From an uncultured Acidobacteriota bacterium (GTDB lineage Bacteria > Acidobacteriota > B3-B38 > Guanabaribacteriales > CAZYAF01): 64,000 bases of DNA. Both the position numbers and the translations under genes were made by a program. The stretch covers positions 4,332 to 68,331 of the forward strand of contig CAZYAF010000005.1 of NCBI GenBank assembly GCA_964645975.1, in the 5' to 3' direction. Below, piece after piece: positions 1 through 64,000 of the stretch (positions are counted from its first letter, which is position 1; each line of letters starts with the position of its first letter). The notes beneath the pieces are model-generated. The model was not told where the DNA came from, searched no databases, and saw nothing but the letters and a program-made list of their open reading frames with translations.

Positions 1-626
1 GTTTTTTAGCTTATGGATATTTTTATATATCTTCATAAAAGTTTCCTGGATAATGTCTTTTGCATCTTCTACTGTTCCCACCAATCTATAGGCTATGCTA
101 AAAAGTTTTTTTTGATAAAGCTCTACTACTTTTTCAAAAGCATCGATGTCACCCTGTACAAGCTTATCTAAAAATGTAATTATACTATTTTGAACTTGTT
201 CGAATTGTTCCATAGAAATCTCTGAAATTATCTCTTCTGTCCTCATCCATTTTTCTTTATCTTTCACTATATATAGACCCCTACTAATATTGAATCGTGC
301 AGAAAAATCTAAACATTTTTTCAGTTGTTAATATTATATAAAAAAAATACAGCCTTTGCGGCTCTATTTATAATATTCCTTGTAATGTGGGGCAAAAATC
401 AAGAGGTGATGCATCCGTCTAATTTTCTTTTCTTACGCATTCCCTGTAGATTTTATTGAACAAATCTTACTGCTTTATCATTAAAGATGAAATATAAAGC
501 TTACGTTTTAATATAATCCAGCAATAATTTTTGTTTGACCTGATTGGTGGCTTACTTTATTATAAAGACTGCACTATGAATTATAATCCTTTGTTTGCGA
601 ACATTAGGATCTCAAGGAGGGGTAAC

Positions 627-1589
627 ATGAAAAAGATTACCATACTATTCTCCATTTTTTTCTTATGCCTGTTACTCAATGAAGGAGTACTGAATCAACA
701 GGAACATCCTGATAATATTGTCGCCACTTTTTCCATTGTTGGCTTCGATCCGGATACCGGGGATTTGGGTATAGCAGTGCAGTCGAAGTTTCTGGCAGTG
801 GGTTCCGTGGTTCCCTGGGCAAAGGCGGGTGTTGGTGCTGTTGCCACCCAGTCGCTGGCTAACACCAGCTATGGTCCCGAAGGACTTAAGCTTCTGGCAG
901 AAGGCCTCAGCGCTGAGGAAGTATTACAAAGACTCGTTTCCAACGATAAAGAGAAAGACCTGAGGCAGGTAGGTATGGTGGATTCAAAAGGTCGCTCAGC
1001 AGCGTTTACCGGGGAGAAGTGCTTTGACTGGGCAGGGCATATGTGCGGTGAGAATTATGCCTGCCAGGGAAACATCCTGGTCAGTAAAGAGACAGTAGAG
1101 GCTATGGCTCGTACCTTTGAAAAGACAGAAGGTGACCTGGCGCACCGCCTGGTGGAGGCTCTGGCAGCAGGACAGGAAGCTGGTGGTGACAAGCGCGGAA
1201 GGCAGTCTGCTGCGCTTCTGGTTGTGCGGGAAAAAGGAGGCTATGGGGGATTTAATGACCGCTATATTGATTTACGAATTGATGATCACCAGACGCCCAT
1301 AAAAGAGCTTAAACGATTGCTCGAGCTCTACCGAGTATATTTCTTTAAAAGCAAAGAGGATGAGTTGAAAAAGATCGATTCCGCCCTTTGCAAGGAACTT
1401 CAGGAGGTGCTCAAACGTTTAAAATATTATGAGGGAGAAGTAAACGGTATTTTCGATGAGCCTACCAAAGAAGCACTGAAGAATTTCCAGTATTGGGAGA
1501 ATTTTGATGAACGAGTAAGGGATGATGAATATATTGATATTAATGTGCTAAAATATATCAGAGAGAAATATGGCAAACCTAAAGAATAA
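627..1589 (+). CDS. DUF1028-family Ntn-hydrolase-like secreted protein with C-terminal putative peptidoglycan-binding region
   Basis: ORF 531..1589 trimmed to ATG 627 preceded by AAGGAGGGG; signal peptide MKKITILFSIFFLCLLL; motif TFSIVGFDPDTGDLGIAVQSKF typical of DUF1028; C-terminal EVNGIFDEPTKEALKNFQ resembles PG-binding repeat. Confidence 0.6.
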   Translation: MKKITILFSIFFLCLLLNEGVLNQQEHPDNIVATFSIVGFDPDTGDLGIAVQSKFLAVGSVVPWAKAGVGAVATQSLANTSYGPEGLKLLAEGLSAEEVLQRLVSNDKEKDLRQVGMVDSKGRSAAFTGEKCFDWAGHMCGENYACQGNILVSKETVEAMARTFEKTEGDLAHRLVEALAAGQEAGGDKRGRQSAALLVVREKGGYGGFNDRYIDLRIDDHQTPIKELKRLLELYRVYFFKSKEDELKKIDSALCKELQEVLKRLKYYEGEVNGIFDEPTKEALKNFQYWENFDERVRDDEYIDINVLKYIREKYGKPKE

Positions 1590-1649
1590 GAATTTGGTGC
1601 CTTTAATGAATCTAATAAAAAGAAAACTATTCACAGCTAAGGAGGTAGT

Positions 1650-2216
1650 ATGTTAGGAAAAGGGTACATCAAAAAAGCCTGGAACATCTACATGGATGAT
1701 TTAGGAAACTTCCTGCTGGCATATATAATTCTTTCCATCATTAACTCCGTTGCTTTTAGCCTGCTCACCGGTCCTGTGATGTGTGGCATGATGTATATGA
1801 CATTAAAAAAGATGCGCGGAGAGAAAATAGAGTTGGCAGATGCTTTCAGAGGATTTGATAATTTCGGTTATACTTTTGTCGCTGGCATAATATATGTAGT
1901 AGTGGTAGCTGTTGGAGCTATGTTCTTAATAATTCCTGCCTTTATTCTCGGAGCTTTATTTATATACATGTTTCCATTTCTTGTAGATAAGAATATGAGA
2001 TTCGAAGAAGCTTTTAGAGCAAGCATCGATCTTGTCAAAAATAATCTGCTGGAACACACCTTATTCTTTTTTGTAGTGAGCGTAATAAGCATTAGCGGTG
2101 TAATCTTATGTGGAATAGGTGTGCTGTTCACCCTACCTCTTTTCTATTTGGCCTTTGCCGTGGCATATTACAAGTTAGTTTACCCCGCTGAAAAAGAGGA
2201 AAAAAAAGCAAACTAA
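1650..2216 (+). CDS. small polytopic membrane protein, tandem paralog A (family not recognised)
   Basis: 188-aa ORF with AGGAGGTAG RBS, about 4 hydrophobic helices; about 75% identical to ORF 2705..3277. Confidence 0.5.
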   Translation: MLGKGYIKKAWNIYMDDLGNFLLAYIILSIINSVAFSLLTGPVMCGMMYMTLKKMRGEKIELADAFRGFDNFGYTFVAGIIYVVVVAVGAMFLIIPAFILGALFIYMFPFLVDKNMRFEEAFRASIDLVKNNLLEHTLFFFVVSVISISGVILCGIGVLFTLPLFYLAFAVAYYKLVYPAEKEEKKAN

Positions 2217-2704
2217 AGCTTGAGGTTCTTAAGCTAAGCATAGATATAAACTTGAGCAGCAAATCAAAAGAAGTTCTAAACTCTCTATTTTAAGAGATAC
2301 CCTCAATCATATAACATATATGTCACTGTATTTTATCTACTAATAAAAATTAGTAATAAATTATGTCTCAACGTAATATTAATCTTTTCTTTTTATGTAT
2401 CGTCTGTTTATTTATATTCTAAAGAGGTAATCCTGACATTCTTTAACAATTCTAAAATTCTTTTTACTTCTTTTTTCCCCTGCTTTCCTTTGAAAAACAG
2501 GCAATAGTATTTTATTAATATAATAAGATAAAGTTCTTTCAATAGTGCGAAGATATTGGTAATAATCTATAGAATAATGACTACATCATTATGAATGTGC
2601 TACAATATATTTGCATAAAATAATGTGCTAAAAAATAAGTGGCATATTTTATTATTCTTTTATAGCTATGAAAAGAGAAAGCTATTCTTTGCAGAGGAGG
2701 TAGA

Positions 2705-3277
2705 ATGTTAGGAAAAGGATATATTAAAAAGGCCTGGAAACTCTATATGGGCGATTTGGCACCTTTTCTATTGGCCTGGATAATTCTCTCAATAATAAAT
2801 GCTGTTGCTTTTGGTATTCTTACCGGTCCTGTTGCCTGCGGAATGATATATATGACCCTGAAGAAATTACGCGGAGAGAAGATTGACATTTCCGATGCTT
2901 TCAAGGGTTTTGAAAACTTCGGTTATATTTTTCTTGCTGGTATTGTCTACAGTATAATAATAGGAGTTGGGTTTATATTTTTAATCATACCAGGATTTAT
3001 TTTAGGTGCTCTTCTCATTTTTATGTTCCCCTTTATAGTAGATAAGAAGATGGACTTCGTAGAGGCTTTTAAAGCAAGCGTTAATCTTGTTAAAGACAAT
3101 TTGTTAGAGCATACCCTCTTCTTTTTTGTCGCCGCTTTAATCGGTGCCAGCGGGATAATTTTCTTATTTATAGGGATATATTTTACTTTACCTTTATTTT
3201 ATATAGCTTATGGGGTTGCCTATTATAATTTGGTGTATCCTGCAGAAAAAGAAGCTGGCAAGCAGATTAAAACCTAA
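2705..3277 (+). CDS. small polytopic membrane protein, tandem paralog B
   Basis: 190-aa ORF with GAGGAGGTAG RBS; same N-terminus MLGKGYIKKAW and conserved LKK-RGEKI-DAF-GF-NFGY block as paralog A. Confidence 0.5.
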   Translation: MLGKGYIKKAWKLYMGDLAPFLLAWIILSIINAVAFGILTGPVACGMIYMTLKKLRGEKIDISDAFKGFENFGYIFLAGIVYSIIIGVGFIFLIIPGFILGALLIFMFPFIVDKKMDFVEAFKASVNLVKDNLLEHTLFFFVAALIGASGIIFLFIGIYFTLPLFYIAYGVAYYNLVYPAEKEAGKQIKT

Positions 3278-3437
3278 CTATTTTTAATCATACCCTTGCA
3301 ATTGACCATGATCTGATAAGTGCGGTTATATCTATATGAGGAGATTGAATAAAGAAATTTAAATAGGTGGGAAAAGGTACGGTAATATTTTCCAAATAAA
3401 ATTAATTGATCCGATAAAGTAAATAGGTACAAATGAG

Positions 3438-3995
3438 CTAAATTTGTAGAATTTCTTCTCTCTTTTTATTCATAGCTTCATCTATCTTCTCAATATAAGA
3501 ATCAGTTGTTTCTTGAATATTGTCATAAGCACGGTGCTCATCATCCTGAGATATCTCCTTGTCTTTCTCCAGCTTCTTTACCTTGTCATTACCCAACCTC
3601 CTGATTTGGCGGATAGCTGTTTTACACTCTTCGGCTATTCTTCCGACTAAACGTGCCATCTCCTGACGTCTTTCTTCAGTAAGAGGAGGTATGGGAATCC
3701 TTATGATTTTTCCATCATTCATAGGATTAAATCCTCTGTCTGATTTCAAAATAGCTTTTTCAATATCGCCAATGATAGAAGCGTCATACGGTTGTATTAT
3801 CAACATGCTGGTCTCAGGAGCCATTAAATTAGCCAATTGATTTAAAGGCGTATCGGTATCGAAGTAAGAAACCGTTATCCCGTCAAGTAAGCTAATAGTC
3901 GCTCTACCTGTCCGAATGGTTCTCAGTTCCCTGAAGAAACTTCCTAAGGTAAATTCCATCTTTTTTTCGATTTCAGAATATATTTCCTCCAACAT
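3438..3995 (-). CDS. frr: ribosome recycling factor
   Basis: 185 aa, full-length RRF-like sequence, position directly downstream of pyrH as in the conserved rpsB-tsf-pyrH-frr cluster. Confidence 0.9.
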   Translation of the reverse strand: MLEEIYSEIEKKMEFTLGSFFRELRTIRTGRATISLLDGITVSYFDTDTPLNQLANLMAPETSMLIIQPYDASIIGDIEKAILKSDRGFNPMNDGKIIRIPIPPLTEERRQEMARLVGRIAEECKTAIRQIRRLGNDKVKKLEKDKEISQDDEHRAYDNIQETTDSYIEKIDEAMNKKREEILQI

Positions 3996-3999
3996 AATC

Positions 4000-4734
<735 letters not shown>

Positions 4735-4779
4735 TTATGAATAAGGATAAAAGCTAAATATCTGGGGAAAAGATAGCTA

Positions 4780-5388
4780 TTATTTAGCCTTTGTGTCTTC
4801 GCCAAGCTTAAATCTTACAAACCTACCGATGGCAATCTTTTCGCCCATCTTTGCAATATTGGAGGAAATGAGCTCTTCTATAGTTATGGATTGATCTTTA
4901 ACAAATGGCTGCTCAAAAAGACAAACTTCGGAATAGAATTTCTCCATTTTGCCGTCAACAATCTTTTCAGTCACTTGCGGGGGCTTATTAGAGTTTTGCA
5001 GTTGACACCGATAAATTTCGCGTTCTTGCTGGATAACATCTTCTGGAATTTCTTCCCGCTTCATATATTTAGGATCAGTTGCAGCAATATGCATGGCGAT
5101 ATCCTTGACTAATTGCTTAAAATCTTCATTACGAGCAACAAAATCTGTCTCGCAATTGACTTCAACTAAAACTCCAATCTTCCCTCCAATATGCACATAA
5201 GAACCTACTAGACCTTCTTTGGCAATCCTGCTTGCTTTTTCTTCTGCTTTTGCTAATCCCTTTTTGCGCAAAATTTTTACTGCTTCCTCAATATCACCCT
5301 TCGCTTCAATGAGGGCAGATTTACAATCCATTATTCCAATACCGGTTTTCTCTCTTAAAGTTTTAACCAAGGAGGCTGGTATTTCCAT
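4780..5388 (-). CDS. tsf: elongation factor Ts (short form)
   Basis: 202 aa; N-terminal UBA-like [20 protein letters not shown] and [14 protein letters not shown] motif of EF-Ts; downstream of rpsB. Confidence 0.85.
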
Positions 5389-5557
5389 AGTAAATCGTCC
5401 TTCAATAACCTATTCTTTGAATAAAAATATAGTAATAAACGGTATGCTTACCCTATCCTTTAGCTTTCTGTATCCTTTGTTTAATTTCACTTTATTGTAA
5501 AATTATCTTCTTATAGAATACTATAGCTGAATTCATCTTCCCCTTTCAGAGAAAGGT

Positions 5558-6562
5558 TTATTTCTTTTTCTCCACATTTTTAGTCTCTTTTCCCGACTCA
5601 GCTCTTCTCATCTCGTGCGCTCCTGAAGGTTTATTTGAGCGAGGGATTGGTCTCTTTTTCTTTCCTGTTTCTCGACCAGTTCTGGTAAATTCCTTTTTTG
5701 TAGTTTCCTTTCGTCTTCTATTATCTCTTTCTCTCCTAGCTTTAAAAGTACTTTCTCTCTTTTTAGTTGCAGCTTTTTTAGTCTCTGTTTTCTTTCCTAT
5801 TTTGGATGCTTCTTTTCGTTGTTCTTGTAATTTTCTATCAGCTTCTCTAACGAGCCAAGCCTCTTCTTCTTTTTTCTTTAAAATTTCCTTTCCCGCTAAA
5901 GTGGCATCAGCAATTTTAGAAGCGAATAACCTGATAGATCTTATAGCATCATCGTTGCCTGGTATCAAATAGTCTATGCCATCTGGATCGCAGTTTGTAT
6001 CTACTATTCCTATAACAGGTATATCTAATCGCCTGGCCTCATTAAAAGCAATGCGTTCCTTCTTTATATCAACTATAAAGAGCGCATCAGGAGTTTTATT
6101 CATCTCTTTCACACCGCTCAAGAGTTTTTCCAACTTCATTCTTTCTCGCTCAAGTTTTATGACTTCTTTCTTTGGAAGTTTCTCATAAGTACCATCCTGG
6201 CTCATATTCTCTAAGTCTTTTAGGCGCTGGATGTTTCGCTGGATAGTGACAAAATTGGTTAAAAGACCTCCGAGCCAACGTTGATTTACATAGAACATAT
6301 TACATCGTGTACTTTCTTCAAAGATAACCTCTTGTGCTTGTCTCTTGGTTCCGACAAATAGGATTACCTTCCCTTCGCCGGTAATTTGTTTAGCAAACTC
6401 TAAAGCTTTTCGAAAAAGCTTGAGCGTAATCTGCAAATCTATAAGATGAATACCATTTTTTTGACCAAAAATGTATGGATTCATCTTTGGGTTCCAGCGT
6501 TTGGTCTGATGACCAAAATGCACCCCTGCTTCAAACAACTCTTTAATGGTGACTTCTACCAA
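5558..6562 (-). CDS. rpsB: 30S ribosomal protein S2 with lysine/arginine-rich C-terminal extension
   Basis: N-terminal [19 protein letters not shown] is canonical S2; C-terminal about 90 aa are a basic low-complexity tail. Confidence 0.9.
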
Positions 6563-6656
6563 TAAAGCCTCCTCTTCAGTTTAGTTATATAAACAAAATA
6601 TTCCGTTTGGGAAATTTCATAAAATCTCTCTAAGAGATAATGATAACTATGTTAAA

Positions 6657-7049
6657 TTATCTCTTGGAGAACTGGAAGCGAGCGCGAGCTCCGCGCTGTC
6701 CATATTTCTTTCGTTCTTTTACTCGAGCATCACGAGTAAGCAGGCCGCTTTTCTTCAATTTTTCTCTCAGTTCGCGATTGTAGTCTACAAGTGCTCTGCC
6801 AATGCCATGGCGAATAGCGCCTGCCTGTCCGGAAAGGCCTCCTCCTCTTACGGTAACATAAATATCAAATTTATCGATACACTCTGTAATTTGTAGAGGT
6901 TGTTTTATCAATACCTGGTGAGTTAAATTAGGAAAAAAATCCTCGATTCCCCGTTTATTTACAAGAATTTTTCCCTTACCAGGTCTTAAAAATACTCTTG
7001 CGCTCGAAGCTTTTCTCTTTCCCGTAGCGTAATATTGAATAGAAGACAA
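6657..7049 (-). CDS. rpsI: 30S ribosomal protein S9
   Basis: 130 aa; [15 protein letters not shown]-terminus and C-terminal RARFQFSKR are canonical S9. Confidence 0.9.
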
Positions 7050-7072
7050 TGTTTTAGTCTCCTGGATGAAAA

Positions 7073-7528
7073 TTATTTGTCAAATTGTTTCAATCCCTCT
7101 AAGGGATATGGTTCTGGTTTTTGCGCTTCATGAGGATGTTCGGAGTCCGCATATACCTTCATTTTTTTGAACATAGCTCTTCCCAATTTAGTATGCGGGA
7201 GCATTCCCTTAACAGCTTTCTCAATAATTCTTTCGGGAAATTTACCTAATAGATCAACCGCTTTTACTTCCTTAAGGCCACCCATATATCCTGTGTGATG
7301 CCGATACAATTTACCATTGAGTTTCTTTCCCGTAAGAATTACCTTACGCGCATTAATAACCACCACATGGTCTCCCATATCCATAAAAGGTGTATATGTA
7401 GGCTTGTTTTTACCTGTAAGTATTTCGGCTATTAAAGTAGCCAATCTCCCCAGGATTTGCCCATCAGCGTCAATCAGATACCATTTACGTTGAATTTCAC
7501 TTTTCTTAGGAAAAAATGTTTTAATCAT
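7073..7528 (-). CDS. rplM: 50S ribosomal protein L13
   Basis: L13-like sequence ([17 protein letters not shown]); start moved to internal ATG at 7528 (MIKTFFPKK) because the 21-aa upstream extension of ORF 7073..7591 has no homology. Confidence 0.85.
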
Positions 7529-7645
7529 TTCTCTTCTTCCAGAACAATTTTTCGAAATTATAAATTTACTATAAGTTTCAAGTGTTGTCAAGGAAAATAA
7601 AAACTATGTTAAGGTTACGTGTTGGTGTTTCTTTGTTTAATTTAT

Positions 7646-8386
7646 TTATTTAATTACCGGGGATGCTTCGCTGTCAAATGGATTCGTTCTCACAGCAAGA
7701 GAAAACAGGTACGGATAATTATCCTTCAAATGTTCCATATATTCTATCCATTGAGCAACAAGAAGTCTGTAAGCCCTCCTTATATCACCAGACAGATGAT
7801 CATAGTCTTTATCTGGTAACTGTTGGACATCATCTCGATGAACTAATTCTTCTGTCAAATGAAATACTGCCCAAAGAAGCTGGGTAAATGACTCATGCTC
7901 CAGCAAGTTGGGGTTCTGCAACAATCCAAGCAGAAAATCTCTTTTTAACAATAGAAAACTGGAGAGATTCTTCAACTCCCCTTTTTTGATTTCAATTTTA
8001 TAATCATAGCTTTTTAAGCGATGACTAATTTGCAAGAATTCCTCCTCTGTCCATTGGGTAGTCGGAATCAGGTCTTGACCGATTGTATGAGTGTATGGAT
8101 CAAAAGCTGAAAAGAAACTCATAAGCTTTGTTCCAACTTCACTAAAAAAAGCTCCTATAACCATATTGAGCTTATTGAGCATAGCCCGTTTTTCTCTAAT
8201 GTTTAATAAACGATGTATAATAATGGTAACCAGCAATACCTCTATAGGTACAAAGGCTATATCTCCCACCAAATATATAAAAATATGATGAGCATCTTCA
8301 AATATCAGATAGTGGAAGAAATAGAAAAGTATTGAAGAACCAATTAAAACACAACCTAAAATAATTTGCCATTTATATTTTCTCAT
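7646..8386 (-). CDS. hypothetical membrane protein (2 N-terminal TM helices)
   Basis: 246-aa ORF; hydrophobic segments ILGCVLIGSSILFYFF and IAFVPIEVLLVTIIIH; no recognised domain. Confidence 0.4.
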   Translation of the reverse strand: MRKYKWQIILGCVLIGSSILFYFFHYLIFEDAHHIFIYLVGDIAFVPIEVLLVTIIIHRLLNIREKRAMLNKLNMVIGAFFSEVGTKLMSFFSAFDPYTHTIGQDLIPTTQWTEEEFLQISHRLKSYDYKIEIKKGELKNLSSFLLLKRDFLLGLLQNPNLLEHESFTQLLWAVFHLTEELVHRDDVQQLPDKDYDHLSGDIRRAYRLLVAQWIEYMEHLKDNYPYLFSLAVRTNPFDSEASPVIK

Positions 8387-8576
8387 AGTGAAAAAACCTC
8401 TTTATTTTTTGCTCTGTTATAATGTTAGTAATCTTGTGATTTAAAAATTATTATACCAGAATAAGTTCTGTAATTAAGAAATAATATTAGTAGGTAAAAT
8501 AAGATTTTTGAGAAACCAAGAAAATTTTATGAGGAATAATCTCTTTTTTCGCAGATTGGATAATAGAGCTAAATAT

Positions 8577-9773
8577 TTAATCTCCAAAATAGTTGCCGAA
8601 GATGCTTAGCAATACTGTAGATAGTAAGCTAATGATGCTGCCGAATATAAAGGTTGCTTGTGGAGCAAGGCTCTGCCATAGAGCTCCTGCAATTAATCCT
8701 GCTGGCAAGCTAACTAAGCCAATTATTGTATGGAAGCTTCCCAGAGCAATACCTTTCAGGTTTTCTGGTGATAAATCGGATACAAAAGCTCGCTGGTTGC
8801 CCTCAAGTATTGCATGGACAATTCCATAAAGTGCAAAGAGAAGAAGGAAAATTGGCAACGAATAGAAAAAAACAAAACCAAGGCAGGTAAGAGAGAAAAG
8901 GAAATAGCCGAGAAGAATTACCTTTTTCCTTCCTATTTTATCTGCCAGGATACCAAAGGGTATGGAAAAGATAGTATAGAAAATATTAAATAAGATATAT
9001 AAGAGGATTGGAATACCGATTGATAATTTCCCGGTAAAATAATCTTTGACTCTAAGAATAAAAAACATATAGCTGAAGTTGCTTAGAGCAAATAAGCTGG
9101 AAATAAAAATAAAGAGTTTTAGAGGCTTAGATAATTTCCTGAGACCAATTCTTAAAGTTATTTCCTGTGGCTTTCTTCTTTCATCCTTTACAAAATAGAG
9201 AGGAATGAGAGAAAAAGAAGCAACCAGGGCAGCTAAAAAAATGATTGTTTTAAAAGAAAAAGAAAAGGACCAAAAAAGCAGGAATACTATTATTGATCCC
9301 AAAATGGCACCAAGTGAATCCAGAGCCCTATGAATGCCGAAACCTTTGCCCTTCTCTTCGGGCATAGAATCTGCAATAATAGCATCCCTGGGTGCAGTCC
9401 TGATGCCTTTACCAATTCGTTCCAGCCCCGCAAAAAGTAGAATATGCTGCCATATTTGAGAAAAAGCCAAAAAAAACCTGGTTATGGGAGAAGAGAGATA
9501 ACCGTAAAAAAGTAATATTTTTCTTTTCCCTATTTTATCTGACCAATAACCACCCAATACCTTTAGCAAGCTTGCAACGCTATCTCGAACTCCACCAATT
9601 AAGCCCACCCATATGCTGGTGCCTCCTAAAGCGGTTATAAACATAGGCAAAATGGGCATTATCATTTCACTGCTAACATCGTTTATAAAGCTAATAATAC
9701 CAAGTAACAGAACATTAGCACTGATTCCTTTTAGATGTTTGTTTTTCATACTAATTGGTACCTTATTATTCAA
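8577..9773 (-). CDS. MFS-family transporter
   Basis: 398 aa, about 12 predicted TM helices, MFS-like loop motif GYWSDKIGKRK between TM2 and TM3. Confidence 0.7.
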   Translation of the reverse strand: MNNKVPISMKNKHLKGISANVLLLGIISFINDVSSEMIMPILPMFITALGGTSIWVGLIGGVRDSVASLLKVLGGYWSDKIGKRKILLFYGYLSSPITRFFLAFSQIWQHILLFAGLERIGKGIRTAPRDAIIADSMPEEKGKGFGIHRALDSLGAILGSIIVFLLFWSFSFSFKTIIFLAALVASFSLIPLYFVKDERRKPQEITLRIGLRKLSKPLKLFIFISSLFALSNFSYMFFILRVKDYFTGKLSIGIPILLYILFNIFYTIFSIPFGILADKIGRKKVILLGYFLFSLTCLGFVFFYSLPIFLLLFALYGIVHAILEGNQRAFVSDLSPENLKGIALGSFHTIIGLVSLPAGLIAGALWQSLAPQATFIFGSIISLLSTVLLSIFGNYFGD

Positions 9774-10532
9774 TTATTACCTTTTTATCCCGCAGGCGAA
9801 TATAAGCATATAAACATAGATTTACTATTCCTAAAAATTATGAAACCTGCAAATCCGGTAGCGCATGTCATTAAGCCATTACCCTCTATTAATTACCACT
9901 ATTGAGAGCCCTTAGTTACATTTGAGGATTCATTCGTTACAGCTAAAGCTACAATATACTTTGCTTTAATAGGAATATATCTAAAAGAGGTGACAGGATT
10001 TAGTAAAATGATATGATCGTAAAGACAGTTGGAATAGGATGTTAGGGATAATTATGTCTCAGCAAAATTAGCGGCACATGCCATCTCCTCCATATAAATC
10101 CAATGATAAATGAGGATTGCCAGAAACCTAAATAACTCAATTCTTTTAGTAGTAAACCTGGCCAACTAAATCCCTCGCCCAAACTGACCACAACAGCTAT
10201 GATTATTCCTGCTATAAGCCCTTGAAACAAGGCATAGCAAAAAGGATAAAATGGAAAAGCTGCGGTTTATTTTTCCATCTGCTGTATTTGCTATGACGAG
10301 CTGTTTGACAGCTCCTGATACCGTTTATATTATAACTCTCTAATATACTAATTTAAATCAATAAAAAAAGGAGCCCCCTCTAAATTAATGTTGTAGAAAG
10401 AGTTCCTAAAGTTTTCAGTCTTTTAGTAAGGTTATATTAAACTGCAAAATAATTTGATAATGGTGCTGATTTTAAATATTAACGACCTCCTGAATAGCAC
10501 TTTAATAGAAAAACCTATATTTTGCTGCTAAA

Positions 10533-11519
10533 TCATTCAAATGATTTATCAAACACAGTAACATTAGCTAAAATTTCATTTTGAAAAAAATGATTTAGTA
10601 CTTCTTCTCTTGGTGTCAAATCAACGGATCGATCCCAGAATTCCTGTAATGCTATTAAAGATGCTAAAAGAAAGTAGGTTTTACCGTTATTATTCCAAAG
10701 CACAGCTTTAAAAAGATAGGGTCTTTTGGCTTCTTTATCTCCCCTCTGGAGATAATATGTAAATGAGCCTTCACCAATTATAAAATCATCCTGTGACTCA
10801 ATTTTCTCTATCTCCATGTCAGTTATTGTCCAGGTTGTTCCACTTTTTGCTTTAAAAGAGTTCCCTTCAAAAAGCTGGCTATACATCCTAAACAAGTCTT
10901 CAGTTACTTCATTTTGCTGGTTATCCCACAGGAGTTCAACATATTTTTCTGAATCTGTTAATAGTATCCAGAGGGAACCATTATCTTCGGTCATACCATC
11001 AGGAAACCACTCAGGATCGTTAAATTCACTTGTTCGCCAGTTTTCAGGGACATAAAAGGAGAGATTGTATTCTTCAGAAACATATCTTTTTTGTAATTGT
11101 GGAAAATTTTGCATTTTTGCATCAGGATGACAGCTAATAGTTAATGTAATATCTTTTTGCAATTCTAACAGCTCTATCGGTGTTCCTCTACCAGTATTTA
11201 TATTACGATCTGCAATAAACTGGCGTTTGCTCTCCGGGCAATTCCATACAATAAATCTACTGCGGACATTCCCCTCATAAATAGTTCCGTCAATATAAAA
11301 GGCCCTATGGCCTGCAATCTCAATCAATCCGCCCCTATCACTAAGTGTAAAGGGCATATTGAATCCCCAAAATGAGAGCATTAACTTGCACACATAATCC
11401 ATGGTAAGATTCTCTTTTTCCTTCGTCAACGGACGCCAATAAACAAAATACATTAACCATTTATCCTGATATAGCTTGATTTGACCTCCCTCTGGAGAGC
11501 TTTGCTCCGAGATAAACAT
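10533..11519 (-). CDS. hypothetical protein; probable disrupted secreted protein (in-frame TAA separates it from an upstream signal peptide)
   Basis: 328-aa ORF; in the same frame upstream, ATG at 11648 encodes MKKLIVLIAVLCIGFTLLFSSDIFQK then TAA (11568..11570) then continues into this ORF. Confidence 0.45.
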   Translation of the reverse strand: MFISEQSSPEGGQIKLYQDKWLMYFVYWRPLTKEKENLTMDYVCKLMLSFWGFNMPFTLSDRGGLIEIAGHRAFYIDGTIYEGNVRSRFIVWNCPESKRQFIADRNINTGRGTPIELLELQKDITLTISCHPDAKMQNFPQLQKRYVSEEYNLSFYVPENWRTSEFNDPEWFPDGMTEDNGSLWILLTDSEKYVELLWDNQQNEVTEDLFRMYSQLFEGNSFKAKSGTTWTITDMEIEKIESQDDFIIGEGSFTYYLQRGDKEAKRPYLFKAVLWNNNGKTYFLLASLIALQEFWDRSVDLTPREEVLNHFFQNEILANVTVFDKSFE

Positions 11520-12027
11520 CCAATCATCTCCGTTGCCTCGAAGTGCCTCAATATCGATAAGTTGGTTTTATTTCTGAAAAATGTCGCTGGAGAATAATAA
11601 AGTGAATCCAATACACAGAACAGCTATTAATACTATGAGTTTTTTCATTATTTCAACCTCTCTCTAAATATAACTCAACCAATAGTTTATCAATAAATGT
11701 TATTTTTTAGAGAAGAATATTTTGAGGACATTATTATTTTACCATATTATGTTCTTATCTGTCTGCTCTTTTTAGCTTAAATGAAGATTGGACCTAATAT
11801 GTAAAAGGATAAATTTAAAGAACAGTATGAATATGATGGAGCAAAGAGAAAAAAGGGTATAATACTGAAGATAAAATATTAGCGCAAAAAAATAACATTA
11901 AATAGAAAATGAAATAACAGATTTTTTAAGTGTTTAAAATCGTATTACGGGCACTTACCAATAAGGGTGCAAATTTTTAAACGTTATTTATATCATTTAA
12001 TCCTCTACTCTTAATCAAAAGAATTTA

Positions 12028-12321
12028 CTATTTCTTTTCTGCTATTTTCTTGGTGTTATCCTCTATACGGAATATAACGATTACTATTTCAAGCCACACT
12101 CGAGCAAGAATTACATAGAGAAAAAAGACTAATGGGGATAGAATTATATACAAGATTCCCATGGCAGCGGAAGTACGAAATCCAGTAACAATAAAAACCA
12201 GAACACCAATACCAGCCAGAACTATAATTATCCCGTATAGAATTTTAATTATTTTTATGGTAATAAATTCAGTAAAAGAAAAGTCGAAAAGCGATGCAAA
12301 AAATCCCTTTTGTATTTCCAT
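12028..12321 (-). CDS. small membrane protein, DUF4282-like
   Basis: 97 aa, two hydrophobic helices, N-terminal FFASLFDFSFTEFITIKIIKILY resembles DUF4282 proteins. Confidence 0.4.
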   Translation of the reverse strand: MEIQKGFFASLFDFSFTEFITIKIIKILYGIIIVLAGIGVLVFIVTGFRTSAAMGILYIILSPLVFFLYVILARVWLEIVIVIFRIEDNTKKIAEKK

Positions 12322-12665
12322 TATTTAGCCCTCCCTTTTAAATAACTATGTTTCTTAATTTCTAGGTGATACTTTTTATCGTTATCTTATTATATAGAGC
12401 GTAAAAGAGTGAGTCAAGAAAAATAGACAGTATTCAATCTTATATTAGTAAAATACCAGCACTCTGATTTACTGATTTATAAATAATAACTATATTATTA
12501 TAATAACTAAAAATAATTCCTCGGGATTGAGATACTACCTAATATCTAGTCCATAGCTGCAAAAATATTTGCCTAACTATCGCTCCAATTTTTCTTATGC
12601 CCTGCTTTTAGAAAAAGAAAGATGAATATAATTTGTGGCCAAGTTATTATAGTTTATAGCGGTAA

Positions 12666-12935
12666 CTACTTAATATTTAACAAATTTTTTCCTGGTTTAA
12701 ATCTTATAGTCTTTCCTGGTGGGATTTTAACTTCAGCACCTGTACGAGGATTGCGCCCTACTCCCTTTTTTCGAGGTCTAACCTCAAAAACACCAAAACC
12801 TCTGAGCTCTATCCGTTTTCCATTTTTCAGAGAACTTTTCATCGCTTCTAATATAGCTTCGATAGCAATTTCCGCCTTAACTTTCGTTATATCGACAGTT
12901 TTAGCTATTTCATTAACTATATCTGCTTTAATCAT
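12666..12935 (-). CDS. hup: HU/IHF-family DNA-binding protein
   Basis: 89 aa; GFGVFEVRPRKKGVGRNPRTGAEVKIP arm motif canonical for HU. Confidence 0.85.
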   Translation of the reverse strand: MIKADIVNEIAKTVDITKVKAEIAIEAILEAMKSSLKNGKRIELRGFGVFEVRPRKKGVGRNPRTGAEVKIPPGKTIRFKPGKNLLNIK

Positions 12936-13151
12936 ATAAGACCTCCCTTAAAAAAATTATAGATGAACTTTGAGGATTATGTCAAGAATTTTTCCTCTTT
13001 ATTAATTTTTTATTAAGATAAAAACCTTTTGTTTACAGTTAGTTGATTGAACTATATAATATTAGAGAGATGAATGAGCTTGTTTACATTAATAAAAAAA
13101 GCAATATATTAACTTTTAACATTTGTTTTATCGCCGGAAAAAGTTAGAAAA

Positions 13152-14462
13152 ATGCTGCCAGAAGTCATCATTGTGGGTAGACCTAATGTAGGAAAATCTA
13201 CTCTCTTTAATCGGCTTTGCCGCCGTCGTAATGCGATCGTTTTGGATACCCCTGGAATTACACGGGATTTGCTTTATAGCGTTGTTCAATGGAAAAACTG
13301 CAAATTTCAACTAATCGATAGCGGTGGATTAGAACTCTTTACCAAAGATACCATCGTTCATCAGATTAAAGAGAAAGTTTTACAAGCAATTAAAGATGCT
13401 TCTTTAGTACTCTATATGGTAGATATTTCTTCAGTTGCCTTAGATGTCGATAAAGAAATTATCCAGTTGCTTAAACGCAGCAATAAACCCATTATTATAG
13501 TGGTTAATAAAATAGATAATCCATCCTTAGAATCTGAGGGTTATAAGTTTTATGAATTAGGTATAGAAAAGGTCTATTTTATTTCTGCCGAACATGCCAG
13601 AGGCATTGGGTCCTTGCTCGATGGGATAAGTGAGACAATTCCGGAGACCACTTTTGATGAGGAAAGAGAGGAAGAGATTAAAATAGCAGTTATTGGTCGA
13701 CCCAATGTGGGCAAATCTTCTTTAGTCAACTCTATTCTGGGAAGTGATAGGGTTTTAGTAAACGAAGAACCTGGCACAACTCGCGATTCGGTAGACATAA
13801 TTTTTAACTATAATAACAATAAATTCAGATTAATCGACACAGCAGGAATACGTCCGAAGTCGAAACTCTTCCAGAAAGCAGAAATCATAAGTGTTCTTAA
13901 AGCTCGAAAAAGCCTGGAAAGAGCTGATATTGTACTGCTTATTATTGATGCTTCTCAAGGATTTACTACTCAAGATGCTGCCCTGGGTGGATTAGCCTAT
14001 AAAGCAGGCAGAGGTTTGCTCTTAGTAGTAAATAAATGGGATTTGATAAAAGAAAATTCTGAATTATCTAAAAATCCTGAAAACTATTTACGGGAAAAAG
14101 CAAAATTCCTTTCTTATGCTCCAATTGCTTTTGTTTCAGCCAAAACAGGTGAAAATGTATTTGAGCTCTTATATTTAATTATGCAAATACAGGAGAATCA
14201 ATGCAAACGCATTCCCACAGGCGTGCTAAATCAATTCTTGCAAAAAAAGATATTGCAGCTCAAACCTCCTTATGCTAAAAAAGGTGCTGCTAAGATATAT
14301 TACCTAACTCAAATAAACATAAAGCCACCCACATTTATAGCCTTCGTAAATTACCGCAATAGGTTCTCCACAAGCTATATTAATTACATGAAAAATAAGC
14401 TGAGAGAGGGCTTTGGGTTCCGAGGAACTCCGATAGATGTCAAATTAAAAAAACGTACATAA
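13152..14462 (+). CDS. der: ribosome-biogenesis GTPase Der (EngA), tandem GTPase domains
   Basis: 436 aa; two G1 motifs GRPNVGKST and GRPNVGKSS, two DTPG/DTAG G3 motifs, KH-like C-terminus. Confidence 0.9.
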
Positions 14463-14674
14463 TCTAATGATATGCCAGAATAATATTTTTTTTGTTGCTA
14501 TCAATATAAAATATAATATAATATTTTTATAACTATTATTTTATTTTGCTGGATTCAATAGCGGGTAGCTATCAAGAGACTGGAACCTAACCTTAGAACG
14601 ATATGGTAGTTCTATAATCAATAATAGCATCACTAAGGATATCATTAACCTAACCATTTTATTGAGGTAGGCAA

Positions 14675-16159
14675 ATGAAATTAAAAAAAACAGTAGTTCA
14701 TTTTCTTATTCCATTTCTCATAATATTAATTTTTACCGGAGCAACCATAGAGAAAAAGGGGAAAGAACTCTACCCCCAAAAGCACTGTACAAGTATTATT
14801 GTCGGGAAAAAGGCAACAGTCGATGGTTCTGTACTCCTGGGCCATAATGAAGACTGGGGAAATATTCTAAAACCATTATGCTATGTTCCTCGAGAAAAAC
14901 ATGATCCGGGGGACACAATTCAATTAAAAGATGGTCAAAAGATTCCCCAGATAGAAGAAACGTATGCTTTTATCTGGCCGGCGGCAGAATGCAATGGCAT
15001 TAACGAACATCAAGTTGCTATAGCAGATGATACCGGTTCCTGCCGAAAAGAGCTTTTCCAAAATGAACGAGGATTAGACCTGGAAGAATTTGTAAAGTTA
15101 GCCTTACTACGATCTAAAACCGCCAGAGAAGCGGTAGAAAATATGGGAAACCTGGTAGAAAAATATGGATACAGAAGTTATAACGGCAAATGGGGTGACA
15201 TATTTAGCATTGCAGATGCTCATGAAGGCTGGTGGATGGAAGTCACCATCGGTGGCTTATGGGTAGCTCAACGAGTACCGGATGATGGATTCGTGGTCTT
15301 AGCAAATAGGTTTCGTATTGGAGAGATAGAGTTGAAAGACAATTCTCGATATCTTGGTGCGGAAAATCTCATCAGCTACGCTACTGAAAGCGGATGGTAC
15401 GATCCGGAAAAAAGTCCTTTCAATTTTTCTCAGATTTACGGAGAGATAAGGGAGGGTAGAGAGTTCTATAATACCCGACGTGAATGGCGGGGGAATTGCC
15501 TTTTGGCAGGTCAGAAATTTTCTGAAGAAACCAATCCTCTCATCGTAACAGCAGTTAAAAAGATTACTCCACAGGATATAATGCATGTATTCAGGGACCA
15601 TTATGAAGGTACGCATTACGATTTGACCGAGGGATACACAAAGGGTTCACCGCATCATACTTCTGAGAGGGTAATCTTCACTATTTTCACAGATGCCAGT
15701 ACCGTCGCTCAACTGAGAGGCTGGCTACCACCTGAGATTGGAGGAGTTCTCTGGCTGGCAGTGGGCACTCCCTGCTCAAGCGTATATATTCCCTACTATC
15801 TTGCCTGTCATAGATTCCCTCATCCTTATTCTTTTGTAACAAAAGGCTATGATCGTAATAATGCCTTCTGGATATTTAATTCTTTAGAAAATTTAGTCGA
15901 CCGTTATTATGCAAAAAAGATGAAAAACGGAGCAGAAGAACAAAGAGCAATCGACTATGTATCCGGCTGCTGGAATGAATTTGAAGAAAAAGAATTTGCT
16001 CTTCAAGAGGCTATAGAAAAGACAGCTCTTGAGCTCTACAAAAAAGATAAATCCTTAGCTCGCTCGTTCCTGTCAATATATTCCAATTCCCTGGCAACCC
16101 AGGCATATATGAAAGCCCTTAACCTCGGTGATGAATTAAGAAGTACATATTATCAATAG
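14675..16159 (+). CDS. secreted peptidase family C69 (dipeptidase-like) Ntn hydrolase
   Basis: 494 aa; signal peptide then CTSIIVGKKATVDGSVLLGHNEDW, the nucleophile-Cys N-terminus pattern of C69 dipeptidases. Confidence 0.65.
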   Translation: MKLKKTVVHFLIPFLIILIFTGATIEKKGKELYPQKHCTSIIVGKKATVDGSVLLGHNEDWGNILKPLCYVPREKHDPGDTIQLKDGQKIPQIEETYAFIWPAAECNGINEHQVAIADDTGSCRKELFQNERGLDLEEFVKLALLRSKTAREAVENMGNLVEKYGYRSYNGKWGDIFSIADAHEGWWMEVTIGGLWVAQRVPDDGFVVLANRFRIGEIELKDNSRYLGAENLISYATESGWYDPEKSPFNFSQIYGEIREGREFYNTRREWRGNCLLAGQKFSEETNPLIVTAVKKITPQDIMHVFRDHYEGTHYDLTEGYTKGSPHHTSERVIFTIFTDASTVAQLRGWLPPEIGGVLWLAVGTPCSSVYIPYYLACHRFPHPYSFVTKGYDRNNAFWIFNSLENLVDRYYAKKMKNGAEEQRAIDYVSGCWNEFEEKEFALQEAIEKTALELYKKDKSLARSFLSIYSNSLATQAYMKALNLGDELRSTYYQ

Positions 16160-16292
16160 AATACTAATAATAGCTAAGTATTAAGATTAAATAATACAAA
16201 ATTTTAACCTGCGATTTAATATCTATAAATTAGAAAGTCGATTCGGAAGCATATGGTATGAAACTGGAAATGCTGGATATATATAAAGGGGA

Positions 16293-17378
16293 TCAGTAAT
16301 ATATTTCTACCCGGGTACCAGCTATTTTATCATGCCAGCCGCGGGCTTCATTATCAAAGGTAATCCAGAGAAAACCAAGGAAAAGAATTCCGGCCGATAT
16401 AAGATATCCTATCCATCTCAGAAAAGCCATGGGAAAGCTAACACGACCATTCCTATTAGATATTACTCGTATCTTGAGCGCCATTTTCCCAATGGTCTGG
16501 CCGGAGAAGCCGGTAAAATAGACAAAGTAGGCCAAACTTAGAAGCAACAATAATCCCGTGAGAGGGATGGGTGCAGATTTTAATAGCACGAGATAGTTAA
16601 TATTCATTATTTTTATTGTAGAATATACTATGGCAAGATAAAGAATTGCCAAAATCATAAGGTCAAAAATGCCGGCAAAAAAACGGCTTTTTACGATTAT
16701 CTCTTTGTCAGCTATATCCGTTTCTGGGGCAATGACTGCTTTTTCTTCCTCTTCTTCTTTTAGAGGTTCTTCGTATACTTCCTCACTCAAGGGTTCATAC
16801 TCCTCAACTAAATCTTTAAGATCATCGGGGTAAGCTTTCTCTTCAGGAAACTCCTTTTTCGATTCAGTTGGTTCTGAAGATGAGGGCTCTTCTTTTTCTT
16901 CACCTTCCTCCATGGAGAAAAGGGAAGGCTCTTCCTTTGCTGGTGCTTCCTTTTTTGCAGCGGGTCTTGGCTTTTTAGCTGGCTTTGTCGCTTTAACTGG
17001 AGCTTTCTCTTCTTCTGCCTCTTCCACTTCTTCAGAATCCATTTCTTCCTCTAAAGCTTCTTCTTCTGTACTTTCGACGCTGCTCTTCTTCTCTTGCTTT
17101 TTTTTCTCCTTTATCTCCTTAACCCTTTGCTTGAGCTCCTCTCTCCAATCTTTGGAATAGCTCTGTTCTTTTGTGTCACCCTCCTCATCAGCTTCTCCCT
17201 CATTACCCTGTTCTTGATCCTCTTTGCGCTCTATGTGATAGACTGCCCCATATGATTTGTCGTTTTCTGATTCCTCTTCAGAATCTGTCACATCCATCAA
17301 TCCGTGAATCCATTTTCCGCAAGAAACGCATACCTTCTCGTCCTCTTCATTTTCAAATCCACAGTGAGGGCACTTCAT
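16293..17378 (-). CDS. RDD-family membrane protein with N-terminal zinc ribbon and long acidic linker
   Basis: CPHCGF...CVSCGK zinc ribbon; about 200 aa of E/K/D-rich low complexity; C-terminal TM domain with R...D...WHDKIAGTRV pattern of RDD family. Confidence 0.6.
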   Translation of the reverse strand: MKCPHCGFENEEDEKVCVSCGKWIHGLMDVTDSEEESENDKSYGAVYHIERKEDQEQGNEGEADEEGDTKEQSYSKDWREELKQRVKEIKEKKKQEKKSSVESTEEEALEEEMDSEEVEEAEEEKAPVKATKPAKKPRPAAKKEAPAKEEPSLFSMEEGEEKEEPSSSEPTESKKEFPEEKAYPDDLKDLVEEYEPLSEEVYEEPLKEEEEEKAVIAPETDIADKEIIVKSRFFAGIFDLMILAILYLAIVYSTIKIMNINYLVLLKSAPIPLTGLLLLLSLAYFVYFTGFSGQTIGKMALKIRVISNRNGRVSFPMAFLRWIGYLISAGILFLGFLWITFDNEARGWHDKIAGTRVEIYY

Positions 17379-17694
17379 AATTTAACCTCCTCACAAAATA
17401 GATTCTGCACACATCATTTGATTGATGGAATTTTAGCAGAATAATAAATATAATTCAACTATAATGCAACAAAATGAAATAGATTTTCTAAAGCAAAATT
17501 GACTTTTTCCTGAAGCAATGAGAAGGAGGTTAAAAGTTTTTAAGGTGCTCTTTTTTATGAATTCAAAATATGCATGAAAAAATTAATTATTTGGGCTATT
17601 AAAACAAATTTAATAAATACCCAGAGTTTTTATTTTAATTATATTGGTTTCAAAATTGTATATCAAAAGATGCAAAAAGATATTATGATGTAGC

Positions 17695-18480
17695 TCACGC
17701 TTTATCTTCAAGTATAGCTAACTGTTCTTCAAATTTCTCAACAAAACCTGAAGTTTTTAGCAGTTCAAGACATTCATTACAAATATCAATAAGATCAGAA
17801 ATGCGCTTTTTAATTTCCTGAGATAAGGTATTTTCTTTAATTACAATATTAAGATTAGAACGGATTCTCACTCCGTAATCCAAAAAAGACCCATGCAGTG
17901 ATCTTTCAATTCCAATTCGATCTTGAGCAGCTCGCTCCAATTTGTTTTTTGCTATTGTAAGATAATCTCTTTCCAAGGAAATATATGAATCTATTAAAGT
18001 ATCATCATTTATATTTTTTAAAGGATATGTTATTTGATAAGCATTTGAAAAGTAGTTTCCTAATGCATAAATATTTGGCCCAGAATTAATAAATTGCCTA
18101 ATTAATTCAATTTTTCTTTCTGATGATCTTATATTTGAAAATGACCTCTTAAGTATATAAACACCAGCAGAAATAAGAGCAAGAGTGAATACTTGGAAAA
18201 GAAATGAGATTGTGCTTGAATCCAATGTCCCTTTGCTTTTTGATTGCAGTTGCATAAGTCTAACAATTTCTGATTGTATTAATTCTCCATTTGTTGGATT
18301 AGAATGCTCTTTTATACGATTTAATGCGTTTTTTATACTCAGTTGTATCCTCTTATTAGTAAGTTGAAGATTATAATATGCTGAAATTATAGCGCTAGAA
18401 CTTGTGATCATCATTACTATGAACATAACAATCAACAGAAAACTGCCTAGGCCCTCCATAATTTTACGATTTCTATTCAT
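17695..18480 (-). CDS. hypothetical 2-TM membrane protein, third gene of the kinase/receiver operon
   Basis: 261 aa; start ATG overlaps the receiver stop by 1 nt (TAATG); two hydrophobic helices; no recognised domain. Confidence 0.45.
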   Translation of the reverse strand: MNRNRKIMEGLGSFLLIVMFIVMMITSSSAIISAYYNLQLTNKRIQLSIKNALNRIKEHSNPTNGELIQSEIVRLMQLQSKSKGTLDSSTISFLFQVFTLALISAGVYILKRSFSNIRSSERKIELIRQFINSGPNIYALGNYFSNAYQITYPLKNINDDTLIDSYISLERDYLTIAKNKLERAAQDRIGIERSLHGSFLDYGVRIRSNLNIVIKENTLSQEIKKRISDLIDICNECLELLKTSGFVEKFEEQLAILEDKA

Positions 18481-18923
18481 TAATTCCTCCTCTCGACCAT
18501 GCGAGCGATAGCCTTAACTTTTCTCAAAACATGTCCTGTAGGTTTGGTAGAACCTCTCTTAGCAATTAAGCGGATTCCCTCTAAAAATTTGCTTTTCACG
18601 TGCTCTTTTAATTTGTCCATATACTCCGTATAGATAATAGTTTTTCGTTTCATTTCTTCATTATCTGTAAAGACATAATTGCTAAGCCAGACCCACCCTG
18701 TTAAAAGACCTCCTTTCGTATTCTTTATCTCCTCAGGTTTCAGACCATCTGGAGGCATATTTAGATCAGCAATAATGCAATCAATTTCATTTTGCTTTTC
18801 CTCCCAATAACTTTGCGCGTCATTAAAATTAAAGGCACTGAATATTGTATGCCCCTCATTTATTAAAGCATCCTCCAAATAGGATGAAACCGAACCGCGA
18901 TCTTCCAATATTAATATGTTCAT
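18480..18923 (-). CDS. stand-alone response-regulator receiver domain protein
   Basis: 147 aa; ILILED acidic pocket, IIADLNMP phospho-Asp region, conserved T and K positions; no output domain; ATGA overlap with upstream kinase. Confidence 0.65.
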   Translation of the reverse strand: MNILILEDRGSVSSYLEDALINEGHTIFSAFNFNDAQSYWEEKQNEIDCIIADLNMPPDGLKPEEIKNTKGGLLTGWVWLSNYVFTDNEEMKRKTIIYTEYMDKLKEHVKSKFLEGIRLIAKRGSTKPTGHVLRKVKAIARMVERRN

Positions 18924-21238
18924 TTCTTTCCCTCCTTTGCTGGGATAATTACTGTAAAAGTAACTTTATAGCTTGGCTTATTTATAGAATTGATAATTTC
19001 AAGATACGATGGATAATATAATGGTAAATCTTCATATTTGGGTATTGCAATTATTTTATCATATTCTGCTGATTTTTCTAATCTTTCATCTTCTTCTCTA
19101 AGTGGCTGAATTAAATGCATTTTCTTTCCGATGAGTTTTCGTTCTAAATATGGCTTAATAAGCGGAACATTAAACCCAGAAATTTGTTCACAATCATGAT
19201 CTATTGAGCCATCATGCGCATAAACTATTTGTTTTGCAATATACAAGCCAATACCTAAACCTTCTCCTTTATATATATTAGAGCCACGATTATATAATTT
19301 ATATGGATTTTCTCCTTTCTCCATTTTAATACCATAATTTGTAATTGTTAAAATATGAGGGCTGTTCGGTTTGATATCTAATTTTTTACAATCCATATAG
19401 ATTACAGTCCCCCTATGGCAATATTTTATGGCATTACCAATTATGTTATAAATCAATTGCTCAAGGAGTATTCGATCCCCATAGATAGCTGGCCGATACG
19501 GATCCTTTGAATCTACATTAGGTATTTTGATTAAAATACTTTTTTTAATTGACTCTAATCGATATATATCTCTCCATTTAAATAGCAGCTCCCCAAAAGC
19601 TAAAAAATCGGTCTTTTTAAGCTCTGGCTCTGAAATAAGCATATCTGCTTGTTTAAATAAATAATTTAGCTGTTCTAGAAACCCATCTAAATCGCGTAAT
19701 ATATCATTAGCTTTCTTTTCTTTCAGGTTTTTTAATCTCTCGAAATCAGAAAGATAGCTTTCTCGAAGCGAATCAAGACCGGACGTTAATTGTCCAGTTT
19801 CATGTCCAAAAATCCTCAGCGTGTTTTCCAAATAATCTCTGGTAGTTGCAACCAAAATGCCCGAAAACGTAGATGCTATAATTGATATAAATGATCGCAT
19901 CGAGCTTTCCAGGGCTCTACCGCTTTCTGCATCAATTGTAGAAGTATTCCAAATTTCATCTTCATATCCGGCCCAGGTTACAATCATACTATAGGGCGAG
20001 AATGCTACTGGAGATGTTCGGATGAAATTATTGGTTTTATCCAAATAAAAAGGAAGACCATCGAACAGTTGAAGCATTCTGGTGCTTGTAGTTACTTCAT
20101 TTCGAGCTTTTTCCGGTATTTTTGTCAAATCAAATGTGCACTTCTTTTTCTTAGCTTTTAATGAGCTTGGTAACTCACCAGCCTCTGCTACTATATCCAA
20201 TTTTGAAGGATATTCCTTTGTATAATGATTAACTCCGAAAAGGAATATATGACTAAACGAGAAATCGCGGCAAATGTCTTTCAGGATTTTTTCTACAAGC
20301 CGCCATAAAATAATAATCCCTTCATCTCCCAGAAGAGTTTTTTCAGGTAAACCATCATAAAAAGCTCGGTTGTAATTTTTTGTTCTTTCTACAACATATC
20401 GTTCTCTTTGCCTTGTCTTTTCCCTGGAAAGAGTTGCTTCCAATTTCCCTATTTCTTTAGCTGATTTATTTACTAATTTTTCATAAGCTTCCTTTGTATA
20501 GATATTCTTTATATTCTGAACATATCTATTATGCAGAGTAAGAATTTCTCGGCGACATGATTCAGGGGTAGTTTTTTTATTCTTTTTACAATATTCATCA
20601 AAGCAATGTGGATGGTTAACAAAAAACTCTTCATGCTTTCTATTAATAAAATCTAGTTTTCTTTTAAGAATTATTTCCCCCACATATATCACCGCAACAA
20701 TTCTTTCCTCGAAGAAAATCGGGAATGCTAAATTACTATATGCTAATAATGGGCAATCGAATTCAAGATAACGGTGTCCCATCGTCTCCTTCAGAAAAAA
20801 GCTAACCTCGGTATCATCAAGATATTCCTTTAAAGATGCATCCTTATGAGCCCGCTGCCTCAATAGTTCAATATTTAGCTCTGTTTGAGTAAGATTTCGA
20901 AATAATTTAGCTAACTTCTTCTCTACCATATCACACAACAATCCACGATTATATTTTTTAAAAGCTCTGCACGGTTGGTGGAAATCAAAATGTATGGATA
21001 TAGCTTCTGTTCTAACGACATTATCTGTTGATTCAGGCACCTCATCTTTTTCTGGTGAAAACTCCATTGCCATAATAGGGCTTTTTAATTTATTAGCTAT
21101 GGTAAATAAAATTCCTTTTAAGTATTCATTGGAAATAATTCCCACACCATAGAGTTTATTAAGCTCTGAGTCTTCAGGATATTTTTCTCCATCGTTGGTT
21201 ATATGCTCCGGTCTAAAAGGCCACCTTGCTGGTTTCAC
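18920..21238 (-). CDS. cytoplasmic sensor histidine kinase with PocR-like N-terminal sensor region
   Basis: 772 aa, no TM helix; H-box IFGHETGQLTSGL; N-box LEQLIYNIIGNAIKY; G-box GEGLGIGLYIAKQIV; N-terminal Cys-containing block FDCPLLAYSNLAFPIFFEERIVAVIYVGEI resembles PocR sensory domain. Confidence 0.65.
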   Translation of the reverse strand: MKPARWPFRPEHITNDGEKYPEDSELNKLYGVGIISNEYLKGILFTIANKLKSPIMAMEFSPEKDEVPESTDNVVRTEAISIHFDFHQPCRAFKKYNRGLLCDMVEKKLAKLFRNLTQTELNIELLRQRAHKDASLKEYLDDTEVSFFLKETMGHRYLEFDCPLLAYSNLAFPIFFEERIVAVIYVGEIILKRKLDFINRKHEEFFVNHPHCFDEYCKKNKKTTPESCRREILTLHNRYVQNIKNIYTKEAYEKLVNKSAKEIGKLEATLSREKTRQRERYVVERTKNYNRAFYDGLPEKTLLGDEGIIILWRLVEKILKDICRDFSFSHIFLFGVNHYTKEYPSKLDIVAEAGELPSSLKAKKKKCTFDLTKIPEKARNEVTTSTRMLQLFDGLPFYLDKTNNFIRTSPVAFSPYSMIVTWAGYEDEIWNTSTIDAESGRALESSMRSFISIIASTFSGILVATTRDYLENTLRIFGHETGQLTSGLDSLRESYLSDFERLKNLKEKKANDILRDLDGFLEQLNYLFKQADMLISEPELKKTDFLAFGELLFKWRDIYRLESIKKSILIKIPNVDSKDPYRPAIYGDRILLEQLIYNIIGNAIKYCHRGTVIYMDCKKLDIKPNSPHILTITNYGIKMEKGENPYKLYNRGSNIYKGEGLGIGLYIAKQIVYAHDGSIDHDCEQISGFNVPLIKPYLERKLIGKKMHLIQPLREEDERLEKSAEYDKIIAIPKYEDLPLYYPSYLEIINSINKPSYKVTFTVIIPAKEGKK

Positions 21239-21546
21239 CTTAATAATCCTCCTTCTTTTATGAGCAACACATTATATATTCATAATACGAGTTGTGCATA
21301 AATATATTGTCTTCCAGTATATTCTTTAGCTCTATTCCATGATAATACAATGGTATTATTATCAGAAATATCTATTACACCTCTATGCTCTCCTTTCTTA
21401 AATAATATTTTTAATTTCTCAAATGCATCATATTATCCATATAAGCAATAAGTGGATAAAAATTTCTCCTAAGATGCTAAATGTATAAAAGTGGCTTCAT
21501 ATATATATAACGACAAATTTTTAAAAACATTACAAAAAAATAATAA

Positions 21547-21571
21547 AAATTATTATTGTTAATAATAATTT
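21547..21571. promoter_or_regulatory. perfect 11-bp inverted repeat AAATTATTATT-GTT-AATAATAATTT in divergent intergenic region
   Basis: read directly from sequence; lies between the kinase operon (minus) and BNR-propeller gene (plus); AT-rich context lowers significance. Confidence 0.25.
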
Positions 21572-21855
21572 AATAAATGCTAATATTTGCTTTGTTTTGA
21601 TAATTTTTCTAATATTTTGAATGAAGATTCTGCTAAAGATTTCCCTTTCTGCTTCAAAAACTAATGAAATAAAGGTACAATAAAATTAAATATAGGTTGA
21701 TATAAGAATAAGCAATATCCCAGAAAGGGTTTAGCATTATCACCTTTTTTGGGAAATGTAACTTTATTATGGGGGGTGATGCTAAAATTAATACATTATT
21801 GTTTCTCTCGCCTTTTTACGATTATCGAATAACGAAATTAACCAAGGGGGATTAA

Positions 21856-24800
21856 ATGTTAACAAAAAATTTTAGATCGTTAAGCTGCTTAGCAGTTGCA
21901 TTGTTAATCTTTTTTGTGTATGTAATTTCCGGATATGCCCAGGAGATCAATCCTGATTTGTACAAGCTGCTTAAGTATCGTTTTATCGGTCCTCAGGGTA
22001 ATCGTTTTATCGCAGTGGTTGGTGTTCCCGGTGATCCCAATATTTGCTATGCCGGAGCAGCATCAGGAGGAATATTCAAGAGCACTGACGGTGGTATTCA
22101 CTGGGAGCCAATTTTTGATGACCAACCGGCTGCTTCCATTGGCTCGCTGGCTATTGCTCCTTCGGATGCCAATATCATCTGGGCAGGAACGGGAGAAATA
22201 TCCATACGCAGCAACATCTCACAGGGAAACGGAATCTACAAATCCACTGATGCGGGAAAAACCTGGAAGCATATGGGTCTTACGAAAACTGGAAGGATTG
22301 GTAGGATAGTAATTCATCCTCATAATCCGGACATCGTCCTTGCTGCATCTATGGGTCACTGCTACGGGCCGCAACAGGAGCGAGGTGTGTTTCGAACCAC
22401 TGATGGAGGCAAAACCTGGGAAAGGGTACTTTTTGCGGACGAAGATACCGGCTGCTCAGATATCATCATGGACCCCAACAATCCTCGTATTCTATTTGCC
22501 GGCATGTGGCCCAAGAGGATATGGCCCTGGCTGGAGAGAAAGAGCGGCGGACCGGGTGGCGGTATCCACATGTCGAGAGACGGTGGCACAACCTGGAAGC
22601 ACCTCACAGGGGGCCTGCCGGAACCACCGATTGGTAAGATAGCCCTTGCCATGTCAAAAAGCAACTCCAACAGGGTCTACGCTTTGATTGAGCATAAAGA
22701 TGGAGTTCTGTGGAGATCGGATGATGGCGGCGAGAGCTGGAAATTGATCAACCGTCACCATGAGCTTACTCACAGACCATCGTATTACACCCGCTGTGCT
22801 GTGGTACCTGACGATTACAATGAGATATATTTTGTAGCCACAACCTTCAGTGTGTCCTATGACGGCGGCGAGACGTTTAAAATTGTACCTCGCAATCAGT
22901 CTCCGGGAGGTGACAACCATGATATGTGGATCGATCCCCTCCTGCCCGACCGAATGATGGTGGGCAACGATAATCCCTGTGTCAGCATATCTCTTAATGG
23001 TGGCAGAACATGGGATAGAGTCCGACTTCCAACTGCTCAGATGTATCATGTACATGTAGACAATAAAATCCCATATTTTGTCTATGGTAATCGTCAGGAC
23101 GGACCCTCCACCAGAGGACCCAGCAATAGCCTTACTGGAAGACATATTCCATCAGGATTGTGGCATTCAGTGGGCGGCTGCGAATGCGGCTTTGCTATAC
23201 CAGATCCGGTGGATAATAACATCGTCTGGTCAGGCTGCTACGAAGGGATACTTGATCGCTTTGATCTAATTACGGGGCATAGTAGATCAGTGAGCGTATG
23301 GCCTGATTCATGTATCGGCACCGAGGCAGCTCCATTGAAATATCGCTTTCAGTGGACTTTCCCCATTGTAATCTCACCCCATGATAATAATAAAGTATTT
23401 GTTGGCAGTCAATATGTCCATCAGACAACCGATGGCGGGCACAGCTGGAAAATTATCAGCCCCGATCTTTCTACCAACAACAAAAAATATCAACAGCCCT
23501 TTGGAGGTATCACTCGCGATGATGAAAGCACCTATTGCTGTTGTATTTTTGCTCTGGCTGAATCGCCCGTGGAAGAGGGACTAATCTGGGCAGGTACCAA
23601 TGACGGGCAGGTACAGGTGACAAGAGATGGAGGAGAACACTGGACCAATGTCACAAAAAATATACCTGATTTTCCGCCCATGGGCACGGTCAGCAACATA
23701 GAGCCATCTCGTTATAATGCTGGGACCTGTTATATCTCAGTGGACTTTCACAATGCCAACATTCGTGATCCCTACGCTTATAAAACGACCGACTATGGTA
23801 ATACATGGGAATTGATAACCAAAGATATTCCCAAAGGTGAATTAAGCTATGTTCACTGTATCAGGGAAGATGCGAAGAGGAAAGGACTCCTTTATCTGGG
23901 AACGGAAAATGCTGTCTATATCTCCTTTGATGACGGCGATCATTGGATGGCTTTACAAAATAACCTTCCCCATGCGCCGGTGCATTGGCTTGTTGTGCAG
24001 GAGCATTTCAATGATTTGGTAATTGGTACCTATGGCCGCGGTTTCTGGATCATGGACGATATTACTCCATTTCAGGGGCTCACATCAGCAGTACTCAAGT
24101 CAGACGTTCATCTCTTCAGTATTCGCCCTGCCTATCGTTTTCAAATGGTTTCAAACCCAATGGGCGAAGAAGATGACTTAAACCTTGGTGAGAACCCACC
24201 TTATGGAGCGTCAATCAATTACTATCTAAAGTCTGCTCCCCAGGGTGATGTCAAAATTTCTATTCTGAATGAGAACGGACAAAATATTAGGACACTTGAT
24301 GGAACAAAGAAAGCGGGCATCAACAGAGTATGGTGGGATTTACAATATGAAACCTTGGATGTGGCAAAGATAAGAACCAGCCCCATCGGAGAGCCGTGGG
24401 TAAAAGTAGGAGCAAAAGGATATCGAACCTTAGTTGGTGTTGGCGGTCCTCCCAGGGTTCTTGTTGCCCCCGGTGTCTATGCGGTAAAGCTTACAGTTAA
24501 TGGGAAAGAATTCACCCAGCAGCTCACCGTGGAAAAAGACCCAAATTCAGCTGGAAGTAAGGAAGATATTCAAAAACAAGTTAAAATGCTATTGGAAATC
24601 CGAGATGATTTTAATAAGCTGGTTAAGATGATTAATCAAGTGGAATGGGTCAGAAAACAGCTTTATGGTTTAATGGAGATTTTAAAAGATGATAAAAGAG
24701 GAGAAGAGATAATAAAAACGGGTAAAGAGCTGGATAAAAAATTTATAGACCTGGAGGAGAACTTTTTTCAGATGAGGCTCACTGATTCCGATAACGATAT

Positions 24801-25029
24801 CCTGCGCTGGCCCTGCAAACTGCATTACAAACTATCCTTTCTTGCTCAACGAGTGGCTCAAGCTGATTTTCCACCGACCACTCAGCAGATTGAAGTACAC
24901 AAAATGTTCAAAGAACAGTTAAGAAATCATCAAAGTCGTTTAAAAGAATTGATTGATAAAGACCTTGGTGCTTTTAACAATATGCTCAAAGAAAAAAATA
25001 TATCGAACATTATTATTCAAACACCTTGA
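21856..25029 (+). CDS. secreted BNR/Asp-box repeat beta-propeller protein (sortilin/Vps10-like), paralog 1
   Basis: 1057 aa; signal peptide; at least 10 Asp-box motifs (STDGGIHW, STDAGKTW, TTDGGKTW, SRDGGTTW, SDDGGESW, TTDGGHSW, TRDGGEHW and others). Confidence 0.7.
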   Translation: MLTKNFRSLSCLAVALLIFFVYVISGYAQEINPDLYKLLKYRFIGPQGNRFIAVVGVPGDPNICYAGAASGGIFKSTDGGIHWEPIFDDQPAASIGSLAIAPSDANIIWAGTGEISIRSNISQGNGIYKSTDAGKTWKHMGLTKTGRIGRIVIHPHNPDIVLAASMGHCYGPQQERGVFRTTDGGKTWERVLFADEDTGCSDIIMDPNNPRILFAGMWPKRIWPWLERKSGGPGGGIHMSRDGGTTWKHLTGGLPEPPIGKIALAMSKSNSNRVYALIEHKDGVLWRSDDGGESWKLINRHHELTHRPSYYTRCAVVPDDYNEIYFVATTFSVSYDGGETFKIVPRNQSPGGDNHDMWIDPLLPDRMMVGNDNPCVSISLNGGRTWDRVRLPTAQMYHVHVDNKIPYFVYGNRQDGPSTRGPSNSLTGRHIPSGLWHSVGGCECGFAIPDPVDNNIVWSGCYEGILDRFDLITGHSRSVSVWPDSCIGTEAAPLKYRFQWTFPIVISPHDNNKVFVGSQYVHQTTDGGHSWKIISPDLSTNNKKYQQPFGGITRDDESTYCCCIFALAESPVEEGLIWAGTNDGQVQVTRDGGEHWTNVTKNIPDFPPMGTVSNIEPSRYNAGTCYISVDFHNANIRDPYAYKTTDYGNTWELITKDIPKGELSYVHCIREDAKRKGLLYLGTENAVYISFDDGDHWMALQNNLPHAPVHWLVVQEHFNDLVIGTYGRGFWIMDDITPFQGLTSAVLKSDVHLFSIRPAYRFQMVSNPMGEEDDLNLGENPPYGASINYYLKSAPQGDVKISILNENGQNIRTLDGTKKAGINRVWWDLQYETLDVAKIRTSPIGEPWVKVGAKGYRTLVGVGGPPRVLVAPGVYAVKLTVNGKEFTQQLTVEKDPNSAGSKEDIQKQVKMLLEIRDDFNKLVKMINQVEWVRKQLYGLMEILKDDKRGEEIIKTGKELDKKFIDLEENFFQMRLTDSDNDILRWPCKLHYKLSFLAQRVAQADFPPTTQQIEVHKMFKEQLRNHQSRLKELIDKDLGAFNNMLKEKNISNIIIQTP

Positions 25030-25048
25030 AGAGTTTTGCATATTTTTT

Positions 25049-25084
25049 TACCGCTTCCAACAGCAATAGCATGAGGAGGCGGTA
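25049..25084 (+). terminator. possible intrinsic terminator after BNR-propeller paralog 1
   Basis: stem TACCGCTTCC / GGAGGCGGTA with 16-nt loop; only a weak T-run follows. Confidence 0.3.
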
Positions 25085-25309
25085 TGTTTAAATGGAAACG
25101 GGAGCATAGTATTAAATTATTATCTTGATGAAAATTTTCGTCTACCTCATGCTCATAATATGCTATAGTAAAATATAAACAGCAGCACTTTGATTAATAA
25201 AGCACTGAAAAGTCTATATCTATAATTCTAATTATATACCTTCAATGAGAATCAATTATCTTATTAAAATTAATAAAGTATCATATATCAAAAATCCGAG
25301 GAGGAAAAT

Positions 25310-28300
25310 ATGTATTCAAATAACAAATCGTTAACTCCCATCATATTGATTACTGCAATGACCTTCTTTATTGTTTTCGTAATCCCTTTTCACTGCAATG
25401 CCCAGGAGATTAATCCTGAATGGTTTAATCAGCTCAAATATCGTTTCATTGGCCCTCAGGGAAATCGTGTTATTGCGGTGGTTGGTGTTCCTGGAGACCC
25501 AGATGTTTATTACATTGGAGCAGCTTCGGGCGGTATATTTAAAAGCACTGATGGCGGAACTCATTGGAAATCCATTTTTGATGAGCAGCCTGTTTCTTCT
25601 GTTGGTTCTCTGGCAATTGCTCCCTCCGATCCCAATATCATCTGGGCAGGTACTGGTGAGACATTTATTCGCAGCAATATTTCTATCGGAAATGGCATAT
25701 ACAAATCCACTGATAGCGGAAAAACCTGGAAACTTATGGGCTTGGAAAAAACAGGGAGAATAGGCAGGATTATTATAGATCCCCATGACCCAAATATCGT
25801 ATTTGCTGCGGCGATGGGTCATTGCTACGGACCGCAAAAAGAGAGGGGAGTGTACCGCACTATTGATGGTGGCAAGACCTGGGAAAACGTCCTCTTTGTG
25901 GACGAAAACACTGGTTGTTCGGATATAGTTATGGATCCCAATAATCGACGGATTCTTTTTGCTGGCATGTGGCAATTGCAAATAAAGACCTGGGGAAGAG
26001 TGAGTGGCGGACCGGGCAGTGGACTTTATATGTCACGAGATGGTGGTGCTACCTGGAAAAAGCTCAACGATAACGGATTGCCGAAATCACCGATAGGAAA
26101 AATTGCATTGGCCATGTCGCCTGATAATTCCGAACGAATCTATGCTTTAATCGAAAGCGATGAGGGAGTACTCTGGAGGTCAGATGACGGAGGTGACAAC
26201 TGGAAAATGATCAACCATGATCATATGTTGACCCAGCGCCCTCATTATTATTCACGCTGTGCAGTGGCTCCGGATGACTACAATGAAATCTATTTTTGTG
26301 CTGTTCAACTCAGCATCTCTCTCGATGGCGGATTAACATTTAAAGGAGTACGATTGGTGGGTGGTGATAATCATGATATGTGGATCGATCCCCTTAATCC
26401 AGCCCGAATGGTTGTGGGCAACGATCAGGTTGTTGCCATCTCCGTTAATCGTGGTAAGTCATGGTTAGGAGTACCTCTTCCCATTTCTCAAATGTATCAT
26501 GTGGCCGTTGATAATCAAATACCTTATTATGTGTATGGAAACAGACAGGATGGCCCTTCTACCAGGGGGCCAAGCAACAGCTTAACCTATGGAGGGATTG
26601 CTTCTGGAATGTGGCATTCGGTGGGTGGCTGCGAGTGCGGATTTGCAATTCCTGACCCAGTGGATAATAATATCGTCTGGTCTGGTTGTTATGGAGGGTC
26701 GCTGGACCGTTTTGACCTACGAACAGGACATAGTCATAGAGTAAGTGCCTGGCCTGATAATCCTATGGGATGGCCGGCTGCTGATTTAAAATATCGCTTT
26801 CAGTGGACCTTCCCCATAGCAATATCACCCCATGATCATGACAAGGTATATATAGGCAGCCAATATGTACACCAGACAACCGATGGTGGCCATAGCTGGA
26901 AAATTATAAGCCCGGACCTTTCCACAAATGATAAAAGCAAACAACAAAGCTCAGGAGATATTACGCCAGATAACGCCAGCGTTGAATACTGCTGTCTAAT
27001 ATTTGCCCTGGTAGAATCTCCTGTCGAAGAAGGAGTTATATGGGCTGGTACCAATGATGGACTTGTTTGGGTTACTCGCAATGGCGGAGAAAATTGGACA
27101 AATGTCACTAAAAACATACCAAAACTTCCGCCCTGGGGGACAGTGAGCAATATAGAGCCATCGAGATATAATGCCGGTACCTGCTATATTACCATTGATT
27201 TTCATCAGGTTAACAATAGAGAGCCATATATTTATAAGACAGCTAATTACGGAAAGAGCTGGAAATTCATAAGTTCGGATATACCGAAGAGTGTATTAAG
27301 CTATGCTCACTGTATCCGCGAAGACCCGGTAAAAGAGGGATTGCTTTATCTGGGGACGGAAAATGCTCTGTATGTATCCTTTAATGATGGAGAAAATTGG
27401 CTGCCTTTACAGAGTAATTTACCGCATGCTCCCGTGCATTGGCTTGTTGTTCAGGAGCACTTCAATGATCTCGTGGTGGCCACCTACGGACGCGGTTTTT
27501 ATATACTTGATGACATAGCACCGCTTCAACAATTAAATAAAGATATTATTAATTCGGATGTTCATCTTTTTGCTCCACGGTCAGCATATCGTTTTCGATT
27601 TAAAGCAACTCCCATGAGCCAGCCAGGTGATCCATGTGCCGGAAAGAATCCTCCCTATGGTGCTTCTATGAACTACTATGTAAAATCAGAGCCGGAAGAA
27701 AAGGTAAAAATTACCATTCTAAATGAAAAAGGCGAAAAAATAAGAACTCTTGAAGGTACTAAAGAAGTGGGTATAAATCGTGTCTGGTGGGATTTACAAT
27801 ACGAGCCGATTAAAGAAGTTAAATTGAGAACAAGCCCGATTGGCTCACCTCATGTGAAAGTAGGAGAAAAAGGATGGAGACCTTTAGCCACATGGGGCGG
27901 AAAAATTAGCATTTTAGCTGCTCCTGGAACATATACAGTAAAGCTTGCCATAGGTGAAAAGGAATACAGCCAAAAGCTTACAGTTAAAAGGGATCCTAAT
28001 TCAACGGGAACCGAGGAAGACATTGAAGCTCAGACTGAGCTGTTGTTAGAAATTCGCAAGCATATTAACAATGTGGTAGAAATGATTAACCAAATTGAAT
28101 TAATCAGAAAACAGATTTATGATCTAAACGAACTACTGAAAGGGGAAGAAAATTCGGAAACACTCATTAAAGCGGGTAAAGCACTGGATAAGAAGTTTAT
28201 AGCTATAGAGGAAAATCTCATTCAAATGAAACTTACAGGAGCATGGCAGGATGCCTTGAGATGGCCCATTAAGCTCTATGCTAAGTTGAATAGTCTTGCT

Positions 28301-28486
28301 GGTGGTATAAGTAGTTCTGACTTTCCTCCAACTACACAGCAGATTGAAGTATATGAAGTGTTCAAAAGGAAGTTAGCAGAATATAAAAACAGCTACAAAG
28401 AATTACTTGATAAAGATTTTTCTAATTTTAATAATCTTCTAAGAGAAAAAAAATTACCGAATATTATTGCTGTTAAAAACCCTTAA
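25310..28486 (+). CDS. secreted BNR/Asp-box repeat beta-propeller protein (sortilin/Vps10-like), paralog 2
   Basis: 1058 aa; GAGGAGG RBS; roughly 75-80% identical to paralog 1 over the N-terminal region; same Asp-box series. Confidence 0.7.
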   Translation: MYSNNKSLTPIILITAMTFFIVFVIPFHCNAQEINPEWFNQLKYRFIGPQGNRVIAVVGVPGDPDVYYIGAASGGIFKSTDGGTHWKSIFDEQPVSSVGSLAIAPSDPNIIWAGTGETFIRSNISIGNGIYKSTDSGKTWKLMGLEKTGRIGRIIIDPHDPNIVFAAAMGHCYGPQKERGVYRTIDGGKTWENVLFVDENTGCSDIVMDPNNRRILFAGMWQLQIKTWGRVSGGPGSGLYMSRDGGATWKKLNDNGLPKSPIGKIALAMSPDNSERIYALIESDEGVLWRSDDGGDNWKMINHDHMLTQRPHYYSRCAVAPDDYNEIYFCAVQLSISLDGGLTFKGVRLVGGDNHDMWIDPLNPARMVVGNDQVVAISVNRGKSWLGVPLPISQMYHVAVDNQIPYYVYGNRQDGPSTRGPSNSLTYGGIASGMWHSVGGCECGFAIPDPVDNNIVWSGCYGGSLDRFDLRTGHSHRVSAWPDNPMGWPAADLKYRFQWTFPIAISPHDHDKVYIGSQYVHQTTDGGHSWKIISPDLSTNDKSKQQSSGDITPDNASVEYCCLIFALVESPVEEGVIWAGTNDGLVWVTRNGGENWTNVTKNIPKLPPWGTVSNIEPSRYNAGTCYITIDFHQVNNREPYIYKTANYGKSWKFISSDIPKSVLSYAHCIREDPVKEGLLYLGTENALYVSFNDGENWLPLQSNLPHAPVHWLVVQEHFNDLVVATYGRGFYILDDIAPLQQLNKDIINSDVHLFAPRSAYRFRFKATPMSQPGDPCAGKNPPYGASMNYYVKSEPEEKVKITILNEKGEKIRTLEGTKEVGINRVWWDLQYEPIKEVKLRTSPIGSPHVKVGEKGWRPLATWGGKISILAAPGTYTVKLAIGEKEYSQKLTVKRDPNSTGTEEDIEAQTELLLEIRKHINNVVEMINQIELIRKQIYDLNELLKGEENSETLIKAGKALDKKFIAIEENLIQMKLTGAWQDALRWPIKLYAKLNSLAGGISSSDFPPTTQQIEVYEVFKRKLAEYKNSYKELLDKDFSNFNNLLREKKLPNIIAVKNP

Positions 28487-28694
28487 TTAAGGTTATTCAG
28501 TATTTTAAGGTTTCGCTCCTTTGCTCTAAGTGCCGCAGGTGGGTAATGATTTAGATGGAATAAATATAAAAATTTTTTAAAATTTATTTTGACTTCTTAT
28601 AATTTTAATGATACTATTTTTCCAAGTGATAATTCCACAATAAAATATGATGATCGTGACGAGCAAAATGTAAACAAATAAAAGGAGGGAGTAA

Positions 28695-28901
28695 ATGAAA
28701 AAATTAAATACTCTCGATTGGATTGCTTTAATCCTGGTAATCATCGGTGGCTTAAATTGGGGATTAGTAGGTATATTCAATTTTGACCTGGTTGCAGCTA
28801 TTTTTGGAGCTATTTCCATTATCGCGCGCATTGTCTATATTCTTGTTGCCTTATCAGCTCTATATCTATTAATCATCATAGGTAAGCTGGGTAAGAAATA
28901 A
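28695..28901 (+). CDS. DUF378-family small membrane protein
   Basis: 68 aa; AAAGGAGGGAG RBS; GGLNWGLVGIFNFDLV motif typical of DUF378. Confidence 0.6.
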   Translation: MKKLNTLDWIALILVIIGGLNWGLVGIFNFDLVAAIFGAISIIARIVYILVALSALYLLIIIGKLGKK

Positions 28902-28910
28902 TATTTTAGT

Positions 28911-28938
28911 GGTGCGGGGAAATTTATTTTCCCGCACC
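28911..28938 (+). terminator. probable intrinsic terminator downstream of DUF378 gene
   Basis: stem GGTGCGGGGAAA / TTTTCCCGCACC with TTTA loop (one G-U pair) followed by A/T-rich run. Confidence 0.45.
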
Positions 28939-29168
28939 AAATTTTACATTGCAAGCATCATAAAGCATTTCAAGGCGATATAATTTAATTTTCATAATCT
29001 AATAAGTACAAATAACTGAATATTGTTTTTTATACTCATATCATAATAATCTTTTTAATTCTTATATGCATCACTTCTCTTCATTCCTAAAACTTTAAAT
29101 ATACAAAATCATCTTTATTACGAATCATTATAATTTGCAATTATAGAATAATTGAAAGGTTTTAACAA

Positions 29169-29918
29169 ATGAAAAAAATACTTTACAAAATAATTCTTGC
29201 AGGTATCTTGTTCCTTTTGTTACCACTATCGAATGTTTATGCACAGTGGTTTATCGACTTCGAAACAGGTATAGCCTTTGGTAGCTATAATGATGTGCAG
29301 GTCCCAAAAGAAACGGGAACAAGGTTTTCCCTGACAGATGATTTTCAATTAGACAAATCAGATTTTTTTAGGGTACGATTAGGCTATAAGCACAATGATA
29401 AACACAATTTCTATCTATTTGTAGCACCTTTTAGCCTCGAGGCTTCAGGTGTTGTTGATAAGACAATTTACTTTAATGAGGAAGATTTTCCTGTTAATAC
29501 TCCTTTAAATGCCAAATACACTTTTAATTCCTATCGACTTACTTACAGGTACGATTTTCTGAGGTCAGACAAGTGGAGAATTGGCATAGGATTTACGGCA
29601 AAAATAAGGGATGCTGCTATCAAGTTGGAAGGTGGCTCAAAATCAACTGTTAAAACAAACGTTGGTTTTGTCCCGCTCTTAAATTTTTGGATAGAAAGAA
29701 AATTTAGTGATAAGGCCAGTTTTTTATTTGAAGGGGACGCTCTGGCTGCACCTCAAGGAAGAGCTGAGGATATCTTATTAGCGATTGTATACAAATTGAA
29801 TGATAACTTTGCTATTAAAGGAGGATATAGAATACTTGAAGGTGGTGCGAATGTCGAAGAAGTCTATAACTTTGCTCTTATTAATTACATAGTTTTGGGA
29901 TCAATAATCACATTCTAA
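29169..29918 (+). CDS. putative outer-membrane beta-barrel protein
   Basis: 249 aa; signal peptide ending VYA; alternating hydrophobic pattern and C-terminal aromatic residue (..IITF). Confidence 0.4.
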   Translation: MKKILYKIILAGILFLLLPLSNVYAQWFIDFETGIAFGSYNDVQVPKETGTRFSLTDDFQLDKSDFFRVRLGYKHNDKHNFYLFVAPFSLEASGVVDKTIYFNEEDFPVNTPLNAKYTFNSYRLTYRYDFLRSDKWRIGIGFTAKIRDAAIKLEGGSKSTVKTNVGFVPLLNFWIERKFSDKASFLFEGDALAAPQGRAEDILLAIVYKLNDNFAIKGGYRILEGGANVEEVYNFALINYIVLGSIITF

Positions 29919-29932
29919 TATGTAAAGAAACC

Positions 29933-31300
29933 TTGATTCAAGAAGAACGAATTAAAATACTCAATAAAAATCCCATAAGAAATAATAAATTTGTAGTTTA
30001 TTGGATGCAGGCTTCACAGAGAGCTGAATATAACCATGCCCTGGAATATGCTATTGCGCAGGCAAATAATTTAAATAAACCACTTATTGTTTTTTTTGGA
30101 TTAACAGATGATTATCCAGAAGCAAACGAAAGGCACTATGCTTTTATGCTGCAAGGTCTCCATGAAGTAGATAAGGTTTTGAGAAACCGTGGAATTAAAA
30201 TGGTCGTTATTCATCAATCACCAGAGTTAGCAATTGTTGAATTGTCAAAGGTAGCTTCATTGATCGTTGTTGATAGAGGTTATTCCAAAATTCAGCAGAA
30301 ATGGCGGAGGATTGCTGCAGAAAAAGTCAACTGTCCTTTGGCACAAATAGAAAGCGATGTAATTGTTCCTGTAGAGCAAGCCTCCTGGAAGGAGGAATAC
30401 TCAGCAGCTACTTTAAGGCCAAAGATAAAAAAGAAGATCAACCATTACCTACTCCCATTAGACCAGAATATTCCAAAAAAGGATGCTTTACATATAGTAT
30501 CCGATTCTATAGTAATTGATAATATAGATCATGTATTGGCAGATTTAAAAATTGACCACAGTGTGAAGAGGGTACAAAACTTTATTGGTGGAACATCGCA
30601 AGCAAAAAAATTACTGCAGGATTTTATTGATAAGAAATTAGCTCATTATTCCAGTGCGAGAAATGATCCTACTGCAGATGGTAGCTCTCACATGAGCCCT
30701 TATCTTCATTTTGGTCAAATATCACCTCTCTATATAGCTCTGAAAATATTGGAAAAAAAAAGCCTAGGAAGTGATACTTATCTTGAAGAGCTTGTTGTTA
30801 GAAGAGAACTTAGCATGAATTTTGTCTTTTACAATCCGTATTATAATCAATTTGGTAGTCTGCCAGAATGGTGCAAAAAAACACTCAAAAAACATGAAAA
30901 AGACCAGAGGGAATTTAGTTATAGCCAGGAGGAATTAGAGAAAGCGCGAACTCACGATCCCTATTGGAATGCTGCTCAAAAAGAGATGGTCTCATCAGGC
31001 AAGATGCAAGGATATATGCGTATGTATTGGGGAAAGAAAATCATTGAGTGGACAAAAAAACCAGAAGATGCCTTCAGGAGAGCACTTTATCTCAATAATA
31101 AATATGAGCTGGATGGTAGAGATCCCAATGGGTTTGCGGGTGTTGCCTGGTGTTTTGGTAAACACGACAGGGCATGGCCAGAACGACCTATTTTCGGCAA
31201 AGTGAGATATATGAATGCCAATGGGCTGCGAAGGAAATTTGATATGGATACTTATGTGGAAAAAATAGAGGCCATCCCATATAAAAATAGCAATATCTAA
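29933..31300 (+). CDS. phr: class II CPD photolyase (deoxyribodipyrimidine photo-lyase)
   Basis: 455 aa; N-terminal VVYWMQASQRAEYNHAL and C-terminal GKVRYMNANGLRRKFDMDTY match class II photolyase signatures; start is TTG in track, exact start uncertain. Confidence 0.7.
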   Translation: MIQEERIKILNKNPIRNNKFVVYWMQASQRAEYNHALEYAIAQANNLNKPLIVFFGLTDDYPEANERHYAFMLQGLHEVDKVLRNRGIKMVVIHQSPELAIVELSKVASLIVVDRGYSKIQQKWRRIAAEKVNCPLAQIESDVIVPVEQASWKEEYSAATLRPKIKKKINHYLLPLDQNIPKKDALHIVSDSIVIDNIDHVLADLKIDHSVKRVQNFIGGTSQAKKLLQDFIDKKLAHYSSARNDPTADGSSHMSPYLHFGQISPLYIALKILEKKSLGSDTYLEELVVRRELSMNFVFYNPYYNQFGSLPEWCKKTLKKHEKDQREFSYSQEELEKARTHDPYWNAAQKEMVSSGKMQGYMRMYWGKKIIEWTKKPEDAFRRALYLNNKYELDGRDPNGFAGVAWCFGKHDRAWPERPIFGKVRYMNANGLRRKFDMDTYVEKIEAIPYKNSNI

Positions 31301-31447
31301 GCATTTTCATCTTCAATTATTATCTTCTCCAATCTGAATAACAAGAAAAGTACTTACATATGGTTGATAACTTATTAGCTGCATACTATAATTCTTAATG
31401 AGGTATGCATGCTGATATGATGATGTAATATTCTGGAGCTTAATAAT

Positions 31448-32134
31448 ATGCAGAAATTAACTAAATTTAGAAAATTTTTAAAGATTTTGCTCATTATTTT
31501 AGCTGTCTATTATGGTCTGATTTTTTTTACTCCCATTTCCAGATGGCTGGCAGACCAGCTGATAGTTCCTTCAGCAATAAGTGAAGCAGATGTGATACTT
31601 GTGCTCAGCGGGGGTACGATAAAGCAACAGTATTTAACTCACCAAACACTTAGTCGATTGGTTCACGGAATTACTATCTGGAGACAAGCTAAAGCTCCCT
31701 GTTTACTCCTCAGCGGCGGCACATCTGCACATGGCGGAATTCCAGAGGCTTATCTTATGGCAGATATGGCTCGGAATTTAGGCATCAAATCAGATAAGAT
31801 TTATCTGGAGGATCAATCTATTAATACCAGGGAAAACATATCTTATTCAGCAAAGCTTATGGAAAAGCAAGGATGGGAAAAAGCTCTCCTGGTAACCTCA
31901 GCTCTGCACATGAAAAGAGCTCTCAAGCTCGCTGAGGAAAATGGATTGAAATGCATTCCTGCTGCTGCTCCTTATAGTGAAAGATATTTAAGCCGATACC
32001 AGTTATATCTTTTGGTAAAACATGAATATTCTGCTATATTAGCACAAAGCATTTTGCGAGGGAAAAACTATGAAAAGCTTAGCCGTTTTTATCGATGGGT
32101 GGTAAAAATAAAAGGTAAGATTTTCAATTATTAA
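31448..32134 (+). CDS. DUF218 (YdcF/SanA/ElyC-like) domain protein
   Basis: 228 aa; N-terminal TM helix; ADVILVLSGG ... LLLSGG pattern of DUF218. Confidence 0.6.
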   Translation: MQKLTKFRKFLKILLIILAVYYGLIFFTPISRWLADQLIVPSAISEADVILVLSGGTIKQQYLTHQTLSRLVHGITIWRQAKAPCLLLSGGTSAHGGIPEAYLMADMARNLGIKSDKIYLEDQSINTRENISYSAKLMEKQGWEKALLVTSALHMKRALKLAEENGLKCIPAAAPYSERYLSRYQLYLLVKHEYSAILAQSILRGKNYEKLSRFYRWVVKIKGKIFNY

Positions 32135-33471
32135 GAAGAATATGATTTTATTCTTACTAAATTTTGTTGGTGAATTTCATCAAAAATATGAGTCAACTTT
32201 TGAGTAAGCTCCTGGCGAGAAAATTGCTGTCTTTGTTCGTTTGAACCTTCAGGTTTCAATTCATTTTTTCTCCATTTTTGGTATAGTGATTTAAGAGCTG
32301 ATGTTATGCTATCAATCTGTTTAGGATGACAAATGATTGAGCTTCGGTGGCTCTGTTTCACTATTTCAGCAGCTGCCCCCTCAGGGTGGGCAAGAGCCAG
32401 AATCGGCTTATCCATTAACATATACTCAAAAACCTTACCTGTCTGTTCCTGTAGATTATCACCACATATCAAGAGCAAAACATCTGCTCCGGCCATAAAA
32501 TTCAAACACTCATAATGGGGAAGAAAACTAATTAGTCTGATTTGCTTCTCTAAATCCAAGAATTTTACTGTTTCCTTTAGCTTTGGGTCAATATTGCCCA
32601 CAAATAAAATTTGAGCGCTATCCTTAAATTTTTTTTCCTCATCTACTACTTGTCTAAAAGCTTTTAGAAAAAATTCCGGCCGGCGAAAGGTTAAATTTAA
32701 TGAGCCGACATGGATAATGGTAAATTTATCATTCCGTATGGGTTTAACATTTTTCAAATCATCTTCATCAAAGCCATTGGTTATGGTATGAAATTTATTC
32801 TTAAGTTGAGGATATTTCTCACCATAATCATTTTGCATTGGCTCCGTTGCCATAATTATCGCTGCAGCTTCTTTTATAAGTCTTTTTTCTAAAGCTGCAT
32901 TGATTTTCTTTTTAAGAAAGCTTATTTTCTCTCCATATGGTGCCACCGTCCAGGCATCACGGAAATCAAGTATATATGGAACTCCACTCCATCTTTTTAG
33001 CTGGTTTGCAATCAAAAAACTGGAAAAAGGATTGCCACTAACAAAGATGAGGTCGATTTTTTTCTTACGCAATAGCCAACCGCCAGCTAACTCAGCAAAG
33101 AAAATCCAGCCAATACTCTTATCAGGAATAAAGAGCCAATTATTAAGCCAGTTAACAAATCCAAGAATTAATGACCTATATAGTTTGCTCCATTTTGATT
33201 TTGTAGCATGCAATTCTGTTCTGCTGGCAGCGCTCAGTTTAAGGGAACGGTGGCCTGGTTCAAGAGAATAAGTTCTTATTATTTCCACATCAGCAGCTAT
33301 TTCTCTCAGCAACGTTTCATCTTTCTCTCGATAGTAACCGCCTTTAGTAGTCAACACAATAGGCTTCCAACCAAAGCGAGGTAGAAATTTGCAGAATTTC
33401 ACAATTCGATAAACACCACCACCTGCGTCTGGAGGGAAAAGATGGGAAATTATAAGTACTCTTTTTTCCAT
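32131..33471 (-). CDS. family 4-like glycosyltransferase
   Basis: 446 aa; N-terminal RVLIISHLFPPDAGGGVYR and C-terminal E-x7-E-like region typical of GT-B glycosyltransferases. Confidence 0.65.
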   Translation of the reverse strand: MEKRVLIISHLFPPDAGGGVYRIVKFCKFLPRFGWKPIVLTTKGGYYREKDETLLREIAADVEIIRTYSLEPGHRSLKLSAASRTELHATKSKWSKLYRSLILGFVNWLNNWLFIPDKSIGWIFFAELAGGWLLRKKKIDLIFVSGNPFSSFLIANQLKRWSGVPYILDFRDAWTVAPYGEKISFLKKKINAALEKRLIKEAAAIIMATEPMQNDYGEKYPQLKNKFHTITNGFDEDDLKNVKPIRNDKFTIIHVGSLNLTFRRPEFFLKAFRQVVDEEKKFKDSAQILFVGNIDPKLKETVKFLDLEKQIRLISFLPHYECLNFMAGADVLLLICGDNLQEQTGKVFEYMLMDKPILALAHPEGAAAEIVKQSHRSSIICHPKQIDSITSALKSLYQKWRKNELKPEGSNEQRQQFSRQELTQKLTHIFDEIHQQNLVRIKSYSS

Positions 33472-33512
33472 ATTATAATTTTAGGTAGCCAAATATTTCT
33501 AATAAAAAGCAA

Positions 33513-33794
33513 TCAAACTTCTTTTTTTTCTACTTCAAAAAGAACACCACCATAAGGTTCAATACAGCGGAGTGTGCCTTTATTTCCTTGCCCAATTCCA
33601 AATTCCTCAAAAGTAGCCCCATGCGCCAAGGATGTAAGAATAGGAAGAAAACCAGCTAAAGCGTGAGTGCAAATCTTATCCGTCTCTTTTGTTAATACCT
33701 GCGGTATATCTATCACCATTATATCACCAGTTTTATATACCGGGCAATTCTCAACTTCTACTGCTTTGAGAATTAATCTTACCTTTTTTTGCAT
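33513..33794 (-). CDS. small conserved protein, TIGR04076-like
   Basis: 93 aa; pattern NCPVYKTGD ... CTHALAGFLP resembles TIGR04076 family. Confidence 0.4.
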   Translation of the reverse strand: MQKKVRLILKAVEVENCPVYKTGDIMVIDIPQVLTKETDKICTHALAGFLPILTSLAHGATFEEFGIGQGNKGTLRCIEPYGGVLFEVEKKEV

Positions 33795-33847
33795 TAGCTT
33801 TCCTCTTTATCAGAAATATGAAAAGATTTTCTTTATATATTGACTGA

Positions 33848-35155
33848 TTACTTGATTACTATATTTCCAATTCCTTTTTCTTTCATGAGTTTCTCAATCT
33901 CAGCAATTTCTTTAGGAACTGAAGAACTAAGCACTTTATGACCTTCTTCAGTAATGAGGATATCATCCTCTATTCTCACACCCAGGTCTTCTTCGGGTAT
34001 GTATATCCCCGGCTCTACAGTTATTACCATTCCCGGTTTGAATTTTGCATCATGATCCCCCACATCATGTACGTTCATCCCCAGCCAATGTGACGTGCCA
34101 TGGATAAAATATTTGCCGTACCCTTTTGATTTGATATAATCTCTCGCTACTTTGTCAATATCTTTAAGTGTAGCTCCTGGTTTAACCGCTTTAATTGCTC
34201 GTTTATTGGCTTCGAAGACAATGCTGTATATATCCCTTTGCCTTGGAGTGAATTTACCGGAGACGGGTATGGTTCTGGTAATGTCAGCGGAATAATTTTC
34301 GTACTCTGCTCCTATGTCCATTACCAGTATGTCACCAGGTTCCATTTTTCTTGTACATTTCTCATAATGCAAAATACATGAGTTTGAACCCGCACCCACA
34401 ATTGAGGGAAAGCCCCAACCAGTTGCCCCTCTCTTCTGGTAGACATATTCAATAACAGCCTTAATCTCGTATTCATAAATCCCCGGTTCCACTGTTTTCA
34501 TCGCTTCTCGTTGAGCAGTGCTGGTTATATCTATAGCTCGCTGCAGCAGTTCCATTTCTTCGGGTGATTTTATCAACCGCATTTTTGCCAATTTCGGAGA
34601 TAAGTCTTTTATTAGCAAATGAGGATAGCGCTCCTTAATCTGATTTACGAAATATACCTGAGCAGTAAGAGGTTGATTTCTTTCCATAATTTTTGATGGC
34701 TTAACATAATAAAAATCATCTATAACTCGCAGAAGCCTTGAGGTTATCCGTTCAAATTCATCTATGCTTAATACCGTTTCGATTCCGCACATTTCCTGCG
34801 CTTCTTCACCTGGCCCCATACTCTTTCCTTCCCACCGTTCCCGCGTGGGGGTGTGCGAAGGGAGAAAAAGAATTTCTTTCTTCATCTGACTCTTAGGATA
34901 TAAGACCAAAAAAGCTCCCGGCTCTTTTATCCCCGTCAGATATAAAAAATTATTATCCACCCGAAAAGGATAATATACATCACCATTACGAAACGGAGGA
35001 TATCCACTCATTAGCACGGCAATGCCCGAACTTATCTCTTTCATTACCTCCGCCCGCCGCTGTTGATAAATCTCCTTATCCAGCTCTAAAGCGAAAACTG
35101 GAAAAGCTATTAAAGATATAATTATAAATAATAGTAACAATTTTGCTTTTTGCAC
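33848..35155 (-). CDS. secreted Xaa-Pro aminopeptidase (M24 family)
   Basis: 435 aa; signal peptide; M24 metal-binding pattern (DIGAEY...HGTSHWLGMNVHDVG...E...E). Confidence 0.8.
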   Translation of the reverse strand: MQKAKLLLLFIIISLIAFPVFALELDKEIYQQRRAEVMKEISSGIAVLMSGYPPFRNGDVYYPFRVDNNFLYLTGIKEPGAFLVLYPKSQMKKEILFLPSHTPTRERWEGKSMGPGEEAQEMCGIETVLSIDEFERITSRLLRVIDDFYYVKPSKIMERNQPLTAQVYFVNQIKERYPHLLIKDLSPKLAKMRLIKSPEEMELLQRAIDITSTAQREAMKTVEPGIYEYEIKAVIEYVYQKRGATGWGFPSIVGAGSNSCILHYEKCTRKMEPGDILVMDIGAEYENYSADITRTIPVSGKFTPRQRDIYSIVFEANKRAIKAVKPGATLKDIDKVARDYIKSKGYGKYFIHGTSHWLGMNVHDVGDHDAKFKPGMVITVEPGIYIPEEDLGVRIEDDILITEEGHKVLSSSVPKEIAEIEKLMKEKGIGNIVIK

Positions 35156-35269
35156 TAATTTATCTCCTCATTTCAATCTTGATAAATTTGACAAAAAAAA
35201 TAGCCTCTTTTGGCTATTATATGAAAAATATTTAATCTTCTAAAAGATTTTATTAATTAGGGACTTTTC

Positions 35270-35830
35270 CTATTTATCTATTGTTATTACGTATCCTAGT
35301 TTTTCTAAAATTTCAATTGCTCTTTCTAAGGAACTTTGGTCAATTTTCCAGGCAAAAGATTTTGCTTTTTCCCTGATTTCTTCAGGAGTTATCGGTTTTC
35401 CTTCTTTATCAATGAAATAGTAAGCTTTTGCTGCTACAGATAAATCCATATAATCAATATTTCCTAACTGTTTCAATTCTGAGAAAAAATTTTTTATTCC
35501 ATTCCATTCATCTTTATATTTTTCTGCAATCCTTTTAGCTATCTTCTCTCCTGCTGGTGTTAATTCACAATCAAATCTTTTTCTTTCAAAACCATGGCTA
35601 TTGAAAATTCCGAGGTCTTCCTCTTTTTCATTGATTATTCCTATAGCGATTAAGTTTGATAATTCAATATTTATATCTGGCGAATAGGGACCGTAATAAT
35701 GTGGAATAAATCTCAAATCTAGACCTATATTTTTGTTAAGGAAATACATACATTTTTGCAGATATGTCTTCCCTTTGATATTGTTGTCATTTGCTAATAA
35801 TGCTAATAATATTAATTCATTAGCTTTCAT
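35270..35830 (-). CDS. Panacea (DUF4065/SocA)-like domain protein, translationally coupled to upstream HD-domain gene
   Basis: start set to ATG 35830 (MKANELILL) with AAAAAGGAG RBS; 11-nt overlap with HD gene stop; block TYLQKCMYFL...HYYGPYSPDI resembles Panacea domain core. Confidence 0.4.
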   Translation of the reverse strand: MKANELILLALLANDNNIKGKTYLQKCMYFLNKNIGLDLRFIPHYYGPYSPDINIELSNLIAIGIINEKEEDLGIFNSHGFERKRFDCELTPAGEKIAKRIAEKYKDEWNGIKNFFSELKQLGNIDYMDLSVAAKAYYFIDKEGKPITPEEIREKAKSFAWKIDQSSLERAIEILEKLGYVITIDK

Positions 35831-37154
35831 TAGCGACTCCTTTTTTATTTTTAAAATAATCACTTATTATATTATATATGATTTTATCATGTTTTTTATA
35901 CATTTTTTTCTTATCAACATTATCTTTATATTCTAAAGGAGCATAGCACTCTATAAATCTTTCTGACTTTTCTAAAATCTCATATAATTTAGATTCGTAT
36001 TTAATTTCTACTGGTTTGTCTGCTTTAACTACAAATAAATCAAGACCTTTATTTTTCTCGAAAATTCCCATAGAAATAATCTTTAAAATAACATCATTTT
36101 TATTTTCACTAATATTTCCAGCTATTTTATCTTCTAATTCTGCCTTTTCTTTTGTATCCATATTTTCTATTTGTAATCTTATATCTTCTTCGAAATTATT
36201 TATTTTTTGTGAAAAAACTCTTTTTAGCAATTTTCTATTGTAGAGATTGGAAAAGATTCTTCCGGCGTTAGTATTTTGATAATTTTCAAGTAATCTTATT
36301 GTTAATTTTTCGTCATTCCAATTTAAATATTCCTTCAAATATTCTGGTGAATCTTTGTAAATATAAATTTCTTTTAAAAAATCAATATTATCTACTTCAA
36401 CACCTAATTCAATTGCACGAACTATCATTGAATCAGTTATCAGTCTTACCTTATGCATATATACTTGAGAATCTATATAATATTTTGCTAAGAGAAATTG
36501 TTCAAAAGCTCTGATCCCATCTTCATGTATCATTAAAGAACGATCATATTTATCAATTGGTTCAGCTTTTATACTCTTGATAAGCTGATAATAATCATAA
36601 ATACCATATTTAACTCCGCAATGATAACTATCTCTTAGCAAGTAATCTATCTTATCTACATCTAAAGGTCCTGATATAATTTCTCGCAAATAACTTTCCT
36701 CATACCCTTCTTTTATTAAAGAAGAAATTGCTCTACATCTATTTTTTCCCAATATTCCGCACAATTCTTCATTTTGCTCTATTATTTTGCAAGTTATGGT
36801 TTCATGAAAATTGATTTTTCCGTGAATTCCTATATTTTCAGAAAGATTTTTCATAACCTCTTCTGATACATGAGAAAAAGGTCCATGACCTATATCATGC
36901 AATAATGCTGCAAATCGTAAGATTTCTTTTTTATCTTGGTCAATTTTTAGCTGTTCTGCAATTAATCCAGCTAAGTGCATAACCCCTAATGAATGCTCAA
37001 ATCTTGTATGATTTGCTCCGGGATAGACTAAATTTGCTAATGCTAACTGCTTGATTCTTTTTAATCTTTGAAATACTTCGGTGTCTATTATTTTTTGCTC
37101 AGTTTCATTAGGATGAATAAATCCATATATTGGATCACGAATATCAAATCTCAT
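35820..37154 (-). CDS. HD-domain phosphohydrolase, dGTPase/SAMHD1-like dNTP triphosphohydrolase family
   Basis: 444 aa; HTRFEHSLGV, LLHDIGHGPFSH and DVDKIDYLLRD motifs characteristic of dNTPase-type HD proteins. Confidence 0.7.
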   Translation of the reverse strand: MRFDIRDPIYGFIHPNETEQKIIDTEVFQRLKRIKQLALANLVYPGANHTRFEHSLGVMHLAGLIAEQLKIDQDKKEILRFAALLHDIGHGPFSHVSEEVMKNLSENIGIHGKINFHETITCKIIEQNEELCGILGKNRCRAISSLIKEGYEESYLREIISGPLDVDKIDYLLRDSYHCGVKYGIYDYYQLIKSIKAEPIDKYDRSLMIHEDGIRAFEQFLLAKYYIDSQVYMHKVRLITDSMIVRAIELGVEVDNIDFLKEIYIYKDSPEYLKEYLNWNDEKLTIRLLENYQNTNAGRIFSNLYNRKLLKRVFSQKINNFEEDIRLQIENMDTKEKAELEDKIAGNISENKNDVILKIISMGIFEKNKGLDLFVVKADKPVEIKYESKLYEILEKSERFIECYAPLEYKDNVDKKKMYKKHDKIIYNIISDYFKNKKGVANES

Positions 37155-37227
37155 AATATTTTTCTAAAAAAATATTTCATATCAACATATAAACAATTTC
37201 ACCATATTTCAGTCTAAAATAATATAA

Positions 37228-38019
37228 TTATTTTTTAATCTCATCTAAATTGATTTTCATTCCATCGCGGGCGGCTATGACTTTTACTCCGAGGCTTTTC
37301 TGTAATTGTGCCGCCAGTTCCCACGGTTTGGCGCGAAGCATGGTCATGCCGAAGTGAGTGAGCACTGCTAACTTAGGTTTTACTTCAGAAATTATCTTCT
37401 CGGCATCAGCAAATTTCAGATGGTCAATATCGCGTTTAACCGCACCGTCAGGCTCATATCTGACAACATTAAGGATAAGCACATCACCGCGATAATACTG
37501 TGTGAGCTCCGGGAAGAATCGTGTATCAGCTACATGCGATATCGTTCCTCCCGAGTATCGAATGTTCAAGCCATAAGTCTCTACGGAATGTATATGGCGG
37601 AGGGGAGTAGAAAATGTAATCCTACCTAATTCATACTCCTTACCTTCGTGCAGCATAACAATTTCCTCAACAAATCCCTGAAGATACTTGTAGACCACTC
37701 CTTCCTCACCCAAAGCATCTGCAGGTAAAAAGAGCTTGCCACGTTTGTTGAAACCTCCATTAGTCATAGCTTCGATCATGATATTTATATCGCCGGAGTG
37801 ATCCAAATGCTTATGAGTAAGGATAATGCCTTTTAATTTAGCTGGATCAAGGCGAGGCCGACTGGAGGTACAGCGTACAAGAGAACCAGGTCCAGGATCA
37901 ACTATGAAGTCACTCCCATCCAAGCTATACCATAATCCCCCTGAGGCACGCGCCTGCCGGCTTACAACAATACGGGCTCCTGCTGTACCCAAAAATTTTA
38001 TAAAGTTTTTATCATTCAT
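37228..38019 (-). CDS. MBL-fold metallo-hydrolase
   Basis: 263 aa; THKHLDHSGD metal-binding motif. Confidence 0.65.
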   Translation of the reverse strand: MNDKNFIKFLGTAGARIVVSRQARASGGLWYSLDGSDFIVDPGPGSLVRCTSSRPRLDPAKLKGIILTHKHLDHSGDINIMIEAMTNGGFNKRGKLFLPADALGEEGVVYKYLQGFVEEIVMLHEGKEYELGRITFSTPLRHIHSVETYGLNIRYSGGTISHVADTRFFPELTQYYRGDVLILNVVRYEPDGAVKRDIDHLKFADAEKIISEVKPKLAVLTHFGMTMLRAKPWELAAQLQKSLGVKVIAARDGMKINLDEIKK

Positions 38020-38030
38020 TTAATAATGCT

Positions 38031-38819
38031 TCATCGCTCCACATCATCCATACGAAAAGGCTCGCTCAGGCCTCTGGCCTCCAGAATTTCTCTTATAGAT
38101 TTTGCATTCTTAGGTGCATTGCATTGAGGATCATTATTAAAATAGATATAAATCCTTTCCGTCTCTTCTGCTGCTTTTTCTATAATATCAGCCCAGCGCT
38201 CTAACTCTCCCTGGCTGTAATCATAATGTATCATCCTTTCAGCCCCATGGAAGCGAAAATATTTATGGTTGCTGAGCACATCATTAAAGGGCTCTTTTTT
38301 AGGCCAGCTCAAACTAACTAAATCGCAATTATTCTCTCTTAATAATGTGTACACTTCCTCGCTATACCAACTGAAGTGGCGAAATTCGAAGGAGAAATCA
38401 ACTTCCTCCGATGGCAGGATTGATAATAAATCTTTCAATCCTTGAATGTATATAGAAAAGGACGCAGGAAATTGAAAGAGTACTGCACCCAACTTTTTTT
38501 CATCCACCAGCGGTGCTAAAGTAGTCCAGAAGTTTCTCCAGGGTGAATCAATATCCAGCAATCTTTTTTTATGCGTTATAAGCTGGTTAGCTTTAATTGT
38601 GAAGCGAAATCTTTCACTCCCCTTTTTAGCCCAATTTTTAACCGTAGTTATTTTTGGATAGTGATAAAATGTAGAATTTACTTCAACGGAGTTAAAGTTC
38701 TCGAGATAGAAATTGAGCATTTTATACGATTTTATATCCTCGGGATAAAAGCATCCTCGCCAGTGCTGATAACTCCAGCCGGAGCAACCAATGTATATAA
38801 TGCATTTTTTTTCTGTCAT
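38031..38819 (-). CDS. DUF72 (YecE-like) family protein
   Basis: 262 aa; IGCSGWSYQHW and VNSTFY motifs of DUF72. Confidence 0.7.
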   Translation of the reverse strand: MTEKKCIIYIGCSGWSYQHWRGCFYPEDIKSYKMLNFYLENFNSVEVNSTFYHYPKITTVKNWAKKGSERFRFTIKANQLITHKKRLLDIDSPWRNFWTTLAPLVDEKKLGAVLFQFPASFSIYIQGLKDLLSILPSEEVDFSFEFRHFSWYSEEVYTLLRENNCDLVSLSWPKKEPFNDVLSNHKYFRFHGAERMIHYDYSQGELERWADIIEKAAEETERIYIYFNNDPQCNAPKNAKSIREILEARGLSEPFRMDDVER

Positions 38820-38920
38820 GTAAGCCCCCTGGTGCTGGTATATTATATTTTATTACACTATAATAATTTATTAGTAATTTATCAATAGTAAAAAATATAT
38901 TATGGAGTTGGTAGTTTAAT

Positions 38921-39910
38921 ATGAGTAAAAATAAGATTTCCCGCAGGGATTTTATGCTGCTCAGCTCAGCAGCTGTTTTAAACAGGTGGGAAAACAACAA
39001 CATTTTCCAAGAAAATAAAAAAATAAGATTAACAAAAACATCTGTTTTTATAAAAGTTCTTGGTACTGCTCAGGATGGAGGCTTACCACAGGCCGGATGT
39101 TACTGTGCTCATTGCTTAAAAGCAAGGAAGAATAAAGATTTTCGCCGTTTTGTCAGTTCAGTAGCTGTTATTAATAAAAAAAGAAATCAAATATATTTAA
39201 TAGATGCAACCCCTGACATTCGCGAACAAATCGACCTCCTTTTTCTGCCGCATGAATTTCAGAAGCGGGGAAAAAGAAATCCAATAGATGCACTTCTCTT
39301 AACCCACGGGCATACTGGACATTACAGCGGTTTGGTTCATCTCGGCAGGGAAGCCGCAGGTGTCAAAGGTTTAAGTGTATATTGCACCCATAGTATGGGA
39401 GGTTTTCTTGATAAGAATGGTCCATGGAGTCTAATGGTGCAGCTTGAGAATATAAATTTGAAATGTTTCGAGGTAAATAAAACTATCAAATTGGATGAAG
39501 AGATAAGCTTTAGAGCAATACCCGTACCCCATCGTGCTGAATTTACTGATACAGTTGCTTTCGAAATAATTGGTCCCCAGAAAAGATTATTATATTTGCC
39601 GGATATAGATCGATGGGAACTGGTAGAACAGGAAATAAGAGAGCTTCTATCAAAAGTGGATTATGCTATGCTGGATGGGACTTTTTTTTCTGCTGATGAG
39701 CTTCCTGGAAGAAATATGTCACAGGTTCCTCACCCCTTAATACCTCATTCTATTGAGCTTTTTAAGGATATAGCGAGCAAAAAGAAGGGCTCTATTTTCT
39801 TTATCCATTTAAATCACACGAATAAACTTTTGAGTGACGATAAAGCGCGCGGTTTAATAAGACAACAGGGATTTGAAATTGCAGATGAGAGGATGGAATT
39901 AATCATTTAG
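38921..39910 (+). CDS. MBL-fold metallo-hydrolase (PqqB-like) with twin-arginine signal peptide
   Basis: 329 aa; SRRDFMLLSSAAV Tat motif; LLTHGHTGHYSG metal-binding motif. Confidence 0.6.
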   Translation: MSKNKISRRDFMLLSSAAVLNRWENNNIFQENKKIRLTKTSVFIKVLGTAQDGGLPQAGCYCAHCLKARKNKDFRRFVSSVAVINKKRNQIYLIDATPDIREQIDLLFLPHEFQKRGKRNPIDALLLTHGHTGHYSGLVHLGREAAGVKGLSVYCTHSMGGFLDKNGPWSLMVQLENINLKCFEVNKTIKLDEEISFRAIPVPHRAEFTDTVAFEIIGPQKRLLYLPDIDRWELVEQEIRELLSKVDYAMLDGTFFSADELPGRNMSQVPHPLIPHSIELFKDIASKKKGSIFFIHLNHTNKLLSDDKARGLIRQQGFEIADERMELII

Positions 39911-39985
39911 CAGTAATGATCGTAAAGAAGGGCAGGGCATTGACCCCACCCTTCTCTATTCTACCATGAATAAGGTTAGCTTTTT

Positions 39986-41485
39986 TTAATCTTCCTCAGG
40001 AATCTCTATTGGAATATAAAATACTCCTCCATCGCGTTTTATTACCAGTAATATCGTATCTCCCTTCTTTACCTTATCTATAATACTGTAATAATCATCT
40101 GTGCTCTCGACTGGTTGACGATTAACTTCTATAATTAAATCTCGCACTCGCAAGCCAGCATCATAGGCCAGACTTCCACGCTGTACATTGACAACTACAA
40201 CACCCTTTTCTGCTTCATATCCCAGTCGTCGTGCCAGACTCGGTGTGAGCGTTCGTACCTGCAAACCTAATTTGCTTTCTACTTTTTCTTCTTTCTTCTC
40301 TTGTGCCTGATCAGTTTTCAATTCTCCTAACTTCATTTTAATGACTTTCTCTTTCCCTTTTCTTAGGATAAGAAGCTCAACCTCTGTACCCGGTTCGATT
40401 GCAGCTACCATCATCTGCAATGCAGAAGTACTTTCAGGTTTTTTTCCTTGGAATTCTAAGATAATATCTTCTCTGTTTAGACCTGCCTTTTCGGCAGGGG
40501 AGTTTTCATCAATCTTTGTGATGAGAATACCCTCAGCTTTTTCCAGGCCGAGAGCTTTAGCCATTTTTTCATCTATTGCACTGATTTGCACACCAAGCCA
40601 TCCACGTACTACTCTGCCTTTAGCAATGATGGAATCCATAACCATCTTGACCATATTTATTGGGATGGCAAAACCTATTCCTTGATAGCCACCACTTCCT
40701 GAGACTATTAATGTATTAATCCCAATAACCTGACCACGAAGATTTACTAAAGCTCCTCCACTATTACCGGGATTAATAGCAGCATCGGTTTGAATAAAAT
40801 CTTGAAACCTGGTAGGTAACGCTAAATTGGACCTTCCGGTGGCACTAACAATACCGGCTGTTACTGTATGCTTTAAAATCTCACTAAAGGGGTTGCCAAT
40901 TGCTAATACCCACTCACCTACCTCCAATTTCTCAGAATCACCCAAAACAGCTGCAGGTAAACTATTTTCATCAACCTTTACTACTGCTACATCCGTCAAA
41001 GGATCGGTTCCAACTATTTTAGCCTTTACTCTTCGTCCATCTGATAAGGTGACATAAATCTTTTTTGCTTTCTCAACCACATGGTTATTAGTTATGATAT
41101 AACCATCAGTAGTAGCAATAACTCCTGAACCTAATACTGGTCGTACTATTTCCCTTCGCTGATCTTCTGGAAATTGGAAAAATCGATCGAAGAAATCCTC
41201 AAAAGGACTATCAAAAAAGCCGCTCGTTGGCCTTTCAACTACTTGCTCGCTATTAATGGTAACTACAGATGGTGTTACCTTTTTAGAAACTGCAACAAAG
41301 GCTTTGCTAAGACTTTCTAATCCCTGCAGCTCTTCTGATGGTTTCTGGAGAACATATTTGGGAGAATCTGAAGCTGCATAGCTCTTTGCATTAGTATCCA
41401 GATTTGAGCTTATAATCAATCCTACTATTAACCCGGCTATGCCAAAAATCGAGGCAATTAAAATAAGTTTAGATTTCATAGTCAA
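39986..41485 (-). CDS. htrA: periplasmic serine endoprotease HtrA/DegP family with two PDZ domains
   Basis: 499 aa; signal/TM; trypsin-like domain with GNSGGALVN active-site serine motif; two PDZ-like regions. Confidence 0.85.
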   Translation of the reverse strand: MTMKSKLILIASIFGIAGLIVGLIISSNLDTNAKSYAASDSPKYVLQKPSEELQGLESLSKAFVAVSKKVTPSVVTINSEQVVERPTSGFFDSPFEDFFDRFFQFPEDQRREIVRPVLGSGVIATTDGYIITNNHVVEKAKKIYVTLSDGRRVKAKIVGTDPLTDVAVVKVDENSLPAAVLGDSEKLEVGEWVLAIGNPFSEILKHTVTAGIVSATGRSNLALPTRFQDFIQTDAAINPGNSGGALVNLRGQVIGINTLIVSGSGGYQGIGFAIPINMVKMVMDSIIAKGRVVRGWLGVQISAIDEKMAKALGLEKAEGILITKIDENSPAEKAGLNREDIILEFQGKKPESTSALQMMVAAIEPGTEVELLILRKGKEKVIKMKLGELKTDQAQEKKEEKVESKLGLQVRTLTPSLARRLGYEAEKGVVVVNVQRGSLAYDAGLRVRDLIIEVNRQPVESTDDYYSIIDKVKKGDTILLVIKRDGGVFYIPIEIPEED

Positions 41486-41579
41486 TATCTACCTCCTTGT
41501 TTTATCTTTCTATTTTTAAATTAATAAATCCATAAAATTATTACTGTACTCGCTATTACGGATAAATGAAATTTTTTTA

Positions 41580-42224
41580 TTATTTCGGCACCTTTTTCCA
41601 ATCGTCCAAAAATCTTTTTAAGCCAATGTCGGTTAAAGGATGGTGAATTAACTTATCAATTACTTTAAAAGGGATGGTGGCAATGTGCGCCCCGGTAAGG
41701 GCAGCTTCTACTACATGAACTGGGTGTCTTATACTGGCAACAATGACTTCAGTTTCAAAATCATAATTGTCCAAAATAGTCAAAATGTCATGCACCAAAT
41801 CCATGCCAAAATGACTGATATCATCCAACCTACCGATAAAGGGGCTTACAAAGGTAGTACCAGCTTTAGCAGCCAAAAGAGCCTGCGAAGGAGAAAAGAC
41901 TAAGGTAGTATTTGTTTTTATTCCCTCAGCAGTCAGCATTTTTATAGCTTTCATTCCTTCGCGGATAATAGGGACCTTAATAACGATGTTATCCGCAATT
42001 TTTGCCAGCTCACGAGCTTCTCTAACCATGGGCTCTGCCTCAATACTCACTACTTCGGCGCTTATAGGCCCATCTATTAGTGAAGCAATTTCCTTTAACA
42101 AATCTTTGGCTGGACGGTTCTCTCTGGATATAAGAGTAGGATTAGTAGTAACCCCATCTAATACACCTAACTCCTTTGCTTGCTTTATCTCATCTATATT
42201 GGCAGTATCAATAAAGAACTTCAT
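41580..42224 (-). CDS. tal: transaldolase / fructose-6-phosphate aldolase family (short form)
   Basis: 214 aa; [11 protein letters not shown]...GVTTNPTL and Schiff-base lysine region typical of short transaldolases. Confidence 0.8.
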
Positions 42225-42480
42225 TCTACCTCCTTTTTCTATTTATTTTATTGGCTTTTTGTCAATTGCCCGCTTTTTTTACTAATACTACCATAAATAT
42301 TTAGTTTGGTAAAGTGAGAAAAAGGTTGACCAATATTAAAAAATAATGTGTTTTTTATTTTTGTCAAGCCGATATTATATAAAAATTTATAACATTTAAT
42401 CCTTTCTCTACTGTATCTTGTATGTTATAATTTTTAGCCCGCATTAATTAATAAACAAAAGCTCAAAGGAGTTGATCCTT

Positions 42481-43344
42481 ATGAAAATTCACAAAGCCAT
42501 CCTGCCTGCCGCAGGTTTAGGAACCCGATTCCTCCCAGCAACTAAGGCCATGCCTAAAGAGATGCTCCCCATCGTAGACAAGCCTCTTATTCAGTATTCA
42601 GTAGAAGAATGTGTAAACTCTGGGGTAGAGGATATTATTATCATTACAGGTCGGGGAAAGTATGCTATTGAGGACCATTTCGATGTATCTTATGAGTTGG
42701 AAAAAATCCTGGAGGAAAGGGGAAAGCTTAAATATCTAAAAAAAGTTCGAGCAATTTCTAACCTCATCAATCTTATCTATACTCGACAAAAGGAAGCCCT
42801 GGGCGTTGGACATGCTGTTCTCATGGCTAAAGATATAGTGGGCCTCGAACCCTTTGCTGTTTTATTTGCCGATGATATCATCGACTCTGAGGTACCATGC
42901 CTAAAGCAAATGATAAACATATTTAATAAATATGGGTCTTCTGTTATCGCCATTCAGCAAGTTGCAAAAGAAGAAATCGATAAATATGGCATAATCAAAG
43001 CAAAAAAGATAGAGGAGAGGCTCTATGAAGTGGAAGATATGATTGAAAAGCCTCCCCGCGCTGAAGCTCCATCTAATTTGGCCATAATAGGTCGTTACCT
43101 ATTAACTCCTGAGATATTTGCTGAGCTGGAGAAAACCAAAATAGATCACACTGGCGAAATTCAACTGACCAATGGCCTTAAAGGTCTACTTAAAAGCCAG
43201 AGAATCCTCGCTTATCAATTTCAAGGTACTCGATACGATGCAGGCAACAAACTCGGCTTCCTCCAGGCTACTGTTGAATTAGCCCTGAAGAACGAGGATT
43301 TTAGTGAACATTTTAGAACATACCTTAAATCCCTGAAGCTTTAA
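42481..43344 (+). CDS. galU: UTP--glucose-1-phosphate uridylyltransferase
   Basis: start moved to ATG 42481 (MKIHKAILPAAGLGTRFLPATKAMPKEMLP) with AAAGGAG RBS 9 nt upstream. Confidence 0.85.
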   Translation: MKIHKAILPAAGLGTRFLPATKAMPKEMLPIVDKPLIQYSVEECVNSGVEDIIIITGRGKYAIEDHFDVSYELEKILEERGKLKYLKKVRAISNLINLIYTRQKEALGVGHAVLMAKDIVGLEPFAVLFADDIIDSEVPCLKQMINIFNKYGSSVIAIQQVAKEEIDKYGIIKAKKIEERLYEVEDMIEKPPRAEAPSNLAIIGRYLLTPEIFAELEKTKIDHTGEIQLTNGLKGLLKSQRILAYQFQGTRYDAGNKLGFLQATVELALKNEDFSEHFRTYLKSLKL

Positions 43345-43372
43345 CCTGGATAAAAGAAACCTCTTTAATTAT

Positions 43373-44104
43373 TTAATAATGAAATACGAATCCGAAACTA
43401 AAAAGGTTTCCCCCCAAATCAAATTTCTCAAATCCCACAAAATCCTCTGACAGTTCACCTTTAATAATATGATGGCTGAACTCTGCCATAAAAGCAACGC
43501 TACTTCCGAGTGCGATTTCTACACCACCTCTGAGATTAACACCCAAATCCGTTCCATTGGAGAGAAATTGAGTGGTGTATATAGAGCCATCAGAGAAGTC
43601 AATGTAATCTCCTAACTCCTCATAACGCCAGATGTAAAGACCTAATCCAGCACCCACATAAGGAGCGACACTGCGGTATTCTGTCCTGCCACGAAGCTCT
43701 TTTCGGGTAGTTTTAGCAATAGGGTAGAATTTTCCATTAAACATGATGGGGACGATTCTGAGAGAGATCTGTTGAACTATTGAGTCTCCCCATTCATCCA
43801 CAAACTCCCGGTATTCTGTATAAGCAGTGTCTTTGTAAAAACCGAATTCTAATGAAATGTCAAAGCGCTTATCAACAGGAAAACCTAATTCCAGGGCACC
43901 ATTGAAATTGTTAAAGTCTTCCACCGAAAGCGTCAAAAGCTCTTCGTTATACTCCCACAAATCGCTCTTGCCAGCTGGCATGTAGTAGCCGCCTTTTATG
44001 GTGATGTATTTCTCCTTATGGACGGCATAATATTGCCCTTGAGTCCATCCCAAGGCGCTGATGCCTAATAAAATCAATACAACTAAAATTCCTGTTCTCT
44101 TCAT
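43373..44104 (-). CDS. putative outer-membrane beta-barrel protein
   Basis: 243 aa; signal peptide; C-terminal FGFVFHY aromatic terminus. Confidence 0.45.
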   Translation of the reverse strand: MKRTGILVVLILLGISALGWTQGQYYAVHKEKYITIKGGYYMPAGKSDLWEYNEELLTLSVEDFNNFNGALELGFPVDKRFDISLEFGFYKDTAYTEYREFVDEWGDSIVQQISLRIVPIMFNGKFYPIAKTTRKELRGRTEYRSVAPYVGAGLGLYIWRYEELGDYIDFSDGSIYTTQFLSNGTDLGVNLRGGVEIALGSSVAFMAEFSHHIIKGELSEDFVGFEKFDLGGNLFSFGFVFHY

Positions 44105-44524
44105 TTCTTTCTGCCTCCTTTCACTGTTCCCTCTATTATACTATAAAGCAAACTTCATGCCGAAGTAGATAATCAATTAATTTTTCATAATCTCCCTTTT
44201 TTCAATAGGTTATGCTTATATGCTTAAAATCAGTTTATCCTTCTTTGTCCTCAATAGTGGACAAATCTAAGAGATTGAGTGCATTAATTCTTGCTAATAC
44301 AAATAGATAGCTTAAGAGTCTGCATACTCATTTGAACAATTAATATATTGCGAACAAAGGAATTTGCTTATTCTGCTTTCGAGAAATTATTATATATTTA
44401 CGTCACAATTACCACTATATAGCTATCAACATCAGCAACTTAGACGTATCCCTCAACAGATTCTTAAAATTTTAAGTAAGCAATAATCACTATATAATCT
44501 TAAATTATAAAGAATGCTCCCTTT

Positions 44525-44568
44525 CGGACAGCTAGATAGGCTGTCCCTACAAAGCATTTCTTCGCAGG
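44525..44568. repeat. dispersed copy of GGACAG-N9-CTGTCCCTACA-core repeat element
   Basis: cggacagctagataggctGTCCCTACAAAGcatttcttcgcagg matches units at 63697..63735 (core plus 11 of 14 flank bases identical). Confidence 0.45.
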
Positions 44569-44702
44569 GAAAGAGTTTGCATATGTCCAATGGTCAACAA
44601 TAGCACCTACACTAAACAATTTTGGGGGAACTTCAGATTTATTTTAATCTTGACTTTGCTAATAGTGTACCATAAGATTTATCATAGCCAATTCGAAATC
44701 AG

Positions 44703-46811
44703 ATGGTTTTTAGAAGGGATATGGAGCGTCGATATCTTATCGGTAAAATTATTACAATCCTCCTTTTTATTTGCTTAATCCTCTTTATTATAATTTCCTT
44801 AAGCCTTCATTCTCTTAGCAATTTCACCTGGTTTGGAAAACTCATCGTTTATTATAAGGTTGTCACCTGGTTGTTAGGGATTATCCTGGCGTTGAAATTC
44901 TTCAATCCCACAGGGCTTTTTTCTGCAAAAAAATCAAAAAAACTTGGATGGTTGGAAAAGCTGCTTGCTTCCGACCGTATTTACTACCTCTTTTTTATCA
45001 TCTTGCTCGTCTGTAGCTATTTCATGGTAAGCCTAACAGCCGGGCTTCTGGATTCCGATGGGCTATTCTATTACTTCTATGTGCGTTCTTTATATATGGA
45101 CGGCGATCTGGAGTTCAGCAACGAATACAAAGCCTTGAGCCTGGACTGGCGCAACGACCTCAAGGTGGTCCCGCAGACCGGACATCGGCGCAACATTTAC
45201 TCCTTCGGTACTGCATTCTTCTGGCTCCCTTTTTACCCCATAGGCATGGCCACTGCATCCCTGCTTCACCTGTTTGGAGCTGATGTACCACTCAATGGCT
45301 TCAGCTATCCCTATGCCGTGAGCATCCACCTTGCCAGCCTGCTCTACGCTTTCATCGCCCTGATGCTCATTTATAAGATTCTCAAAGATTTTTTCTCGCC
45401 CAAAGTATCAGCTCTTGCTGTGAGCGGTATCTGGTTAGCCAGTCCCCTTGCCTGGTACATGATTTATCAACCTCACATGGCTCACTGCCTCTCCCTCTTT
45501 ACCGTAACTCTATTCACTTATCTCTGGTATAGAAGCCGAGAGGAAAGAAGCTGGAAAATGTGGCTTCTCATGGGAATTGTCGCCGGCTGGATGATAATGG
45601 TGAGAATACAAAACGGTATCTTCATGCTTCTACCCGCTGTTGAGTCCCTTCTCGCTTATATCAGCCATATTAAAAGAAAGGAAATCAATCACATTAAAAA
45701 ACTTTTGCTCAACAATCTTATCTTTCTTGGTGCAGTCTTTATAGGATTCTTCCCTCAGATGATAGTGTGGAAAATCATCTTCGGCCGCTTCTACATCGGC
45801 AATCCTTATGGTGATGCTTTCCTCCGCTGGACCTCTCCCCGGATAATGGAGGTGCTCTTTTCCGCTCGTCATGGTCTCCTCTCCTGGACGCCTATAGTGT
45901 ACTTCTCAATCATAGGCCTTTTTATTTTCTTACGTAAAGACAGGAAGCTCATTTTATTGTTCTTAATTGTATTTCTTGCCATGCTCTGGGTGAACAGCTC
46001 AGCCGCCTCCTGGTGGGCTGGCGGTTCCTTCGGCGATCGCCGTTTCATAAACTGCGGGCTCATTTTCGCTCTCGGTCTGGCAGCCTTCATTCAATGGCTT
46101 GGTGGATGGATTAAAAAGAGACCCCTGGCTGCAATAGGAATCTTATTAGCTCTACTAATTGTTGGTAATGCTTTAATGATGAAGCAATTCAAAAGCGGAA
46201 TGATACCCACCGAGAAGCCCATTTCATTCACCAAAACAGCACAGAACCAGATAGCACTGCTTTTCTCCCGCATCGGCTATCCTTTTTCCTACCCTGCCAA
46301 TCTTATATTCAGTCTCCGTTGGGGATTGAGCCCCGATAGATACGATAGGCTGATGGGACGATACCTCTTTTATGGCGTTGGCAATTTAAATGGTTATATC
46401 GATATAGGCGGAGAGGATGAAGACTTTATCGGCTCTGGCTGGTCGTACAAAGAACAAGATAAAGCTGAACGGACATACCGCTGGTCTTTCGGCAATAAAT
46501 CGAGCTTATTTGTCTGCTTAATGGATACGAATGATATCACCCTTTCCTTTGCAGCACAGCCTTACACCTTCTCTCATGCATCTCGACAGCACATAAAACT
46601 CTATATCAATGAGCACCCCATAAGCAACTTTGTCATGAAAGAAGACTTCCGAATTTATTCAACAGCAGTGGGAAAGGAGTATTGGCGTCGTGGAATTAAT
46701 AGAATAGACTTGAAATACAGGTACAGCATTTCACCACATGATGCCACAGGCAGCCTGGATAATCGTCCCATAGCAGTGGCATTCGACTTTTTCAGATTTA
46801 ACCGAAAATAG
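44703..46811 (+). CDS. large polytopic membrane protein, possible GT-C-fold glycosyltransferase (ArnT/PMT-like)
   Basis: 702 aa with many TM helices and a C-terminal soluble domain; family assignment tentative; start (44703 vs 44721) uncertain. Confidence 0.4.
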   Translation: MVFRRDMERRYLIGKIITILLFICLILFIIISLSLHSLSNFTWFGKLIVYYKVVTWLLGIILALKFFNPTGLFSAKKSKKLGWLEKLLASDRIYYLFFIILLVCSYFMVSLTAGLLDSDGLFYYFYVRSLYMDGDLEFSNEYKALSLDWRNDLKVVPQTGHRRNIYSFGTAFFWLPFYPIGMATASLLHLFGADVPLNGFSYPYAVSIHLASLLYAFIALMLIYKILKDFFSPKVSALAVSGIWLASPLAWYMIYQPHMAHCLSLFTVTLFTYLWYRSREERSWKMWLLMGIVAGWMIMVRIQNGIFMLLPAVESLLAYISHIKRKEINHIKKLLLNNLIFLGAVFIGFFPQMIVWKIIFGRFYIGNPYGDAFLRWTSPRIMEVLFSARHGLLSWTPIVYFSIIGLFIFLRKDRKLILLFLIVFLAMLWVNSSAASWWAGGSFGDRRFINCGLIFALGLAAFIQWLGGWIKKRPLAAIGILLALLIVGNALMMKQFKSGMIPTEKPISFTKTAQNQIALLFSRIGYPFSYPANLIFSLRWGLSPDRYDRLMGRYLFYGVGNLNGYIDIGGEDEDFIGSGWSYKEQDKAERTYRWSFGNKSSLFVCLMDTNDITLSFAAQPYTFSHASRQHIKLYINEHPISNFVMKEDFRIYSTAVGKEYWRRGINRIDLKYRYSISPHDATGSLDNRPIAVAFDFFRFNRK

Positions 46812-46817
46812 TCCTTA

Positions 46818-47228
46818 TTAATTTTCTTTTCTCTTCAGAATCTCCACCAAATCATCTTCAATAGAATTAAAGGGATTTTCAACAATTCTCCCGAATTCTT
46901 CATCTCTGGAATATACTATGAAAGTAGGTACACGCAGTATATCTTTTCCCCAGAGAAGCGCTGCAGGTTCTCTCTTACTACGATCCACCCCGATAAATCG
47001 TGTTTGAATATTGGGATTGTTTGCTTCCTGAATAACTTTAATAAATTGAGGCACATTTCGTATACTGTCGGGACACCAACTACCATAAACAACTTCAATC
47101 AAAATCTCTTTATCATAATCTCTAAGGAATTCAATAGCCTGATCAGAAGGCTCATAGGTATCTATTTTATTTCCAAAATCCTTTTCTGCGGAAACCACTT
47201 TGTTAAGATTTGCTTCTCCCAGAAGCAT
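46818..47228 (-). CDS. thioredoxin-fold protein (single-Cys WCPDS motif)
   Basis: 136 aa; VVYGSWCPDS resembles thioredoxin-like active-site region lacking second Cys. Confidence 0.45.
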   Translation of the reverse strand: MLLGEANLNKVVSAEKDFGNKIDTYEPSDQAIEFLRDYDKEILIEVVYGSWCPDSIRNVPQFIKVIQEANNPNIQTRFIGVDRSKREPAALLWGKDILRVPTFIVYSRDEEFGRIVENPFNSIEDDLVEILKRKEN

Positions 47229-47497
47229 AGGCGATTTCTTAGCTCAACATCCGTTGAATAGCAAGATTATACAGATTAAAGCCAAAGATATATAAATTTT
47301 CATAACCACTTCCTTTCATTAAAATACTTCTTCCAATTTCTACCATATCCTATACCATAATTATATAAAAAAAAATTGAAAAAAAATATATTGCATTGAT
47401 AAAATCTATCCCTTATAATATCTTGCTCAGGTTTTGGGCTTTCATCAGGCTTTAATAAAATATTTGACATAACTTTTTAACTTAATAGCTTATATGA

Positions 47498-47758
<261 letters not shown>

Positions 47759-47806
47759 TGGGAGCTCATATTTATTTCATTCCTTACATATAGCATCGTC
47801 AATAAA

Positions 47807-47837
47807 ACCCGGTACCATAATGCCGGGTTTTTTTTTA
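47807..47837 (+). terminator. Rho-independent terminator downstream of ferredoxin gene
   Basis: stem ACCCGG / CCGGGT with 10-nt loop followed by run of 9 T. Confidence 0.6.
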
Positions 47838-47900
47838 GATTTTCGAACTAAAAAAGAGAATCTTTCGTTATTCATTAGAGGAAGGAGAAAGAAAAGGGTT

Positions 47901-48812
47901 ATGATCATCCAGCTAAATAATCTTTCCGTGGCATATGGAGAATTCTTTGCCCTTAAAGATATATCTTTTGATCTACCTGAGGGAGCTACCGGCCTGCTCG
48001 GTCCTAATGGAGCAGGTAAGACTACTCTTATTAAGACACTTTTAGGATTTCTGAAACCAAATCAAGGTGAAGCCTATATTTTAGGGCTGAACGCTCAAAG
48101 ACAGGGGAGGGATATTCGCCAAAAAGTTGGTTATATGCCGGAAGATGACTGTTTGATACCCGGTATGAGCGGTGTAGATTTTGTATCTTATTTTGGGCGG
48201 CTCTGCGGCTTACCCAAAGAAGACGCAATTCAACGAGCTCATGAGGTGCTCTTTTATGTTGGCCTGGGAGAAGCTCGCTATCGAAATGTAGAAACCTATT
48301 CCGCTGGGATGCGGCAGAGAATAAAATTAGCTCAGGCTTTTATCAATGATCCTCAGCTCCTTTTGCTGGATGAGCCCACAAACGGTATGGACCCACCGGG
48401 AAGGGCCGAAATGCTGGAGCTTATTAAGGACATCTCCAGTAAGAAAGGGATCAGTCTGATCCTATCATCTCATTTGCTGCCCGATGTTGAATATACCTGC
48501 GAAGAAGTGGTTGTTGTACACCAGGGAAGTCTTGTGGCACAGGGCAATATTCAGCAGCTCAAGGGAAAACATCAAAAGCTTTACGAGGTGCGAATTAAAG
48601 GAGATATGGAGAAATTTGGTGATGAGCTTGAAAAAGCTGGCTGTAAATGGCAGGTAGATGATGAGGGAATGATAAAAGTATTTTTGAAACAGAATTATGA
48701 TACCGATTTACTATTTCGAGCAGCATTGAGAAGTAATACACAAATACGGCATATGATCTCAAGTAAACATACGTTAGAAGATGTATTTATGAAAGTAGTA
48801 ACGGAGGAATAA
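47901..48812 (+). CDS. ABC transporter ATP-binding protein (module 1)
   Basis: start at ATG 47901 with GGAAGGAG RBS; Walker A GPNGAGKTT, signature YSAGMRQR, Walker B LLLLDEPT. Confidence 0.85.
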   Translation: MIIQLNNLSVAYGEFFALKDISFDLPEGATGLLGPNGAGKTTLIKTLLGFLKPNQGEAYILGLNAQRQGRDIRQKVGYMPEDDCLIPGMSGVDFVSYFGRLCGLPKEDAIQRAHEVLFYVGLGEARYRNVETYSAGMRQRIKLAQAFINDPQLLLLDEPTNGMDPPGRAEMLELIKDISSKKGISLILSSHLLPDVEYTCEEVVVVHQGSLVAQGNIQQLKGKHQKLYEVRIKGDMEKFGDELEKAGCKWQVDDEGMIKVFLKQNYDTDLLFRAALRSNTQIRHMISSKHTLEDVFMKVVTEE

Positions 48813-49664
48813 ATGCCAATCTTTGATCAAAGCTATCGCCATTATGAGGGTGAAGTCAAGGGATATTCCTTCCGCTGGTGGGTAATAACCCGTAGGGGCA
48901 TTATGCATTTCCTGCGAAAAAAGTGGTTTATTTTACTGCTGTTGCTGACCTTAATACCATTTTTAGTGCGCGGAGTGATGATATATGTAGCTACTCATTT
49001 TCCTGAAGCCAAGATGCAAATATTAGATATCAATCCACGGTTCTTCTACCAATATATACTTCAACAGCAATTTTTTCTTTTAATTATAACCATCTTGACA
49101 GGCTCAGGTCTAATAGCCAACGACCTGCGATATAATGCATTACAACTCTATTTATCAAAACCCATTCGCCGCTTTGATTACGTTGCAGGTAAACTGGGAG
49201 TGATCTCCTTTTTCTTATTTCTCATTACTCTGTTACCGTCTCTTTTCCTCTTTATTATTAGACTCCTTTTCTCAAACGACTTGAGTTTTTTAAAGCAATA
49301 CTATTGGCTGCCCCTATCCATAATCGCCTTTTGCATAATCATAATAGCAGTGACAGGCTTTCTTATTATGGCGATATCCTCTCTGTTTAAGAGCACTCGG
49401 TTGGCTGCCATTGTATTTGCTGTAGTATTTATGTTTAGTGCAGTAATGTATCAGATTTTATATCGAATTTATCATAATGACAAATTTGCTTTAGTTTCTT
49501 TTATTCATAATTTAGACCGGCTTGGCAGCAAGTTATTTGGAGTAAATATTAGATATAAATATAATTTTCATTGGGCCTGGTCTCTCCTGGTTTTAATTGG
49601 CATAATTGCCTTATCTCTATACATTTTACATAAAAGAGTCCGCGGTGTGGAGGTAGCAAAATGA
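48813..49664 (+). CDS. ABC-2-type transporter permease (module 1)
   Basis: 283 aa, about 6 TM helices, starts immediately after ATPase stop. Confidence 0.55.
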   Translation: MPIFDQSYRHYEGEVKGYSFRWWVITRRGIMHFLRKKWFILLLLLTLIPFLVRGVMIYVATHFPEAKMQILDINPRFFYQYILQQQFFLLIITILTGSGLIANDLRYNALQLYLSKPIRRFDYVAGKLGVISFFLFLITLLPSLFLFIIRLLFSNDLSFLKQYYWLPLSIIAFCIIIIAVTGFLIMAISSLFKSTRLAAIVFAVVFMFSAVMYQILYRIYHNDKFALVSFIHNLDRLGSKLFGVNIRYKYNFHWAWSLLVLIGIIALSLYILHKRVRGVEVAK

Positions 49665-50584
49665 GCGCTGTATATGAAGCCCAAGGAATATGCAAATGGT
49701 ATGGTCAGATTATAGCTTTGAATGACCTCAGCGTGAGCATAGGTACGGGTGTTATAGGACTGCTTGGGGCAAATGGCGCTGGTAAATCCACTTTTTTGAA
49801 ATTGTTAACCGGACAGTTAAAGTCGAGCAAAGGGAAACTTACCTTACATGGGCAAACCATCTGGAACAATTATCATCTTAATAAACTAATCGGTTTCGCA
49901 CCCGAACATGACGGCTTTTATCGCGGGATGACTGGACTTCAGTTTGTTACCTTAATAGCTCGACTCCATGGCTATCGCCCATCTGAAAGCAGAAAAAAGG
50001 CTCTCGAAGCATTGGAACTGCTCGACCTTATAGAAGCAAAGAACAAGAGGATAGCTGCTTACAGCCGCGGAATGCGGCAGAGGCTTAAGTTAGCTCAAGC
50101 CTTATGCCATGAGCCAGAGATTCTTCTCTTAGATGAGCCCCTGTCAGGTATGGACCCCATAGGTCGCCATAAAACTATTAATCTTATCAGAAAATTGGGT
50201 AAAGAGGGAAAAACTCTCGTTGTTTCAAGCCATATATTGCATGAAATCGAGGCAATGACCAATAATGTGCTTTTACTTCATAATGGTAGGCTATTAGCAG
50301 AAGGAGATGTTCATCAAATACGTCAGCTTATAGACGAGCATCCGCACAATATCTCTATAATTTGTGATAATCCACGAGATCTGGCAGCAAAGCTAATTGA
50401 ATATGACGATGTGATTAGTTTAAAATTCCAAAAAGATGATGACAGCATCCTGGTCGAAACTCTTCGACCGGATGATTTTTATTCCCGTATTCCAAAAATT
50501 GCTTTGGATAACAAAATTAAAATTGATATGTTTACATCCCCGGATGATAATTTAGAAGCAGTATTTAAATATTTGGTGAAATGA
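49661..50584 (+). CDS. ABC transporter ATP-binding protein (module 2)
   Basis: Walker A GANGAGKST, signature YSRGMRQR, Walker B ILLLDEPL; ATGA overlap with upstream permease. Confidence 0.85.
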   Translation: MSAVYEAQGICKWYGQIIALNDLSVSIGTGVIGLLGANGAGKSTFLKLLTGQLKSSKGKLTLHGQTIWNNYHLNKLIGFAPEHDGFYRGMTGLQFVTLIARLHGYRPSESRKKALEALELLDLIEAKNKRIAAYSRGMRQRLKLAQALCHEPEILLLDEPLSGMDPIGRHKTINLIRKLGKEGKTLVVSSHILHEIEAMTNNVLLLHNGRLLAEGDVHQIRQLIDEHPHNISIICDNPRDLAAKLIEYDDVISLKFQKDDDSILVETLRPDDFYSRIPKIALDNKIKIDMFTSPDDNLEAVFKYLVK

Positions 50585-51435
50585 TGACAAAAAGCCTACA
50601 AACAGCAGAAAACAAGAAAATTAAGGATATCAAAATAAATAATAAAGCATCATTGAGAGTAATTTTTTCTTTATCTTTCAAGCAGCTTTTCTGGAGTAAG
50701 AAGAGCATATTAATGTTCTTTATTGCCGCATTTCCTCCTGCTTTAGCTGTCATAACAGTAATGGTAAAAAAGCTCGGCTTGGGCTCAGTAGGTCTTACCA
50801 ACCTGGGACTCTTCTCCGTCATGATGTTTTTTGTGTTCCTTCAGTTTCTGGTGCTTATAGTGCCACTATTTTATGGTACTTCACTTATATCCGATGAAAT
50901 TGAACAAAAAACACTTACATACTTATTCACCAGCCCCATTCCCAAAAGCATCATAATACTAGGTAAATTTTTAGCACTAATTGGAATTAGTACCTTAATC
51001 ATAGTACTATCTGCTCTGATAACTTATTTTATCTTAATTGGACAAATGGGAGCTTATAGGCTGGTCGAACATTTACCAACACTTTTCAAAGATACTGGAG
51101 TGCTTCTATTAGGAATCCTCTGCTATGGAGCTTTCTTTACTTTCCTTGGAACAAGAACAAAACATCCTATTATTATCGGTTTGCTCTTTTCATTCGGCTG
51201 GGAGAGCATTATTAGCTATATCCCAGGGCAGGTAAAACGGCTCACAATAATGCATTACCTGCAGTCCATCTTCCCTCACCAGATGTGGCCTTCGGATGTC
51301 CGCGGATTATTAGCTATCTTTCACAAAGCTACCCCTTTCCTTCCTTCGCTCTTGACGCTTATAGGTATATGTGTTGGATTTGTGATGCTTTCCTTGCTTA
51401 CTCTTTATAATAAAGAATATCATCTTGAGACATAA
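50581..51435 (+). CDS. ABC-2-type transporter permease (module 2)
   Basis: 284 aa, about 6 TM helices, start overlaps ATPase stop. Confidence 0.55.
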   Translation: MMTKSLQTAENKKIKDIKINNKASLRVIFSLSFKQLFWSKKSILMFFIAAFPPALAVITVMVKKLGLGSVGLTNLGLFSVMMFFVFLQFLVLIVPLFYGTSLISDEIEQKTLTYLFTSPIPKSIIILGKFLALIGISTLIIVLSALITYFILIGQMGAYRLVEHLPTLFKDTGVLLLGILCYGAFFTFLGTRTKHPIIIGLLFSFGWESIISYIPGQVKRLTIMHYLQSIFPHQMWPSDVRGLLAIFHKATPFLPSLLTLIGICVGFVMLSLLTLYNKEYHLET

Positions 51436-51610
51436 TTTTATATATAATCAGTATTTACTATTTCAATCAGAAAAATCTTTTGTGTTGTCCAATTTGTGGT
51501 ATTATAATCATGACATTCATACATAAATGTTTTGAAATTTATATATTCTGCATGTCTCTTTAACCGATATAAAGATAATTATGATATAACTTTTTAATAC
51601 GAGGTTTAAA

Positions 51611-52012
51611 ATGGCAGAACCAAATGAAAAAAACAAAAAAACTGAAACCCCATCAGAGGAAAAACCAAGAAAGGACTCACTATCCGGTATCATCGGCGGC
51701 TTAATTGTAATACTGTTAGGTGTGCTCTTCCTGCTGCGTAATATGGGCTATTTATGGTGGACTAATTGGTGGGCTTATTTCCTGGTTGGTTTAGGAGTAA
51801 TACTTCTTATTGATGCTTTCATCAGAAGCACCGTACCTCAATATCACCGTCCAGTGATTGGGCGGGTCATTGGGGGCATCATCCTCATCTTTATAGGAGC
51901 AGGTAATATATACGGTATTTCGGATTGGTGGCCTTTAATTCTTGTGGGAGTTGGTGTCGGAATAATTATTGGTGCAGTCTTAAAGCATAGAAAAGCCGAG
52001 GAGAATATTTAA
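51611..52012 (+). CDS. small membrane protein, tandem paralog 1 (family not recognised)
   Basis: 133 aa; shared core GGLIV-LGV-FLLRNMG-WWAYF...RSTVPQY...DWWPLI with ORF 52080..52460. Confidence 0.5.
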   Translation: MAEPNEKNKKTETPSEEKPRKDSLSGIIGGLIVILLGVLFLLRNMGYLWWTNWWAYFLVGLGVILLIDAFIRSTVPQYHRPVIGRVIGGIILIFIGAGNIYGISDWWPLILVGVGVGIIIGAVLKHRKAEENI

Positions 52013-52079
52013 AAATCCGCAATTTAGCTATATATCGAAAAATAGATAATAGCTCTGAAAAGGCTCAGGGAGGTTATGA

Positions 52080-52460
52080 ATGAAAGAGCAGGAAAAACAC
52101 CGAGAAATTCGGCATTGCCACATCAAGGATTCTATCTCTGTGATTACAGGTGGATTAATTGTAGTTTGGCTGGGAGTGGCATTTCTTCTGCGCAATATGG
52201 GTTTCCTCTACTGGCGCAACTGGTGGGCTTACTTCATATTTGGCATTGGTGTTATCCTCATTCTGGAGAGTATCATAAGAAGCACTATACCTCAATACCG
52301 CTGTGGTGTTACAGGTAAGCTTATGGGTGGAATAATTCTTGTCGCTGTAGGTGGTATTTTTATTTACGGAGCACGTGACTGGTGGCCACTTATTATCATT
52401 GCTGTCGGTATAATTATAATTTTTGGCACTATTTGGAAATTCAGGAGTTCCGGAGGCTAA
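52080..52460 (+). CDS. small membrane protein, tandem paralog 2
   Basis: 126 aa; same conserved core as 51611..52012. Confidence 0.5.
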   Translation: MKEQEKHREIRHCHIKDSISVITGGLIVVWLGVAFLLRNMGFLYWRNWWAYFIFGIGVILILESIIRSTIPQYRCGVTGKLMGGIILVAVGGIFIYGARDWWPLIIIAVGIIIIFGTIWKFRSSGG

Positions 52461-52493
52461 CTCTGCCAGTAATTCTGATAATAAAAGCCTATT

Positions 52494-53528
52494 TTATTCC
52501 TCAGGTGGTAATGCTTTTTCTTCCTCATCTCCAATCTGATGGGTCTCAGTAATTTGCAAAAAACGATCGCCCAGTCTATCTAACCTCTTTTCCGCTTCGT
52601 CATATTTGCTTTTGCTGTGTGAGATGTGTGTCCCTAATACTTCGAATTCTTTGGCGAAGCGATCCAAATCACCCTGCAAACGAGCAAGACTATTGATAAT
52701 GAGCTGAGTACTCTTTTCTATCTGCATCCCCTTCAAACCCAAAAGAATGGTCTGCAGATAAGCATAAAAGGAATTGGGGGAAACCGGGATGACCCTCTTG
52801 TTTAGAGAGTAGCTAAAAAGCGCTTGCTCCTCACCGAAACACTCATCTTTGATTATAATTTCATAGTAGACATTCTCTGCTGGAATATACATTAAGGCAA
52901 AATCAAAAGTTCCTTCATCCGGCAGAATGTATTTACAGGCAATAGTATCAATATGCTTTTTCACATCGCGCATGAAATTACGACGATTTAACCTTCGTTC
53001 TTCTTCACTTTGGCTTTCAACTACCCGGCGGAAGTTTTCCAGAGGAAATTTGGCATCTATAGGTACCAGCTTGTCTCCCAAAATGATTACAGCATCCACT
53101 GCTTCCCCGCTTTTAAAGCGATGCTGAAGATTAAAATACTTATGGGGAAGTATCTGTTCTAAGAGTTCACCCAGAAATAGCTCACCAAGAGAACCTCGCA
53201 GCTTGGGCGCGCGCAGAATATCCTGCAGTGTGGCTATGTCCTTACCTACTTCCAGCACGCGTTTTGTTGCCTCTGAAAGCTCACCCAAACCTTTGTGAAC
53301 TCGATTTATGGCCTGTCCAGCGCTGTCCATCCGTTGGCCCATCTGATTGGTCATCCCCTCCAGGCTTTTGCGCACTGTCTCTCGAAGGGACTCAATATCC
53401 TGCTTCATAAGCAGAAAAGACTTGTCTTCCGTCCTCTCCTTGCGCAGACGAACCAATTGAATAAGTATTACAATGAAAAATATAGCCAAAACGGCAAAGA
53501 CTATATAAGTTAATTGTATAGAATCCAT
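52494..53528 (-). CDS. rmuC: DNA recombination protein RmuC
   Basis: 344 aa; N-terminal TM helix, coiled-coil region and C-terminal VPIDAKFPLENF block typical of RmuC. Confidence 0.75.
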   Translation of the reverse strand: MDSIQLTYIVFAVLAIFFIVILIQLVRLRKERTEDKSFLLMKQDIESLRETVRKSLEGMTNQMGQRMDSAGQAINRVHKGLGELSEATKRVLEVGKDIATLQDILRAPKLRGSLGELFLGELLEQILPHKYFNLQHRFKSGEAVDAVIILGDKLVPIDAKFPLENFRRVVESQSEEERRLNRRNFMRDVKKHIDTIACKYILPDEGTFDFALMYIPAENVYYEIIIKDECFGEEQALFSYSLNKRVIPVSPNSFYAYLQTILLGLKGMQIEKSTQLIINSLARLQGDLDRFAKEFEVLGTHISHSKSKYDEAEKRLDRLGDRFLQITETHQIGDEEEKALPPEE

Positions 53529-53583
53529 TTCTAATTAGATTTATATTCCTAATCTCAAGCAATAATAAGTAAAATAATATACG

Positions 53584-54948
53584 CTATAGAGTATTCTCCA
53601 CCTCTTTTACTGCATCGATAAAAATATCAATCCCTTTCTTTGCCAGTTCTTCTGTGAGCACTAATGGAGGAAGGAATCGTGCTACATTATCATAATGGCC
53701 TCCTATCTCAATAAGAAGTCCGCTCTGATGGCAAAGAGTCCTCACTTTTTTAGCCAGATCCGTTGCTGGCTCTTTCGTATTTTTATCTTTGACAAATTCA
53801 ACCCCAAGCATCAAACCTTTCCCCCGTACCTGACCTATAATATTCGAATCTTTTTCCAGCTCTTTAAGCGTAGCCAGCATTAATCCACCAAGTTGAAGGG
53901 AATAGAAAGCTAAATTGTTTTTTACCATGAATTGTAACCCGGCGTTTCCTGCAGCATAGGCAATCACATTGCCCCGAAAGGTGCCGATATGCTTACCGGG
54001 TGGCCATATATCAGCTTCCTCTTTGTAAGCAATACAGGAAATGGGGAATCCCGCGCCACCAAGAGCTTTGCTCAAGGTTACAACATCGGGCACTATTCCT
54101 GAATGTTCGAAGGCAAACATCTTGCCCGTCCGGCAGAGACCAGCTTGTACCTCATCAACAATCATAATAATTTCATATTTATTGCAGATATCCCTGATCT
54201 TGGGAATAAAGAGGTCCGGTGGAACAATTGAGCCACCTTCCCCCTGGATGGCTTCTACGATTATTGCCGCCGGTTTTCCCACGCCTGAATGAGGGTCTTC
54301 AATAATATGCTCCAGATATTGAGCACAGTCGAGCTCACAGGTTGCCGGTTCTTTGTTAAAAGCACAACGATAGCAATAGGCGTAAGGTACAAAATGAACC
54401 TCCGGTACCATGGGCAGGAATTCTTCCTTGAAACCCAGACCGCTGGATAGTGAAAGCGCCCCGGCAGTCATTCCATGGTAAGAGCCTTCGAAGGAGATCA
54501 TAGGCTGCCGACCGGTGTTAAACTTTGCCAGCTTCATGGCTGCTTCCACTGCATCCGATCCTGTGGGGCCGCCAAACTGAACTCTGTTGAGCTGTTGAGG
54601 CAGCAAATTTAATAGGGTTTCTACTAACGCTCTGCGAGCTGGATTGGGAAAGTCGAGAAAATGGGTAAGGTCGAAGAGCTGCTCGGCAGCAGCATCAATA
54701 ACATCGGGATTTGCATGCCCCACGTTCATCACCCCGGCACCGCCGAAAAAGTCTATGTAGATGTTACCATCAACATCTTCCACCGTGGCACCCTTGGCTC
54801 GACTTACTGCCATGGGCATCCCCTTGGGATAAGAAACAGCAGCGCCTTCATTCATGGATTGATAGTCAAGAAACTCCTGTGACTTCGGTCCCGGTGGAGT
54901 AATATTTATTAACGGTGCATTAGCAAACGATAACTTCGTGAAATCCAT
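53584..54948 (-). CDS. class III (omega) aminotransferase, PLP-dependent
   Basis: 454 aa; DEVQAGLCRTGKMFA and TLSKALGGAGFP (PLP-lysine) motifs. Confidence 0.8.
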   Translation of the reverse strand: MDFTKLSFANAPLINITPPGPKSQEFLDYQSMNEGAAVSYPKGMPMAVSRAKGATVEDVDGNIYIDFFGGAGVMNVGHANPDVIDAAAEQLFDLTHFLDFPNPARRALVETLLNLLPQQLNRVQFGGPTGSDAVEAAMKLAKFNTGRQPMISFEGSYHGMTAGALSLSSGLGFKEEFLPMVPEVHFVPYAYCYRCAFNKEPATCELDCAQYLEHIIEDPHSGVGKPAAIIVEAIQGEGGSIVPPDLFIPKIRDICNKYEIIMIVDEVQAGLCRTGKMFAFEHSGIVPDVVTLSKALGGAGFPISCIAYKEEADIWPPGKHIGTFRGNVIAYAAGNAGLQFMVKNNLAFYSLQLGGLMLATLKELEKDSNIIGQVRGKGLMLGVEFVKDKNTKEPATDLAKKVRTLCHQSGLLIEIGGHYDNVARFLPPLVLTEELAKKGIDIFIDAVKEVENTL

Positions 54949-55345
54949 ATCTCCCCTCCCGAGGGATAAATTATAATAATCTATAAATGCAAATAGGCGT
55001 ATCTATTATAAACTATTATAAGTCAGGTATGCAAAGCTTATACTCATGATGGCTTGATTTTTTAATTATTTAATAGCTTTATCAAAATATTCTCGAAATC
55101 AGATATTTTTATATCAGAAAATAAATAATCCATTTAATAAAGGTGGATGTCCGAAAAGATATTGGTGCCTCATCATGGGACATATTCTTGAAATAGACAC
55201 AATGTTCGCCTCCCAGATATGCTAAGGCGGCTTGCAGGGACATGAAAAATAAATTGATATTTTTATAAAATTTTCTTGATTTGCACTGCTCCTGTGCTAA
55301 AATAAATGAAAAGTTTGAGTAGGAGGACTTAGACCACAGGGTCGG

Positions 55346-55375
55346 AGATGCTCCGAAAGGAGCATCTTTTATTTT
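55346..55375 (+). terminator. orphan terminator-like hairpin in 700-bp gene-free region (possible sRNA 3' end)
   Basis: stem AGATGCTCC / GGAGCATCT with GAAA loop followed by TTTTATTTT; no plus-strand CDS upstream. Confidence 0.4.
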
Positions 55376-55460
55376 ACATTTCCACAAGCTTCCGTCATAC
55401 TCTTCGTAGATAATCTTAAAGCAAATTAATAATGTCTCCACAATAAGGTATCTGCACTTC

Positions 55461-55481
55461 CCCTACACAGCCTGCCCTTCT
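55461..55481. repeat. dispersed copy of CCCTACACRG-CTGCCCTT repeat element
   Basis: ccctacacagcctgcccttct matches 63761..63780 (ccctacacggctgccctttg) at about 20 of 22 positions. Confidence 0.45.
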
Positions 55482-55658
55482 CAGTTTAACTTATTTCATG
55501 AAAAAGAGCATCTTTCGGACGACTAAATAGGATTTCCATACACTGATTTCCAATGCAGAATTATTGGAAGATCCGAAGATAAATCCCTGAAACTTTTTCC
55601 CTCAGAGATGGAAAAGTAGCATAACAAAAATTTATGATTACAACTTAAGAAGCAAGCT

Positions 55659-57452
55659 TTACAGGCTCTTTTTTATATTCTCGGCAGGTTTCTTACCAAG
55701 GAGCTGGCTGAGCTCTTCCAGACTGGCTTCCCTTATTTTTTTAATTGAACCGAAGTGTTTGAGCAAAAGTTCCTTTCGCTTAGTACCAATACCAGGGACG
55801 TTGTCAAGCTCCGAGACAATGGTACGCTTTTTTCGTAGTTTGCAATGGTACGCATGGGCGAAGCGATGCGATTCATCTCGAATCCGTTGTATCAGCCGCA
55901 GCGCTTCCGAGCCCTCTTGCAGCTTCAACGGTTCCTTTACTGTAGAGGCATAGAGTATCTCCTCCCGTTTGGCAATGGCTGCTGTGGGCATATTCTCCAA
56001 TCCCAATGCTGTCAGTACATCCCGTGCAGCCGAGAGCTGCCCTTTGCCGCCATCAAGCAGCACCATATCAGGCAGTGCCTTCTCCTCGCGCAACAGCCGC
56101 TTATAACGTCGCGAAACCACCTCGGCCATGGAGGCAAAGTCATCCAGTCCCTTCACTCCCTTTATCTTAAACCTGCGATAATCCGCTTTCTTGGCTTTGC
56201 CATCCTCAAACACCACCAATGAGGCTACCGCATCGGTGCCCGAAATGTTCGAGATATCAAAGGCCTCAATCCTCCTCGGTAGTTCGGGCAAATTCAACGC
56301 CTGCTTAAGCGCATACAGCACGCCTTCTCCCTCTTCAATAGCAAACTTATTGCGAAAAGATATCCGAGCATTATCCAGTGCCAACTGCAAAAGCTTCCGC
56401 TTCTTTCCCCGGCTGGGCGAGGTGATGTACACCCGATTTCCGCGCAAACGTGTTAACCATTGCTCCAGCAGCGGTCGCTCCTCAAAATCGAGCTGCACGT
56501 ATATTTTCGGTGGGATGGGCTGATCCCCATTGTAATATTGTTTGATCATGGAGCTGATGAATTCCTCAGGCTGAAAATCCACCAGCCCTTTCCAGAAGAA
56601 CTCACGCCGTCCTACTACCAGACCCTTGCGTATATGAAAGACCTGCAAGCACACCTTATCAGCCAGATGATAGAAGCCGAAGAGGTCCTCCTCTTCCATT
56701 CGAGTGGAAGCCATGCGCTGCTTGCTGGCCTGCCGCTCCAGCACTTTGATGGCATCCCGATAGTGCGCCGCCTTTTCGAATTTCTCCTCACCCGATGCTT
56801 TCTCCATCTTCAGCTTAAGTCGTTCAAGTAATTCCCTGTTCTTGCCTTCTAACAGAAGCCGCACATCCTCAACCGCTGCTTCATACTCCTCTTCGGTTGT
56901 CAGCGCCGCACACGGTGCCAGACAGCGGTTAATCTGGTAATCGAGGCAGGGGGTGAAGCGTTTACCCGGCAGTTTCAAGTCGCACTGCCTGAGCTGCATA
57001 TGGCGGGCAATAAGGCGCATGGTCTTGCGAGCCAGGCTGGCCGGGATATAAGGCCCGAAATAGAGCGCTCCATCCTTTTTCACCCGGCGCACTAACCGAA
57101 CTCGCGGATAGAGCTCGTTGATGCTCAACCGCAGATAGGGGAAGTTTTTATCATCCCGCAGCCGAACATTATATTTGGGCTGTTCCTTTTTTACCAGGTT
57201 GTTCTCCAGAATGAGGGCTTCCAGCTCGCTTTCGGTGATGATGAATTCGATATCAGCCGCCTCGCTGAGCATGGTTTCCTGCTTGATGGGAGCTTCGCCC
57301 GGTGCTTGAAAATAGGAGCGTACCCGATGGCGCAAGGATTGAGCTTTGCCAATATATATGGCCTTTTCCAGTGCATCTTTAAATATGTAAACGCCGGGTT
57401 TTAGGGGGAAAGATTCGACCTTTTTTTTGAGGGTATCCAGGATGTTATTCAT
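55659..57452 (-). CDS. uvrC: excinuclease ABC subunit C
   Basis: 597 aa; N-terminal GIY-YIG (PGVYIFKD...IYIGKA) and C-terminal helix-hairpin-helix; start overlaps uvrB stop by 1 nt (TAATG). Confidence 0.9.
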   Translation of the reverse strand: MNNILDTLKKKVESFPLKPGVYIFKDALEKAIYIGKAQSLRHRVRSYFQAPGEAPIKQETMLSEAADIEFIITESELEALILENNLVKKEQPKYNVRLRDDKNFPYLRLSINELYPRVRLVRRVKKDGALYFGPYIPASLARKTMRLIARHMQLRQCDLKLPGKRFTPCLDYQINRCLAPCAALTTEEEYEAAVEDVRLLLEGKNRELLERLKLKMEKASGEEKFEKAAHYRDAIKVLERQASKQRMASTRMEEEDLFGFYHLADKVCLQVFHIRKGLVVGRREFFWKGLVDFQPEEFISSMIKQYYNGDQPIPPKIYVQLDFEERPLLEQWLTRLRGNRVYITSPSRGKKRKLLQLALDNARISFRNKFAIEEGEGVLYALKQALNLPELPRRIEAFDISNISGTDAVASLVVFEDGKAKKADYRRFKIKGVKGLDDFASMAEVVSRRYKRLLREEKALPDMVLLDGGKGQLSAARDVLTALGLENMPTAAIAKREEILYASTVKEPLKLQEGSEALRLIQRIRDESHRFAHAYHCKLRKKRTIVSELDNVPGIGTKRKELLLKHFGSIKKIREASLEELSQLLGKKPAENIKKSL

Positions 57453-59449
57453 TAATCTACAAACAGCTCAATGGCTTTTCTTTTAAGTTCTTTAATGCGG
57501 TCTCGAAGCTGAGCGGCGCGCTCAAATTCCAGCTTTTTTGCCGCATCTTGCATTTCCTTATCCAGTTTTTTGATGAGCTGGCGCCGTTCCTCGCTGGTCA
57601 GATATTCCTCTCGCTCCTCAGCGGCCATGGGTATTTCATAATAATCCGCTTCGTATACGCTGGTAAGGACATCCTTGATGGATTTCTTAATGGTCTCCGG
57701 GGTTATGTTATGAGCTTTGTTGTATTCTATCTGAATCTGGCGGCGGCGATTGGTCTCGTCTATGGTCTGTTTAATTGAATTGGTGAGATTATCGGCGTAA
57801 AGCACTACCTGACCATTAACGTTGCGGGCTGCTCGACCGGATGTCTGGATTAGGGAAATGGTGGAACGCAGGAATCCCTCCTTATCGGCATCGAGAATAG
57901 CCACTAGCGAGACCTCAGGTAGATCCAGACCCTCACGCAGGAGATTGATTCCGATAAGGACGTCGAAGTCGCCGCGGCGGAACTCGCGGATAATCTTGAC
58001 CCGGTCCAGGGTATCAATGTCGGAATGGAGATAGCGTACCTTAACGCCGAGCTCCTCATAATATTCCGTCAGGTCTTCGGCCATGCGCTTGGTGAGGGTA
58101 GTGACCAGCACTCGCTCTTTTTGCTCCGCTCTCTCACGGATGCGCTGCAGCAGGTCGTCCACCTGGTTCTGTGCCGGCTGGATGATTATCTCCGGGTCAA
58201 TGAGGCCGGTTGGTCGAATTACCTGCTCCACTACTTCGCCACCAGTCTTCTCCAACTCGTAAGGACCGGGAGTGGCTGAGACGTAAATAATCTGCTTCGC
58301 CCGCTCCTTGAACTCTACGAATTTCAGCGGGCGGTTGTCCAGTGCCGACGGAAGGCGGAAACCGTATCTCACCAGGGTGGACTTGCGGGAATGGTCGCCC
58401 TCGTACATGCCGCGCAGTTGGGGGATGGTAACGTGGCTTTCATCTATTACAATGAGGGCATCACGCGGAAGATAGTCCAGCAAACAGGGCGGCGGCTCTC
58501 CCGGCTTTCGGCCGGTGAGGTGGCGCGAGTAGTTTTCGATGCCCTGGCAGTAGCCGATCTCCTTCATCATCTCCAGGTCGTAGAGGGTGCGCTCGCGGAT
58601 GCGCTGAGCTTCTACCAGCTTGTTCTCTTTGAGCAATTTTTTATGGTGCACCTCCAGCTCTTCGCGAATGGACTGAAGGGCGCTGCGCATTTGTTCCTCG
58701 GGTGTAACATAATGGGATTTGGGGTAGATGGGCACCCGTTGGACTTCTTCCCTCACCTTGCCGGTGAGAGGGTCCACCAGCCTGAGGTGGTCAATCTCGT
58801 CACCGAAGAGCTCGATGCGCACGGCTTCGTCGGCATAGGGTGGGAAGACTTCAACCACATCGCCGCGCACGCGGAAGGTGCCGCGCCCGAAGCTCATGTC
58901 GTTGCGCTCGTACTGTATGTTCACCAGCTTGTGCAATATCTCCCGGCGAGAGATCTCCATGCCGTGTTCCAGCAGGAGCAGCATGCCGTAGTAGGCTTCC
59001 GGAGAGCCCAGGCCGTAGATGCATGAGACGCTGGCCACGATGAGCACATCGCGGCGCTCGAAGAGGGCGCGGGTGGCGGAGTGGCGCATGCGGTCGATTT
59101 CGTCGTTGATGTCGGCATCCTTGGCAATGTAGGTGTCTGTGGCGGGTACGTAGGCTTCGGGCTGGTAGTAGTCGTAGAAGCTGACGAAGTATTCAACTGC
59201 GTTCTGCGGGAAGAAGCTCTTGAACTCCTGATAAAGCTGAGCAGCCAGGGTCTTGTTGTGGGAGATGACGATGGTGGGGAGCCTGACCTGCTCCACCACC
59301 TTGGCCACGGTGAAGGTCTTGCCCGAGCCAGTGACGCCCAGCAGCACCTGATGCTGCTTGCCTTGCAGCACTCCCCGGGCTAACTCCTCGATAGCCGTGA
59401 CCTGGTCGCCTTTGGGCTCAAACTCCGAGATAAGCTTAAATTCACTCAT
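57452..59449 (-). CDS. uvrB: excinuclease ABC subunit B
   Basis: start set to ATG 59449 ([16 protein letters not shown]); Walker [13 protein letters not shown]-like helicase motifs, C-terminal UVR domain; upstream 45 codons of track ORF are non-homologous. Confidence 0.9.
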
Positions 59450-59580
59450 GGTTATTAAACAAAACAGTACCAAAAAACAGTAATAAATTGTAGTACAGGA
59501 TGAAATAATAGTCAATTTAGCAATAAATGATAATAATATAAAAAACGATATAAGAATTTTAATTAATAAACGGGAAGATA

Positions 59581-62500
59581 TCAATTAATTTCTATAAGCT
59601 GATTTAGTGCATCATTTATTTCTTTAGCATTAAATTTAGCTGATACAATATATTTTGTTAATTCATCTTTTTTAATAGAATCAATAAGATTTTCAAGAAA
59701 TTCAGAAATGGTTTTATAGTATTTCTCATTCTTTAATTGAGAAAATTCAGCGATAAGATAATTTTTTACTTCAATAACAGCATCACCAAGATTTTCCTCT
59801 TGCTTCCTAAATTTAATCCTATATCGATTATATAACTCAATTTCAAATTGATTTTTGGATGAGATTAATTGTTGAATTTTATGGTAATGACCAACTATTT
59901 TTTCCAAAGCTATAAGCAAAGCTTGGATTTTAAGGTTAATTTCATTTTTTGGATAAGGTTCAAATTGAATTTGTGGAAGATAGCTCCAAATTTCTTTTGG
60001 TGGTTCTCTTGGCACTAACCATTCCCAAGTACTTAGGTTATTAGGATCAAATTGGGAAATATTATTAGAACTTATTACGTAAGCACCTGGAATAAACCTT
60101 TTATCATTGAAAATAGGAATAATACAGAAAAATCCTGCTATATCTTTGACTTTATGAAGTTCTTTTATAACTTTTAATATAGATTCTATTAATAGAGAGG
60201 GATTATCTACAGAAAAAGCAAAAGGAAGATAAGTTATAGGATATTCAATATGTTCACCAGATGGAAGTATTATTTTCATACCTTCTACTTCAAGAGTAGA
60301 AAGTGCTTTGGATAGGAGATTAAGCTTTTCCTGACGTTTTCTCTGCCTTATAGTTTTAATATACAAATTAATATTTTGCAGAGGTTTTTCAGGAGGATTA
60401 AGTATCCATACTTCTAATAAATCCGCTAAACACTTATAAGCTTTTAATTCTAAGGAATCTAATTCGCATGAATTGAAATAGTCTGGTGCAATATTGAAAA
60501 TATATTTAAAAACAAGATGCATTTTTGGAAGCTGTTTTAAAGAATCAAAAAAGTTATGTACCGCTAATCTGCCTGTTTTAATTTCTTTCTTTCTTAAATA
60601 TTCTATTAATTGTATAAAAAAATTTTTGAAACTTAAAGAGCACTTATCAGCTGCATTTTCCTTTAGAATATCTTTTAAAGGTTGTTTAATTTCTTTCCCC
60701 ATTCTTTTAAAGTTTTCAATAGAAATAGATGGAGCAAATTTTTGCGACAGTTCTAACTCCTCTATAAGTCTACCATCATCGAATAAAGATTTAATATCAT
60801 ATTTTTTATTAGTTAAGATACAATTTAAAAATTTTGAAAAATTCTGTACAAAGAGCAATGATTTTTTTCGAAGAACGTACCAATGTTCTTCTAATTTATA
60901 AAAAGTATCAGTAAAATATGCTCTCTCTATAATATTACGCCATACTATATTCTTTTCAACATCAAATTCTAAAGGTAGATTTTTTTGGGGAATATTTTTA
61001 TATGTCTCATCTATAGACGGCTTTAAGCCTAAAGGCAGAAGCCATAAGCCTTGTGATTTATAATTTCTACAGAAGGGGATAGCAGCTCGTAATTTCTGAA
61101 GTTTTGATACCGCTTGATCATTAAAGCTTATCTTATTATCTGTTTCTGGTATAAACTCCATATATAACTCATTATTTTTAATTTCTAATGTAACACAGTC
61201 TGTATGTAATTTTAAATATCCTATAAGGGTATCAGTATTTTTTAAAAACCAATTTTTATATGATCTTTCATCATATCTATAAAGACCTTGAGTAAATTTG
61301 CAAAGAGTGTCTATATTAACTTCAAAAAACCTATTATATAAAAATATATTATTTTTAACTTTTTTCCAACTAGACAATTCAATATTGCATAAATAACACC
61401 AATCAAGAATTTGTCCTATTTTAGCTAAATTATTTCGGATTATATCAATATCCATGTATGCATTTATTTTGCTTAAAAAATTACTGCAGAATTCTATTCC
61501 TCTTGGAATATTAGTAAATCTTGTTTTTATTTCTTTTAACTTTCTAAAATTTTCAAAAAGATCTCCTTCCATTTCAGCTATAATATCTATCATATCTATT
61601 TTTGCTAATGGTATAAAAGCAGTGCTTAGCCAAAATGGACCGACTGATCCAACTAACTTGTATGCTTCATCAAATAGTCCACGATTAGCTTCAAAGAATT
61701 TTCTTTCACCTGCTTCAAAAATACCATCGAGGAAAGCTAAAATTGTATCTATTTTTGCATCTTTTGCCTTCTCAATTAGTCCATTCATAAAAAGTTCTGT
61801 ATCGAGTTCTTTTTTGGATATAGCATTTAATACAAAATTACTCATATTTTCTGATGGAACAGCATCTAAGATTGAAAGTGCTGTCCTTGCAGGATTAAGA
61901 TACTGCTCATGAAGGATCTTAGAAAGGTGATCAGATCGTACCCAATGAAGCTCAATAAGCAGTTCGTCTTCTATGCGCAGATATTCTTCGGATAAAGATT
62001 GCAGTACTTGTTGTGGATCATGTCTTAGTTGTATCTTATCAAGGAGTTTATTAACCAAAATAGGTGATCCCAATTCATGAGCCAAAGATACTCTGCGTAA
62101 TATTTCTATTTTAGCTGGATCTTCATTATGAGCTGTGATCTGTTTTACTTGGTCTCGAAGTCGTTCTTCGAGCATTTTTCCATGTGTGATAAAATAAACA
62201 TATTCCATCAGCAGAGGAGGCTCTCCAATTTTCTCGAATGCCCATTCTGCTGAATCAACAGAGTCGTGAATTCGATTTTGGATTTGAAAAGATTTAAATA
62301 TATCCTTTGCTTCATTGAGATCAAGTGCTGGTTCAAGTATTTCATAATTTGTTAAGCTTAGACGAGCAGTTCTATACCAATCTTCTTCTCTGATTGAGAC
62401 TAAAACATAGAAACCAAGAGAAGCACATTCTTGTGCTATATTTGGCCAGAGTCGAGTCTGCCAGCTGGCATTGTCTATAAGTAATAAAATTGGTATTCCC

Positions 62501-63528
62501 AGTCTTGCCTTTAATCTTAGGTATCTGCGTATAATCTCAACCTGTTCTTCTGATTTTGCTATCCTTAAAATATGTGTGTATTCCGAGTCCCAATTTTCAT
62601 ATGCATATCTGTAAAGTAATGTAGATTTTCCTTGTCCGCTTGAAGATTTTAGAATACAAACTTTGGAAATTTTTAATGCTTTATCAATCCTTTTAAGCCA
62701 ACTTGGGCGTTTGACATCAACATTAGAAACTATATGACCTGGTCTAGTCCCTTTGCCTTCGAAAAAGTCTACAATCTTTTCATCTTCTTGCCATATAATT
62801 CTATCAATTAATCCCTTTCCAGAAGCTTGATATTCACTCTCTTGAGCTAAATATTCACCTATTGTATCCCTAAGTTTTTCAAGTTCAAGGCGAGTAATTT
62901 CTTTTCGTTCCTTTGCCCAAGATATAAACTCAGCAGTGAAAGCTTTTATATATATGTCAACAGCATCGCTTCCTAAATTAAATTTTTCTGAAATAACCTT
63001 ACTAAGTTTTTTCCACAATTGATCTTCAGGAATTGATTCAATTTCTAGACGCTGAAGCAAATTATGGGCTTCATATTCATTTGAACCTTTCTGATTGCAT
63101 AAATTAATAAACTTATTCTTAATACGATTTTTTTCCTCATAGGAAAGCAATTTAAGTTTTGCTAGTTTAGCAATATCCTTCTTTAAAGAAAAGTTTGTTA
63201 TAAGTTTAAAATGAGCTTTAGGATTTATTTGTAATACTTCTAAGAACTTATTTATTGGATCTTTTAGTTTACTCCATGGCCATGGATTAATAGAAGTTTT
63301 AACTTGGATGTATATATCATTTATTGAATGTAAAACTAAAAGATCAACATCTTCAATCCCTTCAAGTCTTATAGAATGATATTTACAATCATTTTTTAAA
63401 AGATCAAAAGCACATAGTATAGAGTATAATAGTTGAAATTCAATACCACGAATGTTTTTGGCTCCACCGCCTCTTTGTTCAATAAGTTTAGTAAGATTAG
63501 TTTTTATACTTTTATTATTTGATTTCAT
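59581..63528 (-). CDS. large single-polypeptide putative defense protein: N-terminal PD-(D/E)xK nuclease (DUF4297/Mrr-like) + STAND-type P-loop NTPase + long alpha-helical C-terminal region (Avs-like architecture)
   Basis: 1315 aa; N-terminal [17 protein letters not shown]...[10 protein letters not shown]...IYIQVKT (D/E...QxK pattern); Walker A SSGQGKST; Walker [11 protein letters not shown]; sensor-like VLVSIR; [14 protein letters not shown] helical-domain start; very AT-rich. Confidence 0.55.
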
Positions 63529-63696
63529 ATCTAAACTTGATAAATGATTTATTACTTTTAATATTACTATATATAGCTAATTTGGTCAAGAGAATTTTTT
63601 ATATTTAATGGCTATTGAATGTTTTGTTGATATACAAATTTTTATTGATAAAAAATAAGCAATGCAGCACATTATTGGATGAGAAATAAGCAGCTG

Positions 63697-63822
63697 CGGA
63701 CAGAGGCAAGTCCCTACACAGGATTCCTTCGTAGGATTGACGGACAGACACAAGGCCTGTCCCTACACGGCTGCCCTTTGAAGGATAAAAACAGAGCGGC
63801 ATGGCCGCTTGTCCCTACACGG
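63697..63822. repeat. tandem array of three 12-bp GTCCCTACAC(A/G)G motifs at about 50-bp spacing, two preceded by CGGACAG half-palindrome
   Basis: cores at 63710..63721, 63759..63770, 63811..63822; CGGACAG at 63697 and 63741; related copies at 44543 and 55461. Confidence 0.5.
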
Positions 63823-64000
63823 AAAACGGTGGTCAGTTATCGGTTGTCTGTTGTTAGTCTCCAGTTGTCAGTTATTAGTATTTAGTCGCTGGTTGCGAGT
63901 TATGAAAGGATATCGCTATAGCCTTCGGCTATAACTATCGGACAGGAAGCGTGGCTTCTTTGCTATCTGATTGCAAAAACCGTACTTTTTCGAACCAATA

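Follow-up and report, generated by a model that had tools for sequence, protein, structure and literature searches.

The stretch of DNA analysed in this work (64,000 nucleotides, hereafter the window) carries a complete gene encoding a large nuclease-STAND protein next to uvrB and uvrC; the coordinates of the gene, of its putative promoter and of the predicted domains of its product are listed in Table 1. The reading frame claimed in the preliminary description is present, starts with ATG, and was called as a gene on three contigs that were assembled independently; from the base frequencies, the chance probability of an open frame of 1315 codons at 30% GC is approximately e^-109. An apparent overlap with uvrB is due to an upstream TTG codon, the real uvrB start being the ATG at 59449, so that both genes are separated by a spacer of 131 bp that includes a sigma-70-like promoter. 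The promoter proposed for the nuclease-STAND gene comes from a consensus scan that in this AT-rich region yielded 31 matches versus 23 expected on shuffling, that is, barely above chance. A search of the window for tRNA, rRNA and Rfam elements gave no matches. The nearest named relatives of UvrB are found in metagenome-assembled genomes of Aminicenantes, 'candidate division B38' and Thermodesulfobacteriota (69-73% identity).

Table 1. Features of the nuclease-STAND locus, with their positions in the window and the basis for each assignment
Feature	Position	Strand	Basis
Nuclease-STAND-sensor gene, complete	59581..63528	-	ORF list; 1315 aa; stop codon 59581-59583
Candidate sigma-70-like promoter of the gene	63561..63589	-	TTGACC, 17 nt, TAATAT; 33 nt upstream of ATG; consensus scan only
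Predicted Cap4/DUF4297-type PD-(D/E)xK dsDNA nuclease domain (predicted effector), residues 1-240	62809..63528	-	Invariant motifs, 8XAV, homolog HMM matches, Foldseek
Putative nuclease catalytic core, residues 56-77, E56-G-I-E59-D60-V-D62 ... Q75-V-K77	63298..63363	-	Columns fully or almost invariant among 73 sequences
STAND nucleotide-binding domain (nSTAND5), residues 250-400	62329..62779	-	Pfam PF25199, modelled fold, Foldseek
Walker A SSGQGKST, residues 296-303	62620..62643	-	S297, G298, Q299, G300 and K301 invariant in 73 sequences
Walker B LLLIDN, residues 348-353	62470..62487	-	D352 in 71 of 73
Sensor-1 arginine and invariant R-x-E-D-W block, residues 380-385	62374..62391	-	R380, E382, D383 and W384 invariant
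Helical and winged-helix domains of the STAND module, residues 401-560	61849..62328	-	Helices, then beta-hairpin 517-526 (model)
Large C-terminal domain, presumed sensor, residues 561-1315	59584..61848	-	Helical, with two beta-containing subdomains (~778-847, ~1093-1153)
Segment absent from L091	59517..64000	.	blastn; reaches ~140 nt past the window end, ~4.6 kb in total
REP-like repeats upstream of the gene, CAAAGG-N-CCGTGTAGGGACAG with GC-rich hairpin	63670..64000	-	Three copies in the window, four beyond its end

The GC content of the nuclease-STAND gene is 29.6% (24-37% in 500-nt segments) with a GC3 of 0.18, while the background of the window is around 37% (GC3 of 0.30-0.40). Against this background the gene is a low-GC outlier, and uvrBC, with a GC3 of 0.60-0.70, is an equally striking high outlier. 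A contrast of 23% versus 67% GC between the gene and uvrB had been reported; the gene is indeed AT-rich, but uvrB has a GC content of 53-55%, no 500-nt segment of it exceeds 58%, and it is its GC3 alone that rises to 0.67-0.70.

The nuclease-STAND gene is accessory, given that it is absent at exactly this site from a close relative, L091, in which the neighbouring proteins are 93-98.5% identical and synteny is kept. In blastn comparisons, the alignment with L091 picks up again at L001 4954 (window position 59516), exactly at the −35 box of uvrB, and upstream of the insert L001 297-331 matches L091 9836-9870. Neither a recognisable mobility gene nor a target-site duplication was found in the insert. 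In a more distant relative, L087, the same site is occupied by an allele whose product is 61% identical to the window protein; the neighbouring enzymes are 78-87% identical, and UvrB 87%. In view of this allele, the recent acquisition put forward in the preliminary description is too strong a statement, and low GC was discarded as proof of it, since the allele found at this site in L087 is equally low in GC3.

The position of the gene, directly upstream of uvrB-uvrC and in the same orientation, could suggest that its product is a housekeeping or DNA-repair accessory of the uvrB-uvrC-rmuC group, for instance a nuclease that responds to damage and is transcribed together with the genes of nucleotide-excision repair; no terminator-like hairpin is found in the spacer, the adjacency to uvrB is repeated in L087, and RmuC is encoded 4 kb downstream. 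Nonetheless, this role is highly improbable and has been largely refuted, because L091, whose UvrB is 97% identical, has the identical repair-gene cluster without the gene. Furthermore, none of the other 77 loci inspected has conserved repair-gene neighbours, the promoter of uvrB is its own and is conserved in L091, the GC3 of the gene (0.18) departs radically from that of uvrBC, and its product has diverged from the L087 allele (61% identity) more than the repair enzymes (83-87%). A functional tie to uvrBC was rejected on the absence of the gene from L091 and the lack of conserved neighbours in the 77 loci; the adjacency is positional, not functional.

The polypeptide can be divided in three parts, a nuclease (residues 1-240), an NTPase with a winged helix (250-560) and a C-terminal region (561-1315), which agrees with the effector/STAND/sensor logic of Avs proteins that had been suggested for it. 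The motifs that led to this suggestion were located at residues 56-62 (EGIEDVD), 74-77 (IQVK), 296-303 (SSGQGKST) and 375-380 (VLVSIR), with the Walker B stretch at 347-356 and a 14-residue motif at 398-411, and most key positions in them do not vary among 73 homologs. The N-terminal domain is predicted to be a Cap4/DUF4297-type PD-(D/E)xK nuclease, as previously proposed. Across the 73 sequences there is little or no variation at G22, N25, G28, Q32, E56, E59, D60, D62, Q75 and K77, of which Q32, E56, D60, D62, Q75 and K77 are invariant, and the EGIEDVD...QVK core aligns with IEcIEDVD...iQcK of the solved DUF4297 nuclease. A profile made from the N-terminal region of the family matched DUF4297 of PDB 8XAV (E = 2e-4) with the IRGxxYQ, IEDVD and QxK motifs aligned; a profile of the whole family had been searched against PDB sequences and matched only a formin, which was judged spurious. 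Cap4_nuclease (Pfam PF14130) was recognised in 26 of 36 homologs (best 1e-7), LmuA of PADLOC (PDLC03848) in 29 of the 36 (best E = 2.6e-14), and the Cap4 structures 6vm5, 6wam, 6wan and 6vm6 were retrieved with Foldseek (E ~6e-6 to 4e-5); an NCBIfam scan gave nothing useful. The window protein itself has no PF14130 or PADLOC match at E ≤ 1, so that the nuclease assignment draws on the homolog matches, on the invariant motifs and on the fold. In the AlphaFold model, residues 60-64 have a low pLDDT and apparently form a flexible loop. The DUF4297 nuclease of 8XAV has been proven experimentally to be a promiscuous dsDNA nuclease that is activated by dimerisation (PMC11291478).

The STAND NTPase that had been postulated after the nuclease is well supported: residues 254-386 match nSTAND_NTPase5 (Pfam PF25199; E = 1.4e-11, 44.8 bits versus a gathering cut-off of 34), this domain was matched by all 36 homologs scanned, and the model of residues 250-400 contains a P-loop core with five strands. 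When residues 1-640 were modelled (pLDDT 87), the best structural matches were SeAvs3 (8DGC, E = 4e-12) and EcAvs4 (8DGF, E = 2e-9), with alignments of 670-780 columns that cover the nuclease and the NTPase, followed by CED-4, Apaf-1, SAMD9 and Cap4; the Foldseek probability was 1.0 for Avs3, Avs4, CED-4, Apaf-1, SAMD9 and NRC3. The NTPase of Avs5, nSTAND3, gave a sub-threshold match (E = 0.004 for the window protein, and in 7 of 36 homologs). The D-N pair noticed in the Walker B motif is real, although it is not peculiar to this copy but a trait of the family: of the 73 sequences, 42 have N at position 353, 20 have D and 9 have G, and the second acidic residue is absent in 73%, so that ATP may be hydrolysed poorly or not at all. 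In the model R380 lies at the end of the strand 374-380, and L527, H528 and R531 are also invariant. The spacing of K301, D352, R380 and H528 parallels that of K292, D358, R395 and H545 of SeAvs7, which contact ATP/ADP (PMC13581612), with 148 residues between R380 and H528 versus 150 between R395 and H545 (PMC13581612). From this spacing, we infer that H528 could be the ADP-contacting histidine.

We found 368 homologs, mostly full-length proteins of approximately 1300 aa. At least 230 relatives are present among ~185,000 species genomes; they come from over 15 phyla of bacteria and from several orders of archaea, the archaeal members including ANME-1, methanogens and haloarchaea. Culturable hosts are represented too, such as Methanothrix soehngenii (WP_013720376), Flavobacterium and Chryseobacterium. 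The distribution is sparse and scattered; after the L087 allele, the nearest relatives of the bacterial copy in the window are archaeal. Some copies are broken by IS elements. In L059 and L060, a Metallophos domain (PF00149, calcineurin-like phosphoesterase; E = 9e-11 and 2e-14, respectively) stands in place of Cap4, and the homology with the window protein runs from residue 241 to ~1190-1240, that is, the NTPase and the sensor are kept. No neighbour or partner gene is conserved across 77 loci. Housekeeping genes, not defence genes, directly flank the gene in the window and in three more loci that were inspected closely. The consistent housekeeping context that would have contradicted the preliminary description is nevertheless not observed: neighbours vary from locus to locus, known defence genes often lie at ≤5 kb, and the near-identical L091 does without the gene. 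A survey of 255 ORFs located at ≤5 kb in 40 loci revealed strong matches to Type I and IIG restriction-modification, PD-lambda-4 (Avs8), CBASS parts, Lamassu LmuB, Gabija GajA, Septu PtuA and others, these being single-HMM matches that are read as family counts and not as rates per locus. Judged by its Cap4-type effector and by these strong matches, the family appears to be associated with defence.

Some of these surroundings could also be expected if the protein worked mainly in contests among mobile elements, or formed a selfish or addiction module (e.g. plasmid or ICE exclusion), instead of serving antiviral host defence. Several copies adjoin DUF932/SSB-type genes of conjugative elements (in Bacteroidota) or ISL3 fragments, some are on plasmids of Acaryochloris and Hymenobacter, and toxin-antitoxin genes were found as neighbours, MazE at one locus and HicA near the L087 allele. 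Nevertheless, most copies are chromosomal, the 77 loci share no conserved integrase, transposase or partner gene, only two near-full-length copies appeared in 72,556 plasmids, and the insert in the window has neither a recognisable mobility gene nor a target-site duplication; we consider this role quite unlikely. The family was absent from the phages searched.

The closest resemblance is with Avs3, Avs4 (8DGC, 8DGF) and Avs7, which are also single-gene systems with an N-terminal PD-(D/E)xK nuclease, a STAND NTPase with a winged helix and a big C-terminal sensor; in SeAvs3 and SeAvs7 the nuclease is of the Cap4 type, as in the family, and the Lys/Asp/Arg/His spacing is as in SeAvs7. In contrast with Avs3, Avs4 and Avs7, the NTPase of the family belongs to a different clade (nSTAND5), Asn usually takes the second Walker B position, and no AVAST HMM is matched: the PADLOC models for AVAST I-V and bNACHT gave 0 of 36 members at E ≤ 0.01, and the window protein matches no PADLOC model. 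The sensor of the family is not a TPR solenoid and does not match those of Avs3 or Avs4. Moreover, the hosts of Avs3, Avs4 and Avs7 are Enterobacteriaceae, whereas those of the family are environmental bacteria and archaea, and its immune role is predicted. HerA-DUF4297 (8XAV) and Cap4 of CBASS share the nuclease domain and its IRGxxYQ, IEDVD and QxK motifs. DUF4297/Cap4 nucleases are promiscuous dsDNA nucleases that become active when they are made to dimerise or oligomerise (PMC11291478); activation in HerA-DUF4297 and Cap4 uses the HerA hexamer or SAVED and a cyclic oligonucleotide, whereas in the family it would use the fused STAND NTPase. A HerA or CD-NTase partner is not conserved near the family, and the window locus has no HerA gene. 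LmuA of Lamassu is the best PADLOC match of the N-terminal domain of the family; however, LmuA lacks a STAND NTPase, and Lamassu depends on the SMC-like LmuB (and LmuC), a kind of partner that the family does not conserve; in one batch of 129 neighbour ORFs, only 2 matched LmuB. Avs5 (SIR2-nSTAND3-sensor) is related through the weak nSTAND3 likeness, and SAMD9 was among the top folds, but the effector of Avs5 is a SIR2 NADase and the sensors of Avs5 and SAMD9 are repeat-based, unlike that of the family.

Given these similarities, the gene probably encodes a stand-alone, single-protein antiviral STAND (Avs-like) innate-immune receptor, whose nuclease would act by trigger-driven oligomerisation. 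In prokaryotes, single-protein STAND receptors correspond to the NLRs of animals and plants. The resting protein would be an ADP-bound, autoinhibited monomer. Once the C-terminal domain of 755 residues had bound a molecule specific to infection, most probably a conserved protein of the virus, the STAND module (K301, D352, R380, H528) would open, and the exchange of ADP for ATP would lead to oligomerisation. The Cap4/DUF4297-type nuclease domains would then be paired as active dimers that cut dsDNA without sequence specificity, so that viral and host DNA would be destroyed and the infection aborted. The order of these events, the oligomeric state, the DNA target and the defence role itself are extrapolated from Avs3, Avs4, Avs7 and HerA-DUF4297. 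Several observations weigh against this reading, namely the lack of AVAST and bNACHT matches, a sensor unlike those of known Avs proteins, the acidic Walker B residue missing from most members, the housekeeping neighbours of the window copy and of three others, and the near absence of the family from plasmids together with its absence from phages.

The C-terminal domain differs from what had been anticipated. It was described as ~900 helical residues of low complexity that form a repeat sensor; it is mostly helical, but no low-complexity residues were detected (0 of 715), it includes two beta-containing subdomains, and a repeat sensor is not supported, as internal repeats are absent and the domain is not TPR-like. 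The 755 residues are modelled as a high-confidence fold (pLDDT 92), and in comparisons with solved structures no resemblance was detected, including no TPR character and no known Avs sensor. A search with the sensor also retrieved longer variants (1380-1530 aa), in which Pfam recognised no extra effector. Residues W710, P818, W829, N860, R887, E1027 and Y1031 are invariant, and the sensor keeps 28-53% identity, with many invariant residues, across hosts that include methanogens, cyanobacteria and Bacteroidota, groups with few viruses in common. Such conservation across domains of life is unusually high for a receptor engaged in an arms race, and counts against the Avs-like immune reading.

With the same architecture and the same oligomerisation, the C-terminal domain could instead sense a non-protein or host cue, i.e. 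a nucleic-acid structure, a nucleotide-like small molecule, or a disturbed host factor that is guarded. This proposal would fit a sensor that is compact and free of repeats, mixes helical with alpha/beta parts, and has neither TPR character nor a solved homolog; it would also fit the invariant polar and aromatic residues and the identity kept between hosts that share few viruses. Besides, a survey of STAND proteins published in 2026 explicitly leaves non-protein sensing open for some of them and cites bNACHT25 and Avs7 as sensors of host factors (PMC13581612). Even so, we regard this alternative as unlikely. A related and slightly less doubtful suggestion, which we still hold as tentative, is that these 755 residues represent a new kind of compact, non-repeat and strongly conserved STAND sensor that sees something other than the structural or replicative phage proteins that trigger Avs1-21: for example a nucleic-acid feature, a small molecule, a perturbation of a host factor or a hallmark that viruses of archaea and bacteria have in common. 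If true, this would be the first Avs-like receptor with a demonstrated archaeal function and with sensing that is neither TPR-based nor directed to protein shape.

For the Avs-like receptor that we favour, the type of system is known and its general principle is established; this family and its trigger are uncharacterised, and the family has probably been catalogued computationally. The window protein is a bona fide member of PF25199, and its homologs carry the public labels nSTAND_NTPase5 and, in NCBI, 'dsDNA nuclease domain-containing protein', which are purely computational and have no function attached. The literature searched for nSTAND5 and for archaeal Cap4-STANDs contained no characterised member of the family and no paper on it, nor the term nSTAND5 itself. 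To our knowledge, the characterised STAND families all come from a narrow, mostly enterobacterial set of hosts, and nearly all have TPR-like sensors. The defence of methane-cycling archaea against viruses is poorly known. The triggers of single-protein STAND receptors are mapped family by family; finding this one would extend the catalogue of prokaryotic immune sensing and would test if Avs-type immunity operates in archaea. The 2026 survey, with its 589 STAND clades and Avs6-24, was seeded on Cap4-fused STANDs (PMC13581612), so that the family is likely included. The locus also offers a clean natural pair of presence and absence, useful for studies on the gain and loss of such genes.

The repeats upstream of the gene were considered as a CRISPR-like array or a known RNA, and both possibilities were rejected, as their spacing is irregular and they match no Rfam family. 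Further copies of these REP-like repeats lie between genes in L087 and L091.

The nuclease-STAND gene is an uninterrupted 1315-aa open reading frame with an ATG start in the ORF listing of the window, and three metagenomic contigs of ~68-69 kb, assembled independently of one another, each have a called gene for the same product. By arithmetic, a frame of 1315 codons would have a probability of ~e^-109 in DNA of 30% GC, which rules out a chance origin. The gene has 29.6% GC and a GC3 of 0.18, the window background ~37% GC and a GC3 of 0.30-0.40, and uvrB and uvrC 51-55% GC and a GC3 of 0.60-0.70; the gene and uvrBC are thus both outliers, in opposite directions. The contrast in GC content pointed out in the preliminary description is real, but the figures quoted there have to be replaced by these. 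An apparent 4-nt overlap of the gene with uvrB was an artefact of an upstream TTG, the true uvrB start being the ATG at 59449; the spacer between both genes is 131 bp long, AT-rich, and includes a sigma-70-like promoter candidate.

A STAND NTPase had been proposed from the motifs of the protein, and residues 254-386 match Pfam nSTAND_NTPase5 with 44.8 bits (gathering score, 34), a family matched by 36 of the 36 homologs scanned. In an AlphaFold2 model of residues 1-640 (pLDDT 87, pTM 0.75), a P-loop core is followed by helical and winged-helix domains; the closest folds are SeAvs3 (E = 4e-12) and EcAvs4 (E = 2e-9), with the nuclease and the NTPase both aligned, and the next matches are SAMD9, CED-4, Cap4 and Apaf-1. 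All the motifs originally quoted are present where they had been placed, and in 73 aligned homologs most of their key residues do not vary. K301, D352, R380 and H528 are invariant, with a spacing that resembles that of K292, D358, R395 and H545 of SeAvs7, which contact the nucleotide; by analogy, the four residues probably have the same role here. The block E382-D383-W384, directly past sensor 1, is also invariant. The second position of the Walker B motif is Asn in 42 of the 73 members (Asp in 20, Gly in 9), so the 'D-N' form, seen earlier as a possible sign of divergence, is a family trait.

By itself, the window protein gave no match to a nuclease HMM of Pfam or PADLOC; among 36 homologs, 26 match Pfam Cap4_nuclease and 29 the PADLOC LmuA model, which stands for the Cap4-type nuclease in Lamassu systems. 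A profile built from the 245 N-terminal residues retrieved 8XAV (E = 2e-4), a solved structure of the DUF4297 nuclease from the defence complex HerA-DUF4297, and the motifs IRGxxYQ, IE-x-IEDVD (E56, E59, D60 and D62 here) and Q-x-K (Q75 and K77) are aligned with it. The PD-(D/E)xK nuclease of DUF4297/Cap4 type initially suspected at the N-terminus is therefore supported by its homologs and by this alignment, and not by an HMM match of its own. Experiments with the HerA-DUF4297 nuclease domain have established that it is a promiscuous dsDNA nuclease that requires the PD-(D/E)xK residues and dimerisation (PMC11291478).

The remainder of the protein, which had been described as helical and of low complexity, has neither low complexity nor internal repeats. 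The model of residues 561-1315 is of very high confidence (pLDDT 91.9, pTM 0.85) and does contain long helical stretches, but these are broken by two beta-containing subdomains. A Foldseek comparison of these residues with the PDB gave no match at E <= 1e-3, and Avs sensors were absent from the matches in either search with the C-terminal domain; as modelled, this domain is without a recognisable relative among solved structures. Its conservation is high, and invariant positions (Trp, Pro, Asn, Arg, Glu and Tyr) are numerous. When it was compared alone, using HMMER, with 1.84 billion cluster representatives, only 258 matches were obtained, and in nearly all full-length ones it spans residues ~600-1300 of a protein of ~1300 aa, so that it is rare and bound to one architecture. 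We consider the domain assignment of the whole protein very probable.

The uvrB site was compared with two related lineages. On a 117-kb contig of one of them (L091), the order uvrB-uvrC-aminotransferase-rmuC-liaF-ABC is that of the window and the proteins are 93-98.5% identical, except for a small LiaF-like protein (86.5%); the nuclease-STAND gene is absent upstream of uvrB. With blastn, the homology restarts 65 bp past the gene stop, a point that coincides with the uvrB -35 box, and on the upstream side it is picked up again within a REP-like element; the missing segment, ~4.6 kb long, carries the nuclease-STAND gene as its sole gene. A repair function tied to uvrBC, which the position next to these genes could evoke, is essentially refuted by this cluster that lacks the gene. 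A more distant relative (L087, UvrB 87% identical) has at the same site an allele that is only 61% identical, whereas the neighbouring enzymes are 78-87% identical. By these comparisons the gene is accessory and fast-evolving. The recent acquisition put forward in the preliminary description was too strong a reading, since a low GC3 (0.18-0.20) is common to both alleles and the gene is thus no newcomer confined to this strain. In L087, a HicA-toxin-like gene and a gene with an Xre-type HTH lie between uvrC and the aminotransferase; neither the window contig nor L091 has this pair, which marks a further site of variation in the region.

At least 230 relatives were found in ~185,000 species representatives, scattered among more than 15 bacterial phyla and archaea (Halobacteria, Methanophagales (ANME-1), Methanocellaceae, Methanosarcina, Methanothrix and Methanospirillum). 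Leaving L087 aside, the sequences closest to this bacterial copy are archaeal, with 58-59% identity over residues 1-640, which implies a transfer of the gene between domains of life. No conserved neighbouring gene exists across 77 loci, and at 40 loci the 255 ORFs that lie up to 5 kb away from it include strong PADLOC matches to defence systems: Type I and Type IIG restriction-modification, PD-lambda-4 (Avs8), PDC-S01/S02, CBASS components, Lamassu LmuB, Gabija GajA, Septu PtuA, PARIS AriA and Old. A conserved housekeeping context, which would have spoken against the initial reading, was thus not what was found. About 8 of the 77 copies are split, which fits a potentially toxic gene that is often inactivated; IS elements break two of them, an IS1-family transposase in Acaryochloris marina plasmid pREB4 and a rve/Mu-type transposase in Methanospirillum stamsii. 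Plasmids carry only two near-full-length copies, and no family copy was found in phages; a role in mobile-element conflicts is a weakly supported alternative. Effector swapping is typical of Avs-type proteins, and two deltaproteobacterial/myxobacterial members are a case of it: they retain the NTPase and the sensor, but their nuclease is replaced by a calcineurin-like phosphoesterase.

The protein falls within Pfam nSTAND5, but by the PADLOC models it does not belong to Avs1-5 or bNACHT, and its sensor is not of the TPR-like kind that is usual in the characterised Avs families; judged by analogy, it would nonetheless work like an Avs. In an ADP-bound autoinhibited monomer the C-terminal domain would bind an infection-specific trigger; nucleotide exchange and oligomerisation via the STAND module would follow, and in the oligomer the Cap4-type nuclease domains would form active dimers that degrade DNA indiscriminately. 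Anatomy, conserved residues, structural kinship, accessory status, context and modularity have been shown computationally; the order of the steps and the role in defence are drawn from Avs3, Avs4, Avs7 and HerA-DUF4297, and on this analogy we regard the full Avs-type mechanism as likely. Given the unusual sensor, it is plausible that the C-terminal domain senses a non-protein or host cue instead. The overall finding of the preliminary description was correct. A 2026 survey sorted prokaryotic STANDs into 589 clades and their sensors into 684 clusters, and its search was seeded partly on Cap4-fused STANDs, so this family is probably catalogued there already; of the experimentally characterised families that its text describes, none has this architecture and host range (PMC13581612). 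The interest of the family resides in a sensor without structural precedent and in its distribution over archaea and bacteria.

Coordinates of the gene under study and of other features of the window and of related contigs (L001, contig that covers this gene's end of the window and continues past it; L087 and L091, contigs of relatives)
Feature	Position	Strand	GC3
Nuclease-STAND gene	window 59581-63528	-	0.18
uvrC, uvrB	window 55659-59449		0.59 (uvrC), 0.70 (uvrB)
REP/MITE-like repeat	window 63670-64000 and beyond (L001 1-800); L087 1-260; L091 5565-5667, 7996-8094, 9650-9870		
HicA-toxin-like and HTH genes	L087 8515-9453		
Low-GC gene pair	window 35270-37154	-	0.17, 0.22
Two low-GC3 genes	window 17695-21238	-	0.20, 0.26
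Two tandem paralog pairs	window 1650-3277 and 21856-28486	+	

Against a GC3 of 0.30-0.40 for the genes of this genome, uvrB and uvrC stand out strongly on the high-GC side, and the GC of the downstream aminotransferase and rmuC is mildly raised. The anomaly of uvrBC is old, given that it is also present in L087 and L091; in a further relative (L092, UvrB 76% identical) the genome has ~50% GC and uvrBC look native. These compositions suggest either an ancient acquisition from a higher-GC donor or an unusual codon selection on both genes.

Upstream of the nuclease-STAND gene there are seven copies, in one orientation, of a lineage-specific dispersed REP/MITE-like repeat with units of ~34-45 nt (CAAAGG-N-CCGTGTAGGGACAG, then a GC-rich hairpin), for which Rfam gave no family match. 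Copies also border the empty site in L091, all three assemblies end inside this repeat region, and the contig end has a 137-nt direct repeat (97% identical).

In the low-GC pair, the first gene encodes a 444-aa protein with HD and HD_assoc_2 domains and a partial match to the PADLOC dGTPase model (E = 4e-16), and the second a 197-aa protein with a weak likeness to the C-terminal part of DarG and to PDC-M19A (E = 1e-7); the pair may be another small defence locus. Of the two low-GC3 genes, one encodes a 261-aa protein with no match in Pfam or PADLOC and the other a 772-aa protein with HATPase_c as its only domain. The tandem paralogs are two membrane-like proteins of ~190 aa with the N-terminus MLGKGYIKKAW, and two secreted-looking proteins of ~1057 aa whose N-termini are alike.

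Follow-up and report, generated by a model that had tools for sequence, protein, structure and literature searches.

Twelve-nucleotide repeats near uvrB as the probable core of a REP/BIME-like family of intergenic palindromes in a deeply branching uncultured lineage

GTAG-tagged REPs are extragenic palindromes of 20-40 nt with a conserved GTAG or GTRG at one end of the stem, dispersed over the genome in tens to thousands of copies, and they flank a cognate RAYT/TnpA-REP gene. Their stems measure 5-13 bp and their loops 2-20 nt. Clusters are frequent, the large ones being built of tandem reiterations of units and of the DNA that flanks them, and a head-to-tail arrangement is rare in the families described (PMC3733652). 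In characterised systems, the RAYT/TnpA-REP enzyme recognises the unit as a folded single strand, and cleavage requires the GTAG (PMC8266576). We analysed a set of short direct repeats located upstream of a giant gene in a 64-kb stretch of DNA from an uncultured lineage (the whole of this stretch is hereafter referred to as the window). These 12-mers probably represent the most strongly conserved part of palindromic intergenic repeats of the REP/BIME type, which form a family specific to this lineage. The dimensions of their palindromic stems and loops lie inside the published range (PMC3733652), a conserved GTAG is present at one end of the stem, the location is extragenic and the clusters are of mosaic composition. 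The family is new; its type is well known.

The 12-mer and the unit around it

The sequence GTCCCTACACRG is present in exact form at 63710-63721, 63759-63770 and 63811-63822, in each case on the + strand. When one mismatch was allowed, four matches were found in the window (the fourth at 44543), versus 0.12 expected, and four or more matches were obtained in none of 100 dinucleotide-preserving shuffles; with two mismatches allowed, the excess (5 versus 2.4 expected) was not significant on its own. The first-pass annotation had listed the copies at 63710, 63759 and 63811 as near-identical; they are in fact exact, and the motif is more frequent in the window than expected. There are nine copies of the heptamer CCCTACA on the + strand of the window and its extension (see below) and none on the - strand, and all nine are intergenic. 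The core TCCCTACA is almost invariant across species, an apparent invariance due in part to the way in which the copies were found. On inspection, the units retrieved through their 5' arm alone had kept CCCTAC in 12 of 13 cases and the adjacent CTGT in 7 of 13, which is only suggestive of a conservation of the tag beyond search bias.

Alignment of the units showed that conservation reaches far past these 12 nt. The unit is modular, with a length of 45-75 nt, and the 12-mer is the junction of two of its hairpins. A full unit consists, in this order, of an A-rich lead (AATAA), a variable GC hairpin, the inverted repeat GGACAG-N9-CTGTCC and CCCTACACGG-N4-CCGTtGTAGGG, whereas the short form lacks the 5' arm and the loop of the middle hairpin. 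The GC-rich hairpin varies in sequence but is constant in form (AAGCNGC-n3-4-GCNGCTT; for example, AAGCAGCtatcGCTGCTT, GCGGCtgtGCCGC and CCAGCgttGCTGG), and certain copies allow the GGACAG-N9-CTGTCC stem to be extended to 7-8 bp. The minus-strand reading of every unit is CCGTGTAG, directly followed by GGACAG-loop-CTGTCC, the GC hairpin and a T-rich tail (for example, TTTGCTAT or TTTATTTTT). A GTAG is thus immediately followed by a 6-8-bp stem-loop, a second GC hairpin and, often, the T-rich tail. The junction of CCGTGTAG with GGACAG was read in 16 units. The GTAG is also part of the second palindrome, in which it can pair, and it is not clearly unpaired.

The units and related features identified in the window are as follows.

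44525..44570, + strand: solitary unit; GGACAG (44526-31), CTAGATAGG, CTGTCC (44541-46), 12-mer variant GTCCCTACAAAG (44543-54), tail closing with GCAGGGA; E=2.6e-5
55459..55479, + strand: possible relic CCCTACACAGCCTGCCCTT, without a hairpin; E=8.9; 18/19 positions plus one gap relative to unit B
63690..63737, + strand: unit A; remnant GC palindrome GCAGCTGC, GGAC-N8-GTCC, 12-mer 63710-63721, tail closing with GTAGGA; profile E=2.7e-6
63741..63786, + strand: unit B; GGACAG (63742-47), ACACAAGGC, CTGTCC (63757-62), 12-mer 63759-63770, tail CTGCCCTTTGAAGGA; profile E=8.6e-8
63795..63830, + strand: unit C, short form; TTGTCCCTACACGG (12-mer 63811-63822) immediately after the GC hairpin AGCGGCatgGCCGCT (63795-63809), truncated tail; E=5.5e-5
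63832..63873, + strand: degenerate heptamer tract (GTCAGTT), six copies, within the array
63915..63935: hairpin GCTATAGCC-ttc-GGCTATAAC, within the array
63940..63966, + strand: opposite-orientation module GGACAG-GAAGCgtgGCTTC-TTTGCTAT, the same module as the minus strand of short-form units
63967..64000: AT-rich spacer of an inverted pair

The inverted repeat GGACAG-N9-CTGTCC, previously ascribed to two of the array copies, is intact in the second (63742-63762) and reduced to a shortened GGAC-N8-GTCC in the first. The counterpart of unit A in a related species (L102; see below) has retained the full AAGCAGCttgtGCTGCTT hairpin. The hairpin and loop of unit B recur in two other relatives, in L041 and, twice, in L101. 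On the minus strand, unit C presents a terminator-like hairpin followed by CTGTTTTTAT.

The solitary unit lies 19 kb from the array. The description of this copy as GGACAG-N9-CTGTCCCTACAAAG proved accurate, and its flank agrees with that of the array copy at 11 of 14 positions. A relative, L108 (88% HtrA identity), lacks this unit at the orthologous intergenic site, and this comparison of a filled and an empty site (44.1-44.7-kb gap) revealed no definable target-site duplication or clean insertion boundary. The partial motif CCTACAC is found at 44604-44612, 61 nt downstream of the solitary unit and in the same orientation; it falls within about 110 nt missing from L108 and may be a decayed second unit. 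The similarity claimed for the 55461 copy holds as far as the sequence match to unit B is concerned, but the copy has no hairpin and a poor profile score, it sits in a fast-diverging, poorly conserved stretch, and it is at best a decayed relic. The suggestion that the 55461 and 63761 copies bracket the uvrC-uvrB-giant gene block depends on this weak relic. The family thus occupies three loci, one of them a weak relic, in about 83 kb of the source genome.

The array was suspected to continue past the end of the window, and this is the case. The JGI contig Ga0079367_1000096 provides 469 nt beyond the window. In extended coordinates, the array reaches at least 64469, and four further copies lie at 64046, 64113, 64184 and 64330. 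The last two of these copies (64184 and 64330) are part of a tandem duplication, in which a segment of 137 nt recurs at 97% identity and a spacing of 146 nt. The array is at least 780 nt long; it comprises seven units, a single inverted module and the tandem duplication of the 146-nt block, and its GC content is 0.447, versus 0.29 for other intergenic DNA. The three 12-mers of the window are 49 and 52 nt apart, but the period of about 50 bp proposed from them does not extend to the array as a whole, in which the spacing is irregular (49, 52, 233, 67, 71 and 146 nt). The module at 63940-63966 forms an inverted pair with the unit at 64029-64051 (extended coordinates), around the AT-rich spacer, for a total of about 110 nt, and its arms (30 nt) are 77% complementary. 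Inverted pairs of matching length were found twice in L101 and once in L041, with spacers unrelated in sequence. Most units are head-to-tail singletons, next to four inverted pairs of conserved length.

The giant-protein gene is present on JGI contigs Ga0079367_1000096 and Ga0111033_1049796 and on one Logan contig. Both JGI contigs stop inside the 137-nt repeated block, and the end of Logan contig L003 falls exactly on CTGTCCCTACACGG of unit B. Assemblies break on these repeats, which implies that there are further identical copies elsewhere in the genome, and the repeat family explains the breakage of every assembly of this organism at this locus.

Distribution in relatives and genomic neighbourhood

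A profile built from 15 units was used to search 148.5 kb of DNA from this lineage. It gave 16 significant matches, all of them intergenic, whereas about 84% of the window is coding; together with the nine CCCTACA heptamers, these matches bear out the earlier statement that the copies are intergenic. Units are found only between genes, in either orientation, on the promoter side of genes and in convergent gaps. Copy density is low outside the clusters, with none in about 35 kb of related flanking sequence.

The family was detected in three relatives: L101 (93% UvrC identity) and L102 (83%), both reached through UvrC homologues, and the 1.1-kb metagenome contig L041. In L102, the giant gene is present and the array lies upstream of it, with the contig ending inside a unit; its first units are the counterparts of window units A and B, but it lacks about 370 nt found in the window between units B and F, and it carries an opposite-orientation unit just after uvrC, where the window has none. 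L101 lacks the giant gene; it has units upstream of uvrB and in the two gaps that come next, each between convergent genes, and two units lie just past the stop codons of convergent genes. The profile search found no unit in a further 5.5 kb of the L101 contig, and the neighbouring gene in L101 has no close orthologue in the source species. The copies in L041 adjoin a different gene on an otherwise unrelated contig. Array content thus differs among the window, L102 and L101, but a cluster lies near uvrB in all three species, a position that could also reflect some retained local function.

Searches in wider collections returned no members other than L041. Among 185,579 species genomes, a pattern with 17 specified bases (GTCCCTACACGGNNNNCCNTTG) gave 18 matches, all single coding or chance matches and none a true copy; half of them correspond to one conserved gene common to Bacteroidales genomes. 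In JGI/ENA metagenome contigs, 71 matches were obtained, of which only L041 is a true relative, and the matches in IMG/VR were only chance or coding, with no related copy. A search of the published literature for the 12-mer yielded only unrelated primer matches. The nearest named homologues of the host proteins have only about 50-56% identity: those of UvrC are acidobacterial (about 56%), and those of HtrA are from Latescibacteria, Eisenbacteria, KSB1 and Calditrichaeota. The repeats would extend the GTAG-tagged REP/BIME type to a deeply branching uncultured lineage, which is probably a candidate phylum close to the FCB group or to Acidobacteria, with a family absent from the 185,579 reference species genomes.

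The GC content of the giant gene (59581-63528) is 0.285, that of the neighbouring uvrB and uvrC 0.49-0.51 and that of the window 0.38. L101 lacks this gene, and L102 has it with 73% nucleotide identity. The only domain recognised in its product is nSTAND_NTPase5, and PADLOC gave no match for this protein. With uvrB on one side and the repeat cluster on the other, the gene resembles an inserted variable island. The cluster marks the exact boundary of this variable defence-like island, and such clusters can be hot spots of recombination or insertion. We reject the idea that the array is a specific control region of the giant gene: the association is coincidental, because L101, which lacks the gene, keeps a cluster upstream of uvrB.

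Several other features of the neighbourhood were recorded. The uvrC and uvrB genes (55659-59584) have a GC content of about 0.50, well above that of the rest of the window, and the closest named homologues of their products are acidobacterial (about 56% identity), in contrast to those of HtrA; horizontal acquisition is one possible cause, a strong constraint on composition another. On the minus strand, about 400 nt of intergenic DNA (54950-55390) that precede the class-III aminotransferase gene (53584-54948) are about 90% identical to L101 and as conserved as the flanking genes. This segment contains the hairpin AGATGCTCCtttcGGAGCATCT, with a possibly compensatory hairpin change; a 426-nt JGI feature is called here, there is no credible Rfam match, and the segment is a candidate leader or ncRNA. 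Another JGI feature (9899-10230), the length of which does not match its product, lies in a 760-nt intergenic gap and has no Rfam match at E <=1. The window also contains two tandem sortilin/BNR paralogues of about 1057 aa (21856-25029 and 25310-28486; 70-76% nucleotide identity, raised GC), two tandem paralogous genes for small membrane proteins (1650-2216 and 2705-3277; 72%) and duplicated pairs of ABC ATPase and permease genes (47820-51435).

Folding evidence and alternative explanations

The folds of well-preserved units comprise three hairpins, whichever strand is taken (z -2.9 to -4.6), and 85.5% of cells are paired in the proposed register, versus 40-56% when the partners are slid. Four terminator-like hairpins with T-rich tails, versus 0.9 expected, are present on the minus strand, co-oriented with the giant gene-uvrBC operon. 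These features, and the position of two L101 units just past the stop codons of convergent genes, would be in keeping with units that are mainly RNA elements (co-transcribed terminators, insulators or mRNA stabilisers, or an array of sRNAs), kept for their role and not mobile. However, the compensatory changes sought in addition to the hairpins are weak: double changes affect two pairs, a score equalled by 64 of 500 shuffles, and RNAalifold retained only five pairs (-1.36 kcal/mol). The stems are decayed, with mismatches in many copies, and wobble pairs show no strand preference (8 cells versus 5). This combination of weak covariation, mismatched stems and unbiased wobbles suggests palindromic DNA repeats decaying after insertion rather than a conserved functional RNA. 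Moreover, no promoter-like sites were found inside the array; Rfam had no match at gathering thresholds in the window, those in the array being at chance level only (E >=1); and the units occur in both orientations relative to genes, including divergent promoter gaps with nothing upstream to terminate. A primary role as RNA is therefore unlikely. The small ORFs of the array have no plausible coding potential, and a tRNA scan found no tRNA. We also regard as doubtful a non-mobile local satellite, generated by duplication and recombination around uvrB, with the distant copies as old segmental transfers. In each of the three species, most units do lie no more than a few kb from uvrB, the 146-nt tandem duplication would fit such a process, and no RAYT or other transposase gene was found in the 64-kb window or in about 85 kb of related DNA. 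Nevertheless, a satellite of this kind does not account well for the solitary unit 19 kb away and absent from L108, the inverted copy after uvrC in L102, the copies beside a different gene on an unrelated 1.1-kb contig, or the break of L003 at unit B, which implies further identical genomic copies.

The iteron-like reading of the first-pass annotation, developed here into a regulator that would bind the double-stranded 12-mer and control the giant gene or uvrBC, draws on three exact direct repeats about 50 bp apart and 180-300 bp upstream of the gene, on the near-invariance of TCCCTACA across species and on the conserved position of the cluster near uvrB. We find it quite improbable. Part of the invariance comes from the copy-finding method, the conserved unit is a hairpin-based element of 45-75 nt rather than a 12-mer, and the half-sites of GGACAG-N9-CTGTCC are in the opposite order to those of the E. 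coli LexA box. The sites are neither regularly phased nor confined to promoters beside a rep or regulated gene: their context is chromosomal and housekeeping, with no rep or dnaA gene, and the array persists in L101 without the giant gene. This reading fails because the spacing is irregular, the 12-mers sit among hairpins, and units are found between convergent genes and in reversed copies, and the alternative put forward alongside it, a REP/MITE-like structured repeat, is the one that the hairpin modules, their intergenic position, their variation among species and their effect on assemblies favour. The proximity of a large, variable, defence-like gene in two species and the succession of a repeat and a variable segment might also evoke a guide-RNA-like array (a CRISPR or TIGR analogue) working with the adjacent nSTAND NTPase. 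This is extremely improbable and already largely refuted by L101, in which units occur in a genome without the gene, as they also do away from it in other cases; the variable segments are palindromic hairpins recurring elsewhere and not unique spacers of fixed length behind a constant repeat, the periods vary, neither cas nor Tas-like effector genes are present, and the giant protein has no PADLOC match. The guide-array reading thus breaks down on two points, the recurrence of the palindromic variable parts and the occurrence of units where there is no NTPase. In a related scheme, which we consider very improbable, a minus-strand transcript of the array would be processed into unit-length multi-hairpin RNAs acting with the nSTAND NTPase or regulating it (an RNA-plus-STAND conflict system), the solitary units being decayed by-products.

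Other candidates were rejected. A LexA/SOS box, considered because of the presence of uvrB, has its half-sites in the reverse order, and units lie away from promoters. Integron attC sites would have GTTRRRY/RYYYAAC ends, not found here, and the 50-150-nt spacing is too small for cassettes. There is no GC-skew turn and no dnaA gene that would indicate a replication origin.

The REP/BIME-like family is thus repeated, hairpin-based, exclusively intergenic, modular, variable among species and associated with assembly breaks, and its units have been duplicated in tandem within a clustered array. By analogy with characterised REP systems (PMC8266576, PMC3733652), we infer that the units are mobilised by a RAYT-type activity: a HUH tyrosine transposase of the RAYT/TnpA-REP type would spread them by binding the hairpin folded in single-stranded DNA and using the GTAG tag, and the array would grow by tandem duplication and recombination. 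Any effect on the host would probably be generic, the architecture of the units and the behaviour of characterised REP systems suggesting that hairpins and T-tracts may terminate or insulate transcription or stabilise mRNA ends. More generally, what looks like a short "binding-site array" beside a striking gene can be just the visible part of longer repeats with a palindromic structure.

Comparison with described repeat families

As in plasmid iterons and operator arrays, a short conserved core is directly repeated upstream of a gene, but the locus differs from them in its irregular spacing, hairpin context, chromosomal housekeeping neighbours, convergent gaps and use of both orientations. It shares with the pneumococcal BOX, Neisseria Correia and ERIC elements the combination of modules in variable number, the intergenic location and strong folding; unlike these elements, it has no terminal inverted repeats of the whole element, no target-site duplication and no identified parent IS. 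The lack of terminal inverted repeats and of a target-site duplication also separates it from MITEs derived from DDE transposons, the inverted modules observed here being internal hairpin units and not element termini. The inverted GGACAG-hairpin-TTTGCTAT pairs around a spacer, of about 107-125 nt in three species, are reminiscent of the REPINs of Pseudomonas and Enterobacteria, but their spacers are unrelated, there are only four pairs, most units are tandem singletons and the arms have different internal hairpins.

The closest match is with the GTAG-tagged REP/BIME families that accompany RAYT/TnpA-REP proteins, such as E. coli REP/BIME, Stenotrophomonas SMAG and the Pseudomonas REPs. The present family differs from them in being a composite of up to three hairpins with the GTAG inside the second palindrome, in the mostly head-to-tail arrangement of its array units, in the absence of a RAYT gene from the DNA examined and in its host, an uncultured lineage with its nearest named homologues (Acidobacteria, Latescibacteria, KSB1 and Eisenbacteria) at about 50-56%. 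It nonetheless shares with them short extragenic palindromes with a GTAG directly 5' of a 6-8-bp stem, subfamilies differing in stem and loop, T-rich terminator-like tails, restriction to one lineage, and an organisation into singles, inverted pairs 20-100 bp apart and large tandem clusters that include flanking DNA.
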